DNA from: a virus
Length of the DNA stretch: 45,531 nt
Virus record (IMG/VR): IMGVR_UViG_3300021440_000007
Location: 1 to 45,531 of that record
Direction: 5' to 3' (one strand)
In this document: one piece after another, positions 1-45,531 of the stretch
How the letters are laid out: each line of letters starts with the position of its first letter
Numbering within the stretch: the first letter of the stretch is position 1
Made by a program: the position numbers and the translations under genes
Notes under the pieces: model-generated
What the model saw: the letters and a program-made list of their open reading frames with translations, nothing else
What the model was told of the DNA's origin: nothing
Database searches by the model: none

Positions 1-127
1 GCCCGTTTGATCGGCAATGGATAGGTACCACTTAGCCTCCCGCATGTTCCACAGGAAGCGGAGGAGGTACTCCCGACCGTCCAGGATAGTCCGTTGGGTA
101 TAGCCGGAAAGCTCTGTAGAGGTGTTG
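1..127. repeat. Terminal direct repeat, copy 1 (identical to 45405-45531)
   Basis: Read directly: gcccgtttgatcggcaatgg...gctctgtagaggtgttg occurs at both contig ends. It is 127 nt with no mismatch seen, so the unique genome length is 45,404 bp. Confidence 0.9.
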
Positions 128-145
128 ATGATTCGGAGAGCCACG

Positions 146-859
146 CTAGCCTCCAGCCTTGTGTAAGAGTCCGAGCCCTGTGAACCGCTCTAGGAGCTGG
201 GCCGCCACGGAAGCTTGTTCGGGAGGGGCCTCCACGGTTGCCTGGGCTCCACGGTTGCGGGCCCTCTCTCCCCGAGTCTCCACGGGTTCGGGTAGGTCTA
301 CGGTTTGGCCTTCGGCCGTTCGGAGTTCCGCAAACTCCAAGGAGATATCCACGGAGTCCCGGCCCTCTCGGAGCGTTTGGATATCCTCCAGGATCATTTG
401 GTTGTACTGATCAACCGAGGTGATCACGGTCAAGATCGTGGCGTTGTTCTGGAGGTCTTTCAGTTGTTGCCGGACGGCCGCAACCCGGTCAAAGGGTTGG
501 GAGAACTGAAGGACGTTAGCTTGGGCCGTGCGGGTAGTGGTTTGCCTCTTGGCCGGTTCCACATTGCCGGACTCGCTTACTGTGGCGCCGGTGGTGATCT
601 CAAACTCGGAGCCTTGCAAGCTCAAAGGAGCAACGGCTCCGTTAGCTCCATCAACCCCGGGGCTAACAATGGGGTGATTAGTTACCTGGACCTCCAGGGT
701 TAGCCGGTCCCGGTCTTTCCGGAAGTGGTCCGAAATGTTGGCCCCTACTTCTACCGTGTGCTCGGTAGCGGTTCCGGAGTTGCTGTGGTTCTCCTTCAAC
801 GTGGCGTCAAAGACCACGCTCCGGAACTCCCCCACCACTTCGTAGAGAATGGACGCCAT
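146..859 (-). CDS. Baseplate hub / tail-tube initiator, Dit-like (sits where Mu has its DNA-circulation protein)
   Basis: 237-aa ORF immediately downstream of the tape measure. The N-terminal TEHTVEVGANISDH resembles the TEHPVE-G-x-ISDH signature I recall for Dit-like/DNA-circulation N-domains. Not searched. Confidence 0.5.
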   Translation of the reverse strand: MASILYEVVGEFRSVVFDATLKENHSNSGTATEHTVEVGANISDHFRKDRDRLTLEVQVTNHPIVSPGVDGANGAVAPLSLQGSEFEITTGATVSESGNVEPAKRQTTTRTAQANVLQFSQPFDRVAAVRQQLKDLQNNATILTVITSVDQYNQMILEDIQTLREGRDSVDISLEFAELRTAEGQTVDLPEPVETRGERARNRGAQATVEAPPEQASVAAQLLERFTGLGLLHKAGG

Positions 860-862
860 AGG

Positions 863-2419
863 CTAACCCTCCTCTTCTGGGACGGCTTCTTGAGCCAAGG
901 CCGCGGCCGTGGCCCGGTCCCTATCGGTCAACACCTTGGTTACTGAACGTTCAATGTTGGTGAGGAGGGAACGCTCCGAGCCCGGAGGAACCTGGATAAC
1001 CACGGAGGTACTATTGGAGACTGTGTTGGCCTGGGCCACCTTCTTACCCCCGGCCTCCAGTCCGGGCTCCCTCCCTGGAATGGCAAGGGTGCGGGGCCGA
1101 GTACGTCCAACCCTACGCGCGATCCCAGACTCCACATCCGAGCGGGTAGCGTTGATCTCCCCCGTACCGATCGCGGCTTTCCGAGTCTCCAAGAACCGGG
1201 CCCGGGCTTGCTCCCGGGTCTCTCCCTTGTTGATAGTCATACGGCCAGCAAGCGCGGCCCCACGGTCCTGGCCCCGGGAGATTTCCCCCGCGTCTATAAT
1301 ATTTTGCTTTGCCCACCAAGGCTTTTCATCCGCGGAGGTATCCATTCCGAGGAAGTCCTTTAGAGCCCACTTGGCGTCCGAGATCATTAGGATCAAACCC
1401 TCCCAAGAATCGGTCAACCCCAACACCAAGCCTTGGGCCGTACCCAGCCCAAACATTTCATCTATGAAGCCCCCGATAACGGACTTACCTCCAGCAAACA
1501 AAGTGATTAGATCATCCAATAACAGAATGATAAACCCAATCCCCAGGGCAAACACCGCGGCCGTTGCGATAGGGACCGCAAACCCTGCCAAGAACTTTAC
1601 TCCGAAACCCAAGGCCGCCGCACCCAATACCCCCAGGGCTACCGTAGCAATGTTGGATTTCTTGATCATGTTGGAGACGGCTCCAGACACATCGTTTAGC
1701 AGGTCAACCACGGCGGTAAAGCTAGGGAGTATGGAGCCCGCAATCCGAGCCTTGATGCTGAATAGCGAGGTGTCCAGCTTGTCCATTTCATCCCCGAACT
1801 CGTCTGCCGCCGCGATCATTTCAGGAGTGGCCCCACCCCCGAGCTTTTCAAACTCCTTGCGTAGCTCCTCCACACCGGCCGCGCCTTGGGTCAATAGAGG
1901 GAGGAGCTTTGCTCCCGACCGGCCGAACAAACCAGAAGCAACTCCGGCCCGATCGGCTGGGTTCTCAATCTTGGAGAAGCCCTCCGCAATCTCCGGGAGC
2001 AAAGCCTCCAAGCCCCGGGTATTCCCCTGGGCATCCTTGATGCTTACCCCCAACCGCCTAAACACATCCGCTTGACCCTTACCCCCTTGGGCCGCCCCGT
2101 CTAGGTTACGGTTTAGGATCACCATGGCCCCGGAGAGTTCCCCCGCATCAATACCCACTAGCTTAGCGGCATAACGCCACTCTTGTAAGGCCGTGGTATT
2201 GATCCCTAGGACCGCGGAGGTATCTGTTAGCTCCCCGCCCACCTCCGCCATTTCGTTGACAAAGTGGGTCAAAGCCCCAACTACAGCCCCTCCAGCAAGA
2301 ACGGCGCCCAGGGTTTTGAGTGAGCCAATAGCCTGATCAACTCCGGAGGTCATACCCCCGAGTTTCTTATCATCCACCTCAATACCGAAGCGGGCCAGGA
2401 CTTCACGTAAGACGGTCAT
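863..2419 (-). CDS. Tail tape measure protein
   Basis: 518 aa, follows the G/G-T chaperone pair with an ATGA overlap. It has an Ala/Gly-rich helical N-half and a central hydrophobic block (ALGVLGAAALGFGVKFLAGFAVPIATAAVFALGIGFIILLL). Confidence 0.8.
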   Translation of the reverse strand: MTVLREVLARFGIEVDDKKLGGMTSGVDQAIGSLKTLGAVLAGGAVVGALTHFVNEMAEVGGELTDTSAVLGINTTALQEWRYAAKLVGIDAGELSGAMVILNRNLDGAAQGGKGQADVFRRLGVSIKDAQGNTRGLEALLPEIAEGFSKIENPADRAGVASGLFGRSGAKLLPLLTQGAAGVEELRKEFEKLGGGATPEMIAAADEFGDEMDKLDTSLFSIKARIAGSILPSFTAVVDLLNDVSGAVSNMIKKSNIATVALGVLGAAALGFGVKFLAGFAVPIATAAVFALGIGFIILLLDDLITLFAGGKSVIGGFIDEMFGLGTAQGLVLGLTDSWEGLILMISDAKWALKDFLGMDTSADEKPWWAKQNIIDAGEISRGQDRGAALAGRMTINKGETREQARARFLETRKAAIGTGEINATRSDVESGIARRVGRTRPRTLAIPGREPGLEAGGKKVAQANTVSNSTSVVIQVPPGSERSLLTNIERSVTKVLTDRDRATAAALAQEAVPEEEG

Positions 2420-3116
2420 TTGGATTTGGGTGGAGTATACCGCTTGGCCTCCAGCTCCTCCATAAGGTCTAGTGTTTGATGCGCGTCAAGGAAATCCAGG
2501 AGGGTCCACTGGGTCTCCAACTCGGACAAGCTCGCCCCGAAGCGGGGGCTGGAGGCTATCCTCCACACTTCCCAATCCAAACCCTCGGGGATCTCAAAGG
2601 TTATGAAGCCAGGTCCGCCGCGTTTGGATCTGCCGCCTTTGCCTTTCGGCTTAGCGGCAATACGCCTAAAAAATCCTTGAAGTTGACCTCCAAGGCAAAG
2701 GCGATCCACTTGGTGAACTCGGAGTAGTTCCCCGAGAAATGTTCCTCCTGGGTTTCCAGGGTGAGCTGGAGAGCCCTCTCCCCGCCTAGGTGGACTTCGG
2801 AACATGCTCCGAAGGTAGCGGCCAAGTCCTCCACCAACTCCGAGGAGAGCCGGCTAGAGAACTCCTGGAGAGCTTCCGCGAGGGTCTTCCCCTCCATGTC
2901 CAGGACACTCCAGCCCACGGGCTCCCCCGTCTCTCCCGTTCCGATCGTGGCCCGGGCTCGGAGCCCCTTGGTATCCACCCCGGAAAGGATAGGGGCCAGA
3001 GTGGGGCCCAGGAGCTTTAGGAGCTTGACCAAGATCCGGCGGCCCTCACTCGCGGGGCAAGTGGTCACGGAGTACCGGTGGTTACCTAGGAGGCGGGATT
3101 CCGTACGGAGGCCCAC
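2416..3116 (-). CDS. Tail assembly chaperone G-T fusion made by a -1 programmed frameshift (about 232 aa)
   Basis: Frame 0 reads ...AAG GAT TTT TTA GGC. After a -1 slip on T TTT TTA the reading continues FFRRIAAKPKGKGG...GFITFEIPEGLDWE, which is the 129-aa ORF 2416-2805. That ORF ends in an ATGA overlap with the tape-measure start. Confidence 0.65.
2601..3116 (-). CDS. Tail assembly chaperone, frame-0 product (gpG-like)
   Basis: 171-aa ORF between the tube and tape-measure genes. It overlaps a second ORF in the -1 frame, with a slippery heptamer near its 3' end. Confidence 0.7.
   Translation of the reverse strand: MGLRTESRLLGNHRYSVTTCPASEGRRILVKLLKLLGPTLAPILSGVDTKGLRARATIGTGETGEPVGWSVLDMEGKTLAEALQEFSSRLSSELVEDLAATFGACSEVHLGGERALQLTLETQEEHFSGNYSEFTKWIAFALEVNFKDFLGVLPLSRKAKAADPNAADLAS
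2667..2673 (-). promoter_or_regulatory. -1 ribosomal frameshift slippery heptamer T TTT TTA
   Basis: Plus strand taaaaaa at 2667-2673 is TTTTTTA on the coding strand. It is in X XXY YYZ register with the 171-aa frame (codons F149-L150). Confidence 0.65.
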
Positions 3117-3118
3117 GG

Positions 3119-3544
3119 CTAGTTACCCCCGATGAAGGGGATCAACTTGGCGCATCGGATTTGCCACTCAATGGACTGGGCTTGCTTCCCCAGACTTACG
3201 TCCGGTTGACGCACGATCCAGGCCTGGGCCGCTCGGAAGACGGTATCCCCTTGGCGGTCCCGAATGAACACCGCTCCTACTCCGGCGCCGTTGGGGAGGT
3301 TTTCATCCCGGGCCGCGATGGCCGAAAGGAGCGCGTTCGTCTTGCTTGTCTTCATCAAGACGAAAGTGATCGTGGCTCGCTTGTCCATGACCTTGGAGCG
3401 GCTCACTTCCCCGTCCGTTCCCACTACCTCCACGAAGTTGTCCGCAAGCTTCTCCACCCGGAGGAACTCGTCTTCCCCATAACCAGTGGGGATTACTCCC
3501 GCGAAGTTGAGGGAGTATTCTGTGGGGTCATATAGCGCGGTCAT
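3119..3544 (-). CDS. Tail tube protein (DUF3277-like)
   Basis: 141 aa, between the sheath and the chaperones. Pattern GTDGEVSRS...ATITFVLMKTSKTNALLS...FIRDRQGDT...AWIVRQP matches my recollection of the myovirus tube family. Confidence 0.65.
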   Translation of the reverse strand: MTALYDPTEYSLNFAGVIPTGYGEDEFLRVEKLADNFVEVVGTDGEVSRSKVMDKRATITFVLMKTSKTNALLSAIAARDENLPNGAGVGAVFIRDRQGDTVFRAAQAWIVRQPDVSLGKQAQSIEWQIRCAKLIPFIGGN

Positions 3545-3565
3545 TGGATAGCCTCCTGATTACCC

Positions 3566-4876
3566 TTAGACGCTAAGGGTGCCTTCGATTCGGACGGAGT
3601 GGACCGCACCCTGGAGGGTAGCGGCAAACTTGATATCTGGGAGGATACGGTTAGCTCGGTTCTCCGTGGATACCGAGGCCACCAAGGGGGCCGTAACTGT
3701 GATGGAGCCATCCACCACAAACAGGGACGGAGGAGCTACGAACCCCTCCAACACGGAGAAGATCTCCCCGCGCATAGCATCCGTGGCCGAGTCCGTATAA
3801 GGCCACTTGTCCGCATTCGCGAGCAACCCAAAGACCCGTTCTTGAATGCGGGCTTTCAGGGCGTCCGTACCGATCACAATGTCGGTGTACCCACCGGCCG
3901 CGTTCTTACCTTCGATCGTGACGTTTAGTCCCGCGATCGTGGTGTAGAAGTTGAGGTTATGTCCCTTGAGGGTGGTCTCCTCCGTGGGGGTGAGAGTGTC
4001 CGGAGTAACCCCGGGCAAGTTCCGGAACTTCAGGGTAACCCCGCCGGGGGCCTTGGGGGCAACCGAGCCCACCAGGGAGGCCTGGGCGTACTTGCTGGCG
4101 TTCTTGGTGTAGAGGCCATGGGTTCGGGTGTATGCCGCGCTCTGTAGCGCACTGGCCAGGGTGCCCGTACCCGAACGCTCCCCGTAGTCCGAGGTCTGAT
4201 AGAAAAAATGTTTTGTCCGGGTCTCCGCCCAGGCCGCGGCTAGAGCCACGTTGGCCGGGGAGTTGGTGTCCAGGATGAAGTAGTACCAATCATCCACGAT
4301 CAACTGGAGCGCGGAGAGTTCATCATCATAGTTCGCGTCTGCCGTGGTCTCATTGACCACACAGTTTTCCAGATCGTAGAGGAAGAACACTCCGCCCGGA
4401 GTTGCTGGGGTGATCGTGATATCCGCCACGGAAGCGGAGGAGGTGATCCCGGTGTAGGCTTCGATCAAAGCCTCCACAGCCACAGCCACGGAGGTAAGAG
4501 TGGCCGCGGCCAACACGGTGTAATCCAGCGTGTTGATCGTACCATCGGGGCCTAGGAGTTTGGCTTTGATGTGTTGGCCTTCCACGTTGGACGTAATGGT
4601 CAACACGTTGGTCAAGGTGTGCGCGGCTGGCAACCGCCCCACGCGTACGGATGCGGGCCGGGGGTTCTGGCCAAAGGCACTTTGAGCCATCAAGTAGGCG
4701 GCCTCGGTTGCTACGAACCCATCCGTAAGCATTCCGGAAAGGTCCGTGTAAAGCCGGGACTTTTCTGGGAAGTGGTTGTGGTAGGCCAAGATCAACAACA
4801 AGCCGAAGCCCGCCGCGGTAGGCGTGCGTGAGTTGCTGGTGATTGTGATCGTTACGATATCTGAAATGCCGGCCAT
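3566..4876 (-). CDS. Tail sheath protein (DUF3383-like)
   Basis: 436 aa, immediately upstream of the tube gene. N-terminus DIVTITITSNSRTPTAAGFGLLLIL is typical of this sheath family. Synteny: sheath-tube-chaperone-TMP. Confidence 0.65.
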   Translation of the reverse strand: MAGISDIVTITITSNSRTPTAAGFGLLLILAYHNHFPEKSRLYTDLSGMLTDGFVATEAAYLMAQSAFGQNPRPASVRVGRLPAAHTLTNVLTITSNVEGQHIKAKLLGPDGTINTLDYTVLAAATLTSVAVAVEALIEAYTGITSSASVADITITPATPGGVFFLYDLENCVVNETTADANYDDELSALQLIVDDWYYFILDTNSPANVALAAAWAETRTKHFFYQTSDYGERSGTGTLASALQSAAYTRTHGLYTKNASKYAQASLVGSVAPKAPGGVTLKFRNLPGVTPDTLTPTEETTLKGHNLNFYTTIAGLNVTIEGKNAAGGYTDIVIGTDALKARIQERVFGLLANADKWPYTDSATDAMRGEIFSVLEGFVAPPSLFVVDGSITVTAPLVASVSTENRANRILPDIKFAATLQGAVHSVRIEGTLSV

Positions 4877-4891
4877 GGCTTAGGCTCCGGG

Positions 4892-5494
4892 TTATGGGAC
4901 TGGGAGGGGAGGGATCGTTTCGTCCATTTGCAAAGCATCCGGGAGGTTTACTCCGTCCGGGCTTTTCAAATACTCCGAAGAAACTTCTACGTGGTTGATG
5001 TAATCAGAGCTGGAAACTGTGTCCATTTCATTTTCCAGGGAGGAGAAACGGATCTCCACTTGGGAGCATCCAATCTCGCGGCCTTCCATGATGTAGTCCA
5101 CATCCAACTGGGGGCCGCAGTCCAGGTACACCGCGCGCGCAGTCCGGAGGGTGTCCCGGTTCTGGGCTCGGCCAATGCGGGTAACTAGTCGGGAGGCCAA
5201 AGCCCCAGCATCAACTCCAGGGACCTGGGTCTCCGTCTCAATCCGGACTTGTACAACCCAGGTTCTATTACCTACTTGAACGGGGATGTTTTCATCCGTC
5301 TCCGCGTTGTACTCATAGCGGGTTTCATCCACCCCGATTTGCCCCCGGGTGCGTAGCTTCAAGAAGACCCGAGGGGAGTTCTTCCACGTACCCCCTAGGT
5401 TGGTCTTTCTCCACACCACGTCCGTAGCCAGGGGAATCTCCAGGCAAGCCTGGACAACCGCGCGGGTAGCCTCCTGTATTGCGGCCCAGTCCAT
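4892..5494 (-). CDS. Putative tail terminator / tail completion protein
   Basis: 200-aa ORF just upstream of the sheath gene. Assignment is by position only. Confidence 0.35.
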   Translation of the reverse strand: MDWAAIQEATRAVVQACLEIPLATDVVWRKTNLGGTWKNSPRVFLKLRTRGQIGVDETRYEYNAETDENIPVQVGNRTWVVQVRIETETQVPGVDAGALASRLVTRIGRAQNRDTLRTARAVYLDCGPQLDVDYIMEGREIGCSQVEIRFSSLENEMDTVSSSDYINHVEVSSEYLKSPDGVNLPDALQMDETIPPLPVP

Positions 5495-5496
5495 GG

Positions 5497-5976
5497 TTAG
5501 GTCCCCATTCCTTGGAGGAGTTTTTCCAAGGTGAAAGTGATAGCGCTACGGAACTGGCCGGAAGCAATCAAAGGGGTGGAGCTTTCCTTCCGGGCGATCG
5601 TGGACTCCGCATTGGGAGGAGCAATCCCGGAGGCTATACGGGTTTGGATCAAGCCCACATACTTTACCCCAAGGAGTTGGATTCCTTGTTCCGCCGTCAT
5701 TTCTAGGAGGATAACTTTCCTCATTACCTTCCGGAGATCTTCCTCAATCATGGGCTTATTAGCGTCCACCCAGTCCCGCAACCAAGAGCGCTCCGGCTGG
5801 CCCAGACCTAGCTCCGAAAACGTAGCGATATCCCCCACGGTTAGTAGGGGGGACTCTTCATGGGGCTCTACCGCTTCCTTACCTTGAACCCCCACCAAGA
5901 TAGACGCGGGCTTGGCCTTTAGCGCTTTGAGCAACCGCTTAGCTCCCCGGTCTGTATCTCGGATAGTGTTACCCAC
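5497..5976 (-). CDS. Head-tail adaptor / virion morphogenesis protein (HK97 gp10-like)
   Basis: 159 aa in the connector block. The C-terminal PLIASGQFRSAITF resembles the gp10-family motif. Low-resolution call. Confidence 0.4.
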   Translation of the reverse strand: MGNTIRDTDRGAKRLLKALKAKPASILVGVQGKEAVEPHEESPLLTVGDIATFSELGLGQPERSWLRDWVDANKPMIEEDLRKVMRKVILLEMTAEQGIQLLGVKYVGLIQTRIASGIAPPNAESTIARKESSTPLIASGQFRSAITFTLEKLLQGMGT

Positions 5977-6263
5977 TAGGTTACCCGGAAGCCGGAGGCC
6001 ACGCGTTTCTTCATGGTCTGGAGATCATCCCAATAAAGGGTCTTGCCCCCGTTATCGGAGATCTTCATGGCGCGGCCGGTGGGGCTCTTGGCGAGCAAGT
6101 CCGCGGCCCGGTATAGAACCCCCTGGGTAAACAACTCTCCCCACACCTCCGCGTCCGTACGTTGGACCGCTTGATCCAGTTTGGATTGGATCAAGGTTTC
6201 GGCCGCCCCGGTAAACTCGGGGAAGGCCACCAAGAACTCCGCGGGGGTGGGGATAGCAGCCAT
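5976..6263 (-). CDS. Head-tail connector protein (DUF4054-like)
   Basis: 95 aa. PTPAEFLVAFPEFTGAAETLIQSKLDQA... resembles the DUF4054 N-terminus. Lies downstream of the capsid gene. Confidence 0.45.
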   Translation of the reverse strand: MAAIPTPAEFLVAFPEFTGAAETLIQSKLDQAVQRTDAEVWGELFTQGVLYRAADLLAKSPTGRAMKISDNGGKTLYWDDLQTMKKRVASGFRVT

Positions 6264-6268
6264 GGGGG

Positions 6269-6736
6269 TTAGACCGTTTCGGTAAGGGTGAGGTCTTCTG
6301 CAAGGCCTGGATCGGAATCGTCCGAGTCAAACCCCATGCCCATCAAGCGGGCCTTGAGGGTCTCCAAGATCTCGGGACGGTCTTCCGTGAGGAGCCATCC
6401 CTGGAGGACGGCCGCGTCTTGCTCTACGGCCACCATTGCCTCCGCCGCTTCGGGGGTACGATCGGCCAAGGTGGACGGAGCTACAGGGCCCTGGGGCTTC
6501 TTGACCTCTGCCACACTTCTGGCCAGGTCCATCACTTCGATCCACTTGAGCTTTTTCCAGGAGCGCCACACCTGGCCCGCTCCGTTGTCCAGCTTGTCCA
6601 AGGCCGCAAGGTACCCCGGGTGGACGTTGTTTCCCCCGGGGGAAAGCCGGACCGGTTCAAATCCTTCTACGTCCGGAGGGGTCAAGAAGGTTTCCCGGAA
6701 GTTCATCACTCGTTGCAGCTCTGGTGTTTTTGCCAC
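6269..6736 (-). CDS. Hypothetical virion-module protein (GTG start)
   Basis: 155-aa ORF. A GTG start is preceded by AGGAGAG at about 6 nt. Acidic C-terminus. Confidence 0.6.
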   Translation of the reverse strand: MAKTPELQRVMNFRETFLTPPDVEGFEPVRLSPGGNNVHPGYLAALDKLDNGAGQVWRSWKKLKWIEVMDLARSVAEVKKPQGPVAPSTLADRTPEAAEAMVAVEQDAAVLQGWLLTEDRPEILETLKARLMGMGFDSDDSDPGLAEDLTLTETV

Positions 6737-6751
6737 GTTACTCTCCTAGTT

Positions 6752-6802
6752 ATAAAAACAAAGGGCCAGGACCGGAGTTTAGCAAGCTCCGAGCCCCGGC
6801 CC
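6752..6802 (-). terminator. Intrinsic terminator after the major capsid gene
   Basis: On the minus strand, GGGCCGGGGCTCGGAG-cttgctaaa-CTCCGGTCCTGGCCC is followed by TTTGTTTTTAT. The stem is GC-rich but imperfect (outer 5 bp and inner 5 bp perfect). Confidence 0.6.
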
Positions 6803-6830
6803 CTTGGTGATCTGCTTTCATGGGAGGGGG

Positions 6831-7769
6831 TTAGATACCGTCCATGTAGGCAATGGCCAACGGGTATCGAATGACCGTGCCACCGATACGTGAGTGACAG
6901 TTTACCACGAACGCGAGGTTTCGCGGCTGGGGTGGGAGTTGCTCAAACTCCAGCGGGATCTCCAACTCCAAGATCTCGGAGTCTCGGACGTACGCCACGA
7001 TCCGGCGGCCTCCGGCGGCGGAAGCTGTGTCCAGCTTGTTCCACTGATCGATGTTCCGGATATACGGGTTGGTGTCCAAGAAGACCCGGAGGATCGTCTT
7101 ACCCAGGTCCGCCCCGGTCGGGGTGGAGGCCAGGAGCGCGAAACTCGCGGTATCCAGGAGCAAAGTATCCGGACTGTGGACGGTGCCCGTAGCCGTCACG
7201 ATGGAGTTGACCAGCTTGTTTAGGTCCTTGAGAATGTTCTCCACCGAAGCGGAGGCCCAGGTCCCCGTATTCGGAGAAATGACCGGGACGTTAGGGTGAT
7301 TCAAGAACCCCATTTGCTGGGCCTGGGGCTTGCCGTAGGCGGCGATCTGATCCACCCCCGCCTCAATGGCCCGGCGGGCCATCTTAGCCCGGGCTAGGTC
7401 CAGTTGGGCCTGGGCCATAGCCGCCGCGCGTAGCTCTTGGATATCGTACTTGAAAGCCGAACCCAACGAGTGAACTGGGATCGTGAACTCCTTGGCCACC
7501 ACGTCCACCAAGGGGAGATCGTCCGCGGCATTCGCTACGATCTTGGCCATCCCGTAGCCGTCCCATTGACGGTAGGTGATTGACTGGGCTCCCGCGTTTG
7601 CCTCGTTGGACACGGGGATGAAGCGCCGGGCCCTCATTTCCGGATACTTCACGTCATAGGTCCGGCTCTTGACGTACTCCAGTTGCTTTCCGAGCAGGGC
7701 GGTTTCACGGGAATCCAACCGGCGCTCCGAGTTGGCGGAAATGAAAGCGGCGATCTGTACGGGGTTCAT
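6831..7769 (-). CDS. Major capsid protein (DUF2184-like)
   Basis: 312 aa. N-terminus ...LLGKQLEYVKSRTYDVKYPEMRARRFIPVS... matches my recollection of the DUF2184 coat family. It is followed by a strong terminator and lies downstream of the portal/scaffold genes. Confidence 0.7.
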   Translation of the reverse strand: MNPVQIAAFISANSERRLDSRETALLGKQLEYVKSRTYDVKYPEMRARRFIPVSNEANAGAQSITYRQWDGYGMAKIVANAADDLPLVDVVAKEFTIPVHSLGSAFKYDIQELRAAAMAQAQLDLARAKMARRAIEAGVDQIAAYGKPQAQQMGFLNHPNVPVISPNTGTWASASVENILKDLNKLVNSIVTATGTVHSPDTLLLDTASFALLASTPTGADLGKTILRVFLDTNPYIRNIDQWNKLDTASAAGGRRIVAYVRDSEILELEIPLEFEQLPPQPRNLAFVVNCHSRIGGTVIRYPLAIAYMDGI

Positions 7770-7835
7770 AGACTTATCCTCCTGGGTTGGGGCCTTTGAA
7801 CCCCGCGAAATCTTTGTGTGGGTGGGTCTTCAGGG

Positions 7836-8690
7836 TTAGCGGAGTGAGACCACGTTCAATCCGCCAATGGCGGACGTACGTAGGTATTTCCACTTGGCGC
7901 TCATATCCACGGCCGTGGAGCTATCCACGGTGGCGCGGAATGCTCCAAGTTGGGTGTTGGCTCCACTGGGAGCAATGCGGACGTACACCGATGAATCCGG
8001 GGTACACGCCTCCTCCGTAACAACCACGATTTGGCCCACCTCAAGAACTGGGACCGCATCCCCGTCCTTGAACTCGGCCGCGAGACTGTCCGGGGTTGTG
8101 AGGGCCGGTTCCCGGCCGGCCACATACTGGGCTACCCCGTCAATGTCTGCCGTGGTGAGGGTGTCCAGGACCGCGATCCCGATCGTGGCCGCTCCACCGG
8201 CGCCGGTCTGTGCGGGCTTGGTGAAGCTCACAAAGCGCCGGGCGTAGCCCACCGTGGTGGGAGCTGTGGAGGTAGCGATCGCGATCGTCTCGGAGACCTG
8301 CTTACCTTCATCGTTGATGTAGACGATCGTCCCGTTGGTGGGGTCCCAGTCCGTGGACGCGTCGAACGTCACGGAGAGCTTGCGGGCTGGCATCAAGTCC
8401 AGATTGGCCATCACACCGTCCTGGGTGGTGAAGGTCCCCGTGGCGGAGGTCATAGCCGTTGCGATGGCATCCGCGTCCGCCGCGATTCCACCCACCACGA
8501 TGTTATAGACCTGGCCCGGATCTTCGGTGTTGGGCGTTCCGGCCGAACCATAGCCCGGGACACGAAACACCGCGTAGCCCGCGCGGAGGTAGTTGTTGGC
8601 GATCCGGCTCTTGGTGTGTTTGACGATCGCGGTGTCTGCGATCATCCCGGGCCGCCCAATCGCGGGGTTCTGGCTGTATGAAAGTTGCAT
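7836..8690 (-). CDS. Head decoration/cement or auxiliary capsid protein (putative)
   Basis: 284-aa ORF between the scaffold-like and capsid genes. Gly/Ala/Thr-rich and probably beta-rich. Assignment by position. Confidence 0.4.
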   Translation of the reverse strand: MQLSYSQNPAIGRPGMIADTAIVKHTKSRIANNYLRAGYAVFRVPGYGSAGTPNTEDPGQVYNIVVGGIAADADAIATAMTSATGTFTTQDGVMANLDLMPARKLSVTFDASTDWDPTNGTIVYINDEGKQVSETIAIATSTAPTTVGYARRFVSFTKPAQTGAGGAATIGIAVLDTLTTADIDGVAQYVAGREPALTTPDSLAAEFKDGDAVPVLEVGQIVVVTEEACTPDSSVYVRIAPSGANTQLGAFRATVDSSTAVDMSAKWKYLRTSAIGGLNVVSLR

Positions 8691-8730
8691 GGTTTCTTAT
8701 CTCCGGAGTTGTGAATCTGTGGGCGGGTTC

Positions 8731-8756
8731 AAAATCCTAGGGACCGCTAGGGTCCC
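8731..8756 (-). terminator. Weak hairpin plus T-tract after the scaffold-like gene
   Basis: Minus strand GGGACC-ctagc-GGTCCC is followed 5 nt later by TTTT. The stem is short. Confidence 0.25.
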
Positions 8757-8762
8757 CGGGGG

Positions 8763-9935
8763 TTAGTTGTCCTTGCTGAATGCAAGCTTTTGCGAGGAGG
8801 CCTCACGGCTCATTTTGTCGAAACGCTGCTTAGCCGTGAGCTTGTTCTCCGGGAGTTCTCGGACGGGGATGTGGTCCTCCGAATCCTTGCGGCCCCGACT
8901 GGCTACATTGAGTTCCACCAAGCCGTCCGGATCTTCCGCCGCGTCCTCACGGGTACAGCCCGCGAAAAGTCCGTTGATGAAATCGTCACTTGTGGCTGTG
9001 TCGATCTTGGTGGTGGGCTTAGCGGCCAAGATAGCGGCCACCTTGATCTCCCGGTCCGTGAGTCCATCGGTCTTGAACTCACTTCCAAGAACCGACTTAG
9101 CCCCCACGATCACTTCTTGGCGAGCGGCCACCAAAGCATCCATCCGCTTGGGGTCCCGAGCCGTTGCCAGATCCGTCTCCAAGGCCTTTACCCGGGCCTC
9201 CGCCGAATCCGCCCGGGTCCGGGTTTCCTCCAAGCTCTTGGCCGTTGCGGCCACAGACCGGGCATCCGCGTCCAGCTTTGCCTGGTAACGGCTCATAGCC
9301 TGGATGGCCGCGTCTTGTTCCGCTGGGGAACCCAGGGGGAAATCAATACCGTCAATGCGAATGCTTTTCATAGGTCGGGGCTCCGTGCTTTGGGGTTCTT
9401 CGATTTGCTCTCCAGTCGAATCCAACCGAAGGGCTACAGATTTTCCAGCGCGTCCATTCGGTACGATAGCAACATGGTTGTACCGGATGTTTCGTTGGAT
9501 TCGATCATAGCGTTCACCCCCAGGGGTTACGCCATTTTTTTCTTCAACGTCACAGTTATAGCCACAGGAGACTTCGGTCCGGTCCCGGCGCTCCACAGCT
9601 CCCAAGAGCTGGGCCTCTTGAATCACCAGCATGGACGCCACCTGATCGGCGTCCTGCTTTACGGAACCGTTCTGGACGTTACCCCGGGAGTATTCCGAAA
9701 AGTTGGAGGGATCAACTTGGACCGGGGGGTGAAAGTCTGTGACCGGTGCGTCCGCAAGGGTGGCCAGGGAATCCGCGTGGAAGACTTCCTCCGGAGGACG
9801 CCACTCCCGGATCTCCCTACCGTCCTGGTGATAGACAAAGACACCCGAGCGGGTAAGCCCAGCCGGGACGCGTAGTCCTCCCTGGGGGGTTCGTTCGGCT
9901 TTGCCTAGAGTTCCATAGTCACGGCGGAAGACCAT
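8763..9935 (-). CDS. Scaffold / prohead protease-like protein (DUF2213-like)
   Basis: 390 aa. N-terminus ...TPQGGLRVPAGLTRSGVFVYHQDGREIREWRPPEEVF...LADAPVTDFHP resembles DUF2213. The C-half is a long Ala/Arg/Glu coiled coil, as in scaffolds. Confidence 0.5.
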   Translation of the reverse strand: MVFRRDYGTLGKAERTPQGGLRVPAGLTRSGVFVYHQDGREIREWRPPEEVFHADSLATLADAPVTDFHPPVQVDPSNFSEYSRGNVQNGSVKQDADQVASMLVIQEAQLLGAVERRDRTEVSCGYNCDVEEKNGVTPGGERYDRIQRNIRYNHVAIVPNGRAGKSVALRLDSTGEQIEEPQSTEPRPMKSIRIDGIDFPLGSPAEQDAAIQAMSRYQAKLDADARSVAATAKSLEETRTRADSAEARVKALETDLATARDPKRMDALVAARQEVIVGAKSVLGSEFKTDGLTDREIKVAAILAAKPTTKIDTATSDDFINGLFAGCTREDAAEDPDGLVELNVASRGRKDSEDHIPVRELPENKLTAKQRFDKMSREASSQKLAFSKDN

Positions 9936-9975
9936 GGAGGGAACGCTAAGGCCGGCGCTCCGAGCCCGTCCACTT

Positions 9976-11016
9976 TTATTCTAGCAACCGGTCAATAACG
10001 GGGGTGGCCGTACACCGGCACTGGTAATCCTGGCCGGGGTGGTTGGTGTCCCCTGTATCCGGGTTGGTCACGGGAGCCACTAGCCAGAGTTGCCGAGTCC
10101 CATCCAAAACCCAATGGTTAGCCTTGGATTTTTCCCATTTACCCCCGGGCCTTCCTCTAACCCGTTCGTCCCGGGAGCTTGTCCAAATGTACTCGGTTAC
10201 TCCGACTTGTTGTTGACGGAGCTGGATTAGATCGGAGTTGGCTTTCAACGTTTGGTCCCGAGCGATCAAGGCCGCGCGTGATTCTGAAACGTCAAAGCTC
10301 CGGGCTATCTCCTCCGCCAACACCTCCACACGAAACTGGCCGGCCGTGGATTCGGCAACCACGGAGGTAAGCCGGTCCATTACATCAAAGCTAATCGACT
10401 TGATTAGGCTGGTGTTCTTGGCCAAGAAACCATCAATGAAAGGACCAAGCCCCTGGTTTTGTGCCCGGAGATCAATCTGGAGAACCCTCTCCATTTCCCT
10501 CCGGTTGTGTTTGTACAGGGAGGTAGCAACTTCGATCAGACTACTCCGGGTGTTCTGGGCTTGCGTCCTTCGGGTTACCGCAACCTCCAGATCTCCCAGG
10601 GTTGCGGTGTACATACTCGCGGGTTTAGGTACGTTGAAGTTTCTCCCCTTGGCATCCATCCGGAGTACCCGGAGGTACCACTCCGGAGTATTGCCACAGC
10701 CACACGGGAGCGTGTCCCCCCGGACCCCTACGCGCCACACGCGCGCGTCTTCCTGGGAGGTTACTCCCTGGCCTTGGAGTTCCGGGGCCGCGGCCTTGAG
10801 CACCGGGAGAAGGATTCGATCCACGTCCTCCCGCATCCCGGCCAAGAGCTTACCCAGAACGCGCGTGTATAGGAGCGCGGTACCCCGGGGCTCTCTCGGG
10901 GAGAAGGCCCTCCGTTGCGCTGGAGTTAGCTTGGTGGTGCTTCTACGGGAGTAATGGAGCCGGGTTCTTTGTTCACGGCGGGAGATCAAAGCCTCCACCA
11001 GAGTGGGCTTAGCCAT
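9976..11016 (-). CDS. Head morphogenesis protein (Mu F / SPP1 gp7-like)
   Basis: 346 aa directly after the portal gene. C-terminal ...HWVLDGT...HPGQDYQCRCTATPV matches the Mu-F family motif. Confidence 0.6.
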   Translation of the reverse strand: MAKPTLVEALISRREQRTRLHYSRRSTTKLTPAQRRAFSPREPRGTALLYTRVLGKLLAGMREDVDRILLPVLKAAAPELQGQGVTSQEDARVWRVGVRGDTLPCGCGNTPEWYLRVLRMDAKGRNFNVPKPASMYTATLGDLEVAVTRRTQAQNTRSSLIEVATSLYKHNRREMERVLQIDLRAQNQGLGPFIDGFLAKNTSLIKSISFDVMDRLTSVVAESTAGQFRVEVLAEEIARSFDVSESRAALIARDQTLKANSDLIQLRQQQVGVTEYIWTSSRDERVRGRPGGKWEKSKANHWVLDGTRQLWLVAPVTNPDTGDTNHPGQDYQCRCTATPVIDRLLE

Positions 11017-11019
11017 GGG

Positions 11020-12567
11020 CTATACAACCGGTTTAGCGGGGGGCTTAGTACCGGTCTCCTCTGGGGCCTCTTCTTCAATGTCCACCTCCTCCTGGGGGTC
11101 TTCCTCGGAAGGGGGGGTGGTGGTTTCAGGGGCCTCGGTTGGGCTTTCCGCTTCTTCAAGTTCGGCCGCTAGCATCTTGCGGCGGGCCTCAATATCCACC
11201 ACGTACTCCGTGGAGTAAGCCCCCGACGCAAACCGGCTTAGGGTTACTTCCTCGGGGAATAGAACCCCATCGGTAATGTAGATGTGATCCGTGTTTGCGA
11301 TCTTATTCCGGAGATCGGCTTCTTCTTGGGGGGTCATTTGCCACAAGCTGGGCCAGATCACGGTCCATGCGCTGGAGTCTTTGTCCGGGTATAAGCCTTG
11401 GGCCACCAACCGGACGATCCTCTTTATCTTGGGGGTTAGCTCCAGCTCCCGCGAGGTGGTCACAGTATCGTACCACCAACGTAGATCACTAGCTCCCGTA
11501 GCTCCCAGCCCGGTGGGGCTTTGGCCCATCAAGATGGTGTAAGGCATGCGGGCTGCGGCAGAAAGCCGGAGGTAAGTCCGGTCCAACAAGTCCCCCACTC
11601 CAGTAAGGGCTCCCCGTTCGACTAACTCGAAACTCTCGGAATCCGCATCCAAGACAATGGCCCGGGTAATGGATCGGAGGGTATCCACCAAAGCCATACG
11701 TTCGGTCATGTCTGTCTTGGAGCCTTCTGCGATCATATCCAGAAGGCCCTGGATCTTGAATACCGCTTGGGACATATCGGCCATCATTGCGACCACGGAG
11801 CCCCAGTTAGCGTGTGTGTCCCGGAGGATATCTACCAACTTCTGGAGGACCGAATAGTCCCAGCCTCCATTACGGGTCTTCTCCTGCTTTGCCGTGAGGG
11901 CTCCCCCGAAAATCACCAACCGGGTTTCGTGGACCCGGCTTAGAAACATGGAGGGAAACAACCCGGCCACCCCTTGCGGAGTGAGGTAGTAAGTTTCCAC
12001 CTCCCCGTATTTGGGTTGGGAGGGGTCGGAGTACCAAGTGGCCGGTTGGAGATCCGCCCGATCAAGTACCGTAAGGAACCTTACCCCCCGGGCCTTGGAT
12101 TCATCCAAAGGCTTATCCGGCTTTCCCGCCCCCTCCACACCTAGGAGGATAACTCCGGCGCCAAAGGTACGGCCCCAGATCGCGGCCTTTCGGACTTTCT
12201 CCGCTACCTCCAACTCGGTTAGCTTTTTGTTCAAGGCTTGGGAGTCGTTTTGGACTTCCCCCACCTCCGCGTCCCCACCGGACTTTTCCTCCACGGTACG
12301 GGTAACCCCGAAGCCTTGACGCATCGCATCATCAGGGACGGCGCAACAAATCCGGTTAGCCATATCGTCAAAGTGAAAAAGGTCCGAGGCCTCTTGGTAG
12401 GTGAGAGGGTCCCGTCCCGAGAACTCGCTAGCCGTGGTCTTGTCCCGGCCCGTCCCCAAGCCGGTCAACAAGTTTACCCAACCATCAAGCCGGGCCTTTA
12501 GCCCACCGGGACCTTTAGCCCCTTGGTCCATGGTCTTCTTTAGTTGGATTACATCGGCCGGTTTCAT
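11020..12567 (-). CDS. Portal protein (DUF1073-like)
   Basis: 515 aa, ATGA-coupled to TerL. Contains LDGWVNLLTGLGTGRDKTT...FHFDDMANRICCAVPDDAMRQGF, the pattern I recall for DUF1073 portals. Acidic/Pro-rich C-tail. Confidence 0.8.
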   Translation of the reverse strand: MKPADVIQLKKTMDQGAKGPGGLKARLDGWVNLLTGLGTGRDKTTASEFSGRDPLTYQEASDLFHFDDMANRICCAVPDDAMRQGFGVTRTVEEKSGGDAEVGEVQNDSQALNKKLTELEVAEKVRKAAIWGRTFGAGVILLGVEGAGKPDKPLDESKARGVRFLTVLDRADLQPATWYSDPSQPKYGEVETYYLTPQGVAGLFPSMFLSRVHETRLVIFGGALTAKQEKTRNGGWDYSVLQKLVDILRDTHANWGSVVAMMADMSQAVFKIQGLLDMIAEGSKTDMTERMALVDTLRSITRAIVLDADSESFELVERGALTGVGDLLDRTYLRLSAAARMPYTILMGQSPTGLGATGASDLRWWYDTVTTSRELELTPKIKRIVRLVAQGLYPDKDSSAWTVIWPSLWQMTPQEEADLRNKIANTDHIYITDGVLFPEEVTLSRFASGAYSTEYVVDIEARRKMLAAELEEAESPTEAPETTTPPSEEDPQEEVDIEEEAPEETGTKPPAKPVV

Positions 12568-14126
12568 GTGGCTCTGATCCTATCCATAGCCTCCTTCAGG
12601 GAGGATTTAGGTTTACCCGTTACGTGTATCAAAGCCTGGGAGGTGGCGTCCACTCTATCATCATGGGGCCATTTCGGGTAGCGGGAGATCTCCACCACGT
12701 AATCCCCCACCCAGGGTTTACCCTCCGGGAGATATACGTTACCCGCTTGGAAATACCCAGACACAGCATTTAGCCGGGCGGTCTTACCCCCTTGTGGATT
12801 ACAAAGGATAATCCCGGGGACCTCCTTCCGGAGGGCATTCTCTACCGCGGTCCCGTTAGCCTTATCTTCAATCAAGATCTTCCGGGCTTGCGGGTATTTC
12901 TCCTTGAGATCCTTTAGGGCTTGGCATGTGCTAACGAAGTCCAGTTGGTCTCGGACTTCATCCACCAAGAAGAACTCCGCAAGGGTGTAAGCCCACACTT
13001 GGCCCACCACATAGTCCGAATCATCAAGATCTTTGAAGGCACAATCCCAGGACATAAGCCAACGGACCCGGGCGGGGAGGGTCTTCCAACGTTTCATCAA
13101 CCAAGGGGTTTTTATGATAGTTCCGCCGCTAGGGGTTGGCCGTTGTTGAAGCTGGGCCGCGGCCACCATCGGGCCCATATCTTTGGCAGTCTCCCGGACG
13201 CTAGCTAAGTCATACCGATCCGGACACAACAACTCCCCCTGTGTAGTCCGACGATCCCCACCCCAGGGGGTTTTACAAGGCTCTCCCTCCAGCTCCATGG
13301 GTAGGCTCAACAAGGTGTAACCATCCCGGATACAGATAGCCGCGAGGTCCAACTCGTGGAGCCTTTGCATAATCACAACCCGGGAGAAATCCTTGGGGTC
13401 TGCTTTACGGGAGGCCATCGTATTGGCCCACCACTCGTTAGCCGCTTTGATGATGGTCCAGGAAGCTTTGCTACTCCCCTGTACATCCTTGGGCTTGACC
13501 GGATCGTCACACACCTGGATATGTGCGTGCCAGCCGGTGGACTTACCCCCGACCGAAGTAGAGAACCGAAGCCCACCCCCTGAACTCCAATAAATGGAGG
13601 CCGTGTTCTGTTTCTCTTGGGACTCGGTAACAATACCCACGGGAGTTAGGCCCCGGCGCTTCAAGGTCTTGGCGTTAGCTCGGTAGCCCCAGCGGGCCTG
13701 GAACCATTCACTTTGAATGAGGCCCTTAGCCTTCAGCGCGTCACGCTGGGACAAGCTCGCGTCAAAGCTCGCAAACATCCACTTGCGCTTGGGCCGTGTG
13801 ATCCACTCCCACACCGGCCAGAACACGGAGACTGTGAGGGACTTACCGCAACCGGGAGGGACGTTGATTACCAACCTCCGGCATTCCCCTCGGGATACCG
13901 CCTCCAAGTGTTTGCAAATCTCCTCCAAGTGCCACGCTGGAACAAACTCCGCGGATTCAACGTGGCTCCATGCGAGTTGCATGAACTTATACAGCCCCCC
14001 TTTTTTCACCAGGGCCCGGTCCAGCTCACACGGATCAATGTCGATTTCGGAACTCACTTGGAACCCCCAGGCCAATCCACAGGGCCGGCCCCCGGGGATT
14101 CGGCCAAGAGCTTGCACCGGCCGCAA
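12564..14126 (-). CDS. terL: Terminase large subunit
   Basis: 520 aa. Walker A-like VINVPPGCGKSLTV, acidic HIQVCDDP, and a C-terminal nuclease-like region. The start is uncertain: TTG at 14126, or GTG at 14057 (VSSEIDIDP...). Confidence 0.85.
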   Translation of the reverse strand: MRPVQALGRIPGGRPCGLAWGFQVSSEIDIDPCELDRALVKKGGLYKFMQLAWSHVESAEFVPAWHLEEICKHLEAVSRGECRRLVINVPPGCGKSLTVSVFWPVWEWITRPKRKWMFASFDASLSQRDALKAKGLIQSEWFQARWGYRANAKTLKRRGLTPVGIVTESQEKQNTASIYWSSGGGLRFSTSVGGKSTGWHAHIQVCDDPVKPKDVQGSSKASWTIIKAANEWWANTMASRKADPKDFSRVVIMQRLHELDLAAICIRDGYTLLSLPMELEGEPCKTPWGGDRRTTQGELLCPDRYDLASVRETAKDMGPMVAAAQLQQRPTPSGGTIIKTPWLMKRWKTLPARVRWLMSWDCAFKDLDDSDYVVGQVWAYTLAEFFLVDEVRDQLDFVSTCQALKDLKEKYPQARKILIEDKANGTAVENALRKEVPGIILCNPQGGKTARLNAVSGYFQAGNVYLPEGKPWVGDYVVEISRYPKWPHDDRVDATSQALIHVTGKPKSSLKEAMDRIRAT

Positions 14127-14259
14127 GCAAGCCGTTTGGAGGCGGAGGGGTTAGGAGGACGGAGGAGGACGGAGCGGCCATCACAAAGCCGCGCATGACG
14201 CGCGTAGGGGCTCCGAACCAAGAGCACGTGGACCCGATCGTCACGGCCTACAGAGGGGG

Positions 14260-14303
14260 TCAACACAAACGCTACGGGGGACATGGCCTAAGCAATGTCC
14301 CCC
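14260..14303 (-). terminator. Candidate intrinsic terminator between the early genes and terL
   Basis: Perfect 9-bp stem GGGGGACAT (14276-14284) / ATGTCCCCC (14295-14303) with a 10-nt loop. On the minus strand it is followed by GTAGCGTTTGTGTTG, which is only moderately U-rich. Confidence 0.4.
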
Positions 14304-14325
14304 GCGTGTGGTCTATGTGTCCACT

Positions 14326-14943
14326 TTACCTTGAGCGTTTGCGCGCCTTGCGCTGGGCCTTGCGCGCGTGTCTCCGATCGATTGCGGCCTTTCGTTCAAG
14401 CCGATCGCTCTTGGTCTTCGCGTCCCTATGCCGGAGAAAGTCCCGGCGGAGGAGCATAGCGGTACGCAAGGGGTGGAACGTAGGCACCGTGTCCAGGGTG
14501 CGGAATCCGAAGGCCACGGCCAACACTAGGGCCCCCATGGCATCGTAGGCCGCTCCGTCCTCCTCCGGGGGAGTAAGGCCTGGGTTATGTCGAGCCCAAT
14601 GATCTCGGACGATATCGATCGGGGTGTGCTCGGTAACCACCATGAGGTTTTCCAACAACGGGGGTAGATCCTTCCGAGCTACTTGGATTTGCCTCGTATT
14701 GGAAAGTGGGTAGTTGGCCGCGTTGTCCCGGGCTTCTTGATCGGCCCGTGCCATGGCTAGGATTTCGGCCTCCCGGAGAAAGGCCTCCGCATCCTCCGGA
14801 GTAGAAAAGAGGGTCTCCTCCGGCCCGTTCCCCGAAAGAAGCACTTGACCCACCAAGGCCTCCAGGTCCTTCCGGATTGCTGCGCGGTCCTCCTCTGACT
14901 GGGGATCGGGTGCCAGAAGTGTGTGCGGTTGATCGGGTTCCAT
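14326..14943 (-). CDS. Hypothetical protein with a strongly basic C-terminal tail
   Basis: 205-aa ORF with genome-typical codon usage. ATG is preceded by AAAGGAA. The C-terminus is RKAAIDRRHARKAQRKARKRSR. Lying upstream of terL, it is a possible small-terminase candidate, but this is unsupported. Confidence 0.55.
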   Translation of the reverse strand: MEPDQPHTLLAPDPQSEEDRAAIRKDLEALVGQVLLSGNGPEETLFSTPEDAEAFLREAEILAMARADQEARDNAANYPLSNTRQIQVARKDLPPLLENLMVVTEHTPIDIVRDHWARHNPGLTPPEEDGAAYDAMGALVLAVAFGFRTLDTVPTFHPLRTAMLLRRDFLRHRDAKTKSDRLERKAAIDRRHARKAQRKARKRSR

Positions 14944-15246
14944 TTTTGTACGTTCCTTTTTGGTGGTCCCATTCCCGGAGGAAATCCAGGGGGGCTGGGG
15001 CTCCAGCTACCGGCGCCGGTGTGGAGCACGTGGAGCATGCGGTAGCATCGATCCCCAAATCCGTGAAGGCCGGACACGGCTCCCCGTGGGGGCATCGGTG
15101 GCCGAACCTTTCCGCCCAAGCAACCCCGGAGAACTCCTCGGAGTCTGGGTGTGGAGCCCGGACTTTACAGAAGGGACAGACCGGCCGCCGGGCTTCCACC
15201 CGGGAGAACATGACCGATCGGGGAACGGAGCTAGGACCCCGGCCTT

Positions 15247-15528
15247 TTACTCCACGCATAGCCGCGCGTCCCTTGCTGCTTTGGTGCAAGCTTCATCCAC
15301 AAGCCTCTCCGCAAGGGTCTCCACCTCGCGCATCCGGATCGCGCTGATAGGCCGGGCCCATATGTGGCCCGCCAAGCGGACCGCTCGCAAGGCCTCATTG
15401 ATAGCCCCCTGGGTAGTCTCGGGGCCGTCCTCCAATATGAGTTCCGCTAAGGTTACGGGCCCCCCTGGCTCGGCCCCCTTGGGGTCTTTCCATCGTTTGG
15501 CCGATCCAGGGGGGAGGTCCACAGCCAT
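15247..15528 (-). CDS. Hypothetical early protein
   Basis: The ORF 15247-15636 is trimmed to the internal ATG (MAVDLPPG...) that follows GGAAGGTGG and avoids overlap with the upstream gene. Confidence 0.5.
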   Translation of the reverse strand: MAVDLPPGSAKRWKDPKGAEPGGPVTLAELILEDGPETTQGAINEALRAVRLAGHIWARPISAIRMREVETLAERLVDEACTKAARDARLCVE

Positions 15529-15565
15529 GGCCACCTTCCAGACTCGAATAGTACAACTCAAGGGG

Positions 15566-15958
15566 TTAGCTCCATTGCCCGGGGTGATCTTCGTAGTCTT
15601 GGGGGGAAAGCTCACAGATAACCCCCAAGGTGTCAAGGTCTCTACCGGGCACCCAAACCCCTGGCCCCAAAGGAGAAGGGGACACCAGCCCGTACCGCTC
15701 GGCCGCCAATATGGCCCGGCGGATTTCTTCGGGCTCCCGGTAGTACCTTTTCCCTTGGGGTAGGTTGGTATGTAGGGCCCAGAGTTCGGCCTCCGTAGCC
15801 GAATCGTTGACCAAACATTCCCGTAACCACAGGACTAACGCAGGGCCCAAGATGAAGGTGAGGAAGTAGGAGAAGCCATCCGCGGCCGATAATACCGACT
15901 CGGGGAGAGCCCCCGCTAGGATCGCCTTATATTCGGGGGTCTGTGTTGGGTGCGTCAT
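15566..15958 (-). CDS. Hypothetical protein with one hydrophobic segment
   Basis: Start MTHPTQ... is ATGA-coupled to the upstream ORF stop. Contains FSYFLTFILGPALVLWL. Confidence 0.55.
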   Translation of the reverse strand: MTHPTQTPEYKAILAGALPESVLSAADGFSYFLTFILGPALVLWLRECLVNDSATEAELWALHTNLPQGKRYYREPEEIRRAILAAERYGLVSPSPLGPGVWVPGRDLDTLGVICELSPQDYEDHPGQWS

Positions 15959-16365
15959 GGGGTGCGGTACCGGAGGATAATCCCTTCCCAGATCTCCGAC
16001 AAGCGGAAGACTTCGGGCAAGTCCATCCGAGGACACCCATCCAACTGGTAGTCCACGCGGTTACAAACCTGGATCGCGTCCCGGAGGCTTTGCCGTAGTG
16101 CTACCGGACTCCGGCTCTGTTTATCCTCCTCCGTGTCCAGGGCCCAGCTAGCCACGTTGTTGGCCCGCTCGGTAGCCCATTGCCCTAGGTAGGGGATGGC
16201 CGCTTGGCGGAGTTCCCCCGCGAGTTCCTTACGGGGGTCCCGTGGGATTGGTTGGATCTTCTGGGTGGGGGCTTCCTCCAGAGCGCGGCGGTCCAACACG
16301 GACTGTACAGCGGGATCGTTTAGGAGGATATCCCCCCACCACGAGTCCTTGGTAATGCGGCTCAT
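15955..16365 (-). CDS. Hypothetical early protein
   Basis: Start MSRITK... is ATGA-coupled to the stop of the 163-aa ORF. 136 aa. Confidence 0.55.
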   Translation of the reverse strand: MSRITKDSWWGDILLNDPAVQSVLDRRALEEAPTQKIQPIPRDPRKELAGELRQAAIPYLGQWATERANNVASWALDTEEDKQSRSPVALRQSLRDAIQVCNRVDYQLDGCPRMDLPEVFRLSEIWEGIILRYRTP

Positions 16366-16853
16366 TGTGCGCACCACTCCGCCCACTGGCCATACTCGTA
16401 ATCCAGGAGAGTATCCATTCGGGACTGGAGTTCATCATCCACAAAGTAGATCACGGGTTGACCGTCCACTACCTGGAAACAGGCTTCCGCTTTCTGCCAC
16501 CAACCGGCGGCCGTGGGCGGGGAGAAGGAGTCCACTTGATCGCAAGGCTCCACACCCTCCACAAGTTCGGGGGCCGGGCAATCCATAGCCTCCAGGGAGG
16601 TGGATTGGGCACACCCTGTGAAGAGGGCCAGGGCCGTCAAGGAGAGGACCACAAGGCCATATCCCCGGCGCTTCAACTCCGAGATCAAGAGCTTTCCCTC
16701 GGGGACTTTCTCCCAGTTACCCACACCCAAGGCGTAGGCCGCGGCCTGGGCAATGTCTGCCAACCTTTCGGGGGGTGCGTCTTCTTTCAGGGTGTCATGG
16801 TCTAGAACGGGGGTTTGGGGCTTGGTCTGTGTCTTGGTCTGTGTCTTGGTCAT
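16362..16853 (-). CDS. Hypothetical protein with an internal signal-peptide/lipobox-like segment
   Basis: 163 aa. N-terminal TKTQ repeats, then KRRGYGLVVLSLTALALFTGC (Cys81), then a Cys-containing C-domain. Confidence 0.6.
   Translation of the reverse strand: MTKTQTKTQTKPQTPVLDHDTLKEDAPPERLADIAQAAAYALGVGNWEKVPEGKLLISELKRRGYGLVVLSLTALALFTGCAQSTSLEAMDCPAPELVEGVEPCDQVDSFSPPTAAGWWQKAEACFQVVDGQPVIYFVDDELQSRMDTLLDYEYGQWAEWCAQ
16821..16851. repeat. 12-bp tandem repeat (about 2.6 copies) encoding TKTQTKTQTK
   Basis: cttggtctgtgt cttggtctgtgt cttggtc, read directly on the plus strand. Confidence 0.85.
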
Positions 16854-16902
16854 TGGTCGTTACCTCCAGGATTAGAACTCTAATCGGATACCCCTGGGGG
16901 TG

Positions 16903-17121
16903 TCAAGTAGGCTTTGGGGATAAACTGTCTTCCGGATCAGCGGGGTTATACGGAATGTCCCGGGACGGTCCTTCACAGGGGTAAAGAGGGTCCACGGTTT
17001 CCTCCGTTTTGCATTCGGTGCAAGCCCAGGAGGTGCCCATTTTGGTGGACCTCACCATACCCAACTGGCATCCAAAGCAAACCAGATACATAAAGGCGGG
17101 GGTCTTGGAGTTGGATTCCAC
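16903..17121 (-). CDS. Small zinc-ribbon-like protein
   Basis: 72 aa with CFGC...CTEC pairs. Confidence 0.5.
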   Translation of the reverse strand: MESNSKTPAFMYLVCFGCQLGMVRSTKMGTSWACTECKTEETVDPLYPCEGPSRDIPYNPADPEDSLSPKPT

Positions 17122-17646
17122 CTACTTACCCTCCAACTCGTTCAAGGCCCGGTCCATTGCCTGGGCAAGCTCGGCCCGGCTCAAACGCTGGAGGCTTACC
17201 CGGTCCGTGTGCCAGTTGGCCAAGGTTGCTAGCCGTAGCACCCACGTCCGGAGCTGGGCTTCGGTGGGGCCCACGTCATAGGCCCGGATCTCACTCACGG
17301 ATCGGGGTGGCTCGGGTGGGGTATAGTAGTTGTCCCCCATATCCATTGGGATAGGCCCGGGCAACCCCTTGAAGGTGGGGCGCCGGGCCGTGATCTCACA
17401 GTTGGAGCATGTGCAACCGTCGAGGTGTTTCATGGGTCTAAGTCTTTGGGCAAGGATTCCGCGGGACTTCAAAACCTTGGCACAATCGGGGCCCACAGGG
17501 AAACACCCTTGGCTTTCAGTCTCCGCCACGGTGCCCGGTGTGTGGTGGGTTCCCTTTACCGAGTTGACCTCCACGTATTTGGTCTTTTCATTCAAGACCA
17601 CTTTACCCCGGCAGATAACGCATGTGTCGTATTCGCGTGTTGTCAT
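17122..17646 (-). CDS. Cys-rich hypothetical protein
   Basis: 174 aa with CVIC, a GC...PDC region and CTCSNC motifs. Helical C-terminal part. Confidence 0.55.
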   Translation of the reverse strand: MTTREYDTCVICRGKVVLNEKTKYVEVNSVKGTHHTPGTVAETESQGCFPVGPDCAKVLKSRGILAQRLRPMKHLDGCTCSNCEITARRPTFKGLPGPIPMDMGDNYYTPPEPPRSVSEIRAYDVGPTEAQLRTWVLRLATLANWHTDRVSLQRLSRAELAQAMDRALNELEGK

Positions 17647-17677
17647 GTCCAGGATACTAATACCCCCGGGGATAGAG

Positions 17678-18214
17678 TCAAGCGGCTATCTTCCAGGTTC
17701 GTTCTTTTTCTTGCCAGAGCATCCGGGAGGTTTCTTTGGCCCCGAGGCTGGGGATCTCGCATGCGTGGGAGGCGAGACAGACCGGGGCGGGGAACGTATT
17801 ACTTTCCCCGTGGAAGGTAATGGAGTTCAGGTAGATAACATCCCAGCCCTGTAAAGCCCGCCACCACCAAGTCCGTTGCGGACGTACGGGGATAAGCTGG
17901 ACCATCCGGAGCTTAGGCCAGAAGTCCCCCGACCAAAAAGCGGCCGTGGCCATCCAGTCCTTCAAGTCCGCATATGGGGGATTGATGAAGGTCCGATCGA
18001 ACCACTCCCGCTCCAGGCCGTTGTCCGCTTCGGTGTAGTTGATCAATTCGATACGCGCGCGGGTTCGGCCGGCCAGGGTGAGGCTAGGAGCACACGGGTC
18101 CAGAACGATGGCCCCGCCGAAGGCTTGCCGGACGGGGTTCAAGATTAGGTCCGGGGTTAGGACTTCTTGCGGGGGCTTGTCTCCAGCATGCACCCCGAAA
18201 AGCTCTTTACTCAC
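17678..18214 (-). CDS. Phage Dam-type DNA N6-adenine methyltransferase
   Basis: 178 aa. AdoMet-site-like IVLDPCAPS, followed by DNGLEREWFDRTFINPPYADLKDWM (NPPY catalytic motif). Order and size match the small phage Dam family (PF05869-like, from memory). Confidence 0.7.
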   Translation of the reverse strand: MSKELFGVHAGDKPPQEVLTPDLILNPVRQAFGGAIVLDPCAPSLTLAGRTRARIELINYTEADNGLEREWFDRTFINPPYADLKDWMATAAFWSGDFWPKLRMVQLIPVRPQRTWWWRALQGWDVIYLNSITFHGESNTFPAPVCLASHACEIPSLGAKETSRMLWQEKERTWKIAA

Positions 18215-18512
18215 TCAAGGCCCCGTCAACTTCGGACACAAGCTCCCTGAACGCGGCCACAAGTTCGTGGTGAGGCATCAAAAGGAGAGCCTCTTTATCC
18301 ACCCCCATGCGGCGCACACAAGCCCCCAGGAGGGTAATCCCCTCCCGCAAAAGCTCTGACCGTACAGCCAAGGCCGCCGCTTGCCAACCCTCCCTTACCC
18401 CAGGAGTAAGATCGGTCCAGGGTGGCGTGGGCTTACCGTCCCACGTCCGACCTCCCCGGTTTTCGTTGTAGGCTTCAAACGCAACTTGGCCGGGGCACTT
18501 GACTAAAGGCAT
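18207..18512 (-). CDS. Hypothetical early protein
   Basis: 101-aa ORF with an 8-nt overlap on the methyltransferase gene. Confidence 0.5.
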   Translation of the reverse strand: MPLVKCPGQVAFEAYNENRGGRTWDGKPTPPWTDLTPGVREGWQAAALAVRSELLREGITLLGACVRRMGVDKEALLLMPHHELVAAFRELVSEVDGALSE

Positions 18513-18599
18513 GGGGGTAACTCCTGGGCCCCGAGCCTACCCGAGCCCGCCCGGCGGTTCAAGGAGGGGTCCCTGGAGGTTACTTTTTGAGGTTTCCAC

Positions 18600-20051
18600 T
18601 CACGGGATTTCCGCGATCCAGCCGGCGGATAACATCGCGTCGTACAGTGCTTGTCCCACGATAGCTTCACCGTACGGATTCAAGTGCACATTACTATCTG
18701 AACGGTGCCACGAATACGAACCTTGCGTGTCTGTACCCACTGTGATGCGAGCGGCCATCACAGCCCACAAATCAACGTAGAGACATTCAGCACCAAGGAG
18801 CGCATCGATCGGGGCAACCGCAGCAGCCTGGAGCGCACGGATCGCGGCGGAATCCGCTTTTGGGGTGCCTACCGTATCTCCACCCGCGGTCCAGTTCAAA
18901 TAATGGTACCCGAGCACAACGAATCTTCGGGTCCCCGCTGTATATAGCGAGGTTGCAATATCCACGATGTTTTGTGTTGTCGGGTTGGCTCCTGTGTCAT
19001 TCGTACCCCCGTAGATAATCGCAACCTCCGGCACCTCGTATTTCAACAGGTTGCTCACGCGCGCTAGCATCTGCGTGGTGGTGTTTCCGCTCACGCCGTG
19101 GTTGCGTGACTGCGTCGTCTTGCCTGACGCCGTGATCAGATCGCGAAGCTGCGCAGGATAGAAATCGGGCAGCCTGCCGTCTGTCGTGTTGTACGTCAGC
19201 GAGTCACCGATCGCGGCGATCACGTAGTCAGGCGACATCGTCAGATCCGAACCTCCGATTGGGCATCCCGCAGTGTGCCACGCGAGCAACTCTGCAAGCT
19301 GCTGCGCCGTCACGGCGGTCGGCAACACAACGATTGCCTCGAAAGACATCGTCGAGAAGTTTGCCGCCGCTGCTTGGCGATTCGCGCCGATCGTCAGGTA
19401 CTCCAGGCCCGAGCCGGTCGGCACTGTGCCCGAAGCGTCTGCTGCTGTCGCGACGCCATTCTTGTGCGATCGAATGCTCGGGGTTCCACCAGCGTCAAGG
19501 CTGATCGAATACATCGATCGTGATCCATCCGTGACAGCGGCAGTGCTGACGTGAGCGATCGCGGATCCAGTAGATACGCGGCGACGGCTCGTTAGCCTCC
19601 CGGTTGTAACAGACTGGGTAGCGTCACAGAAATCCGCACTATTCGGACCAAACCATCCTCCTAGACACTCGGCAGTCGCGGGGATCGACGCACGCAACGT
19701 GCACCCGAGAAACACCAAAGTCGCGGCGCTTTGAGCGTTCGGGTATGTCCCGTGTGCGTTGATTGATTCGAGGTAGTCCGCGGAGCCATCAAAAGTGATT
19801 TTACCGCCCCCCCGCGTGGGTTTCGCACCGGACACCATTTGGGAAAATGCGGTACCCGGCCCGTTGATGTTGGAAAACGCTTGTACCGCGCCGTCCACGT
19901 TGGGTGAGGTTACCGCGTGGTGCGCGATCACTACGCCGGGCAGTTTATACAACGATGGAAGATACCGAGCCAGTACGGACGAACTACGTACAAGCGAGCG
20001 CCCTACTTGACGGCCTACTCCGCGCCCTACTTGACGGCCTACACCAGCCAT
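18600..20051 (-). CDS. LamG/ConA-like lectin domain fused to an SGNH/GDSL esterase
   Basis: 483 aa. SGNH blocks are IAAIGDSLTYN (I), HGVSGNTT (II), IYGGTNDT (III) and SDSNVHLNPYG (V). The N-half has FDGSADYL...LTIGAN..., which is LamG-like. Codon usage is visibly different from the rest of the genome. Confidence 0.7.
   Translation of the reverse strand: MAGVGRQVGRGVGRQVGRSLVRSSSVLARYLPSLYKLPGVVIAHHAVTSPNVDGAVQAFSNINGPGTAFSQMVSGAKPTRGGGKITFDGSADYLESINAHGTYPNAQSAATLVFLGCTLRASIPATAECLGGWFGPNSADFCDATQSVTTGRLTSRRRVSTGSAIAHVSTAAVTDGSRSMYSISLDAGGTPSIRSHKNGVATAADASGTVPTGSGLEYLTIGANRQAAAANFSTMSFEAIVVLPTAVTAQQLAELLAWHTAGCPIGGSDLTMSPDYVIAAIGDSLTYNTTDGRLPDFYPAQLRDLITASGKTTQSRNHGVSGNTTTQMLARVSNLLKYEVPEVAIIYGGTNDTGANPTTQNIVDIATSLYTAGTRRFVVLGYHYLNWTAGGDTVGTPKADSAAIRALQAAAVAPIDALLGAECLYVDLWAVMAARITVGTDTQGSYSWHRSDSNVHLNPYGEAIVGQALYDAMLSAGWIAEIP
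19998..20045. repeat. 24-bp tandem duplication at the 5' end of the esterase gene
   Basis: gcgccctacttgacggcctactcc / gcgccctacttgacggcctacacc, encoding (VGRQVGRG)(VGRQVGRS). Confidence 0.85.
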
Positions 20052-20055
20052 TGAA

Positions 20056-20382
20056 CTAACCCTCCATGATGATAGTCAGATCACCGGTGCCGGAGGTGCG
20101 GGTAAAGTTCGCGCGGACTCGGCCTCCCTTAGCACCCACAAACCAGTAAGTACGGTTCAAAGCCCCACCGGCTAGCGCCACAATCAGGATATCGACCCCT
20201 GTTGAATCCTGGAGGTTACTCCAAGTGATCCCATCCAAAGAGCCCTGGAGGTGGATATTACCAGCCAACGTACCCACGTGGATTACTTGGACCCCTAACT
20301 CTGACTGATCTGGGCCAAGAGAGTCTGTAGCTTGGGAGGCCGCAAGGCCGGTAACCGCTAGGAGTGTGAGCTTTTTGGCCAT
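20056..20382 (-). CDS. Small secreted protein (signal peptide)
   Basis: Trimmed to MAKKLTLLAVTGLAASQA..., with GGAG 8 nt upstream. 108 aa, probably beta-rich. Confidence 0.55.
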   Translation of the reverse strand: MAKKLTLLAVTGLAASQATDSLGPDQSELGVQVIHVGTLAGNIHLQGSLDGITWSNLQDSTGVDILIVALAGGALNRTYWFVGAKGGRVRANFTRTSGTGDLTIIMEG

Positions 20383-20451
20383 AGGGGTCTCCGTTTGAAC
20401 AGAGCCCAACATGGGGGCCGGAGCCGTGTCCACTTTCCGCGTAGGGACCTC

Positions 20452-21165
20452 CTACTCCCCCGCTGTATCGATCGCGTTTGCTTCGGCCAGGCTCTTGGCC
20501 TGGGCCTTCTTCCGGAGGCTTTGAAGTAGCTCCAGCTCCTCCAGGGAAAGCTCCTCCAAGTCCCAGGAGCCTCCCTCTACGCCGATCCGGTCTGTCACAT
20601 CCCCGGTCAAAAGCCGCTCCGTCTTGATCACGAACTCTAGAAGGTCCTTCACCTCCCGGGGACTAGCCGTGGGGGTGTCCGGATTGCTAGCCCTCCGTGT
20701 GAGCTTGTCCAACTCCGACTCCGCATAGTGCCGGGCCTTCTCAAGTAGGCGGGTATGGCGGCCCCGGACTCGCATCACTTCGGATTGGTCGGAGGCTACC
20801 TTAGCCGAATCGATCGCACGGTCATAAGCCCCGGCCCGTTCATGCCAGAGGAAAGCATTCACATAGGGGTACAAACTCCCGGGGTTTACGTCCAAGGCTT
20901 CGGCCATAGCCCGGATCTCCCGAGCCTGAAACCTCCCGAGAGGACCATCGGGGTAAGCCATGTTTCTGAAGTGGAGGAAATAGGCCCACCCCCCGTCCGT
21001 TTCCCCGGGCAATCGCGACCACGGGGCTATCGGGTCCCTATCGGTAATCAGTCCCAGAGCTGGGCCACACGCTATCGGATGCGGAGGACACCAATCAGGG
21101 CCGGGGAGATCGCTAACATCGGGGGTAGGGGGTTGCCGCTTGGCCATGCTGGATTGATCCCACAC
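20452..21165 (-). CDS. First gene of the leftward arm: HTH-type DNA-binding protein, possibly a terminase small subunit-like protein
   Basis: 237 aa. ...GWAYFLHFRNMAYPDGPLGRFQAREIRAMAEALDVNPGSLYPYVNAFLWHERAGAYDRAI... follows the pattern (E..AF..Y....R.L..VA..lg.s...i..ws..f.W.eR..aYD) I recall from HTH small-terminase-like proteins. It is 6 kb away from terL. Confidence 0.35.
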   Translation of the reverse strand: MWDQSSMAKRQPPTPDVSDLPGPDWCPPHPIACGPALGLITDRDPIAPWSRLPGETDGGWAYFLHFRNMAYPDGPLGRFQAREIRAMAEALDVNPGSLYPYVNAFLWHERAGAYDRAIDSAKVASDQSEVMRVRGRHTRLLEKARHYAESELDKLTRRASNPDTPTASPREVKDLLEFVIKTERLLTGDVTDRIGVEGGSWDLEELSLEELELLQSLRKKAQAKSLAEANAIDTAGE

Positions 21166-21382
21166 CTGGGTTCTGGGGTCCAGTGGATGGCCTGGGGCCC
21201 GGGCTACTGTGACACTAGGGGCTGTTACAGTACCCCAACCGGTTCAAGTGTGATGAACACTTTTCAAACTTACCCTCCGGACCCACCACGGTTCTCCGGG
21301 AAGTGGGTCCCACTTTCATGTGTAGTTCCAGACACTTACAACGGCCATAGGTCTAACTACCCGTAACCAATGAGGAAAACCG

Positions 21383-21417
21383 TGGGTCCCACTTTGACCA
21401 ATGAAATCCACTAGTTA
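21383..21417 (+). repeat. 35-bp repeat, copy 1 (tgggtcccactttgaccaatgaaatccactagtta)
   Basis: Identical to 21665-21699, read directly. Confidence 0.9.
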
Positions 21418-21470
21418 GCCTAGCTACTTTCCCCGTGGAGCCAGGACCCTACCACCCTCGTGGGGTCCCG

Positions 21471-21560
21471 TATTCCCTTTTACTTCCACATACTTAGCTG
21501 TGTATATTGCACTTATTACACTGTTTTATAAGCATATGGAGAAAACCCTAAACCAAAAAT
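21471..21560. promoter_or_regulatory. AT-rich core of the divergent control region (candidate promoters and/or DNA-unwinding element)
   Basis: tattcccttttacttccacatacttagctgtgtatattgcacttattacactgttttataagcatatggagaaaaccctaaaccaaaaat is conspicuously AT-rich in a GC-rich genome. TTAGCT-17nt-TACACT and a TATATT hexamer are present, but no promoter can be assigned firmly. Confidence 0.4.
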
Positions 21561-21613
21561 GGGTAGGAGGGGGTAGAATAGCTAAAACGGTGGGTCCCTG
21601 GGTCCACCAGAGC

Positions 21614-21648
21614 TAACTAGTGGATTTCATTCAACAAAAAGGGACCCA
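21614..21648 (-). repeat. 35-bp repeat, inverted and diverged copy
   Basis: taactagtggatttcatt-caacaaaaa-gggaccca matches the reverse complement of the repeat at 30/35 positions. The outer 18 and inner 8 are perfect. Confidence 0.85.
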
Positions 21649-21664
21649 CCTCCGGGACCTCCTC

Positions 21665-21699
21665 TGGGTCCCACTTTGACCAATGAAATCCACTAGTTA
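21665..21699 (+). repeat. 35-bp repeat, copy 2
   Basis: Identical to 21383-21417. With 21614-21648 it forms a long interrupted palindrome around a 16-nt centre. Confidence 0.9.
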
Positions 21700-21743
21700 C
21701 AGTAACAGCATACCCCGTACAGGTACACTGTACGCGTAACTTG

Positions 21744-21861
21744 CCGCTACAGACAACGGCCTTTCCCTTAGCGGCCTATCGGTTATCTGTACCGGCATAC
21801 ACAAACCGTACCAACTCCAAGGCCTACTTATCTGTAATGGCCTCGGGGTTGTCTGTAGCGG
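21744..21861. promoter_or_regulatory. Iteron-like cluster: four TTRTCTGTA sites bracketed by a 14-bp inverted repeat
   Basis: ccgctacagacaac (21744-21757) pairs with gttgtctgtagcgg (21848-21861). Sites are ttatctgta at 21783 and 21828, ttgtctgta at 21849, and tacagacaa (inverted) at 21748. Two sites are preceded by GGCCTA. Confidence 0.5.
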
Positions 21862-22081
21862 ACCCACTACCCTAACAGTCAGAAGTGACGGCAAGTGTCA
21901 CGATCCTTGAGGGATCGTCCAAGTACCCCAAGGAGGGGCCTCCGAGCCCGGACCACTCCTCTCGGACTGTCCCACCGGCCGCTGTAATCGTTACAAAGGA
22001 CCCCGGGACTATTTGTGCCAACTCGCCTCACGTTGCTTGACTGCCACGCCACACTTCACGTATCCAAGGAACCGCACCCCC

Positions 22082-22157
22082 CGAACTAGCTAGCTCGTGG
22101 GCCTTGTCCCCGGTCCCTGATCGGGGGTGCGGCAGAGCCCGCGGGCTAGCTAGTTCG
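22082..22157 (+). promoter_or_regulatory. Long stem-loop in the leader of the primase-helicase gene
   Basis: cgaactagctagctcgtgggc (22082-22102) pairs with gcccgcgggctagctagttcg (22137-22157): 21 bp including two G-U positions. The loop contains a nested ccccg/cgggg hairpin. It ends 20 nt before the TTG start at 22178. Confidence 0.5.
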
Positions 22158-22177
22158 ACACTCCGATTAGAGGCACC

Positions 22178-24700
22178 TTGATCGTTAGTCTGTTCATTGA
22201 TGCGGAGGACAACCGCCCGGGTCCCATGCCCAGTGATTGGGCTACGTGGGTTGCGACCATCAAGTCCGAGGGGCACATGGTCCTGGACTTACCCCCGGAG
22301 TTGGCTACCCCCACCGAAGAAAACAAGAAGGCCCTGAAGGCCCATAAGCTCCATTGCCCGATGTACTCCCCCACGGAGTTCACGGAAGGGGGCCGGAAAT
22401 CGAAGGCCGATAGCGTCCTGATCCACTTCGGAGTCTTGGACCTTGACCACATCACTATGGATGCTGTGGCGGAGTTCGTCCTCACGGCCCAATCCCAGGG
22501 GATAGAGATCCTCCTCTACACCACGTTTAGCCACGTGATTACCTCCACCTTGGGAGAGCCCGAAAACGTAAGTATCCGGGCCATGTTCCCTTTCTCCCGT
22601 CCGGTACCCGCGGCCCTCTGGAGCGCATTCTGGCCACGTATGAACGCATACCTAGGAGGGTATGGGGACACCCAATGCTGTAACGAGGATCGGGGGTATT
22701 TCGTCCCCAGCGTTCCAGTGTGGCGTGCGGACGATGCCCAGATCCTCCACTACCCCGGCCGCCCCCTTCCGGTGGACGATATCTTGGACTTGCCTATCTC
22801 TGTGGAGAAGCTCCGGCAAGCGGCGGGCCGGTCTACGGTCAAGGTAACGCACCAAGAGTTAGCCCTCTTGGCCAAGACCCTGGCCAAGAAAACCCCCGAG
22901 GTAGGGTTAGCCCTCCAACGAGTTCTCCAGGGGGAACCATTCGCAGAACACGGGCTCCGGGATAACATGCTTTTCAAGCTTGCCGGAGAGATAGCCAAGG
23001 CCTTTCCGAACGCGGACGCAAGCTCCATAGCGATCCACTTCCAAGCCTCCATAAGCCACTTCGGAGACGCTGATCTAAACTGGGTTACGGAGAAGATTCA
23101 ACGGAGGCAAGCGGACGCGCTAGAGGTCCAGGAGGCTAACGAACGGGAGGCTATAGCCACAGCCCGCCAAGCCATCCGGGACGCGTTCGTGGGGGGCTCC
23201 TGGGAGGGCCGGGATACCCCGTACACCCAAGCCGATCTGGAGGCCTTCGCACGGGAGGGCCGGTGTACCCCGGAGGAGTTCAAGCGCCGGTGGATCATCC
23301 AACTCCAAGGCTCCTATTACTTCTGGGTAGGAGGCCGGGGGTATGTGGGCCCCTATGATAAGGAGTCGGCTAAGCTAGCCGTCCACAGCTTCCTAGCCCC
23401 GGCCACAACCCTGGGAGTAAGACTCACGGAGATTACCCTCCAAGGAGAGTTCCTAAAGCGCAACTGTAATGATATGGCCTTGGATTACGGGACCGTGTGC
23501 GATTCGGTGGTGTTGGACATGCACGCCCAAACCTCGTATTTCGACTTGAAGCACCGGACGCTACACCGGGCCCCGTGCCCTTTGCGGGATTTGAAACCGG
23601 AGTTTCATCCCCAGATCCACCAGTGGCTCCAACTATTCGCGGGGGTAGAGTACCACAACCTGGAGCTTTGGCTCTCCTGGATCACGGCCTTGGATAGACC
23701 CGCCGTTGCTCTGTTCTGCGAAGGCTCCCCGGGCTCGGGTAAGAGCCTCCTGGCCAAAGGAGTGGCCCGGCTCTGGACCAAGAACGCTCCCACCTCCCTG
23801 GAGCAAGCCCTTAGCCAGTTCAATGACTCCCTAGCTAACTGTCCTCTGGTGTTTGCGGATGAAGTGCTCCCCAAAGACTTCCGGGGGAAAGGCCGTACCG
23901 GGGAACTCCGGGAGTTCATCCAATCCGATCAACGGGCCTACAAGCGGAAGTTTCTGCCGGACGCCACGTTGAAGGGCTGCGCGCGTGTAATCATCGCGGC
24001 AAACAACCGGAGCGCTCTGGAGGGGGAGGAGAACCTTACAGCCAATGACGTGGCCGCGATCGTCGGACGGTTCCTCCACATCGAAACCAAGCGGGAGGCT
24101 TTCGAGTTCTTGCGCTTTGTCGGGACGGAGGGATGGGTAACGGATGATCTGATTGCTAAACACGTCCTCTGGATCGTGCACAACTTGCCGAAGCCCACCA
24201 CGATCCCCCGCTTCCTGGTAGAGAGTCCCGGGGGTAAGCTTACCCGCACCATGGCCACCTCCACGATCATGGGCTCGGCTATTACCCATTGGGTTGTTAG
24301 CTTCTTGCTGGCCCCGGAGAAGCTCCGAGGAGGAAGGGCTCCGGGAGACTCGGCCCACCTAATCCGGGTAGCTCGGGGCAAGGTCCACATTAACCCCCGG
24401 GTACTGACAGACCATTGGGACCGTTACGCTACGAACGTTCCCATTGAGAAGGCCACAGCCAAGGCCGTAATGATGGGCATCCGCGGACTCTCGGACACCC
24501 AACCGGACGAACGCGTGGCCCTAAGTACCCCTGGGTACACCCACCGGAACCGCCCCAAGTTCTACGCCTTGCGGACGGAGGATCTGATTGAATGGGCCAC
24601 CGGAGGTTATTCAAGCTCGGAGGAAATCCTCCTGGCTATCCAGCGGTTAGAAGAAATCGACGCCAAGGCCCTTGATTTTGAAACACCCCCAGGAGTATAA
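22178..24700 (+). CDS. Bifunctional primase-polymerase (AEP) / SF3 (D5-like) replicative helicase
   Basis: 840 aa. AEP motifs IHFGVLDLDH (DxD) and LLYTTFSH. The helicase part has Walker A CEGSPGSGKSLLA, Walker B LVFADEV and motif C RVIIAANN. The TTG start at 22178 is preceded by AGAGG; an alternative ATG is at 22226. Confidence 0.75.
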   Translation: MIVSLFIDAEDNRPGPMPSDWATWVATIKSEGHMVLDLPPELATPTEENKKALKAHKLHCPMYSPTEFTEGGRKSKADSVLIHFGVLDLDHITMDAVAEFVLTAQSQGIEILLYTTFSHVITSTLGEPENVSIRAMFPFSRPVPAALWSAFWPRMNAYLGGYGDTQCCNEDRGYFVPSVPVWRADDAQILHYPGRPLPVDDILDLPISVEKLRQAAGRSTVKVTHQELALLAKTLAKKTPEVGLALQRVLQGEPFAEHGLRDNMLFKLAGEIAKAFPNADASSIAIHFQASISHFGDADLNWVTEKIQRRQADALEVQEANEREAIATARQAIRDAFVGGSWEGRDTPYTQADLEAFAREGRCTPEEFKRRWIIQLQGSYYFWVGGRGYVGPYDKESAKLAVHSFLAPATTLGVRLTEITLQGEFLKRNCNDMALDYGTVCDSVVLDMHAQTSYFDLKHRTLHRAPCPLRDLKPEFHPQIHQWLQLFAGVEYHNLELWLSWITALDRPAVALFCEGSPGSGKSLLAKGVARLWTKNAPTSLEQALSQFNDSLANCPLVFADEVLPKDFRGKGRTGELREFIQSDQRAYKRKFLPDATLKGCARVIIAANNRSALEGEENLTANDVAAIVGRFLHIETKREAFEFLRFVGTEGWVTDDLIAKHVLWIVHNLPKPTTIPRFLVESPGGKLTRTMATSTIMGSAITHWVVSFLLAPEKLRGGRAPGDSAHLIRVARGKVHINPRVLTDHWDRYATNVPIEKATAKAVMMGIRGLSDTQPDERVALSTPGYTHRNRPKFYALRTEDLIEWATGGYSSSEEILLAIQRLEEIDAKALDFETPPGV

Positions 24701-24710
24701 AGGGGCCTCT

Positions 24711-25112
24711 ATGGAAACCGAAACCCTTTGCCCTTTGTGTGTCAACCCGGTGGAGTTTGCCCCCCAGAGGGCCAAGTGGGTGGTGTGTGCTCGACACGCT
24801 ACGATCCTCCCCAAGGCCCGGAAGACCATCCGGCCGCATGCTCCACCCCCGGCCCAGCTAAGCCTGGTAGAGCCCGAAACCTTGGAGGGTAAGATCCGGG
24901 AGGCATTGACCCAGCTCCACGGACCTCCACCCTGGGATTTCAAAGCAACGATTACAGCCACCCTGCAAGGAGTGGATGAAGAGTTGACCGCAATCCGGAG
25001 TGTGATTTCCCAACTTGCAATCCGGCTTCAAGAGCTGGAGGGAGCCTCTTGTCCCCGATGCTCTAACAAGTGTGTTGAAGGGATCTCATTGAAAGACCGG
25101 GGGAAAGAATGA
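24711..25112 (+). CDS. Hypothetical protein (CxxC at the N-terminus, CPRC near the C-terminus)
   Basis: ORF trimmed to METETLCPLC..., which starts just after the primase stop. 133 aa. Confidence 0.55.
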   Translation: METETLCPLCVNPVEFAPQRAKWVVCARHATILPKARKTIRPHAPPPAQLSLVEPETLEGKIREALTQLHGPPPWDFKATITATLQGVDEELTAIRSVISQLAIRLQELEGASCPRCSNKCVEGISLKDRGKE

Positions 25113-25486
25113 GCACACTCCACAAGGTATGTTTTGCGGTAGCGATCTACATCCCAGCGGTTACTATCCTAGGGTTTATGCTCCACTGGAAGGTAATCTC
25201 CGTGTGGCCTCGGGACTCGGAGAGGGACCGGGCCAGGCGGATGGCCCGTGCGGCCGGTTCTGTGTTCTTCTGGCTCCTCCCTGAAGGAGAACAACGGGCA
25301 TGGTTGGCCGCGGCCCGTCATGCCCGGTGGGGCCTGGGCCCTAACCTCATTCGATTGGCCTACTATGACCATTTGGAAACAGAGCACCCCCGGCCCCTTT
25401 GGGCTCCAGGCATTGAGAGACACTGGAACCGGCTTCATTACCGGGAGAAAGCTTTTTGGGAACGAATCACGGAGGCCTCAAAATGA
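25109..25486 (+). CDS. Small membrane protein
   Basis: 125 aa, ATGA-coupled. N-terminal TM segment VCFAVAIYIPAVTILGFML. Confidence 0.55.
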   Translation: MSTLHKVCFAVAIYIPAVTILGFMLHWKVISVWPRDSERDRARRMARAAGSVFFWLLPEGEQRAWLAAARHARWGLGPNLIRLAYYDHLETEHPRPLWAPGIERHWNRLHYREKAFWERITEASK

Positions 25487-26205
25487 CCAAGTATGTTACC
25501 CCTAAGGTTGCCCAACTCCACCGGTATCAAATGGACCGCCGGGCTCGGTTGGGCTCGGCCGAGTTCAAGACCGTGGCGGGGGTCCGCAACCCGGACGAAA
25601 AGCCTACACAACCCGGGGTGTATGAAGAGTTCATCCATGATGAATCGATCTTCCTCGATTACACCGCGTGCAAAACGTGCGGCTACTTGATGTGTGGCTG
25701 TAAGCCCAAGCTCGGAGTCCTTCGGGCCCAGCTTCTAAAGGAAGCCTCCCAGTGGATAAACGAGTCTTTGCAGTTTCCGGAGGAGGGCTTCAAAGACCAG
25801 TTGGAGGCTTACCTGGGCCTGGATTTCTCTAGGCTGGCCCTAGGACCTTCCGCCTACAGGATGGCTAGCCCAGGGTATCAAATCAAAGATCTAAAGTTGG
25901 AGGGTAAGACCTTCCTCCCCGTACTAAGCACCACCCGGGATATTGAACGCCACGTAACCCGGTGGGTAACGGACGCAATGACCCCAGGTGGGGATTATGT
26001 GGTCCAGAGCCGGGAGAGTCTGTGGCAAGCGGCTTACGCTTTGAAGGCCGAGCTACGTCAAATGTTACCCGCGGTCCTTTCCGTAGAGGTGGAGCTACCC
26101 CGCCGGGAAGACGATCTAACGTTCTTCAAGATCCTCATACGTGGCGTGGAGCTTGTTGAAATGGTGGTGTCCGTGCCCCGCACCTACTACGGTAGGGCCT
26201 TTTGA
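25483..26205 (+). CDS. Hypothetical replication-module protein
   Basis: Start MTKYV... is ATGA-coupled to the previous stop. 240 aa. Contains CKTCGYLMCGC. Confidence 0.55.
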   Translation: MTKYVTPKVAQLHRYQMDRRARLGSAEFKTVAGVRNPDEKPTQPGVYEEFIHDESIFLDYTACKTCGYLMCGCKPKLGVLRAQLLKEASQWINESLQFPEEGFKDQLEAYLGLDFSRLALGPSAYRMASPGYQIKDLKLEGKTFLPVLSTTRDIERHVTRWVTDAMTPGGDYVVQSRESLWQAAYALKAELRQMLPAVLSVEVELPRREDDLTFFKILIRGVELVEMVVSVPRTYYGRAF

Positions 26206-28175
26206 CAACCTGGGCCGAAGTCCAAGCTATGAGCTGGGGCCAGGTTGCGGAGAACCCCGCCGCCGCGGCCTTGAGGATTGCCGGGGGTCAAGTAGACCTG
26301 GACCCCCCGCTCCTCCCAGCTCCGGCTACTACCCCCGAGCTTTCCGCGTCCCAATGGAAGACCTATTCAGAGTGTGCCCGTAAGTGGGCTTGGAAGTACC
26401 TCCATGGCTTGCCCGACCCTTCGGGGATATCCGCCCAGGTGGGGCTCCGGGTCCACAAGATCCTGGAGGATTATCTAAAGACCGGAGCCCCCATCAACGG
26501 CCTTGAGGTGTTGGAGCTACTAGACCCCCGTACCCAACGGATGGTCCGGTATCTCCCGGGCCAGGTGGCCCAAGCCACCACCCATCTATTACCCCCGCCC
26601 GGCTTTGCAATCGTGGAGGAGGGTTTTACTTACCAGACTGACGCCACCAAGTGGCGCGGGTTCATGGATGTCCAAGGGCTTATCCGAACTCCCGAGCCCG
26701 GAGGCCCTATCCTCTGGCTCCCGTCTACCCACCCGGTTGTGGATGCGGTAGAGGCGGCCGTCCTAGATCACAAGGCAACGAGTGACCTAAAGTGGGCCAA
26801 GACCCAACAAGATCTCCGTGAGGATATCCAAGCGAACATATACGCGGGGGTAACTATGCAAAGGTTCGGGAAGTCCCGGGCCTACTTGCAATGGAACTAT
26901 GTCACAATGCGGGGCCGTTCCCAGTCTCGCCCCACCTCGATTTGGAGAACCAAGACGGAGGTAGAGGAGTTCATGGGTACCGTAGCCGATCCAGTGGCCC
27001 GGCAGATCCAACAACTGTACAAGCTCCGGCCCAAAGCCAAGGAGCTACCGGCCAATACGGCCGCGTGTGAGAGCTACGGTGGTTGCCCATTCCGGGCCCA
27101 CTGCAATCTAGGTATGAAAGAACGGATGGAGGCTCAAGTGGCTAAGGAAACAATCGACGAAATCATCGCACGGAAGAAAGCGGCCCGGGGACAGTTGGAG
27201 AACTCTGGGGCTCCCCTACTCCCGGGGGTAACAGTACCTCCCCAAGCGCCGGTCCAAGCCCAAGCGCCGGTCCAAGCCCAAGCGCCGGTCCAAGCCCAAG
27301 CGCCGGCCCTTCCCCAGCTCCCTCCGTTGCCTCCAGCGCTCCCAACCCAGCCGGTGGGGTATTGGAAGCCGGGAGACCCGGAGAACCCCGCCCAGGCTTA
27401 CCTCCGGGGCCAGGGGAAACCCCTCTCCGTGATCGCAAGTGCGGCAGACATGCCACCCCCGGACCACATCCGGCTGGCCTACGATGCTGGAGGTATGACG
27501 GAGCGGGGCATCATCAACCCACCAGAAGCTCCAGCCGCGGCCCCTCCGAGCCCCGCGTATATGCCCCCGGTCCCCCAAGCTCCGGCCCAGGCTCCAGTGC
27601 TCCCAGCCCCCGCTCCAGTGGCCTCGGTTCAACAAATGGCCCCAGGGGCGGGAGACAACCTGGACGCGCTCACACGGGACCAACTCAAGGACGTGGCCGT
27701 GGCCCGTGGTCTTATGACCACATCATCCCGTCACGGAGCGGACGCAATCAAGGATATGTTACGCAAGTCCGGGGTTACCCACGTGGAGGGTTTCCCCTCT
27801 CCGGCCGCTCCGACCATTCCAACCCAAGCTCCAGCCCTCCCGGCTCCGGCTCCGATCCGGTTCCAAACACCTCAAGTTGGTTCCGTGGGTTTCGTGCTCC
27901 ACATCAACTGTAGGTCCACCCCACCCAAGTCCTTGGAGGTGGTGGAGTCCATCGATCTGATTACCTCCGCCGTGGAGAAGCTCCGAGAGGATGGAGTCCA
28001 GGACTACCGCTTGGTGGAGTACGGTAAGGGCCCTGCCATGCTGTGCGCTCTGGTGGAGGATTACGTCCTGGCCCTCTCCCCGGACGTGGTGATCTTGGAC
28101 GCACATACCCCCGAGGGCCTGTGTATCCAGTCCACCTTGGAACGGCTGGCCGCGGCCGTGATCCGGGGCTTCTAG
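26202..28175 (+). CDS. Cas4/RecB-like PD-(D/E)XK Fe-S nuclease fused to a Pro-rich linker, a HeH/SAP-like motif and an unknown C-domain
   Basis: 657 aa. Contains SASQWKTYSECARKWAWKY, VLDHKAT (D-x-K), QANIYA and CESYGGCPFRAHC, i.e. 1+3 Cys as in Cas4/AddB clusters. Then (QAPVQA)n, LDALTRDQLKDVAVARGL, and a roughly 110-aa C-terminal domain. The start is uncertain: TTG at 26202 or ATG at 26229. Confidence 0.65.
   Translation: MTTWAEVQAMSWGQVAENPAAAALRIAGGQVDLDPPLLPAPATTPELSASQWKTYSECARKWAWKYLHGLPDPSGISAQVGLRVHKILEDYLKTGAPINGLEVLELLDPRTQRMVRYLPGQVAQATTHLLPPPGFAIVEEGFTYQTDATKWRGFMDVQGLIRTPEPGGPILWLPSTHPVVDAVEAAVLDHKATSDLKWAKTQQDLREDIQANIYAGVTMQRFGKSRAYLQWNYVTMRGRSQSRPTSIWRTKTEVEEFMGTVADPVARQIQQLYKLRPKAKELPANTAACESYGGCPFRAHCNLGMKERMEAQVAKETIDEIIARKKAARGQLENSGAPLLPGVTVPPQAPVQAQAPVQAQAPVQAQAPALPQLPPLPPALPTQPVGYWKPGDPENPAQAYLRGQGKPLSVIASAADMPPPDHIRLAYDAGGMTERGIINPPEAPAAAPPSPAYMPPVPQAPAQAPVLPAPAPVASVQQMAPGAGDNLDALTRDQLKDVAVARGLMTTSSRHGADAIKDMLRKSGVTHVEGFPSPAAPTIPTQAPALPAPAPIRFQTPQVGSVGFVLHINCRSTPPKSLEVVESIDLITSAVEKLREDGVQDYRLVEYGKGPAMLCALVEDYVLALSPDVVILDAHTPEGLCIQSTLERLAAAVIRGF
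27243..27306. repeat. Perfect 18-bp tandem repeat (about 3.5 copies) inside the nuclease gene
   Basis: caagcgccggtccaagcc occurs three times plus caagcgccgg, read directly. It encodes QAPVQAQAPVQAQAPVQAQAP. Confidence 0.9.
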
Positions 28176-28179
28176 TCCC

Positions 28180-30084
28180 ATGGCCTTGTCCGCTATAGAG
28201 CAAGTGCTCCAGGCCACCGGCTTGACGCTGGAGCAACTACGCGCGGACTCGGAGGAAAAGGTAGGACCGAAAGCCGGAAACAAAGTCCTAGAGGTTCCGA
28301 ACTCCTCGGAGTTGCGCCGGATAATCGGGCTCCCCCGGCGGAGTTCGGACCTTGTGGACTACTTGGTGAAGGAGCTAACCGCGGCCTTATCCACCCCGTG
28401 GGGCCAACAAACTCTCCGGCCCATCCAAGCCCGGGCCCTAGCGGAGATCCACCAGTGTGGGGGGCTCTTGGCCCCCATCGTAGTGGGCGGGGGTAAGACC
28501 CTGATCACGTACTTGATCCCCGAGATCTTGGACGCCAAACGGCCGATCCTCTTAGTCCCGGCAAAGCTCAAGGAGAAGACCCGGAGAGACTTCCGGACGT
28601 TGGCCTACCACTGGGTAGGGCCCCACCCCGATGGGTTCCGGATAGAGTCCTATGAACTCCTAAGCCGGGTTAGTGCGGGGAACCAATACGACAAAGCCGG
28701 AAACCTGATCCAACCGGGGTTCCTGGAGCGCTACCGGCCGGATGTGATCATCCTGGATGAAGGCCACAAAGCCAAGAACCAAAAGGCCGCGGTTACCCGG
28801 CGCTTGAACCGGTACCTAAGAGAGAACCCAGGAACAAAAATAATCAGCATGTCCGGGACTTTCATCAACCGGAGCCTAAAGGACGTGGGCCATATCTCGG
28901 ACTGGTGTCTCCGGGAGTTGTCACCTTACCCCCGGGTTCCGAGCATCCTAGATGATTGGGCGGATGCCATTGATGAAAAGGTCAACCCGATCAAAAGGCT
29001 CCAGCCCGGGGCTTTGGTCGAACTCTGTACAACCCCCGAAGAACTCCAGGCCATCAAGGTGGGAGGCTCGGAGGGGCTTTCCAATCTGCGCAAAGTCTTC
29101 CAGCGTAGAATGATTGATACCCCCGGGGTAGTGGGTACGGTCGGAGGCCGGGAGCAAGTAGACGCATCCATTACCATGGGAGGGATCGCGGGAGTCTACC
29201 AGGACAAGATCATGGAGCCCCACTTCAAGAAGCTCCGACAGTTTATCCTCCCGGATGGTACAGACCTCCCCGACGGGATTTCCATTTGGCGCCATGCCTT
29301 AGAAATGGGGTTGGGGTTCTATTACACGTGGGACCCACAACCCCCGATCGAATGGATGCGAGCCCGTAGCGAATGGGCGGGGTATTGCCGCGAGGTCTTG
29401 AAGCACAACAAGCGGGGGCTAGACACGGCCCACCAAGTGGCCCTGGCTGTGGACCAAGGGCTTTACAACGATGAAGGCCGTTTAGCAGAATGGCGGAGAC
29501 TAAGCCCCACGTTCAAGATCAAGCCTAAGGCTGTGTTCTTGACGGAGGAAGTGATGGAGGTAACCGGCCGGTGGTTGAACGATAACCGGGGGATTATCTG
29601 GGTCAAACACGTGGAGCTAGGGAACGAACTCTCTCGCCGGATGGACTTAGAATACTATGGCCGGGAGGGATACAATACCAAGGGGGTATATATAGAGGAC
29701 CATCCCCAGGGGTATCCTTTGATTGCCTCCGCTCCATCGAACTCGGAAGGCCGAAACCTACAGTACAAGTGGCACCAAAACCTTATCCTCTCCGCGGACT
29801 ACAACGGTAAGGCCATGGAGCAACTTACCGGCCGCACGCACCGGCCCGGACAACCGGAGGAGGAGGTTACGTTCGATTTCTATTACGGGTGTGGGGAGGC
29901 TATTGCGGGAGTCCACCAGGCCCGCCGGGACGCGCGAATGGAAATGGACGTAACCGGCCAGGACCAAAAAATGGCTTACGCCGATTGGTTGGACTTCCCG
30001 ACGCTGGTAGATAACCCCGGCGGAGGCTACTACCGGTGGCTTACGGGGAAGCTCACGGAAGAAAATGAGCGGAGGGAACTTTAG
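28180..30084 (+). CDS. SNF2/DEAD-like superfamily 2 helicase
   Basis: 634 aa. Motif I VVGGGKTLI, motif II IILDEGHKAKN, motif III MSGTF, motif VI LTGRTHRPGQ. Confidence 0.75.
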   Translation: MALSAIEQVLQATGLTLEQLRADSEEKVGPKAGNKVLEVPNSSELRRIIGLPRRSSDLVDYLVKELTAALSTPWGQQTLRPIQARALAEIHQCGGLLAPIVVGGGKTLITYLIPEILDAKRPILLVPAKLKEKTRRDFRTLAYHWVGPHPDGFRIESYELLSRVSAGNQYDKAGNLIQPGFLERYRPDVIILDEGHKAKNQKAAVTRRLNRYLRENPGTKIISMSGTFINRSLKDVGHISDWCLRELSPYPRVPSILDDWADAIDEKVNPIKRLQPGALVELCTTPEELQAIKVGGSEGLSNLRKVFQRRMIDTPGVVGTVGGREQVDASITMGGIAGVYQDKIMEPHFKKLRQFILPDGTDLPDGISIWRHALEMGLGFYYTWDPQPPIEWMRARSEWAGYCREVLKHNKRGLDTAHQVALAVDQGLYNDEGRLAEWRRLSPTFKIKPKAVFLTEEVMEVTGRWLNDNRGIIWVKHVELGNELSRRMDLEYYGREGYNTKGVYIEDHPQGYPLIASAPSNSEGRNLQYKWHQNLILSADYNGKAMEQLTGRTHRPGQPEEEVTFDFYYGCGEAIAGVHQARRDARMEMDVTGQDQKMAYADWLDFPTLVDNPGGGYYRWLTGKLTEENERREL

Positions 30085-30178
30085 CCCCTTGACACGGGTT
30101 TTTCCCTCCTACATGCTGGGGGCTCAAAAGAAAAGCTCCGGGGATTCCCCGGACATAAACTGGGGAGAGTAACAGACC

Positions 30179-30895
30179 ATGGCCAAGACAAAGACCAAGA
30201 AGAACCGCAAGGGTAAGAAGAAGGCCGCCAAGCGGGCCGCCAAGAAGACCGGCCCGAAGAAGACCCAAGCCCTGGCCCGTGGTGGTATGTTCCAGGTGGT
30301 CAAGTTCGTGGCCAGCCGTTCCAAGGCCCAGCTCCCCGAGGTGATCAAGAAGTTTGGAGCGTGTGAATCCACCACGGACAACTGGCTCCGTAATGCCACC
30401 CTGAAGGGGCTCCTGGACCGCTACACTCCACCCCCGGGCACCTTTGCCGGTAAGCGGGGGCCGGGTAAGCTCGGCCGGCCCGCAAGTGACTACACTGTGA
30501 CGGCTAAGGGCCGCAAGGCAATCAAGGCCGGTCCTAAGTCCTCCTTCTTCGATGCGCGCAGGGTCCGGGATGATGTGCGGGCTTTGCGGGAGGAAGCGGA
30601 AGCCCAGGTGGAGAAGAAGCGCCAAGAAACCAAGGAGGCTAAGGCCACCAAGAAGACCAAGCGCGCGGAGGCTACCGAGGAGGAGACCCAGGCCAAGAAG
30701 GCCGCACGCGATCACAAGTTTGGGAAGAAGGTCCGCAAGGGCCCGAAGGCCAAGCCCGTGGTAACTCCCGCTCCGGATGCGGAGAAGCTCGCCAAACAAA
30801 AGGAAGCCAAGGCCAAGCGGGACGCGCGGTACCGTGAGAAGCTCAAGGCCCAACGTGCGGCCGGGGTGGCGGTTGCTGACGCTAAGTCCCTCTAA
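30179..30895 (+). CDS. Lysine/alanine-rich DNA-binding protein with linker-histone-like architecture (basic tail, winged-helix-like core, basic tail)
   Basis: 238 aa. N-tail MAKTKTKKNRKGKKKAAKRAAKKTGPKK. Core FQVVKFVASRSKAQLPEVIKKFGACESTTDNWLRNATLKGLLDR...YTVTAKGRKAIKAG. The C-tail is rich in K, A and E (EKKRQETKEAKATKKTKRAE...AKQKEAKAKRDARYREKLKA). Confidence 0.6.
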   Translation: MAKTKTKKNRKGKKKAAKRAAKKTGPKKTQALARGGMFQVVKFVASRSKAQLPEVIKKFGACESTTDNWLRNATLKGLLDRYTPPPGTFAGKRGPGKLGRPASDYTVTAKGRKAIKAGPKSSFFDARRVRDDVRALREEAEAQVEKKRQETKEAKATKKTKRAEATEEETQAKKAARDHKFGKKVRKGPKAKPVVTPAPDAEKLAKQKEAKAKRDARYREKLKAQRAAGVAVADAKSL

Positions 30896-30901
30896 AACTT
30901 A

Positions 30902-31001
30902 CCCCCGTCCCTAAAGACACAGACACACCACAAGCCCGATGGACGGGGGCTTAGGGACTTGGGTGGGGGCCCGCTCATTACTTGAGCCCCACCCAAGTCC
31001 C
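30902..31001 (+). promoter_or_regulatory. Two consecutive strong hairpins downstream of the H1-like gene
   Basis: cccccgtcc (30902-30910) pairs with ggacggggg (30941-30949). gggacttgggtgggg (30954-30968) pairs perfectly over 15 bp with ccccacccaagtccc (30987-31001). No U-tract follows, so this is not a canonical terminator. Confidence 0.45.
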
Positions 31002-31056
31002 CTCTTAGACAGAACGACACAGACCCTAAGACAGACAATCCACAGGAGTAAGACAC

Positions 31057-31914
31057 ATGGGATGGTACGATCGGATCGGCAACGTCAAGGTAAACAACAA
31101 CGGACAAAGCTTGGGGATCGGAGATTATGTTCTCTTGATCTGTAAGCAGAAAGAACACCGGAGCACGGTCCCGGGGAAGGCCGGAACCTTCTTCATTACG
31201 GAGTATCAGGTCTTGCAATCGACCAACCCCGCACACCCCCAGGGATCGAAGGGGGCCCGTGTGGTGCGCTTGGATGGCCGGTTCCCAGACTCGGCCTTGG
31301 CGGACGTGAAAGCGGAGATCGCCGCCGCTTGCGGTCTGGAGCCCACGGGCCCGGAAGCGGACGCACAGATTACCCCCGCCGTGGCAGACTCGGCCACGCA
31401 TGTTACCCAACCATTCGCGGGGGTAGTGGTTATGGCCAGTGTCCACTCCAAGCCACCGGGCCCGAACTCCGCTCCGGGAGCCAAGCCGTTCAACAAGTTT
31501 ACATACCACCCAGTCCTGGAAAATGGCGTGGTCAAGCGGCTACCGGTCCCCGCGGGGATGCGGCTCTCCGATGAAGCCCAAGGCCAGGGAGGTCTCCCGA
31601 GCCACCAACCCCAAGGCTATGGAGTTCCGGCCGCCCCAGCTCCGAACGGCTACGGACCCCAAGGAGGCTGGCAACCTCCGGCCACGGCATACTTCGGGGC
31701 CACACCACAAGCTCCAGGATACGCTCCTCCGGTTGGGGCTCCTGGAGGGTACCCACAAGCTCCGGTGGCCTCACAGCCTCCGGCATTCCCTCCCATGGGT
31801 TGGGTAGCCCACCCCCAGAGCCCGATCCACTTTTGGAAGCCGGCACTAGGGGGAAGCTCCCCCGCGTTGACGGAAGCCGAACTCCGCGCAGCCATGGCGG
31901 CGGGCCGAGCTTGA
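31057..31914 (+). CDS. Hypothetical protein with a Pro/Gly/Tyr/Gln-rich low-complexity C-half
   Basis: 285 aa with GGAG 7 nt upstream. The N-domain is probably beta-rich. The C-half reads GYGVPAAPAPNGYGPQGGWQPPATAYFGATPQAPGYAPPVGAPGGYPQAPV. Confidence 0.6.
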   Translation: MGWYDRIGNVKVNNNGQSLGIGDYVLLICKQKEHRSTVPGKAGTFFITEYQVLQSTNPAHPQGSKGARVVRLDGRFPDSALADVKAEIAAACGLEPTGPEADAQITPAVADSATHVTQPFAGVVVMASVHSKPPGPNSAPGAKPFNKFTYHPVLENGVVKRLPVPAGMRLSDEAQGQGGLPSHQPQGYGVPAAPAPNGYGPQGGWQPPATAYFGATPQAPGYAPPVGAPGGYPQAPVASQPPAFPPMGWVAHPQSPIHFWKPALGGSSPALTEAELRAAMAAGRA

Positions 31915-32171
31915 TCCTCTCCCTGCTAGCACTGTTAGGCGTGTTGGTCTTACTCCTTTGGACCGATGCTCCCAGCCAGTGCGACAACATTAGCGAACCT
32001 CCACGGGGTGAGGTTTGTAGGTCGGAATGGTTCCGACCGGCCCAGGGCGTAGGTCCTCGGGTTCTATATGCCAGCAGATACTACCGATGTGGGGGCATTC
32101 GGGATCGCCATAGCGCGCGGGTAATGCCCGCGTACCACCCCGATAAACAAAGGTGCGGGCTCTCCCGATAA
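31911..32171 (+). CDS. Possible small membrane/secreted Cys-containing protein (TTG start)
   Basis: In-frame tail of ORF 31800-32171. TTG overlaps the upstream TGA (TTGA). The N-terminus ILSLLALLGVLVLLLW is followed by four Cys. Several codons are rare for this genome, so it may be non-coding. Confidence 0.25.
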   Translation: MILSLLALLGVLVLLLWTDAPSQCDNISEPPRGEVCRSEWFRPAQGVGPRVLYASRYYRCGGIRDRHSARVMPAYHPDKQRCGLSR

Positions 32172-32277
32172 CGTGAGAGCTAAAGGGGAGCCCGCACCCT
32201 CTAAGAAGCCTAGGGGTAACGATCTAGACGGGGCGGCCCAGGACGTGGGTTTGCCTACTCCTAGGCTTCTTAGAGGG
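32152..32277 (+). promoter_or_regulatory. Two abutting inverted repeats upstream of polA
   Basis: ggtgcgggctctcc (32152-32165) pairs with ggggagcccgcacc (32186-32199). A perfect 18-bp inverted repeat, ccctctaagaagcctagg (32197-32214) / cctaggcttcttagaggg (32260-32277), has a 45-nt spacer. Confidence 0.5.
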
Positions 32278-32390
32278 TTCTGCGGTACGTAAAGGCGTGT
32301 CGAGCTTGGGAGGTTTGTCTCCCTGTAAGTCTCGGGGTTCTATCCCCCAAGCCGTAGTCCCCTCTCAAACCCAACCCCGGGGATAAGTCC

Positions 32391-34403
32391 ATGGATATCA
32401 ACTCCTTTGACACGGAAACTTTTTTGATTAGTCCCGGGTGTGGGGCCCCTCCTATGGTTACCCACCAGTGGAGGATCAACAAAGACCGGGCGGATATCAT
32501 CCACGCGAGGGACCCAGCAACCCGGAGGATAACCCAGGAACTCCTAGAGCGTACCTTCTTGAACGGCCATAACCTGGCCTTCGATATGGCGGTTCTGTGT
32601 GCGTACGATCCGGACTTCATTCCCTTGGTCTTCCGGGCCTACAATGAGAACCGGGCGGTATGTACAGCCATCCGAGAGAGGCTCCGGGACATTGCCGTGG
32701 GGGAGTTTGAAGGCCGCATCCCTGGCCAATCGGATGAAGAAGAACCCACCAAGCGCAAGTGGGGTTACTCCCTAGCGGAGGTGGCTCTCCGGAACTCGGA
32801 CGGGGCGATCATCCTGGACAAGACCGATCCTTGGAGGCTTCGGTATGGCACGCTCTACCACACTCCGCTTTCTGAGTTCCCTCCGGAAGCCCTCAACTAT
32901 GCCCTTCTAGATGCGGAGACCCAGGGGGAAGTCTTCCACCTCCAGAGCCACCGGATTGATCCGAGCTTCTTGGAAGATCAGTACCGACAGTCCCGCGCGG
33001 CCTTCTGGATTCAACTTATGCAACTGTGGGGTATCCGAACGGACCCGGTAGCGGTTGCGAAGTTCCACCAAGCCACACTGGCCGAGTATGAGAAGGATAA
33101 GCAAATCCTGATTGATAACCTCCTAGTTAGAGCCCGGAGCATCAAAGGAAAGAAAGCCGGGAGCCGGGACACCAAGTTGGCCATGGAGCACATGGTCTCC
33201 GTCATGCGTAACTTACAAGAGGATCTAATCCTCACGGAGACGGGAGAGGAACTCCGAGCCGAACGGGAGAAGGTCTTGGGCCGCCCTGTTACCCCTTGGG
33301 AAATCTGGGAGACTGAAAAGAAATACGTGAACCTATCGGAGGACGCGGTATTGGCCACGGCCGATCCGTTGCTTCTCTCCTACCAACAATACGGCTCCCT
33401 CCAGACCACACTCAGTAGGGCCGAACGGCTGTATAAAGGAACGGAGCTTCCTCTCCAAGCCCAACACCAAACTATCGTAGCCACGGGCCGGACCTCCTGC
33501 CGTATGGGGGAGGTGGAGCCCGGAGTCTCTCCTCCTAGCTGGGGCTTCCAGCTCCAAAACATTCCGACTAAGCCCGGGCTCCGAGAGTGTTTCATCCCCC
33601 GGCCGGGGCGGTTGTTTTGCTCCGTGGATTACGACGGTATGGAGCTACGCGCATGGGCCCAGGTGTGCCTATGGTCCGTGGGGTTCTCCCGCCTTGCAGA
33701 GGTTCTCAATGCTGGCCAAGACCCCCACACGGAGTTAGGGGCCTCGGTTGCTGGGATCACGAAAGCCCAGGCTTACGAGTTGATGAAGCTCGGGGATAAG
33801 ATCTTCAAGAACGAGCACAGACAAACCGCCAAGATTGGTAACTTTGGGTTTCAAGGGGGTATGGGCCCCAAAGCCTTCAGAACCCAAGCCCGGAAGGAAT
33901 ACCGGGTCAAGCTCTCCTTGGAGACCTGTAAGACTCTCCGGAGCTTGTGGCTTGAAGAGTGGCCGGAGGGGCCCGCCTACTTTGAGTGGATAAACAGTCT
34001 GTGTGGAAACGGCCTAGCTACGATCCAACACTTTCTCTCCCACCGTATCCGCGGATATATCAAGTACACGGTAACGTGTAACTCCTTCTTTCAAGGGCTA
34101 GCCGCGGACGCGGCCAAGGCCGCCGGTTGGCAACTGGCTTACGAGTGTTACGTAGATACCTCCAGCCCCCTCTACGGATGCCGGATCGTGGCGTTCATCC
34201 ATGACGAGTTCATTATAGAGGTCCCCGACCACCCCGAGCGGGCCCACCTTGCAGCCTACCGAATGCGGCAAATCATGGTGGACGTGGCCCAGAGCTGGAT
34301 ACCTCAAGTCCAGATCACGGCAAGCCCGGCGCTATCCCGCAAATGGACCAAGGGAGTAAAGACCGTCCACGATGCCCACGGCCTACTAGTCTGTGGGGAC
34401 TAG
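32391..34403 (+). CDS. polA: Family A DNA polymerase with 3'-5' exonuclease domain and no 5' nuclease domain
   Basis: 670 aa. Exo I SFDTETF, Exo II GHNLAFDM, Exo III NYALLDAE. Pol motif A VDYDGMELR, motif B RQTAKIGNFGFQGGMG, motif C FIHDEF. Confidence 0.85.
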   Translation: MDINSFDTETFLISPGCGAPPMVTHQWRINKDRADIIHARDPATRRITQELLERTFLNGHNLAFDMAVLCAYDPDFIPLVFRAYNENRAVCTAIRERLRDIAVGEFEGRIPGQSDEEEPTKRKWGYSLAEVALRNSDGAIILDKTDPWRLRYGTLYHTPLSEFPPEALNYALLDAETQGEVFHLQSHRIDPSFLEDQYRQSRAAFWIQLMQLWGIRTDPVAVAKFHQATLAEYEKDKQILIDNLLVRARSIKGKKAGSRDTKLAMEHMVSVMRNLQEDLILTETGEELRAEREKVLGRPVTPWEIWETEKKYVNLSEDAVLATADPLLLSYQQYGSLQTTLSRAERLYKGTELPLQAQHQTIVATGRTSCRMGEVEPGVSPPSWGFQLQNIPTKPGLRECFIPRPGRLFCSVDYDGMELRAWAQVCLWSVGFSRLAEVLNAGQDPHTELGASVAGITKAQAYELMKLGDKIFKNEHRQTAKIGNFGFQGGMGPKAFRTQARKEYRVKLSLETCKTLRSLWLEEWPEGPAYFEWINSLCGNGLATIQHFLSHRIRGYIKYTVTCNSFFQGLAADAAKAAGWQLAYECYVDTSSPLYGCRIVAFIHDEFIIEVPDHPERAHLAAYRMRQIMVDVAQSWIPQVQITASPALSRKWTKGVKTVHDAHGLLVCGD

Positions 34404-34409
34404 GAGAGT

Positions 34410-34916
34410 ATGCTAATCAAAGAACACGGACTGAAGATCTGTACCATAGACCCCGGGCGTAACCTCGGGTGGGCTTGTTGGTATAGCCGGGACTTGATCG
34501 CATGTGGCCTTACAAGGTCCCGGCTCAAGGAGGTGGGCGGGCTCGGACTAGCTCTAGCGGAGGGTATCCCCGTGGGAGCCGATCGGGTGTACGTGGAGCA
34601 AATGGTCCACTATCCCGGTAAGACCCGATCCAAACAACGGGAGGAGGCCCAGCCCAATGATCTGATCCAGGTCACGGCCCTTGGGGCGATCGTGGCCGGT
34701 CGCATCGACGCAAAGGAGATCCATTACCTCCCGGCTATCAAGTGGAAGGGTACTCGGCCCACGGAGGGGGTCATTGAAAAGATCGTGGACAAGACCTTAG
34801 GCGCGGAGGAAACCGCGATCTATGAAGCGGCAATGGAGGCCACCCCTCGGAGCCTCCGGCATAACATTGTGGACGCTGTAGCCATTGGGCTGTGGCTCCA
34901 TGGGAGGATGCGTTGA
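34410..34916 (+). CDS. RuvC-like Holliday junction resolvase
   Basis: 168 aa. ICTIDPGRNLGWA (Asp), VYVEQM (Glu) and HNIVDAVAIGLW (His/Asp), in RuvC order. Confidence 0.55.
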   Translation: MLIKEHGLKICTIDPGRNLGWACWYSRDLIACGLTRSRLKEVGGLGLALAEGIPVGADRVYVEQMVHYPGKTRSKQREEAQPNDLIQVTALGAIVAGRIDAKEIHYLPAIKWKGTRPTEGVIEKIVDKTLGAEETAIYEAAMEATPRSLRHNIVDAVAIGLWLHGRMR

Positions 34917-35542
34917 TGGATACCCCCGTGTGTAAACAGTGTGATGGAGTTCGTTACCTTCCTGTGAATGCTTTAGACCACCAAGCTGGGATCGTTCGGC
35001 CTTGTGAGGCTTGCAATCCCAAGGGGGAACTCCCGTGCTCTTGGACCTACACCGGCCAGAACGCCCAGAGCCCCGAACTATGCTCCATGTGCCGGGGAGC
35101 CATGAACCAACACGCGGCCCCCTTGGTTTCCGAGGAGCCAAAGCCCGCGTTTAGATCGGCTCCTTGGGCCAAGGCCCTATTGGTTTCAGAAGAACCAAAG
35201 CCCGGGGGTATTGAGATCACCAAGGAGGGGCACTTCCAACCGGCTAAGTCCTTGCTCCCCGTGGGGACAAAACACGACACAGGAAAGCCCCGCTTTGACT
35301 TGATGCCCCCGCGCGCGGAGTTGGCGGTTATCGAGGTCTTGGAGTTCGGAGCCCAGAAGTATGGTGTGGACAACTGGAGGAACGTACCCGAGGCCGAAGC
35401 CCGGTATTATTCAGCGCTCCGGCGCCACTTGAACGCATGGCGGGCCGGGGAGAAGAAAGATCCAGAATCGACCAAGACCCACTTGGCCCACGCCGCATGC
35501 TGTATTATCTTCCTCCTTGAGCTGGAACAAACCAAGGAGTAA
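34916..35542 (+). CDS. CxxC zinc-finger domain fused to a MazZ-like dATP/dGTP pyrophosphohydrolase domain
   Basis: TGATG-coupled start (MDTPVCKQCDG...). Three motifs: CKQCDG, CEACNPKG, CSMCRG. A duplicated LVSEEPKP follows. The C-domain GTKHDTGKPRFDLMPPRAELAVIEVLEFGAQKYGVDNWRNV...RHLNAWRAGEKKDPESTKTHLAHAACCIIFLLE matches my recollection of the phage dATP/dGTP diphosphohydrolase family. Confidence 0.6.
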   Translation: MDTPVCKQCDGVRYLPVNALDHQAGIVRPCEACNPKGELPCSWTYTGQNAQSPELCSMCRGAMNQHAAPLVSEEPKPAFRSAPWAKALLVSEEPKPGGIEITKEGHFQPAKSLLPVGTKHDTGKPRFDLMPPRAELAVIEVLEFGAQKYGVDNWRNVPEAEARYYSALRRHLNAWRAGEKKDPESTKTHLAHAACCIIFLLELEQTKE

Positions 35543-35547
35543 GGCCC

Positions 35548-36411
35548 GTGAAACAAGAGTATGTGGAGAAACGGTTCAACCGGAAGTCCAACCGGATGAT
35601 CGAAACCGCAGAACAGATCATCCAGAAGTACCAATCCATAGACCTCCGGCTTACCCTCCGGCAACTCTATTACCAGTTCGTAGCCCACCACGGACTCCCC
35701 AACACGGAGAAGAGTTACAAGAACCTGGGCCGGTTGATCTCGGATGCGCGGTTGGCCGGACGCATTGACTGGAACGCGATTGAAGACCGCGGCCGGGTTC
35801 CAGATAGTCCCCCGGATTGGGACTCCGCGGAGGAGGTTGTGGAGGCCGCCTTACACCAGTTCCGCCTACCCCGCCGGGCCGATCAAGACGCGTATGTGGA
35901 GCTGTGGGTGGAGAAGCAAGCTCTAGCCGGTGTGTTGGAGCCCGTAGCCCGGCGCCACCATATTACCTTGATGGTGAACAAGGGGTATTCCAGCCAAAGC
36001 GCCATGTATGAAAGTGCCCAGCGGTACCTCCGGCACAAAGATAAAACCCCCGTGCTTCTCTACCTGGGGGATCACGATCCCAGTGGGGAGGATATGGTCC
36101 GGGATATTGGAGCCCGGCTCCGGACCTTCCGGGTGGACTTCATCGAAGTAACCAAGGTGGCGCTTACCATGGCCCAGGTAAAGCAGCACAACCCACCACC
36201 CAACCCGGCTAAGCTCTCCGACTCCCGAGCCAGTAAGTACATCCGGAAGCACGGAGCTAGCTCTTGGGAGGTAGACGCATTGGACCCGGAGACCCTTGTG
36301 GCCCTGATTGAAAAGGAGATCTTGGCCCACACCCAGGTCCGCCGGTTCCTCAATGTAATCAAGGAGGAAAAGCTCCAGGTGGCCAACGTCCGAAAGGCCC
36401 TAGGCCTATGA
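35548..36411 (+). CDS. Spo11 / topoisomerase VI subunit A-like protein (5Y-CAP + Toprim only; Mini-A-type)
   Basis: 287 aa. The GTG start follows AAGGAG. Motifs LTLRQLYYQF, YVELWVEKQALAGVL and VLLYLGDHDPSGEDMV occur in Top6A order. Confidence 0.55.
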   Translation: MKQEYVEKRFNRKSNRMIETAEQIIQKYQSIDLRLTLRQLYYQFVAHHGLPNTEKSYKNLGRLISDARLAGRIDWNAIEDRGRVPDSPPDWDSAEEVVEAALHQFRLPRRADQDAYVELWVEKQALAGVLEPVARRHHITLMVNKGYSSQSAMYESAQRYLRHKDKTPVLLYLGDHDPSGEDMVRDIGARLRTFRVDFIEVTKVALTMAQVKQHNPPPNPAKLSDSRASKYIRKHGASSWEVDALDPETLVALIEKEILAHTQVRRFLNVIKEEKLQVANVRKALGL

Positions 36412-36812
36412 GACTCACGGTTATTGAGTCCCCCTATGCTGGTAAGGTGGAGGAAAACCTGGCCTATCTGGACCAAGCTATCCTCCATTGCCTCCGCCGG
36501 AATGAGTCCCCCTATGCATCCCACAAGATGCTAACCACGGCCCTAAACGATAACATCCCCGTGGAGCGCCGGTTGGGGATAGACGCGGGCTTGGCCTTCC
36601 GCCGCCACATGCATAACCGAGCTTTCTACATTGACCTTGGTTGGTCGGGAGGGATGGAGGCCGCGCTCCGGCTTTACCTCCGGGAAGGCCTAACCTTTGA
36701 ACTCCGAACCATCTACGGGGAAATGGTTTGGGAGTCTTGCCGTACCGCATTCACCCCGGGGCTCCTCGGTATGGATAGGTGCATACAACACGTCAAGGGG
36801 ATACACCTATGA
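36408..36812 (+). CDS. Hypothetical protein, possibly with a nucleoside 2-deoxyribosyltransferase-like fold (DUF4406-like)
   Basis: 134 aa, ATGA-coupled. TVIESPYAGKVEENLAYLDQA...ESPYASHKML...DNIPVERRLGIDAGL...GWSGGMEAAL resembles a pattern I recall for that family. Weak call. Confidence 0.3.
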   Translation: MRLTVIESPYAGKVEENLAYLDQAILHCLRRNESPYASHKMLTTALNDNIPVERRLGIDAGLAFRRHMHNRAFYIDLGWSGGMEAALRLYLREGLTFELRTIYGEMVWESCRTAFTPGLLGMDRCIQHVKGIHL

Positions 36813-37429
36813 AGCCCACCGAAAGCCAACTAACCGCGCTCCTGATTACCTCCGAGGGTAAGAATCAAATCCAGGTAGCTTTCCAAGAGGCCTCGGATAC
36901 CCTCCAGGGAGTCCAGAGCTTCCCGTGTGAAGTGGACTCGGACGTGGCGGACTTGTCGGAAATCCTCGGGGTGGTCCGAGCCCGGCTCAAGGAGCTGGAG
37001 GAAGATCGGACCTCCATTACCAAGCCCCTGAATGCTGCGAAGCGGGCCGTGGATGCGTTCTTCAACCCCACGATCAAGCTCCTGGAGAAAGCGGAGGAGA
37101 CCATCCGGCAGAAGATCAACACCTTTGCTAGCACTCGCGAGCAAGCCCGGCAGAAGGCCCTAGCCGAAGCCCGGGAGGCGGCCCGGCTAGCTCTCCCCCC
37201 ACCGGTACCCGTGTTGGCTTTGGAGCCCCCTCCGGTGCCTTCGGGAATCTACTTCAAGCCCGTGTGGACCTGGGCCGTGGCCGATATCCACCAAGTCCCC
37301 CGGGAGTTCCTTATGGTCAACCCGATGGCCGTGGAGGCTTTGCTGGCCCCCTTCAAGGACTCCGAGCAAGTCCCGCAAGTCCCAGGCTTCACCTTCACAA
37401 GAGAACAACGGCTAGTGCCGAAAGGATAA
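36809..37429 (+). CDS. Coiled-coil protein of unknown function (architecture loosely like Mu Gam / DUF1351)
   Basis: ATGA-coupled start MKPTES..., 206 aa. A long helical segment is followed by a Pro-rich linker and a small C-domain. Confidence 0.5.
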   Translation: MKPTESQLTALLITSEGKNQIQVAFQEASDTLQGVQSFPCEVDSDVADLSEILGVVRARLKELEEDRTSITKPLNAAKRAVDAFFNPTIKLLEKAEETIRQKINTFASTREQARQKALAEAREAARLALPPPVPVLALEPPPVPSGIYFKPVWTWAVADIHQVPREFLMVNPMAVEALLAPFKDSEQVPQVPGFTFTREQRLVPKG

Positions 37430-37434
37430 CCCCC

Positions 37435-37791
37435 GTGGAACCATTGATCGGATACTGTCTAGCCCACTGGGCTCTAGAGCACTTGAACAAGACCGGTGCT
37501 CAAATCTTGGCTTTGGCCGGAGGGGAGCTGGAAAGCCGTGTACGGTTGAATAGCCACGGATACGTGGTGAGTATCTATACCGATCCCCCGGTGGGGTTCC
37601 GTCCCTACCCACGCACCACCCTAACGGTAAGAAACCCAGAGGGTAAGAACTTTGAGGCCTCAATCCTGTGGAGCCCGTTTGGGTTAGAAGACCCCGGCCG
37701 GGAAAGGATCGAAGGGTTGAAAATCCGGGGCTTACACCGGGCCGTTTTTCATGGGGTAGCTACCTACCAGGAAGGACAACCCAATGGATAA
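37435..37791 (+). CDS. Hypothetical protein (GTG start)
   Basis: In-frame part of ORF 37264-37791 beginning after the previous stop. AAAGGA lies about 9 nt upstream. 118 aa. Confidence 0.45.
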   Translation: MEPLIGYCLAHWALEHLNKTGAQILALAGGELESRVRLNSHGYVVSIYTDPPVGFRPYPRTTLTVRNPEGKNFEASILWSPFGLEDPGRERIEGLKIRGLHRAVFHGVATYQEGQPNG

Positions 37792-37972
37792 CTTTGAGAT
37801 CCACGCGTACCGGTCAAAAGAAACAGGGGAGTGGTGTTTCCGAATCACTTTCCAGAGGTGTGACGAGAAGGAGATCCAGTTGGGCTGGGCCGACCTACGC
37901 ACCTTGTTGGCGGGAGCCGGACCCCAGAACATTATCTCCACGTTGGCCTATCTGGCCCGATTACATGAATAA
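37784..37972 (+). CDS. Small hypothetical protein
   Basis: 62 aa, overlapping the previous stop by 8 nt. Confidence 0.45.
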   Translation: MDNFEIHAYRSKETGEWCFRITFQRCDEKEIQLGWADLRTLLAGAGPQNIISTLAYLARLHE

Positions 37973-38062
37973 CTATCAGGTACACAGCCCCCGCCGGAAG
38001 CCCGGCAACGGGGCGGAGTTCTTTGGAGACTACGCGTGTAGTCGGTGTGGTAAGGACCTGGC

Positions 38063-38716
38063 CTAGTACCGCACGCCTTTTTGGCTCGGGTCCCAAACCT
38101 CGGGGATAGCCCGTCCATCATCTTCCGTAAGGCTGGGGATACACTTCAGGCCGAGCTTGCCCACACAATGGGCCAAGGCCACCTTTTGCCACAGCTCCCA
38201 GCCGGGATCGGCCGGTCGGGTCCCGCTTGATTGCCGGTGGGCTAGGACAAACTGGATACGGGCACCCCACCGGGTGGCACGCTCTAGGAGTTCGTCCACG
38301 GCCGCACACGCGGAAGCCACCACCAAGTCCGTTACAACGCTGGCCTTAGCCTGGCCTCCGGGGGCCGTGGGGTGCTTCGGGGAGCCCAGGAAAGCCCCTT
38401 CAATCTCAATGCCCAGGGAACGCGCGTTGAACCCATTGGCGTGGTTGATGTACCAAGACACGGGATTGGGTAGGACCACCGTCCCGTCCGCAAAGGCCAG
38501 AGCGTGGCAAGCCACTTGAAGGGCCCGCCGGTGCTTAGCGTCCGGATCGGCTTTGGGCCCAAACTCAATCGCCGTTTGATGGAGGCAAATGGAGTCCACG
38601 TTCTGGGGCTTGCGCTCCAAGACCTTGCCCCCCACAAGCCGGTGTTTGTGCTTACCCCCGTACGCGGGAGGTGGGTTGGGTTGGTCTTTGGTGAGATCCA
38701 AGATCGTGATTGGCAC
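38063..38716 (-). CDS. Endolysin: N-acetylmuramoyl-L-alanine amidase (T7 lysozyme/PGRP type)
   Basis: 217 aa. ICLHQTA, NHANGFNARSLGIEIEG and FVLAHRQSSGTRPADPG follow the amidase_2 pattern. It is the last gene of the late arm. Confidence 0.7.
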   Translation of the reverse strand: MPITILDLTKDQPNPPPAYGGKHKHRLVGGKVLERKPQNVDSICLHQTAIEFGPKADPDAKHRRALQVACHALAFADGTVVLPNPVSWYINHANGFNARSLGIEIEGAFLGSPKHPTAPGGQAKASVVTDLVVASACAAVDELLERATRWGARIQFVLAHRQSSGTRPADPGWELWQKVALAHCVGKLGLKCIPSLTEDDGRAIPEVWDPSQKGVRY

Positions 38717-38722
38717 TTGCGA

Positions 38723-39133
38723 TTAGCCTCCGGTTTTTACAGCATTGAAAGGGGGTGGGGTTGTAGTTCGGGAAAGTTCATAGATACGCCGGTCTTGCGT
38801 CTCCAGCCTCTTGGAGAGTTCTGCGATTTGCCCCGGGCACATAGCGTGCTCCTTGCGGAGGGTCTCAAGGTCTGCCGCCACCTTGTGCACAAGCTGGAGA
38901 CACTCCTGGTGAGAGTCTCTAGACTCTTGGAGTTCCTTCCGCTCGGCCCCCAGGAGGCTGTGGAGTTCGGTTACGAGGAGCTTACGTTCCTCCGTGGCGG
39001 AGTGGACCTTAGCCAACTCCCGGGCATCTAGATCAGATTGAGCCCGGCCCCGGTTCTTGATCATTTGATGGATCGCTGTACCCAGCCCTAGGGAGCCTAG
39101 GAGAGAGCCGATAATCTCGGGGGAAACTTCCAT
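38723..39133 (-). CDS. Lysis-associated membrane protein (N-terminal TM plus coiled coil; holin- or i-spanin-like)
   Basis: Trimmed to MEVSPEIIGSLLGSLGLGTAIHQMI..., with AAGGAG 6 nt upstream. 136 aa, adjacent to the amidase. Confidence 0.5.
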   Translation of the reverse strand: MEVSPEIIGSLLGSLGLGTAIHQMIKNRGRAQSDLDARELAKVHSATEERKLLVTELHSLLGAERKELQESRDSHQECLQLVHKVAADLETLRKEHAMCPGQIAELSKRLETQDRRIYELSRTTTPPPFNAVKTGG

Positions 39134-39146
39134 GATGGACTCCTTT

Positions 39147-39986
39147 TCACGGACCGCGCGCGTACAGATCGGTGTAGACGATTTCCAAAGCACGTACCCG
39201 ATCGGGAAAACTGGTGGCGGTATCTCCGCCCCACACATGAACTTGGAGCGTGGTGGTGGCCCGGTTTAGGGCAAACGAAATAGCCCCGGAGTCCATCCTT
39301 TGTTCATTGGTGGTTCCATCATCCTCCGCGTATTCCGTGAAGCTCGGGGAGCCGGGGGAAGTGGGGGTGGTGAAGTTGGGGGCATAGGAGAACAACCGGA
39401 AAAACATCCGGCCATTATCCCCGGGGTTAGTCGTTTGGGCCGTTCGGGCCGCTCCCGGTTTCACCAACACACGGAGGCTGGTAATAGTCCCCAGGGTTGG
39501 AATCAAATGAGAAAGATCGAACGAGTAGAAAGGACCCGAGGCCCCTTTATCTTCATTGATCGTTACGTACGCGCTCCCGGGTACGGTCGGGGGGTACGCT
39601 GCGAAGTTGTGAGGCCGGGCGGAGAGGGCCGAAATACGGAGCGTTCGGGTACGGGCTCCGGCCGCTCCAGCTCCGTCTCCATAGGTGATCTCCCCGGCCG
39701 CGCTATCCACTCGCAACGTGGTGTTTCGGAAGTTGTGAACTCCGGTCCAGTTGAAGGCCGCCCCAAGGAATGCGGACTCCGCCGGAAGGTTGTCCAGGTA
39801 TTGGGTCCACTGGCCCAATAGGTTGAACATCCAGTTATACCACTTGGCGGGAGCCGAACGCCCGGACTGGTTTCCCTGGGCTATATCCCCGGCGCTAGGC
39901 TTTAGCTTGGTGTCTTGCCCGATCTGGGTCCCAGCGGTCTGGGTAGCGTCGGTGGCCCACGTTACGGGCTCGGCTGGTTTTGCCAT
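39147..39986 (-). CDS. Tail fibre / receptor-binding protein
   Basis: 279 aa, last structural gene. The N-terminus ...PSAGDIAQGNQSGRSAPAKWYNWMFNLLGQWTQYL resembles the conserved fibre N-terminal attachment motif. Confidence 0.55.
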   Translation of the reverse strand: MAKPAEPVTWATDATQTAGTQIGQDTKLKPSAGDIAQGNQSGRSAPAKWYNWMFNLLGQWTQYLDNLPAESAFLGAAFNWTGVHNFRNTTLRVDSAAGEITYGDGAGAAGARTRTLRISALSARPHNFAAYPPTVPGSAYVTINEDKGASGPFYSFDLSHLIPTLGTITSLRVLVKPGAARTAQTTNPGDNGRMFFRLFSYAPNFTTPTSPGSPSFTEYAEDDGTTNEQRMDSGAISFALNRATTTLQVHVWGGDTATSFPDRVRALEIVYTDLYARGP

Positions 39987-40020
39987 GGTGAAACCCTATC
40001 CCGGGAGCTAGGTCCCGTCA

Positions 40021-40719
40021 CTAAACCACATCGGCCCAATCGCCTCCGACCGTCCGATCCCCTTCTTCCCCCCACCCGTGGGTGGTATCCGATGCGTCGG
40101 GCTCGGCCGTCCACATGAACTTATCCAAGGTGGAATCGTCAACCACATCCATACGAACTCCCACGGGCTTGGCTTGACGTAGGGCACGGGCCAAGGAGTC
40201 CAAGTCCAAGTCCCCGAACCCGGAGTATATCCGGACCGTAAAGGCCGCGGGGAAAGCCTCTTGGATACGGGCCACCACGGTGGAGGGACCTAAGGCGGCC
40301 CGAATGATCTTATAGATATCCTCCACCCTACCGCTTGATTTGTTGATCAGGATGCGAACCCCGATCATCCTCCGGTAGGCATCATCCGTGCGGTCTTGCC
40401 GCTCCTCCTTGACGATAGTCCCCAGCCGGTCCAGTTGAATACCCACGGCATTGGCTAGATCCCTCTGGGTAAACAACGCGTAGAAGACCGCCTCCAGCTC
40501 TTGAAGTTGCTCCGTGAATGCGGAGAGAAAGTTCTCCATCCGGGGCTTGCGCTTGTACTGTTCGATGAAGTGGGAGATCGCCTCCGCCGTGTGGTCTGTC
40601 TTCATCGGGAGCGCGGCCCCGAGTTCATCCGTTAGTCCCGAGCCTAGTGGAACTCCATCCGTGCTCGGAGCTTCGGAGGTGAGGCCATCGGGATAAAGGG
40701 GGTAAGTAGCTTCGGCCAT
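40021..40719 (-). CDS. Baseplate wedge / fibre-adaptor protein (DUF2612-like)
   Basis: 232 aa. ...FIEQYKRKPRMENFLSAFTEQLQELE...GIQLDRLGTIV...DDAYRRMIGVRILINKSSG follows the DUF2612 pattern as I recall it. Confidence 0.45.
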   Translation of the reverse strand: MAEATYPLYPDGLTSEAPSTDGVPLGSGLTDELGAALPMKTDHTAEAISHFIEQYKRKPRMENFLSAFTEQLQELEAVFYALFTQRDLANAVGIQLDRLGTIVKEERQDRTDDAYRRMIGVRILINKSSGRVEDIYKIIRAALGPSTVVARIQEAFPAAFTVRIYSGFGDLDLDSLARALRQAKPVGVRMDVVDDSTLDKFMWTAEPDASDTTHGWGEEGDRTVGGDWADVV

Positions 40720-40723
40720 GATC

Positions 40724-41149
40724 CTATCCTTGCTCCTCTACGTTGCCGGTGGCGTCGGTGGCGTCTACTTGGATAGTTGGGCTCCCTAGCCACCCTCCGC
40801 TACGGATGAAGATGAAGGACAATCCTCCGGAGATCACGTTTACAGAACTCCCGCGGTAGTTACGGGAGAACGATCCCCGGCGGTAGACCACCTCCTCCAC
40901 CTCTAACTCCTTGAAGTTGGCGCTAATGACAAGGCGGGCCACATCCCCGTCTAGGTCCATAACCCGGGCGTAGATCTCCGTGTTTCGGTAGATGGGGGAC
41001 CCAGCCGTGGGCTTGTCCCAGAAGACCGTAGGAGGAGCACCCCCACCGGTGGCGCCCATCCCGCTGGTGGTACCTGGTATGTGGCCACCATGGAGATTCC
41101 CCGGGGAAAAGGTAGCCATCCCAAAACCCGAGCCCGCGCGGTCAGTCAT
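40724..41149 (-). CDS. Hypothetical baseplate-module protein
   Basis: 141-aa ORF with a 4-nt overlap on the upstream gene. Confidence 0.5.
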   Translation of the reverse strand: MTDRAGSGFGMATFSPGNLHGGHIPGTTSGMGATGGGAPPTVFWDKPTAGSPIYRNTEIYARVMDLDGDVARLVISANFKELEVEEVVYRRGSFSRNYRGSSVNVISGGLSFIFIRSGGWLGSPTIQVDATDATGNVEEQG

Positions 41150-42075
41150 AGGATGGGGGCCACGTTTTCCGGCCAGGGAACCAAGGAGTAACCGATCACC
41201 ACCTTGGCGTCCGTAGTCAAATCGTAGGTGTCTGGGTAGGCGTGAGTTGAAACGCTACAGTATTCCCGGTGGCGGAGAACCCCTTTCCAGGCTTGGCTGG
41301 TTTCAATCACGTACATGGGTTGCTTGACGAACTTCGCGTTATACGGACTAACGGGGAGGGCTGGTGGGTCCGCCCAGGTCTTGCTCCGGAAGGAGGCTCC
41401 TCCGAGCCCGTAAGCCGTCCAGAAACGGCCCACCCAGTGGAGCCCCGCATGGTTGCCCAACACGTTGTAGGCTCCCGCGTAGAACTTCACTCCGAGGAGA
41501 CAAGGGTCCGTGTCTTCCGCGGGGTAAGAGTTATCCCAAAGGGGCTCCTGTAGGATCGCGGTGTTACAGTACCCGGTACCGGCCACCGTGGTTAGAGCCC
41601 AGAACCCATAGCACCCACCCACCACGGTGGACTGGGCTATGAGGTGGGCTCTATACCCTCCACCGGCTACCACGAGTTGCGCGAAGGTGGGGGACGCGTG
41701 AGAGCCACCCCCCAAAATGATCTGTTCGTCCGTAGCGCTGGGGGTCTGGGTGGCCCCAGGGGAACCCCCTGTGAACTTAGCAGCCGCACTGTAACAGATC
41801 CTCCACTGGTGTTCATTGGTGGAAGTGTCCCGTTGGAACAACCACTCCCGCCTCCCTCCGGGCTCCTGTAAGCGGACCCAGGCCCGGGCGTTATTCAGGC
41901 CATTGGTTCCGGTGGCGTACCCCGTGACCTGGCCCCCACTGGAACTGTAGGTAGTACCGTCCGAGTCTGCCGGCTTGGTCCAGCCCGCCGCAATCAACAC
42001 AGCAAGCAAGCGGTAGACGAACTCCGCCCCGCCGTTTGCTCCTACCACCGTGTTTACATCATGGAACTTAGCCAT
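41146..42075 (-). CDS. Hypothetical baseplate/tail-fibre-module protein
   Basis: 309-aa ORF following the J-like gene. Gly/Thr/Ala-rich. Confidence 0.5.
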   Translation of the reverse strand: MAKFHDVNTVVGANGGAEFVYRLLAVLIAAGWTKPADSDGTTYSSSGGQVTGYATGTNGLNNARAWVRLQEPGGRREWLFQRDTSTNEHQWRICYSAAAKFTGGSPGATQTPSATDEQIILGGGSHASPTFAQLVVAGGGYRAHLIAQSTVVGGCYGFWALTTVAGTGYCNTAILQEPLWDNSYPAEDTDPCLLGVKFYAGAYNVLGNHAGLHWVGRFWTAYGLGGASFRSKTWADPPALPVSPYNAKFVKQPMYVIETSQAWKGVLRHREYCSVSTHAYPDTYDLTTDAKVVIGYSLVPWPENVAPIL

Positions 42076-42085
42076 TGAGATACCT

Positions 42086-43264
42086 CTAGATATACGTGAG
42101 GGTAATCGTTATGTCCGAGGTTTGCAGAGTGGCTAGACCCCGGACGGGGATCACGTAGTTAGAACCCACCGGAGCCACCACGGGGGTAGAGCTACCGATT
42201 TCCAGGGAGGTAATATCCTCCACACCGGAAGCCTCCATCACTTGGCCCGCCACTTGGAACAACACAAAATCCCGGCCGGTACGGAAGGTGTCAACCCAAT
42301 CGGTAAGCAGAACTTTCAGAGCGTTGTCCCCAATGTACGTATCGGCGTCAACGAGGAGATCAAGATTGAGTAACATCACATATTCGTCCGGACGGGAGAA
42401 GCTCACATCCTGGGCGTTGCCTTGGGAGTCGGTAATGGAGACGGTGGTGGTGCCTACGGTCTGAATACCCACGGGCTTGGTAAGCCACAGCCCCATGGCC
42501 ACGTCCGCATCCGAGCCCCCCAAGACCACAGCCTCTATGGAGTGAGGGGGCAAGCCGTTGATATCGGTGGAGTCTGTATCGTTGATCAGGACTTGAGCGG
42601 AAAGAACCGCGGTAACCTTGAGCAAGTCCGCCCTAACGGAGTCCTCCGTGGACCCACCGTCCGCCGTCAACTCTTCTTCCCGCTTGATCCGGAAAGCCGT
42701 ATCCGTCTCCGCCGTGGTTCCTAGGGCCGCGTCTAGGGGGTTAGTGATGGAGTTCCACCCCACCACAGTCTCCGCAATCACGGTAAGGGTCCCCGCATTG
42801 GCCCGAACGGGTCCGGTTTCTTCGGAAGCAAACGCCACCCCGTTCACGGTGGCCGGGAGGATACCCACGTTGGTTACCTCCACGGTGTTGGCAAACCGGG
42901 CTGTAGGGTCTCCCACAGCATGCGCGATCAAGGTCCCGATAGCATAGGTCCCCGGGTCTACGTTGACGTTAGCCAACACCGTGGAGGGCTGTGGAGCATC
43001 CGCCACGGTGCCCGTAATGGAGCCCACGGCCCGGAGGCTAAAGCCGCTAGCGCTATCCGGGTACATGGAGTTATAGACGGCTTCCGCCACCTCCCAGAGT
43101 TGACTAGCTTGCGAACAGAAGATCCCGATTTGTTGACCCAGGGGGGTACCGGCTTCCGTGTCCAAGGCGGAGGAGATCGTGGACTTCAGGGATGCGATTA
43201 CCTCCGATTGGATAACCTCCAAAGTCTTACGAACAAATCCCGTGAGTGTAACTCCGTAGGACAT
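42086..43264 (-). CDS. Baseplate J-like protein (Mu gp47 / P2 gpJ / T4 gp6 class)
   Basis: 392 aa. The N-terminus ...TLEVIQSEVIASLKSTISSALDTEAGTPLGQQIGIFCSQASQLWE is typical of Baseplate_J. It follows the gp25-like gene. Confidence 0.7.
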   Translation of the reverse strand: MSYGVTLTGFVRKTLEVIQSEVIASLKSTISSALDTEAGTPLGQQIGIFCSQASQLWEVAEAVYNSMYPDSASGFSLRAVGSITGTVADAPQPSTVLANVNVDPGTYAIGTLIAHAVGDPTARFANTVEVTNVGILPATVNGVAFASEETGPVRANAGTLTVIAETVVGWNSITNPLDAALGTTAETDTAFRIKREEELTADGGSTEDSVRADLLKVTAVLSAQVLINDTDSTDINGLPPHSIEAVVLGGSDADVAMGLWLTKPVGIQTVGTTTVSITDSQGNAQDVSFSRPDEYVMLLNLDLLVDADTYIGDNALKVLLTDWVDTFRTGRDFVLFQVAGQVMEASGVEDITSLEIGSSTPVVAPVGSNYVIPVRGLATLQTSDITITLTYI

Positions 43265-43663
43265 TTAGAACCTCAAGATATAAGGAGGGTATTCAGAGGA
43301 AACAAAGGTGGAGCCGTCTTGGAGTTTGGCTTCAAACCAAAGGACTAGCTCCCGGGTGCTTCCGTTGAACGTAAGGTTTAGGGTGGTGAGACTAGCAACC
43401 CCGGGACAAGTGACAATCAGGAGGGTAAAGATCGTCCGGATAAGTTTGAGGTCCGGTCCGTTGATCAGAATGTTTTGATAGAAGGGGGTCCCTTGGCGCT
43501 TGTCCAAGAACCACTCCCCCTTGAAGAACTGAAACCGGTTCCGTAGCCGTTGGTCTACTTGGTCAACCAAGCGGGTAAGCCACACGAAAGTCCCACCGGT
43601 TAGACGTAGGTCCCCCGGGATTGGATTCTCTAGGTCTACTGCCGGGGCTAACGCGAGTTCCAT
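43265..43663 (-). CDS. Baseplate wedge protein (gp25 / XkdS, DUF2634-like)
   Basis: 132 aa. GDLRLTGGTF...VDQRLRNRFQFFKGEWFLDKRQGTPF follows the family pattern. Lies between the spike and J-like genes. Confidence 0.55.
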   Translation of the reverse strand: MELALAPAVDLENPIPGDLRLTGGTFVWLTRLVDQVDQRLRNRFQFFKGEWFLDKRQGTPFYQNILINGPDLKLIRTIFTLLIVTCPGVASLTTLNLTFNGSTRELVLWFEAKLQDGSTFVSSEYPPYILRF

Positions 43664-43690
43664 CGTAGGGGTAGGTTACCACCACCCCCG

Positions 43691-44368
43691 TTAGGAGCCC
43701 ACTTTCAACACAGTAGAGCCGAAGGGCCCGTTACTAGAGGGGGTGGTGGGTACGGCCGAAGTAGCCGAAGCACTACCCGCGGTAACCCCCGGCACTTGGT
43801 GTATATGGGTGTTGGCCCAGTCTTCTAGAGCTTCAACCCTGGAGGCTAAGGCCACGTCCTCCGCGTTACCATCCACGTGGACCTCCCCATCCAAGATCCG
43901 GACAATGAGCCCCCCGAGCTTCCCCAGGGTGAGGTTATCTGGGTCCGCCACGAACGCGGAGACACTTGGGAAAAGCCCGGGGATAGCTATAGCATTACTC
44001 AAGTGGTGGAGCCGTTGGTCTCCAGGGGCCGAGCTTTCCCCTTTGCGAAACCAGGGAGCCGTATCCCGATCAAGACAGACCACCAAGACCGTATCCCCGG
44101 GTTTCAATGGGAAGTGGAGGAAGAAACCCCCGCCGCGCAAAGTCAACACCCGAACGGAGGGGAGCGTGGGGAGGTCCTCTACCACTTCGGACTCGGAGAC
44201 TCCGGAGGGAACCAACCGCTTTACCACGGGCTGGATATCGGCCACTTGCTTAGAAGCATCGTAGCTCAAGACCTTACCCACCAAGGCTACGTTTAGGTTC
44301 GTCAAGGCCGTGGCCAAAACCATCTTGAAGAGTTCCCCGGGGGAAGGTGTGCCGGACGTAGCTCCCAT
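43691..44368 (-). CDS. Central baseplate spike (Gp138 / gpV-like)
   Basis: Trimmed to MGATSG..., whose ATG lies directly after the hub stop. Contains VGKVLSYDASKQVADIQPVVKRLV...GGFFLHFPLKPGDTVLVVCLDRD (Gp138_N-like) and a C-terminal NTHIHQVPG (HxH apex motif). Confidence 0.65.
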   Translation of the reverse strand: MGATSGTPSPGELFKMVLATALTNLNVALVGKVLSYDASKQVADIQPVVKRLVPSGVSESEVVEDLPTLPSVRVLTLRGGGFFLHFPLKPGDTVLVVCLDRDTAPWFRKGESSAPGDQRLHHLSNAIAIPGLFPSVSAFVADPDNLTLGKLGGLIVRILDGEVHVDGNAEDVALASRVEALEDWANTHIHQVPGVTAGSASATSAVPTTPSSNGPFGSTVLKVGS

Positions 44369-44369
44369 G

Positions 44370-45221
44370 TTAGGCCGCCTTTGCTTCCATGTTACAATAC
44401 CATTCGTTGTCTTCCGTACCCCCCACATAGTTGGTTTTCTGGAGGGTATAGATACCCGCTAGGTCAACGGTATCAAACTGGACTTTACGCCCGGGGTATA
44501 GGTCGGGGATAAGCAAACTGGACGCGCTCACAGTCCCGTCCGCGTTCACCACTGGACGGTCAATGAGTCCGGTTCCAGAACCCAAGACCACGGCCGAAGC
44601 TTGAAGGGCTTTCCCCCGCTCTATCACTTGGACCGCCCCGTCCTGGATAGAGTAGGAGAGCCCCAGGGACCGGAGGATATGGGTTAGTTCGTCCGCCGCG
44701 TTCCCCGACAAAACACAACCATCAAAGAAGGTGCTCCCGGCCGAGCCCATCCGCTTACCCCGGACAATCTCGGGGAGGTTTCCTAGGCCCAGTCCCATGG
44801 CTTCGGCGCAAGCTTTGGCCACCACCTCCACCGTGGTCCCTGGAGGGAATGAGCGATTGACCCGGGACCAAATGACGGAGCGGCCTCCGTCCTCTCCAGA
44901 CACCTCCGTTATGAGGTCCGGGCCGGAGCGGGAAGTCCCAGCCCTCCGAAGGTCCCCCCGAAACAGGAGCATCATCCCCGATTGGTAGCCGGCCTCCAGC
45001 TCCACCCGAATCCGGCCGCGGCCCTTCTGTACCGAGAGGGCTTGGAGTTGCCGTTGGTGGTCCTGGATAAGGTTCCAGATCTTGATCGTGGCTTTGTTGG
45101 GCTCGGCCTTGATCGTCTTCTCCACGTCAAAGGACATAGTTATATCCCCTGGCTTACCCGTACCGGAAAACTGGAGGGTATCCACTCGCAAGCGCCAAGA
45201 ACGGCCGAATAGGAGACCCAC
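44370..45221 (-). CDS. Baseplate hub protein (XkdQ / Mu gp44-position)
   Basis: 283 aa. The N-terminus SWRLRVDTLQFSG...ITMSFDVEKTIKAEPNKATIKIWNL is typical of this hub family, from memory. Sits upstream of the spike. Confidence 0.5.
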   Translation of the reverse strand: MGLLFGRSWRLRVDTLQFSGTGKPGDITMSFDVEKTIKAEPNKATIKIWNLIQDHQRQLQALSVQKGRGRIRVELEAGYQSGMMLLFRGDLRRAGTSRSGPDLITEVSGEDGGRSVIWSRVNRSFPPGTTVEVVAKACAEAMGLGLGNLPEIVRGKRMGSAGSTFFDGCVLSGNAADELTHILRSLGLSYSIQDGAVQVIERGKALQASAVVLGSGTGLIDRPVVNADGTVSASSLLIPDLYPGRKVQFDTVDLAGIYTLQKTNYVGGTEDNEWYCNMEAKAA

Positions 45222-45449
45222 CTAAACCTCCGTCACAGAATCGTAGACCAAGACCACACGGTCCCCGAGTTCGGTCAACCCTGGGTCTAGCCCCTTTTCG
45301 GAGGTGTCCATAGCGATCAGGCTACCGGGGAAACAGCGTTCATCCACGATCCTCCGGGTCAAAGGAAAGTCCGCCACAACCTTGATCCCGTCAACGATGG
45401 GGGAGCCCGTTTGATCGGCAATGGATAGGTACCACTTAGCCTCCCGCAT
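45222..45449 (-). CDS. Small baseplate-module protein
   Basis: 75-aa ORF between the Dit-like and hub genes on the circular map. Its start lies inside the terminal repeat. Confidence 0.45.
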   Translation of the reverse strand: MREAKWYLSIADQTGSPIVDGIKVVADFPLTRRIVDERCFPGSLIAMDTSEKGLDPGLTELGDRVVLVYDSVTEV

Positions 45450-45531
45450 GTTCCACAGGAAGCGGAGGAGGTACTCCCGACCGTCCAGGATAGTCCGTTG
45501 GGTATAGCCGGAAAGCTCTGTAGAGGTGTTG
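45405..45531. repeat. Terminal direct repeat, copy 2 (identical to 1-127)
   Basis: Read directly; see copy 1. Confidence 0.9.

Follow-up and report, generated by a model that had tools for sequence, protein, structure and literature searches.

The locus at 30179-30895 of the window, by which we mean the whole 45,531-nt stretch of viral DNA that was analysed, raises the question of whether a phage encodes a counterpart of the linker histone H1 and, if so, whether the likeness is one of descent or of design. The original prediction had read the gene as encoding a 238-aa lysine-rich protein with an H1-like tripartite layout, in which a central winged helix is flanked by an N-terminal basic tail and a long K/A/E-rich C-terminal tail. 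The ORF on the plus strand begins with ATG and encodes 238 aa, a product identical in sequence to that quoted in the prediction, and the lysine-rich character was confirmed. With 47 Lys and 22 Arg residues, the whole protein has a calculated pI of 10.66 and a net charge of +44, and its Lys content of 19.7% makes it a gross outlier among the 47 plausible genes of the window (median 4.1%, next-highest 7.1%). AAG is used for 46 of the 47 Lys codons. The start codon at 30179 is supported by the Shine-Dalgarno sequence GGGGAGAG at 30162-30169, and further by the 'MAK.K' N-terminus that the protein has in common with three of its relatives (P0002, P0004 and P0005). The gene is real, as indicated by homologues with a conserved core, by AF2 pLDDT values above 90 in that core and by the position kept in related contigs. 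An antisense ORF (30053-30853, 266 aa) overlaps it; the homology and fold evidence lies entirely in the plus-strand frame. Only two weak tandem arrays, with periods of 6 and 9 nt and scores of 31-33, were found within the gene by TRF.

The protein is divided into the following parts.

30179-30286, plus strand: N-terminal basic tail (residues 1-36; 13 Lys, 3 Arg and no acidic residues; net charge +16)
30287-30529, plus strand: winged helix-turn-helix core, as modelled by AF2 and matched by Foldseek (residues 37-117; net charge +11 for residues 37-118)
30530-30892, plus strand: basic K/A/E/R-rich C-terminal tail (residues 118-238, about 120 aa; net charge +17 for residues 119-238)

The AF2 models bear out the winged helix. 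The core is composed of helices 37-47, 52-59 and 63-75, a beta-strand at 79-82, a long wing loop, a second beta-strand at 104-107 and a helix at 109-117, with pLDDT above 90 for the helices and strands and a pTM of 0.71 for the core-only model; no helix precedes that at 37-47 except in the low-confidence basic tail. Residues 63-75 (nt 30365-30403) form the recognition helix, with the invariant residues S64, T65, D67, N68, W69 and R71, and the wing carries a G-R-P motif with the invariant G99 and R100. As the prediction had stated, the layout is not that of HU/IHF-like proteins.

The tails are more heterogeneous. The N tail has low pLDDT values (52-64), and the C tail of this member is predicted to form long helices rather than H1-like disorder, with a confidence drawn from only 8 sequences, and the core is confidently folded. 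With 3% Pro and 11% Glu, this C tail is poor in the former and rich in the latter; it contains 20 acidic residues, and its long helix at 126-164 is predicted in this phage's protein only. A conserved C-terminal family motif lies within it at K211-R226 (KAKRDARYREKLKAQR, nt 30809-30856). The tripartite layout holds for this protein, in which basic tails flank the winged helix, but it is not a family trait: the N tail of about 35 aa is a lineage-specific expansion, confined to this phage and partly to P0002.

By profile and predicted fold, the nearest relatives of the core are prokaryotic winged helices of the MarR/MepR/ArsR/PadR/AsnC/IclR/Lrs14/Sso10a type. In a Foldseek search with the core, MarR-type winged helices were recovered with query TM scores of 0.56-0.65 and rmsd values of about 2-3 Å over about 81 columns for most top matches; on the MarR-type structures 1jgs, 5h3r and 6pco, it superimposes with query TM scores of 0.63-0.65 and rmsd values of 1.8-2.8 Å over 81 columns. 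The best structural matches are DNA-bound MarR/MepR/BpsR/PadR winged helices, and the archaeal chromatin-type winged helices Sso10a-2 (Sso10a) and AbfR2 (Lrs14) also matched (4hw0 and 6cmv, E ~1e-3). The core profile matched AsnC (E=0.0018), 2d1h (E=0.012, with the same GRP wing), IclR and MepR. Among the family members, weak sub-threshold matches were obtained to HTH_23/28, TrmB, MarR, MarR_2 and Lrs14. The Pfam MarR models (PF01047/PF12802) reached 2-3 of the 8 relatives below threshold (best E 4e-4 for MarR_2 and 0.054 for MarR) and gave no match to the protein of this phage, while the NCBIfam Lrs14 model matched three of the eight members below its cut-off (best E 0.0018). P0005 was named 'predicted ArsR family transcriptional regulator' by JGI, a label that we take to mean COG2345. 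A fold search of BFVD returned generic phage winged helices only, with the lambda-type replication protein O at rank 12. Single-sequence matches in Pfam, PHROGs and the PDB (RADX, LEF-2, phrog_15125 at E=0.0066 and SPC24) were low-complexity or insignificant, and were rejected.

With the MarR/ArsR/PadR/AsnC-class regulators (such as E. coli MarR 1jgs, S. aureus MepR 4lll and Sulfolobus ST1889 2d1h), the phage core shares the topology H1,(beta),H2,H3,beta,wing,beta, and its G-R-P wing is like that of 2d1h and the COG2345 family. It differs from this class in its unusually long wing loop of about 21 aa, in its long lysine-rich tails and in the placement of its gene in a replication module, and the sequence matches all fall below the family thresholds. 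Sso10a and Lrs14/AbfR are architectural or global DNA binders and, like the phage protein, are small and basic and have a winged helix, a similarity at the fold level only. Sso10a has a long helix after the core, with which the predicted helix 126-164 may be compared, whereas most relatives of the phage protein have no helix after the wing; conversely, Sso10a and Lrs14 lack lysine-rich low-complexity tails.

When 1.84 billion cluster representatives were searched exhaustively, about eight related clusters emerged, all from metagenomes: seven (P0002-P0006, P0008 and P0010) and, through a profile search, P0011. We took the family as P0001-P0006, P0008, P0010 and P0011, the last of which is not in the alignment. 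P0007 and P0009, repeat proteins matching a short HTH-like stretch only, were left out. All aligned members have the core with S-T-x-D-N-W-x-R and G-R-(P/A)...Y..T..G, together with a C-terminal motif resembling K.KRD..YR...KA.R, and all except the shortest (P0010, 117 aa) have a long K/A(/P)-rich tail with a charge of +13 to +30, which in most relatives begins directly after the wing. A word-seeded protein search with the 238-aa query recovered only the query itself, and no match to the gene or the region was found in GenBank phages (megablast with 8 kb; tblastn). A scan of IMG/VR with the family pattern gave no relatives, and a scan of metagenome contigs gave only the known P0002 contig. This is a rare, previously unnamed family of an uncultured phage lineage of about 45 kb with contractile-tail genes; the closest terminase is 37% identical (Aeromonas phage 56) and is uninformative on the host.

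The gene is flanked by the following features.

28180-30084, plus strand: SF2 (DEAD/ResIII-like) helicase, 634 aa (Pfam DEAD E=6.7e-5, ResIII E=3e-4; PHROG 62 'DNA helicase')
30089-30117, plus strand: promoter-like element, TTGACA, a 17-nt spacer and CATGCT, read from the sequence and by pattern match
30137-30153, plus strand: 17-nt palindrome, TCCGGGGA-T-TCCCCGGA, located 3' of the promoter-like box and 5' of the ribosome-binding site
30902-30949, plus strand: first 3' hairpin, with a 9-bp G+C stem (CCCCCGTCC / GGACGGGGG) and a 30-nt loop
30954-31001, plus strand: second 3' hairpin, with perfect arms of 15 bp and no U tract
31057-31914, plus strand: orf285, whose product has a globular domain at the N-terminus, a linker rich in P, Q, G and A, and a conserved peptide at the C-terminus

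The gene had been placed between an SNF2-type helicase and PolA. The helicase is indeed upstream and PolA downstream, but orf285 intervenes. The helicase has no SNF2 Pfam match and no PDB sequence match, and its DEAD and ResIII Pfam scores are both below the gathering score; the SNF2-type label is plausible in view of its DEGH box and GRTHRPGQ motif. The orf285 product has no Pfam, PHROG or PDB match, and to call it SSB-like in layout is only a guess. In L001, L005 and L007-L009, the gene immediately 5' of the homologue encodes a helicase, and in L001, L004, L006 and L007-L009 an orf285 homologue comes immediately after the family gene. In every contig with enough flank, the checkable neighbours fit the order of helicase, family gene and orf285 homologue, and the longer contigs show PolA beyond these. 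The more distant phage MW202816 (L010) has the helicase, an orf285-like gene and PolA in the absence of the winged-helix gene, which is therefore an add-on rather than a part of the core replication machinery.

With its promoter-like box, 5' hairpin and 3' hairpins, the gene looks like a self-contained cassette. The -35 box of the promoter-like element is a consensus one and the -10 box is weak. A TTGAC[ACT] box is found about 60-90 nt upstream of the start in all five loci with enough sequence (the window, L001, L004, L005 and L007); a consensus promoter scan made a call in L005 only (TTGACT-17-CATATT) and none in the window or L007. The palindrome at 30137-30153 is possibly a 5'-UTR hairpin or an operator, and an inverted repeat of differing sequence occupies the same 5' position in each homologue locus. 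The two very stable hairpins that had been noticed 3' of the gene were both recovered. The 176-nt hairpin stretch has a folding z of -4.9. The second hairpin probably serves as a terminator or stabilises the mRNA; no other 50-nt window of the 45.5 kb folds as stably, its value being -32 kcal/mol where the mean is -12.6 (sd 4.3). Strong hairpins also lie 3' of the homologues in L007 and L001, and Rfam holds no family for those of the window. AGACA-rich repeats flank the 3' hairpins in the window, and are not seen in L007 or L001.

From these features, we infer, at a likelihood that falls a little short of even, that the protein is an abundant, architectural, nucleoid-protein-like dsDNA-binding accessory of the replication module, whose substrate would be phage DNA under replication and perhaps host DNA as well. 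The prokaryotic-type (MarR/ArsR/Lrs14-like) winged helix would dock on double-stranded DNA, contacting it through the recognition helix, whose S-T-x-D-N-W-x-R is invariant, and through the long, basic wing with its G-R-P motif. The lysine-rich tails, which carry +16 and +17 in this protein and in most relatives are rich in K, A and P, would add strong sequence-independent electrostatic binding and, by neutralising the backbone charge, could lead to spreading, bridging or compaction. The putative cassette, which sits within the replication module and has a sigma-70-like promoter of its own, a hairpin on the 5' side and highly stable ones on the 3' side, suggests that the protein is made abundantly and in stoichiometric amounts, together with the helicase, the orf285 protein and PolA.

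Such an architectural role is favoured by the outlying composition, the winged-helix fold, the structural relatives (DNA-bound MarR-type proteins as well as Sso10a-2 and AbfR2), the sequence relatives, the tails and core kept across the family, the synteny, the accessory status, the expression signals and published precedents for the tails. K/A/P-rich basic low-complexity segments confer or modulate non-specific DNA binding (PMC2848022, PMC9239181, PMC3643593, PMC3553676), and lysine-rich tails add such binding in the Ku PAKKA repeats (PMC3553676), DdbA (PMC3643593) and AlgP (PMC9239181). Several observations speak against it. The invariant recognition helix is polar in character (S, T, D, N, R) and not rich in Lys or Arg, which is more typical of a sequence-specific regulator than of a purely non-specific coat protein, and apart from Sso10a and Lrs14 every structural relative with a name is a transcription factor. 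The dedicated promoter and the palindrome that closely follows it would also suit an autoregulated repressor. The -10 elements are weak, and the promoter of the window was not called by the consensus scan. The C tail of this member is predicted to be helical and is interspersed with acidic residues, and basic tails could bind RNA or polyphosphate instead.

A sequence-specific transcription factor, acting as an autoregulated repressor or as a middle/late gene switch on a defined operator, with tails that only raise affinity or sliding, is a serious alternative, albeit a rather unlikely one. The nearest relatives in both sequence and structure are the MarR, MepR, AsnC, IclR, ArsR and PadR regulators, and the invariance of the recognition helix implies a conserved target. 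A promoter-like box of the gene's own is followed by a perfect palindrome, with inverted repeats at the same position in the homologue loci; however, these repeats vary in sequence between the loci despite the invariant recognition helix. Nor do the non-coding regions of the three related phages have a motif in common, since no 8-10-mer was convincingly shared by those of the window, L007 and L001. The gene belongs to the replication module and is separated by about 8 kb from the divergent control region (21166-22177). The GTGGGTCCCAC palindromes of that region do not occur in the relatives and, across the window, are hardly more frequent than expected by chance. Compared with the MarR family, the protein lacks the N- and C-terminal dimerisation helices and the ligand pocket, most relatives having no helix after the wing, and tails of +13 to +30 with 20% Lys are unusual for specific regulators.

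The conserved position also suits a replication accessory, an explanation that we regard as quite improbable. Such a protein would bind the origin or act as an organiser, or would target the SF2 helicase or the orf285 protein to DNA or help to load it. The gene's place between the helicase and orf285 is strictly kept, and PolA follows in the longer contigs; many initiators bind DNA through winged helices, and the lambda-type O protein appears among the BFVD matches. An A[RK]RDAR[YM] peptide is common to the helicase C-terminus and the C-terminal motif of the family, but this heptapeptide may be a chance likeness of low-complexity basic sequences. No iterons or AT-rich tract lie in or beside the gene, whereas the best origin-like region, with repeats and an AT-rich stretch, is at 21166-22177 beside the DUF5906 primase-helicase, and the related module of MW202816 works without a winged-helix gene. 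Far less probable is a virion protein that condenses DNA or is injected, which would be packaged along with the genome and carried into the host: its extreme basicity would be compatible with charge neutralisation of packaged DNA, but the gene belongs to the rightward replication module, on the strand opposite to all head, tail and packaging genes, and the product has no capsid-targeting or scaffold-cleaved signature.

That the phage captured a true homologue of eukaryotic H1/H5 or chlamydial Hc1 is close to untenable: beyond the gross layout and the tails of most relatives, which resemble the H1-CTD in K/A/P composition, nothing favours it, none of the eight family members matches PF00538 (Linker_histone) or PF07432 (Hc1) at E<=10, the core profile aligned by hhalign with a manually entered H1/H5 globular-domain alignment at a probability of 0.36%, the 50 best Foldseek matches in the PDB include no linker histone, whether the whole model or only the core is used, the family does not keep the N tail and the wing bears a prokaryotic G-R-P motif as in 2d1h. 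The winged-helix fold itself does not discriminate H1, because it is common to hundreds of prokaryotic families.

The likeness to linker histone H1 is convergent rather than ancestral, and the proteins are analogous, not homologous. What the original prediction recognised as H1-like stands for the gross layout and for the tail composition of most relatives, but does not extend to the globular domain. Eukaryotic H1/H5 share with the phage protein a winged-helix globular domain between basic tails, and in most family members the C tail (K 21-28%, A 26-30%, P 10-14%) matches the composition of the H1 C-terminal domain or of AlgP. In contrast to H1/H5, the phage family has no conserved N tail and no detectable globular-domain homology, the C tail of this member is poor in Pro and predicted to be helical, and no nucleosomes are expected in a bacterial host.

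An extension of the architectural reading, which we consider distinctly unlikely, is that the phage makes a functional linker-histone analogue of independent, convergent design. Such a protein would coat or condense replicating phage DNA, possibly as a condensate with the orf285 protein, thereby organising replication and shielding the DNA from host nucleases and DNA-sensing defences. The roles put forward in the prediction, among them silencing of the host nucleoid, are conceivable. If the architectural reading is true, a bacterial virus has independently joined a winged helix and a K/A/P-rich tail, the modules that define linker histones. This would be a clean case of convergent design, bearing on the origin of the H1 tail and globular domain, and a new type of phage nucleoid-like protein beyond the HU/IHF, H-NS-like and Hc1-like ones, with possible roles in organising replication or evading DNA-targeting defences. 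If the protein is instead an ordinary sequence-specific regulator with sticky tails, the significance is modest: a small new winged-helix family in one uncultured phage lineage.

The proposed likeness to the bacterial H1-like proteins Hc1 and AlgP can likewise be kept in part, as most relatives have an AlgP-like tail composition but there is neither an Hc1 match nor a KPAA array. Chlamydia Hc1/Hc2, Pseudomonas AlgP, Streptomyces DdbA and the mycobacterial Ku PAKKA tail have K/A/P-rich basic segments as in the phage family; unlike the phage protein, none has a winged helix as its scaffold. A phage parallel is found in the Hc1-type (PF07432) 'histone H1-like' proteins reported in large aquatic 'moraphages' (PMC12619734), which are also phage-encoded, lysine-rich and discussed as possible genome compactors, but which belong to a different family (Hc1), lack the winged-helix core and occur in jumbo phages. 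In place of the tandem KPAA array of AlgP, some relatives of the phage protein, such as P0005, carry short KAKAEAKPK repeats.

The lysine-rich gene under study (target) is present exactly as the original prediction gave it, and its annotated start codon is supported by the MAKTK start that the protein shares with relatives. The window is essentially an entire phage genome, and the target protein was also found on contigs of 45,509-45,536 bp. GenBank phages offered no DNA match and nothing close; the window helicase has a single match there, 27% identical, and the closest match of the terminase is only 37% identical. The main features are as follows.

Leftward arms: terminase, portal, Mu-F-like protein, DUF2213, E217/Pam3-type cement protein, major capsid, DUF3383 protein, minor tail protein, baseplate-like proteins, amidase
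22178-38066, rightward module: DUF5906 primase-helicase, PD-(D/E)XK nuclease, SF2 helicase, target, orf285, PolA, MazZ-like dGTP_diPhyd_N protein, phrog 'topoisomerase', exonuclease
30137-30153: inverted repeat TCCGGGGA-T-TCCCCGGA, between the TTGAC[ACT] box and the ribosome-binding site
30179-30895, plus strand: target ORF, ATG start, 238 aa
30902-30949: hairpin 1, 9-bp G+C stem
30954-31001: hairpin 2, 15-bp perfect arms

The pI, a suggested check, was computed as 10.66, with a net charge of +44 (47 Lys, 22 Arg). Residues 1-36, free of acidic residues, contribute +16, residues 37-118 add +11, and residues 119-238 account for +17 (24 K and 13 R versus 20 D/E). Lys makes up 19.7% of the protein; across 47 plausible window genes the median is 4.1% and the runner-up reaches 7.1%. 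Of the 47 Lys codons, 46 are AAG. In a genome of 59% G+C, this Lys content is far from chance.

Our AF2 model, built with the family alignment, has a mean pLDDT of 79.5 and exceeds 90 in the core, bearing out the proposed central winged helix, so the central region did not turn out disordered or non-wHTH, the result named in advance as refuting; the core-only model reached a pTM of 0.71. The predicted core comprises helix 37-47, a short beta bridge, helices 52-59 and 63-75, strand 79-82, a low-confidence wing loop of ~21 residues, strand 104-107 and helix 109-117. The prediction also gives the tail long helices, at 126-164, 167-181 and 201-237. The suggested Foldseek comparison with linker-histone and winged-helix families held for the latter: prokaryotic winged helices ranked first in the PDB (MarR, MepR, BpsR, Rv0880, PecS, PadR, ArsR-like proteins and ROK repressors), most top matches having a query TM of 0.56-0.65, with about 81 columns aligned at an rmsd of roughly 2-3 A. 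Also among the matches were two architectural proteins of archaea, Sso10a-2 and AbfR2 (Lrs14), and the centromere-binding protein of pNOB8. The sequence profile matched AsnC (E=0.0018), the Sulfolobus regulator 2d1h (E=0.012), whose G-R-P wing is the same as that of the target family, and also IclR and MepR, while family members weakly match HTH_23/28, TrmB, MarR, MarR_2, IclR and Lrs14.

The family is real but rare and tiny. A word-seeded protein search returned only the target itself; when residues 29-131 were compared exhaustively, by phmmer, with 1.84 billion cluster representatives, seven true relatives emerged (P0002-P0006, P0008 and P0010; 117-200 aa; E 1e-18 to 1e-4), and a profile search added P0011, all from metagenomes. 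Invariant positions in the alignment are S64, T65, D67, N68, W69 and R71 in the third helix, G77, L79 and G87 after it, and G99, R100, Y105, T108 and G111 in and after the wing. Every aligned member has a basic tail after the core. The P0002-P0008 tails span 72-101 aa (K 21-28%, A 19-30%, net +13 to +30), that of P0010 only 36 aa; tail Pro is 10-14% in P0003-P0008 versus 3% in P0002 and the target. A motif near the C-terminus, K.KRD..YR...KA.R, is conserved and predicted helical. The relatives begin with 'MAK.K' or directly with 'MSL'; the long N-terminal tail is thus not family-wide, and that of the target is a ~25-aa K-rich expansion following the shared MAKTK.

The best-supported reading, which we advance tentatively, is that the target serves the replication module as an abundant architectural protein that binds dsDNA. 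Docking would fall to the winged helix, which may favour certain sequences or shapes because its recognition helix is invariant and polar. The lysine-rich tails would bind electrostatically without specificity, neutralise charge and form bridges, in line with what is documented for such tails on bacterial Ku (PMC3553676), DdbA (PMC3643593) and AlgP (PMC9239181). The same invariant helix, together with the regulators among the protein's relatives, would also suit a sequence-specific regulator, but no conserved operator was found, which weakens this somewhat unlikely possibility.

The flanks of the gene point to a putative self-contained cassette. A TTGAC[ACT] box lies ~60-90 nt upstream of the start codon in all five loci with enough upstream sequence, and in each locus an inverted repeat separates it from the ribosome-binding site; a consensus promoter scan made a call in contig L005 only, and none in the window or L007. 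The two very stable hairpins reported after the gene are real, hairpin 2 being the most stable 50-nt stretch of the 45.5 kb (-32 kcal/mol versus a mean of -12.6, sd 4.3). Strong hairpins also lie 3' of the gene in L007 and L001, their sequences not being conserved. From these signals we infer that the target may be a monocistronic cassette with a stabilised mRNA, which fits a protein needed in stoichiometric amounts and equally suits an autoregulated regulator.

In every contig with enough sequence, the neighbours present fit the order SF2 helicase, target-family gene, orf285 homologue; longer contigs go on to include PolA downstream of these.

Contigs carrying relatives of the target
L001 (P0005): conserved gene order
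L004 (P0002): downstream gene begins MGWFDRV...
L005 (P0003): upstream gene is the helicase C-terminus
L006 (P0004): orf285 homologue directly downstream
L007, L008 and L009 (P0006): conserved gene order

The gene had been placed between an SNF2-type helicase and PolA; the helicase is indeed upstream, but orf285 (31057-31914) separates the target from PolA. The DEGH and GRTHRPGQ motifs of the helicase make the SNF2-type label plausible but no more, since the Pfam DEAD/ResIII matches are sub-threshold and no PDB sequence matched. The synteny could also suit an origin-binding or helicase-loading accessory. However, origin-like repeats and an AT-rich tract sit at 21166-22177, and the winged-helix gene is absent from MW202816; we consider that role doubtful. 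This distant phage retains helicase, polymerase and an orf285-like gene without it, so the gene is a lineage-specific accessory of the module. A packaged condensing protein seems very improbable.

A true H1 homologue is hardly credible: the layout is analogous to that of H1, as the original prediction held, but the protein is not a member of the H1, Hc1 or AlgP family, as no linker histone appeared among the top 50 PDB matches in either Foldseek search, no family member matched the Linker_histone or Hc1 models, hhalign against an alignment of manually entered H1/H5 globular domains gave a probability of 0.36%, and TRF found no AlgP-like repeat array. Our literature search found no published description of the family; the sole phage 'H1-like' report found concerns Hc1-type proteins of jumbo 'moraphages' (PMC12619734). 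Both modules of the target are well known; their pairing, and the setting in which it occurs, had no earlier description. The convergent H1-like design and conserved, cassette-like placement are its attractive features; against these, the family is tiny, and everything seen is accounted for by the ordinary reading of the protein as a basic DNA binder with a winged helix.

Around the target, AGACA-rich short repeats (TAAAGACACAGACACA, TTAGACAGAACGACACAGAC, TAAGACAGACA, TAAGACACATG) flank both hairpins at 30893-31060, where 4 of the window's 9 GACACA copies fall; they were not seen in L007 or L001. Structural genes contain or adjoin two other exceptionally stable hairpins (4011-4100, -31.6 kcal/mol per 50 nt, and 42986-43035, -30.5), and a strong-hairpin cluster (31991-32278) lies 3' of orf285. 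A heptapeptide, A-[RK]-R-D-A-R-[YM], is common to the adjacent helicase near its C-terminus (HQARRDARMEMD, 28180-30084; HQARRDARY in the L005 helicase, L005:1-456) and the family C-terminal motif (30809-30856; AKRDARYRE). The match may be due to chance, or the two may share a peptide for interaction or DNA binding.

The gene orf285 (also at L007:10707-11690, L001:6084-6833, L006:768-1208, L004:1001-1177 and, in MW202816, L010:10969-11601) is a conserved partner gene that encodes a ~130-aa N-terminal domain, a lengthy linker rich in P, Q, G and A, and a C-terminal peptide that is conserved, GW..HPQ.P.HFWK...L.EA.LR..A.G.A. It matched nothing in Pfam, PHROG or the PDB; the arrangement is reminiscent of SSB-like proteins that have a flexible tail and an interaction tip.

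The ~1-kb divergent non-coding region at 21166-22177, which separates the leftward and rightward arms, may be an origin or an early control region. A 35-nt repeat, GTGGGTCCCACTTTGACCAATGAAATCCACTAGTTA, lies there near 21382-21418 and 21664-21699 and recurs in inverted form at 21614-21648. The region also contains an AT-rich stretch (~21480-21560) and three GTGGGTCCCAC-type palindromes, a type absent from related loci.

Elsewhere, the protein at 34892-35542 has a MazZ-type dATP/dGTP diphosphohydrolase N-terminal domain (PF18909, E=2e-33) preceded by a Cys-rich N-terminal region, and is kept in a related phage (L001:10300-10836). The ORFs scanned showed no PurZ-like gene, so nothing points to a 2-aminoadenine genome. 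A 483-aa protein of the leftward arm (18600-20051), whose gene has the packaging genes on one side and the control region on the other, ends in a GDSL/SGNH lipase-acylhydrolase domain and may be a host-interaction enzyme, polysaccharide-deacetylating or lipid-acting. In the PD-(D/E)XK nuclease ORF (26202-28175, 657 aa), the nuclease N-terminus and a C-terminal domain are separated by a long low-complexity section that is rich in Ala, Pro and Gln and includes tandem QAPV repeats.

Follow-up and report, generated by a model that had tools for sequence, protein, structure and literature searches.

What is the role of a short phage protein that carries the catalytic signatures of Top6A, the A subunit with which type IIB topoisomerases cleave DNA, when its genome encodes no B subunit? 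The question is raised by a gene of an E217/Pam3-like myophage in IMG/VR record IMGVR_UViG_3300021440_000007, which was analysed over its full 45,531 nucleotides (the window). Phage structural genes in the window include those for terminase, portal, major capsid, a sheath-type DUF3383 protein and baseplate hub. The reading frame (35548-36411, plus strand), proposed from sequence in the original prediction, is real; it is preceded by an AAGGAG Shine-Dalgarno sequence and the N-terminus of its 287-aa product lines up with those of homologues in alignment.

A canonical Mini-A gene

Mini-A proteins have been defined (PMC7671362) by a length of about 300 aa, the C-terminal half of 5Y-CAP joined to Toprim, the motif R-x-x-[Y/F]-Y, a Toprim Glu with DxDxxG after it, the xWELDAL box, absence of a Bergerat-fold partner and origin from a virus or provirus. 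All the hallmarks given by Takahashi et al. (PMC7671362) that can be read from sequence are present, and the gene is a canonical Mini-A, a short relative of the type IIB topoisomerase A subunit, in agreement with the class named in the original prediction. The protein has 287 aa (homologues mostly 285 to 330 aa), its AF2 model (pLDDT 90.9) places helices at residues 12-69 ahead of a four-strand alpha/beta unit, and terminase and portal are among the genes that mark the window as viral. Compared with Mini-A as described (PMC7671362, phrog_6247), it shows the same length, truncated 5Y-CAP, motifs, lack of a partner and viral origin, without substantive difference; the box reads WEVDAL here instead of WELDAL. 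The features of the gene and its product, all on the plus strand, are as follows.

35534-35539, plus strand: Shine-Dalgarno sequence AAGGAG, 8 nt before the GTG start (read from the sequence)
35548-36411, plus strand: Mini-A gene, GTG start, TAA stop, 287 codons (open reading frame list and translation)
35581-35817, plus strand: N-terminal helical, winged-helix-like region, residues 12-90 (AF2 helices 12-30, 37-48 and 54-69)
35653-35676, plus strand: Arg plus Tyr-Tyr motif T36-L-R38-Q-L-Y41-Y42-Q43 (conservation; alignment to TLREAYY; definition in PMC7671362)
35884-36165, plus strand: Toprim domain, residues 113-206 (AF2 DSSP, hhalign, sub-threshold Pfam)
35911-35916, plus strand: E122-K123 (WVEK), predicted Toprim metal-binding/general-base Glu (276/276; aligned to the Toprim Glu of Top6A)
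36070-36087, plus strand: predicted Toprim DxDxxG metal site D175-H-D177-P-S-G180 (aligned to DGDPYG of Top6A)
36193-36228, plus strand: P216-PPNPAKLSDSR-227 motif (near-invariant in the family; co-linear with LPTHPLKEQD of Top6A)
36262-36282, plus strand: Mini-A-type T2BI box S239-WEVDAL-245 (conservation; xWELDAL signature in PMC7671362)
36337-36402, plus strand: long C-terminal helix, residues 264-285 (AF2 helix; poorly conserved except E274)

The family is large and already on record. The protein matches phrog_6247, 'DNA topoisomerase' (E = 1.4e-87), and is homologous to LC711082.1, annotated 'Topo Mini-A/DNA topoisomerase VI' (E = 2e-24). Homologues occur in phages of Listeria, Pseudomonas and Salmonella (E about 1e-57 to 1e-62, some annotated 'DNA topoisomerase'), genera that were named for Mini-A in PMC7671362. 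Among the cultured phages with the gene are Pseudomonas phage NP1/JG012, Salmonella SPN19, Pseudanabaena Pam3 and Xylella Salvo. In all, 84 GenBank phage records and more than 8000 homologous clusters were found, and the family comprises about 12,000 50%-identity cluster representatives, with 40 to 60% identity kept across bacterial phyla and archaea. The view that the enzyme is a new player in phage biology has therefore to be given up, since Mini-A was published in 2019/2020, is present in PHROGs (phrog_6247) and has some 12,000 representatives. Nothing new in principle comes from the present copy, which is typical and clean and would thereby suit use as an expression construct. No biochemical assay of any Mini-A was found in the published literature, and in size the family ranks with the largest that are known, still uncharacterised, for putative DNA-cleaving enzymes of bacterial and archaeal viruses.

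The three strings from which the relationship had been proposed, LTLRQLYYQF (residues 35-44), YVELWVEKQALAGVL (residues 116-130) and VLLYLGDHDPSGEDMV (residues 169-184), are indeed present, and conservation over 276 distinct homologous sequences shows that they did not arise by chance. R38 is kept in 275 and Y42 in 274 of the 276, position 41 is Y or F in 274, and E122, D175 and D177 are found in every one. The same holds for K123 and for each of P178, S179 and G180. In the WEVDAL box, W240 and E241 are present in 275 sequences and D243 in 274, with V (166) or L (108) at position 242. About 50 residues are invariant in the family. Y42 is the predicted catalytic tyrosine, as its motif aligns by hhalign to TLREAYY of M. 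jannaschii Top6A, in which Y103 is catalytic.

In some homologues, inteins with LAGLIDADG endonucleases are inserted in three invariant motifs. One lies directly before E122 (WVEK; homologue P0246) and another between residues 223 and 224 (P0253).

Distant kinship with Top6A and Spo11

The AF2 model follows a Top6A model in the order of its secondary structure. Residues 12-90, which correspond to the C-terminal 5Y-CAP half, pair with the Top6A CAP in extended hhalign; only about 25 residues separate the protein start from the Tyr helix, and the N-terminal CAP segment is missing. In Top6A this missing part binds Top6B (PMC7671362). The Toprim domain has strands at 115-121, 140-143, 167-173 and 200-205 (AF2 DSSP), with E122 after strand 1 and D175-x-D177 between strands 3 and 4. 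The C-terminal helix (264-285) is, on the model, a possible dimerisation or partner element.

With a diversified Mini-A profile, hhalign against Top6A gave a score of 35.4 (P = 3.2e-4) and set four motifs in register, the Tyr, the Glu and the DxD among them. Column-shuffled profiles scored 14.9 ± 2.6 and none of 150 reached the real score (z = 7.9). Shallower profiles were unconvincing (P = 0.04 and 0.011), and the match became convincing once divergent members had joined the profile. Top6A is thus detectable over CAP and Toprim with the catalytic residues aligned, and the P216-R227 motif was paired with Top6A in every hhalign run. Sub-threshold Pfam matches among 68 members (DUF2399, Toprim_2, TOP6A-Spo11_Toprim and JetD_C) recur solely on CAP and Toprim families of the Top6A/JetD type, including PF04406 TP6A_N in 8 and PF21180 Toprim in 2 of the 68. 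Distant kinship of Mini-A to Top6A is supported by these alignments.

Other searches did not reach Top6A. The original prediction looked to Pfam and Foldseek for confirmation, and neither supplied it. The 287-aa protein has no match in Pfam or NCBIfam, and hence none above threshold to the curated Top6A/Spo11 models PF04406 and PF21180; 10 divergent members used as bridges also gave no Top6A match in Pfam. Against PDB sequences, phmmer and two profile searches with Mini-A returned nothing. When a Mini-A HMM was run on real Top6A sequences and shuffled decoys, the distribution was shifted, but the best decoy was not beaten by any real sequence. Foldseek with the pLDDT-91 model retrieved neither Top6A nor Spo11, giving generic Rossmann-like matches in PDB (E ≥ 0.04) and faint Toprim primases, otherwise nothing useful, in BFVD. 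In a control, the Top6A model retrieved Spo11 (E about 1e-9) and missed other known Toprim relatives. As the reach of the method ends at Spo11, its failure is not counted against the fold; as Spo11 is found from the Top6A model, whereas the Mini-A model retrieves no Top6A, Mini-A is more diverged than Spo11.

Mini-A shares with Top6A (PDB 1D3Y, 2Q2E, 2ZBK, 9O0G) and Spo11 (8URQ) the same order of catalytic elements: the CAP-helix Arg and Tyr-Tyr, the Glu after strand 1 and the DxD after strand 3, with a downstream P-x-x-P-x-K..D segment also common to Mini-A and Top6A. In contrast to Top6A, it has neither the N-terminal CAP part nor a B subunit, is shorter by about 80 to 100 residues, and has invariant motifs of its own (GYSSQS, PPPNPAKxTDSR and WExDAL). 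An R102-E342 clasp and an acidic tetrad have been described in Top6A (PMC13040014), and Mini-A has candidate counterparts of both. From a published alignment, E241 is a candidate equivalent of the clasp and tetrad Glu E342; extended hhalign did not align WEVDAL with RAEQQ of Top6A.

Genomic context and the search for a partner

The gene is tightly packed and co-directional with those for PolA (32391-34403) and a dATP/dGTP diphosphohydrolase-like protein (34892-35542). The original prediction named these two neighbours correctly, but the 'RuvC-like' label given there to the ORF at 34410-34916 has no backing, as this ORF has no match in Pfam, PHROG or PDB. Nor are the neighbours that it stressed conserved partners: phmmer with 17 window proteins placed none of them in more than 5 of the 160 other Mini-A loci.

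The stated lack of a GHKL ATPase was borne out. Pfam on the 30 largest ORFs, a scan for the Bergerat motif and phmmer with a PDB-verified Top6B sequence were all empty, so that the Top6B/TOPOVIBL partnership typical of Top6A/Spo11 has no B-like gene in this genome. Among 13,112 ORFs from the window and the 160 loci there was no Top6B-like match below E = 0.29, and a single, weak GHKL/Top6B-like candidate lay near the 160 other Mini-A copies. All-versus-all clustering of the 13,112 ORFs gave no neighbour family that recurred beyond 16 of 161 loci, and counting Pfam matches for 149 large genes nearby showed no recurrent partner. Clusters 1-3 and 10, which ranked at the top as 'conserved neighbours', were rejected because they consist of shadow ORFs that overlap the Mini-A gene. 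A related phage with synteny to this one has its Mini-A gene elsewhere within the same module. Genomic context gave no specific clue to biological role, and we infer that Mini-A is a self-contained, single-gene function rather than half of a two-gene enzyme.

Proposed function and its alternatives

This canonical Mini-A probably acts as a partner-free, SPO11-like DNA cutter in phage replication or recombination. It is built of a truncated 5Y-CAP winged helix (R38, Y42) and Toprim (E122, D175-x-D177) in one chain, together with the WE(V/L)DAL box (E241). By analogy with Top6A/Spo11, two copies would assemble on duplex DNA to form hybrid active sites, in which the Toprim acidic residues would hold Mg2+. 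Y42 may then attack the phosphodiester, leaving a 5'-phosphotyrosyl-linked nick or staggered double-strand break that would in principle be resealable. R38 and E241 probably form a cleavage-restraining clasp like that of Top6A, which would make cutting depend on the shape of the DNA or on assembly. The protein would act on DNA in the replication/recombination phase of the phage, and the cut might serve to relieve topological stress, to provide recombinogenic or priming ends, or to form ends.

An ATPase subunit would not be required, as with mouse SPO11 alone. Cleavage by archaeal Top6A itself in the absence of Top6B and ATP is not known, and B-independence of Mini-A is for this reason an extrapolation from SPO11. 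Dimers of SPO11 need no B subunit for cleavage (PMC11922746). Were a partner-free A subunit to cut DNA, this would bear on phage replication biology and on how the machinery of meiotic breaks arose, and Mini-A may resemble an ancestral partner-free form of the Topo VI/Spo11 enzyme. It is likely to be important to its carriers, given 40 to 60% cross-domain identity and inteins in three invariant motifs.

Mini-A could instead be a replication initiator that nicks an origin specifically and, linked to the 5' end, primes DNA synthesis by rolling circle or strand displacement, as HUH Rep proteins do. This was proposed by Medvedeva et al. (bioRxiv 10.1101/2021.07.29.453957) for Asgard skuldviruses, in which Mini-A is the sole replication-like gene, and was repeated in 2026; the position of the gene in a replication module here and the predicted 5'-phosphotyrosyl chemistry would suit it. 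It is nevertheless doubtful, as the present phage and most carriers already encode primase-helicase, helicases and PolA, gene position varies, and an initiator should co-evolve with its replicon, yet identity stays at 40 to 60% across unrelated phages, archaea and plasmids. That the protein is half of an unrecognised holoenzyme, a true topoisomerase once joined by a non-GHKL 'Mini-B' from phage or host, was left open by Takahashi et al. (PMC7671362). ORFs without annotation do lie nearby (25456-26205, 30179-30895 and 31057-31914) and the long C-terminal helix could, on the model, dock a partner. However, these ORFs have no homologues beside other Mini-A genes, the 160 loci share no conserved neighbour, the Top6B-binding CAP segment is missing and conservation across domains speaks against a host-specific partner, making a holoenzyme unlikely. 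Topo VIII, the plasmid-borne type IIB topoisomerase with B and A moieties fused or split (PMC7671362), resembles Mini-A in being encoded by mobile elements and in having an A moiety without the N-terminal CAP part (PMC7671362). Unlike Mini-A, it is described as having a GHKL ATPase, a transducer and an RVELNAM rather than a WELDAL box (PMC7671362).

Two kinds of nuclease can be weighed against the same data. A selfish, homing-type endonuclease, free-standing and spreading by repair after cutting cognate sites in genomes without the gene, would explain a module of one gene whose neighbours are not conserved, a position that shifts within a syntenic backbone, a very broad host range and the many Streptomyces plasmid copies that are fragments (61% partial). 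Such genes decay fast, and some 50 invariant residues with 40 to 60% cross-domain identity would be atypical of them; moreover, Mini-A itself hosts LAGLIDADG inteins, which typically target genes needed by their carriers, and the gene showed neither flanking repeats nor the signature of a target site. This origin is improbable. Improbable as well is a hydrolytic Toprim nuclease of JetD/MksG type, damaging host or competitor DNA or acting in counter-defence, with the tyrosine purely structural. JetD/MksG and DUF2399 nucleases do combine, as Mini-A does, a CAP-like part with Toprim in an architecture akin to that of Top6A, JetD-type nucleases are listed among Top6 homologues in PMC13040014, and DUF2399 and JetD_C, the Wadjet-type Toprim domains, are the commonest Pfam matches. 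These matches are all sub-threshold, however; the window protein has no PADLOC match, no SMC-type JetABC operon or partner gene lies nearby, and the invariant R-x-x-Y-Y keeps a catalytic-type tyrosine, which fits tyrosine catalysis.

Beyond partner-free cutting in general, Mini-A might be a self-sufficient, Spo11-like maker of protein-capped DNA ends, used by mobile replicons to create or maintain their ends. This is a speculative and unlikely extension; if true, the enzyme could, for example, start recombination-dependent replication in phages or service the termini of linear replicons. The one contextual hint for end-making comes from Streptomyces, where a divergent, catalytically intact Mini-A subfamily is enriched about 5 to 30 kb from the ends of linear plasmids, an enrichment that appears to be unreported so far.

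The Mini-A gene and its family

The three motif strings on which the original prediction was built, T36-L-R38-Q-L-Y41-Y42, W120-V-E122-K123 and G174-D175-H-D177-P-S-G180, were all confirmed in the window protein. The N-terminus of this protein is in line with those of its homologues in the alignment, indicating that the GTG start is correct.

Mini-A gene and adjoining features in the window
35548-36411, + strand: Mini-A ORF, 287 codons, GTG start
8 nt upstream of the Mini-A GTG, + strand: Shine-Dalgarno AAGGAG, from the sequence
34892-35542, + strand, flanking Mini-A: dATP/dGTP diphosphohydrolase-like protein (PF18909, MazZ-type) with a Cys-rich N-terminal extension
36408-36812, + strand, flanking Mini-A: DUF7768/nucleoside 2-deoxyribosyltransferase-like protein

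Conservation was measured in an alignment of 276 distinct homologues, made up of 120 protein-database entries and the copies found in 160 loci. R38 was conserved in 275 and Y42 in 274 of these, while E122, K123, D175, D177, P178, S179 and G180 were present in all 276. The predicted conservation of the Tyr, Glu and DxD positions was thus borne out, and such near-invariance shows that the motifs are real and strongly constrained. In the window the T2BI box reads S239-WEVDAL-245; W240 and E241 occur in 275/276 homologues and position 242 is V or L. Judged from the alignment, the predicted counterpart of every residue used by Top6A and Spo11 for DNA cleavage is shown to be present and invariant in Mini-A.

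Two antisense ORFs within the gene, 35923-36330 (-) and 36072-36524 (-), recur in 81 to 110 of 161 loci. They were rejected as genes, being shadow ORFs from a conserved sense frame in GC-rich DNA, and could mislead neighbourhood analyses.

The window protein had no match in Pfam, NCBIfam, PADLOC or PDB sequence searches, so the HMMER check against Pfam and PDB proposed for it gave nothing. In PHROGs, however, its whole length matches phrog_6247, 'DNA topoisomerase' (E = 1.4e-87). By tblastn, 84 GenBank phage records contain homologues, among them those of Pseudomonas NP1/JG012, Salmonella SPN19, Xylella Salvo, Listeria LWP01 and Pseudanabaena Pam3; several of the phage matches are labelled 'DNA topoisomerase' or 'DNA topoisomerase VI', and an Asgard-archaeal element gene labelled 'Topo Mini-A' also matches (E = 2e-24). 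Mini-A proteins have been defined (Takahashi et al., PMC7671362) by a length of about 300 aa, R-x-x-[Y/F]-Y, a Toprim Glu with DxDxxG, a subfamily-specific 'xWELDAL' T2BI box, a viral or proviral location and the lack of a Bergerat-fold partner. The window protein shows all of these features, its box differing only as WEVDAL for WELDAL, which upholds the original assignment; by its sequence characters, the predicted protein is a Mini-A.

At E ≤ 1e-3 the family numbers 12,272 cluster representatives (50% identity), and the protein keeps 40 to 60% identity across Proteobacteria phages, Nitrososphaerota and Streptomyces. Three homologues carry insertions, all of them exactly in invariant Mini-A motifs. 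P0246 has an intein between W120 and V121 (window nt ~35908), just before the Toprim Glu, with Hint, LAGLIDADG and splicing domains (…LW/C…HN/CEK). In P0253 an intein with a LAGLIDADG domain lies between L223 and S224 (nt ~36217), inside PPPNPAKxTDSR (…PAKL/A…HN/SDS). The insertion of ~237 aa in P0243, between Y147 and S148 (nt ~35989) inside GYSSQS, lacks a Pfam match; from its intein-like start, CVAPETL, it is probably a mini-intein. This pattern of intein sites is typical of proteins on which their carriers depend. Among ten long Mini-A members no GHKL ATPase fusion was seen; in one homologue of 457 aa (P0276), a complete Mini-A is fused behind an N-terminal DUF1643 domain.

Relationship to Top6A and Spo11

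The AlphaFold2 model of the window protein was confident (pLDDT 90.9, pTM 0.85). Nevertheless, the proposed Foldseek comparison did not retrieve Top6A, Spo11 or any other significant match in PDB, and found nothing useful in BFVD. In a calibration from a Top6A model, Top6A and Spo11 were retrieved at E ~ 1e-9, but gyrase, topo IV and topo II only at E = 0.1 to 0.6, and JetD was unlisted. As known Toprim relatives were also missed, the negative result for Mini-A reflects a limit of the method and is not evidence for another fold. Mini-A and Top6A models built alike share the order strand 1-Glu, strand 3-DxD and a short strand at the T2BI box. By the Foldseek calibration, Mini-A is a more distant relative of Top6A than Spo11 is.

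Profile comparisons were made with Top6A sequences 1D3Y, 2Q2E and 2ZBK from PDB and 120 from the protein database. With shallow profiles, hhalign placed the Tyr, Glu and DxD co-linear with Top6A but weakly (P = 0.04 and 0.011), and a Mini-A HMM-versus-decoy test on Top6A gave no clear separation. At a permissive threshold, the recurrent sub-threshold Pfam matches of 68 diverse members were to related families only: DUF2399 (10), TP6A_N (8), Toprim_2 (3), TOP6A-Spo11_Toprim (2, best E = 0.0013) and JetD_C (2). The Mini-A profile was then broadened with 150 cluster representatives and with ten divergent members, whose sources were archaeal viruses, plasmids of haloarchaea and Streptomyces, and phages of Bacteroidota. 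It scored 35.4 against Top6A (P = 3.2e-4), compared with 14.9 ± 2.6 (maximum 24.6) for 150 column-shuffled Top6A profiles (z = 7.9) and 14.9 for a reversed profile. This alignment puts four motif pairs in register, those of the Top6A-type Tyr, Glu and DxD among them: TLRQLYY pairs with TLREAYY (catalytic Y103 of Top6A), WVEK with AIET, GDHDPSG with TDGDPYG and PPPNPAK-SD with LPTHPLKEQD.

By analogy, two Mini-A protomers would form hybrid active sites on DNA, in which Mg2+ held by E122, D175 and D177 would activate the scissile phosphate and Y42 would form a 5'-phosphotyrosyl link; resealing of the cut may be possible. Cleavage independent of a B subunit has a precedent, since dimers of mouse SPO11 cut DNA on their own and remain 5'-linked (PMC11922746). 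In Top6A the tyrosine is held back by a clasp between the motif Arg, R102, and the T2BI Glu, E342, and the change E342Q leads to hyper-cleavage (PMC13040014). The two candidate partners of such a clasp, R38 and E241, are both retained in Mini-A, the E241/E342 equivalence coming from the published alignment and not being reproduced by the alignment made here. Because both are kept, Mini-A cleavage would be expected to be conditional and restrained, and E241Q is predicted to be hyperactive.

Genomic neighbourhood and role

Structural genes in the window, by Pfam, encode a terminase, portal, capsid, sheath-type DUF3383, E217-type baseplate hub, Pam3-type cement protein and amidase. A 483-aa protein encoded at 18600-20051 (-), among late genes of this E217/Pam3-like myophage, has a C-terminal GDSL lipase/acylhydrolase domain and could act, as a tail-associated esterase, on a polymer of the host surface.

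The predicted absence of a GHKL ATPase gene was borne out in three ways. Pfam detected no GHKL/HATPase domain among the 30 largest ORFs of the 45.5-kb genome. With every HMMER filter disabled, a PDB-verified Top6B sequence had no match better than E = 0.29 among the 13,112 ORFs of the window and 160 related loci. In a Bergerat-motif scan of the same ORFs a single, isolated ORF stood out, on an archaeal chromosome. This ORF (Nitrosopumilaceae locus L093, 14626-16530 (-), 634 aa), the only one with ordered N/G1/G2 motifs, gave the Top6B phmmer E = 0.29 and lies ~4 kb from a Mini-A copy; it is possibly an unrelated GHKL protein.

When the ORFs around 161 copies were clustered all-versus-all, following the proposed survey for conserved neighbours, every neighbour family was confined to 16 loci or fewer; clusters that looked conserved were rejected as shadow ORFs lying within Mini-A itself. 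For 17 window proteins (PolA, the diphosphohydrolase and DUF7768 among them), no more than 5 of 160 loci have a homologue close to Mini-A. The Pfam tally of 149 large genes near Mini-A is heterogeneous (integrase 4, UvrD 3, ParB 3, RecT 2, RadC 2, SNF2 2). The closest related phage (L163) has a syntenic backbone (primase 69%, PD-(D/E)XK 49%, helicase 66% and PolA 70% identical). Its Mini-A (4322-5182, 67% identical) lies between primase and PD-(D/E)XK nuclease, whereas the window copy is downstream of PolA; Mini-A has therefore relocated within one phage lineage. Mini-A is a self-contained module: it occurs in DNA-metabolism regions but has no constant partner there.

The two flanking genes suggest nucleotide-pool or base-modification functions, and the window ORFs scanned include no PurZ-like gene. 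PF18909, ThyX and dCMP deaminase genes likewise lie close to Mini-A on a phage contig of 170 kb (L165). The ORF at 34410-34916 (+) had been called 'RuvC-like' from D/E motif resemblance only; searches of Pfam, PHROG and PDB sequences gave no match for it, and other Mini-A genes have none of its homologues nearby.

Support of replication or recombination is taken as the default role of Mini-A, which in the window accompanies genes for a DUF5906 primase-helicase, PD-(D/E)XK exonuclease, DEAD-box helicase, PolA, dATP/dGTP diphosphohydrolase-like protein and DUF7768 (Pfam). Its rivals are that Mini-A is a replication initiator, as proposed for skuldviruses; that it works with an undiscovered partner; that it is a selfish endonuclease; or that it is a hydrolytic nuclease like JetD, the Wadjet-type Toprim nuclease. 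The suggestion of a new player in phage biology did not hold, as the family was described in 2019/2020, is in PHROGs and is cited in reviews, and the window copy is typical and reveals no new principle. No experimental characterisation was found in the searchable literature up to mid-2026. For testing the function of the family, the window offers no advantage over the many cultured phages that carry the gene.

Plasmid-borne variants

A divergent subfamily on 44 Streptomyces plasmids, for which the literature search found no paper, is 25 to 33% identical to the window protein with catalytic residues intact. All three carriers inspected are linear (CP109415.1, NZ_CP107846.1 and NZ_CP109398.1; L002, L166 and L167). 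Mini-A lies a median 15.7 kb from the nearest record end (31/44 within 30 kb; KS p = 4e-8 versus uniform, the 44 records not being independent). On plasmids of at least 200 kb, 13 of 24 copies are within 30 kb of an end versus ~17% expected, again from non-independent records. Gene fragments make up 61% of the Streptomyces plasmid matches. TtrA-like 'helicase associated domain' genes adjoin Mini-A, and neighbours also include DUF932 and a DnaN-like clamp.

Haloarchaeal plasmids encode proteins of ~500 to 540 aa (L001 3383-4870, L173 871-2370, L174 1045-2625 and L175 934-2556), two of them directly downstream of an MCM gene. Their middle part weakly matches the Mini-A Toprim region (E 1e-3 to 0.7), and they carry a coiled-coil-like C-terminal extension; they may be a longer Mini-A-related variant.
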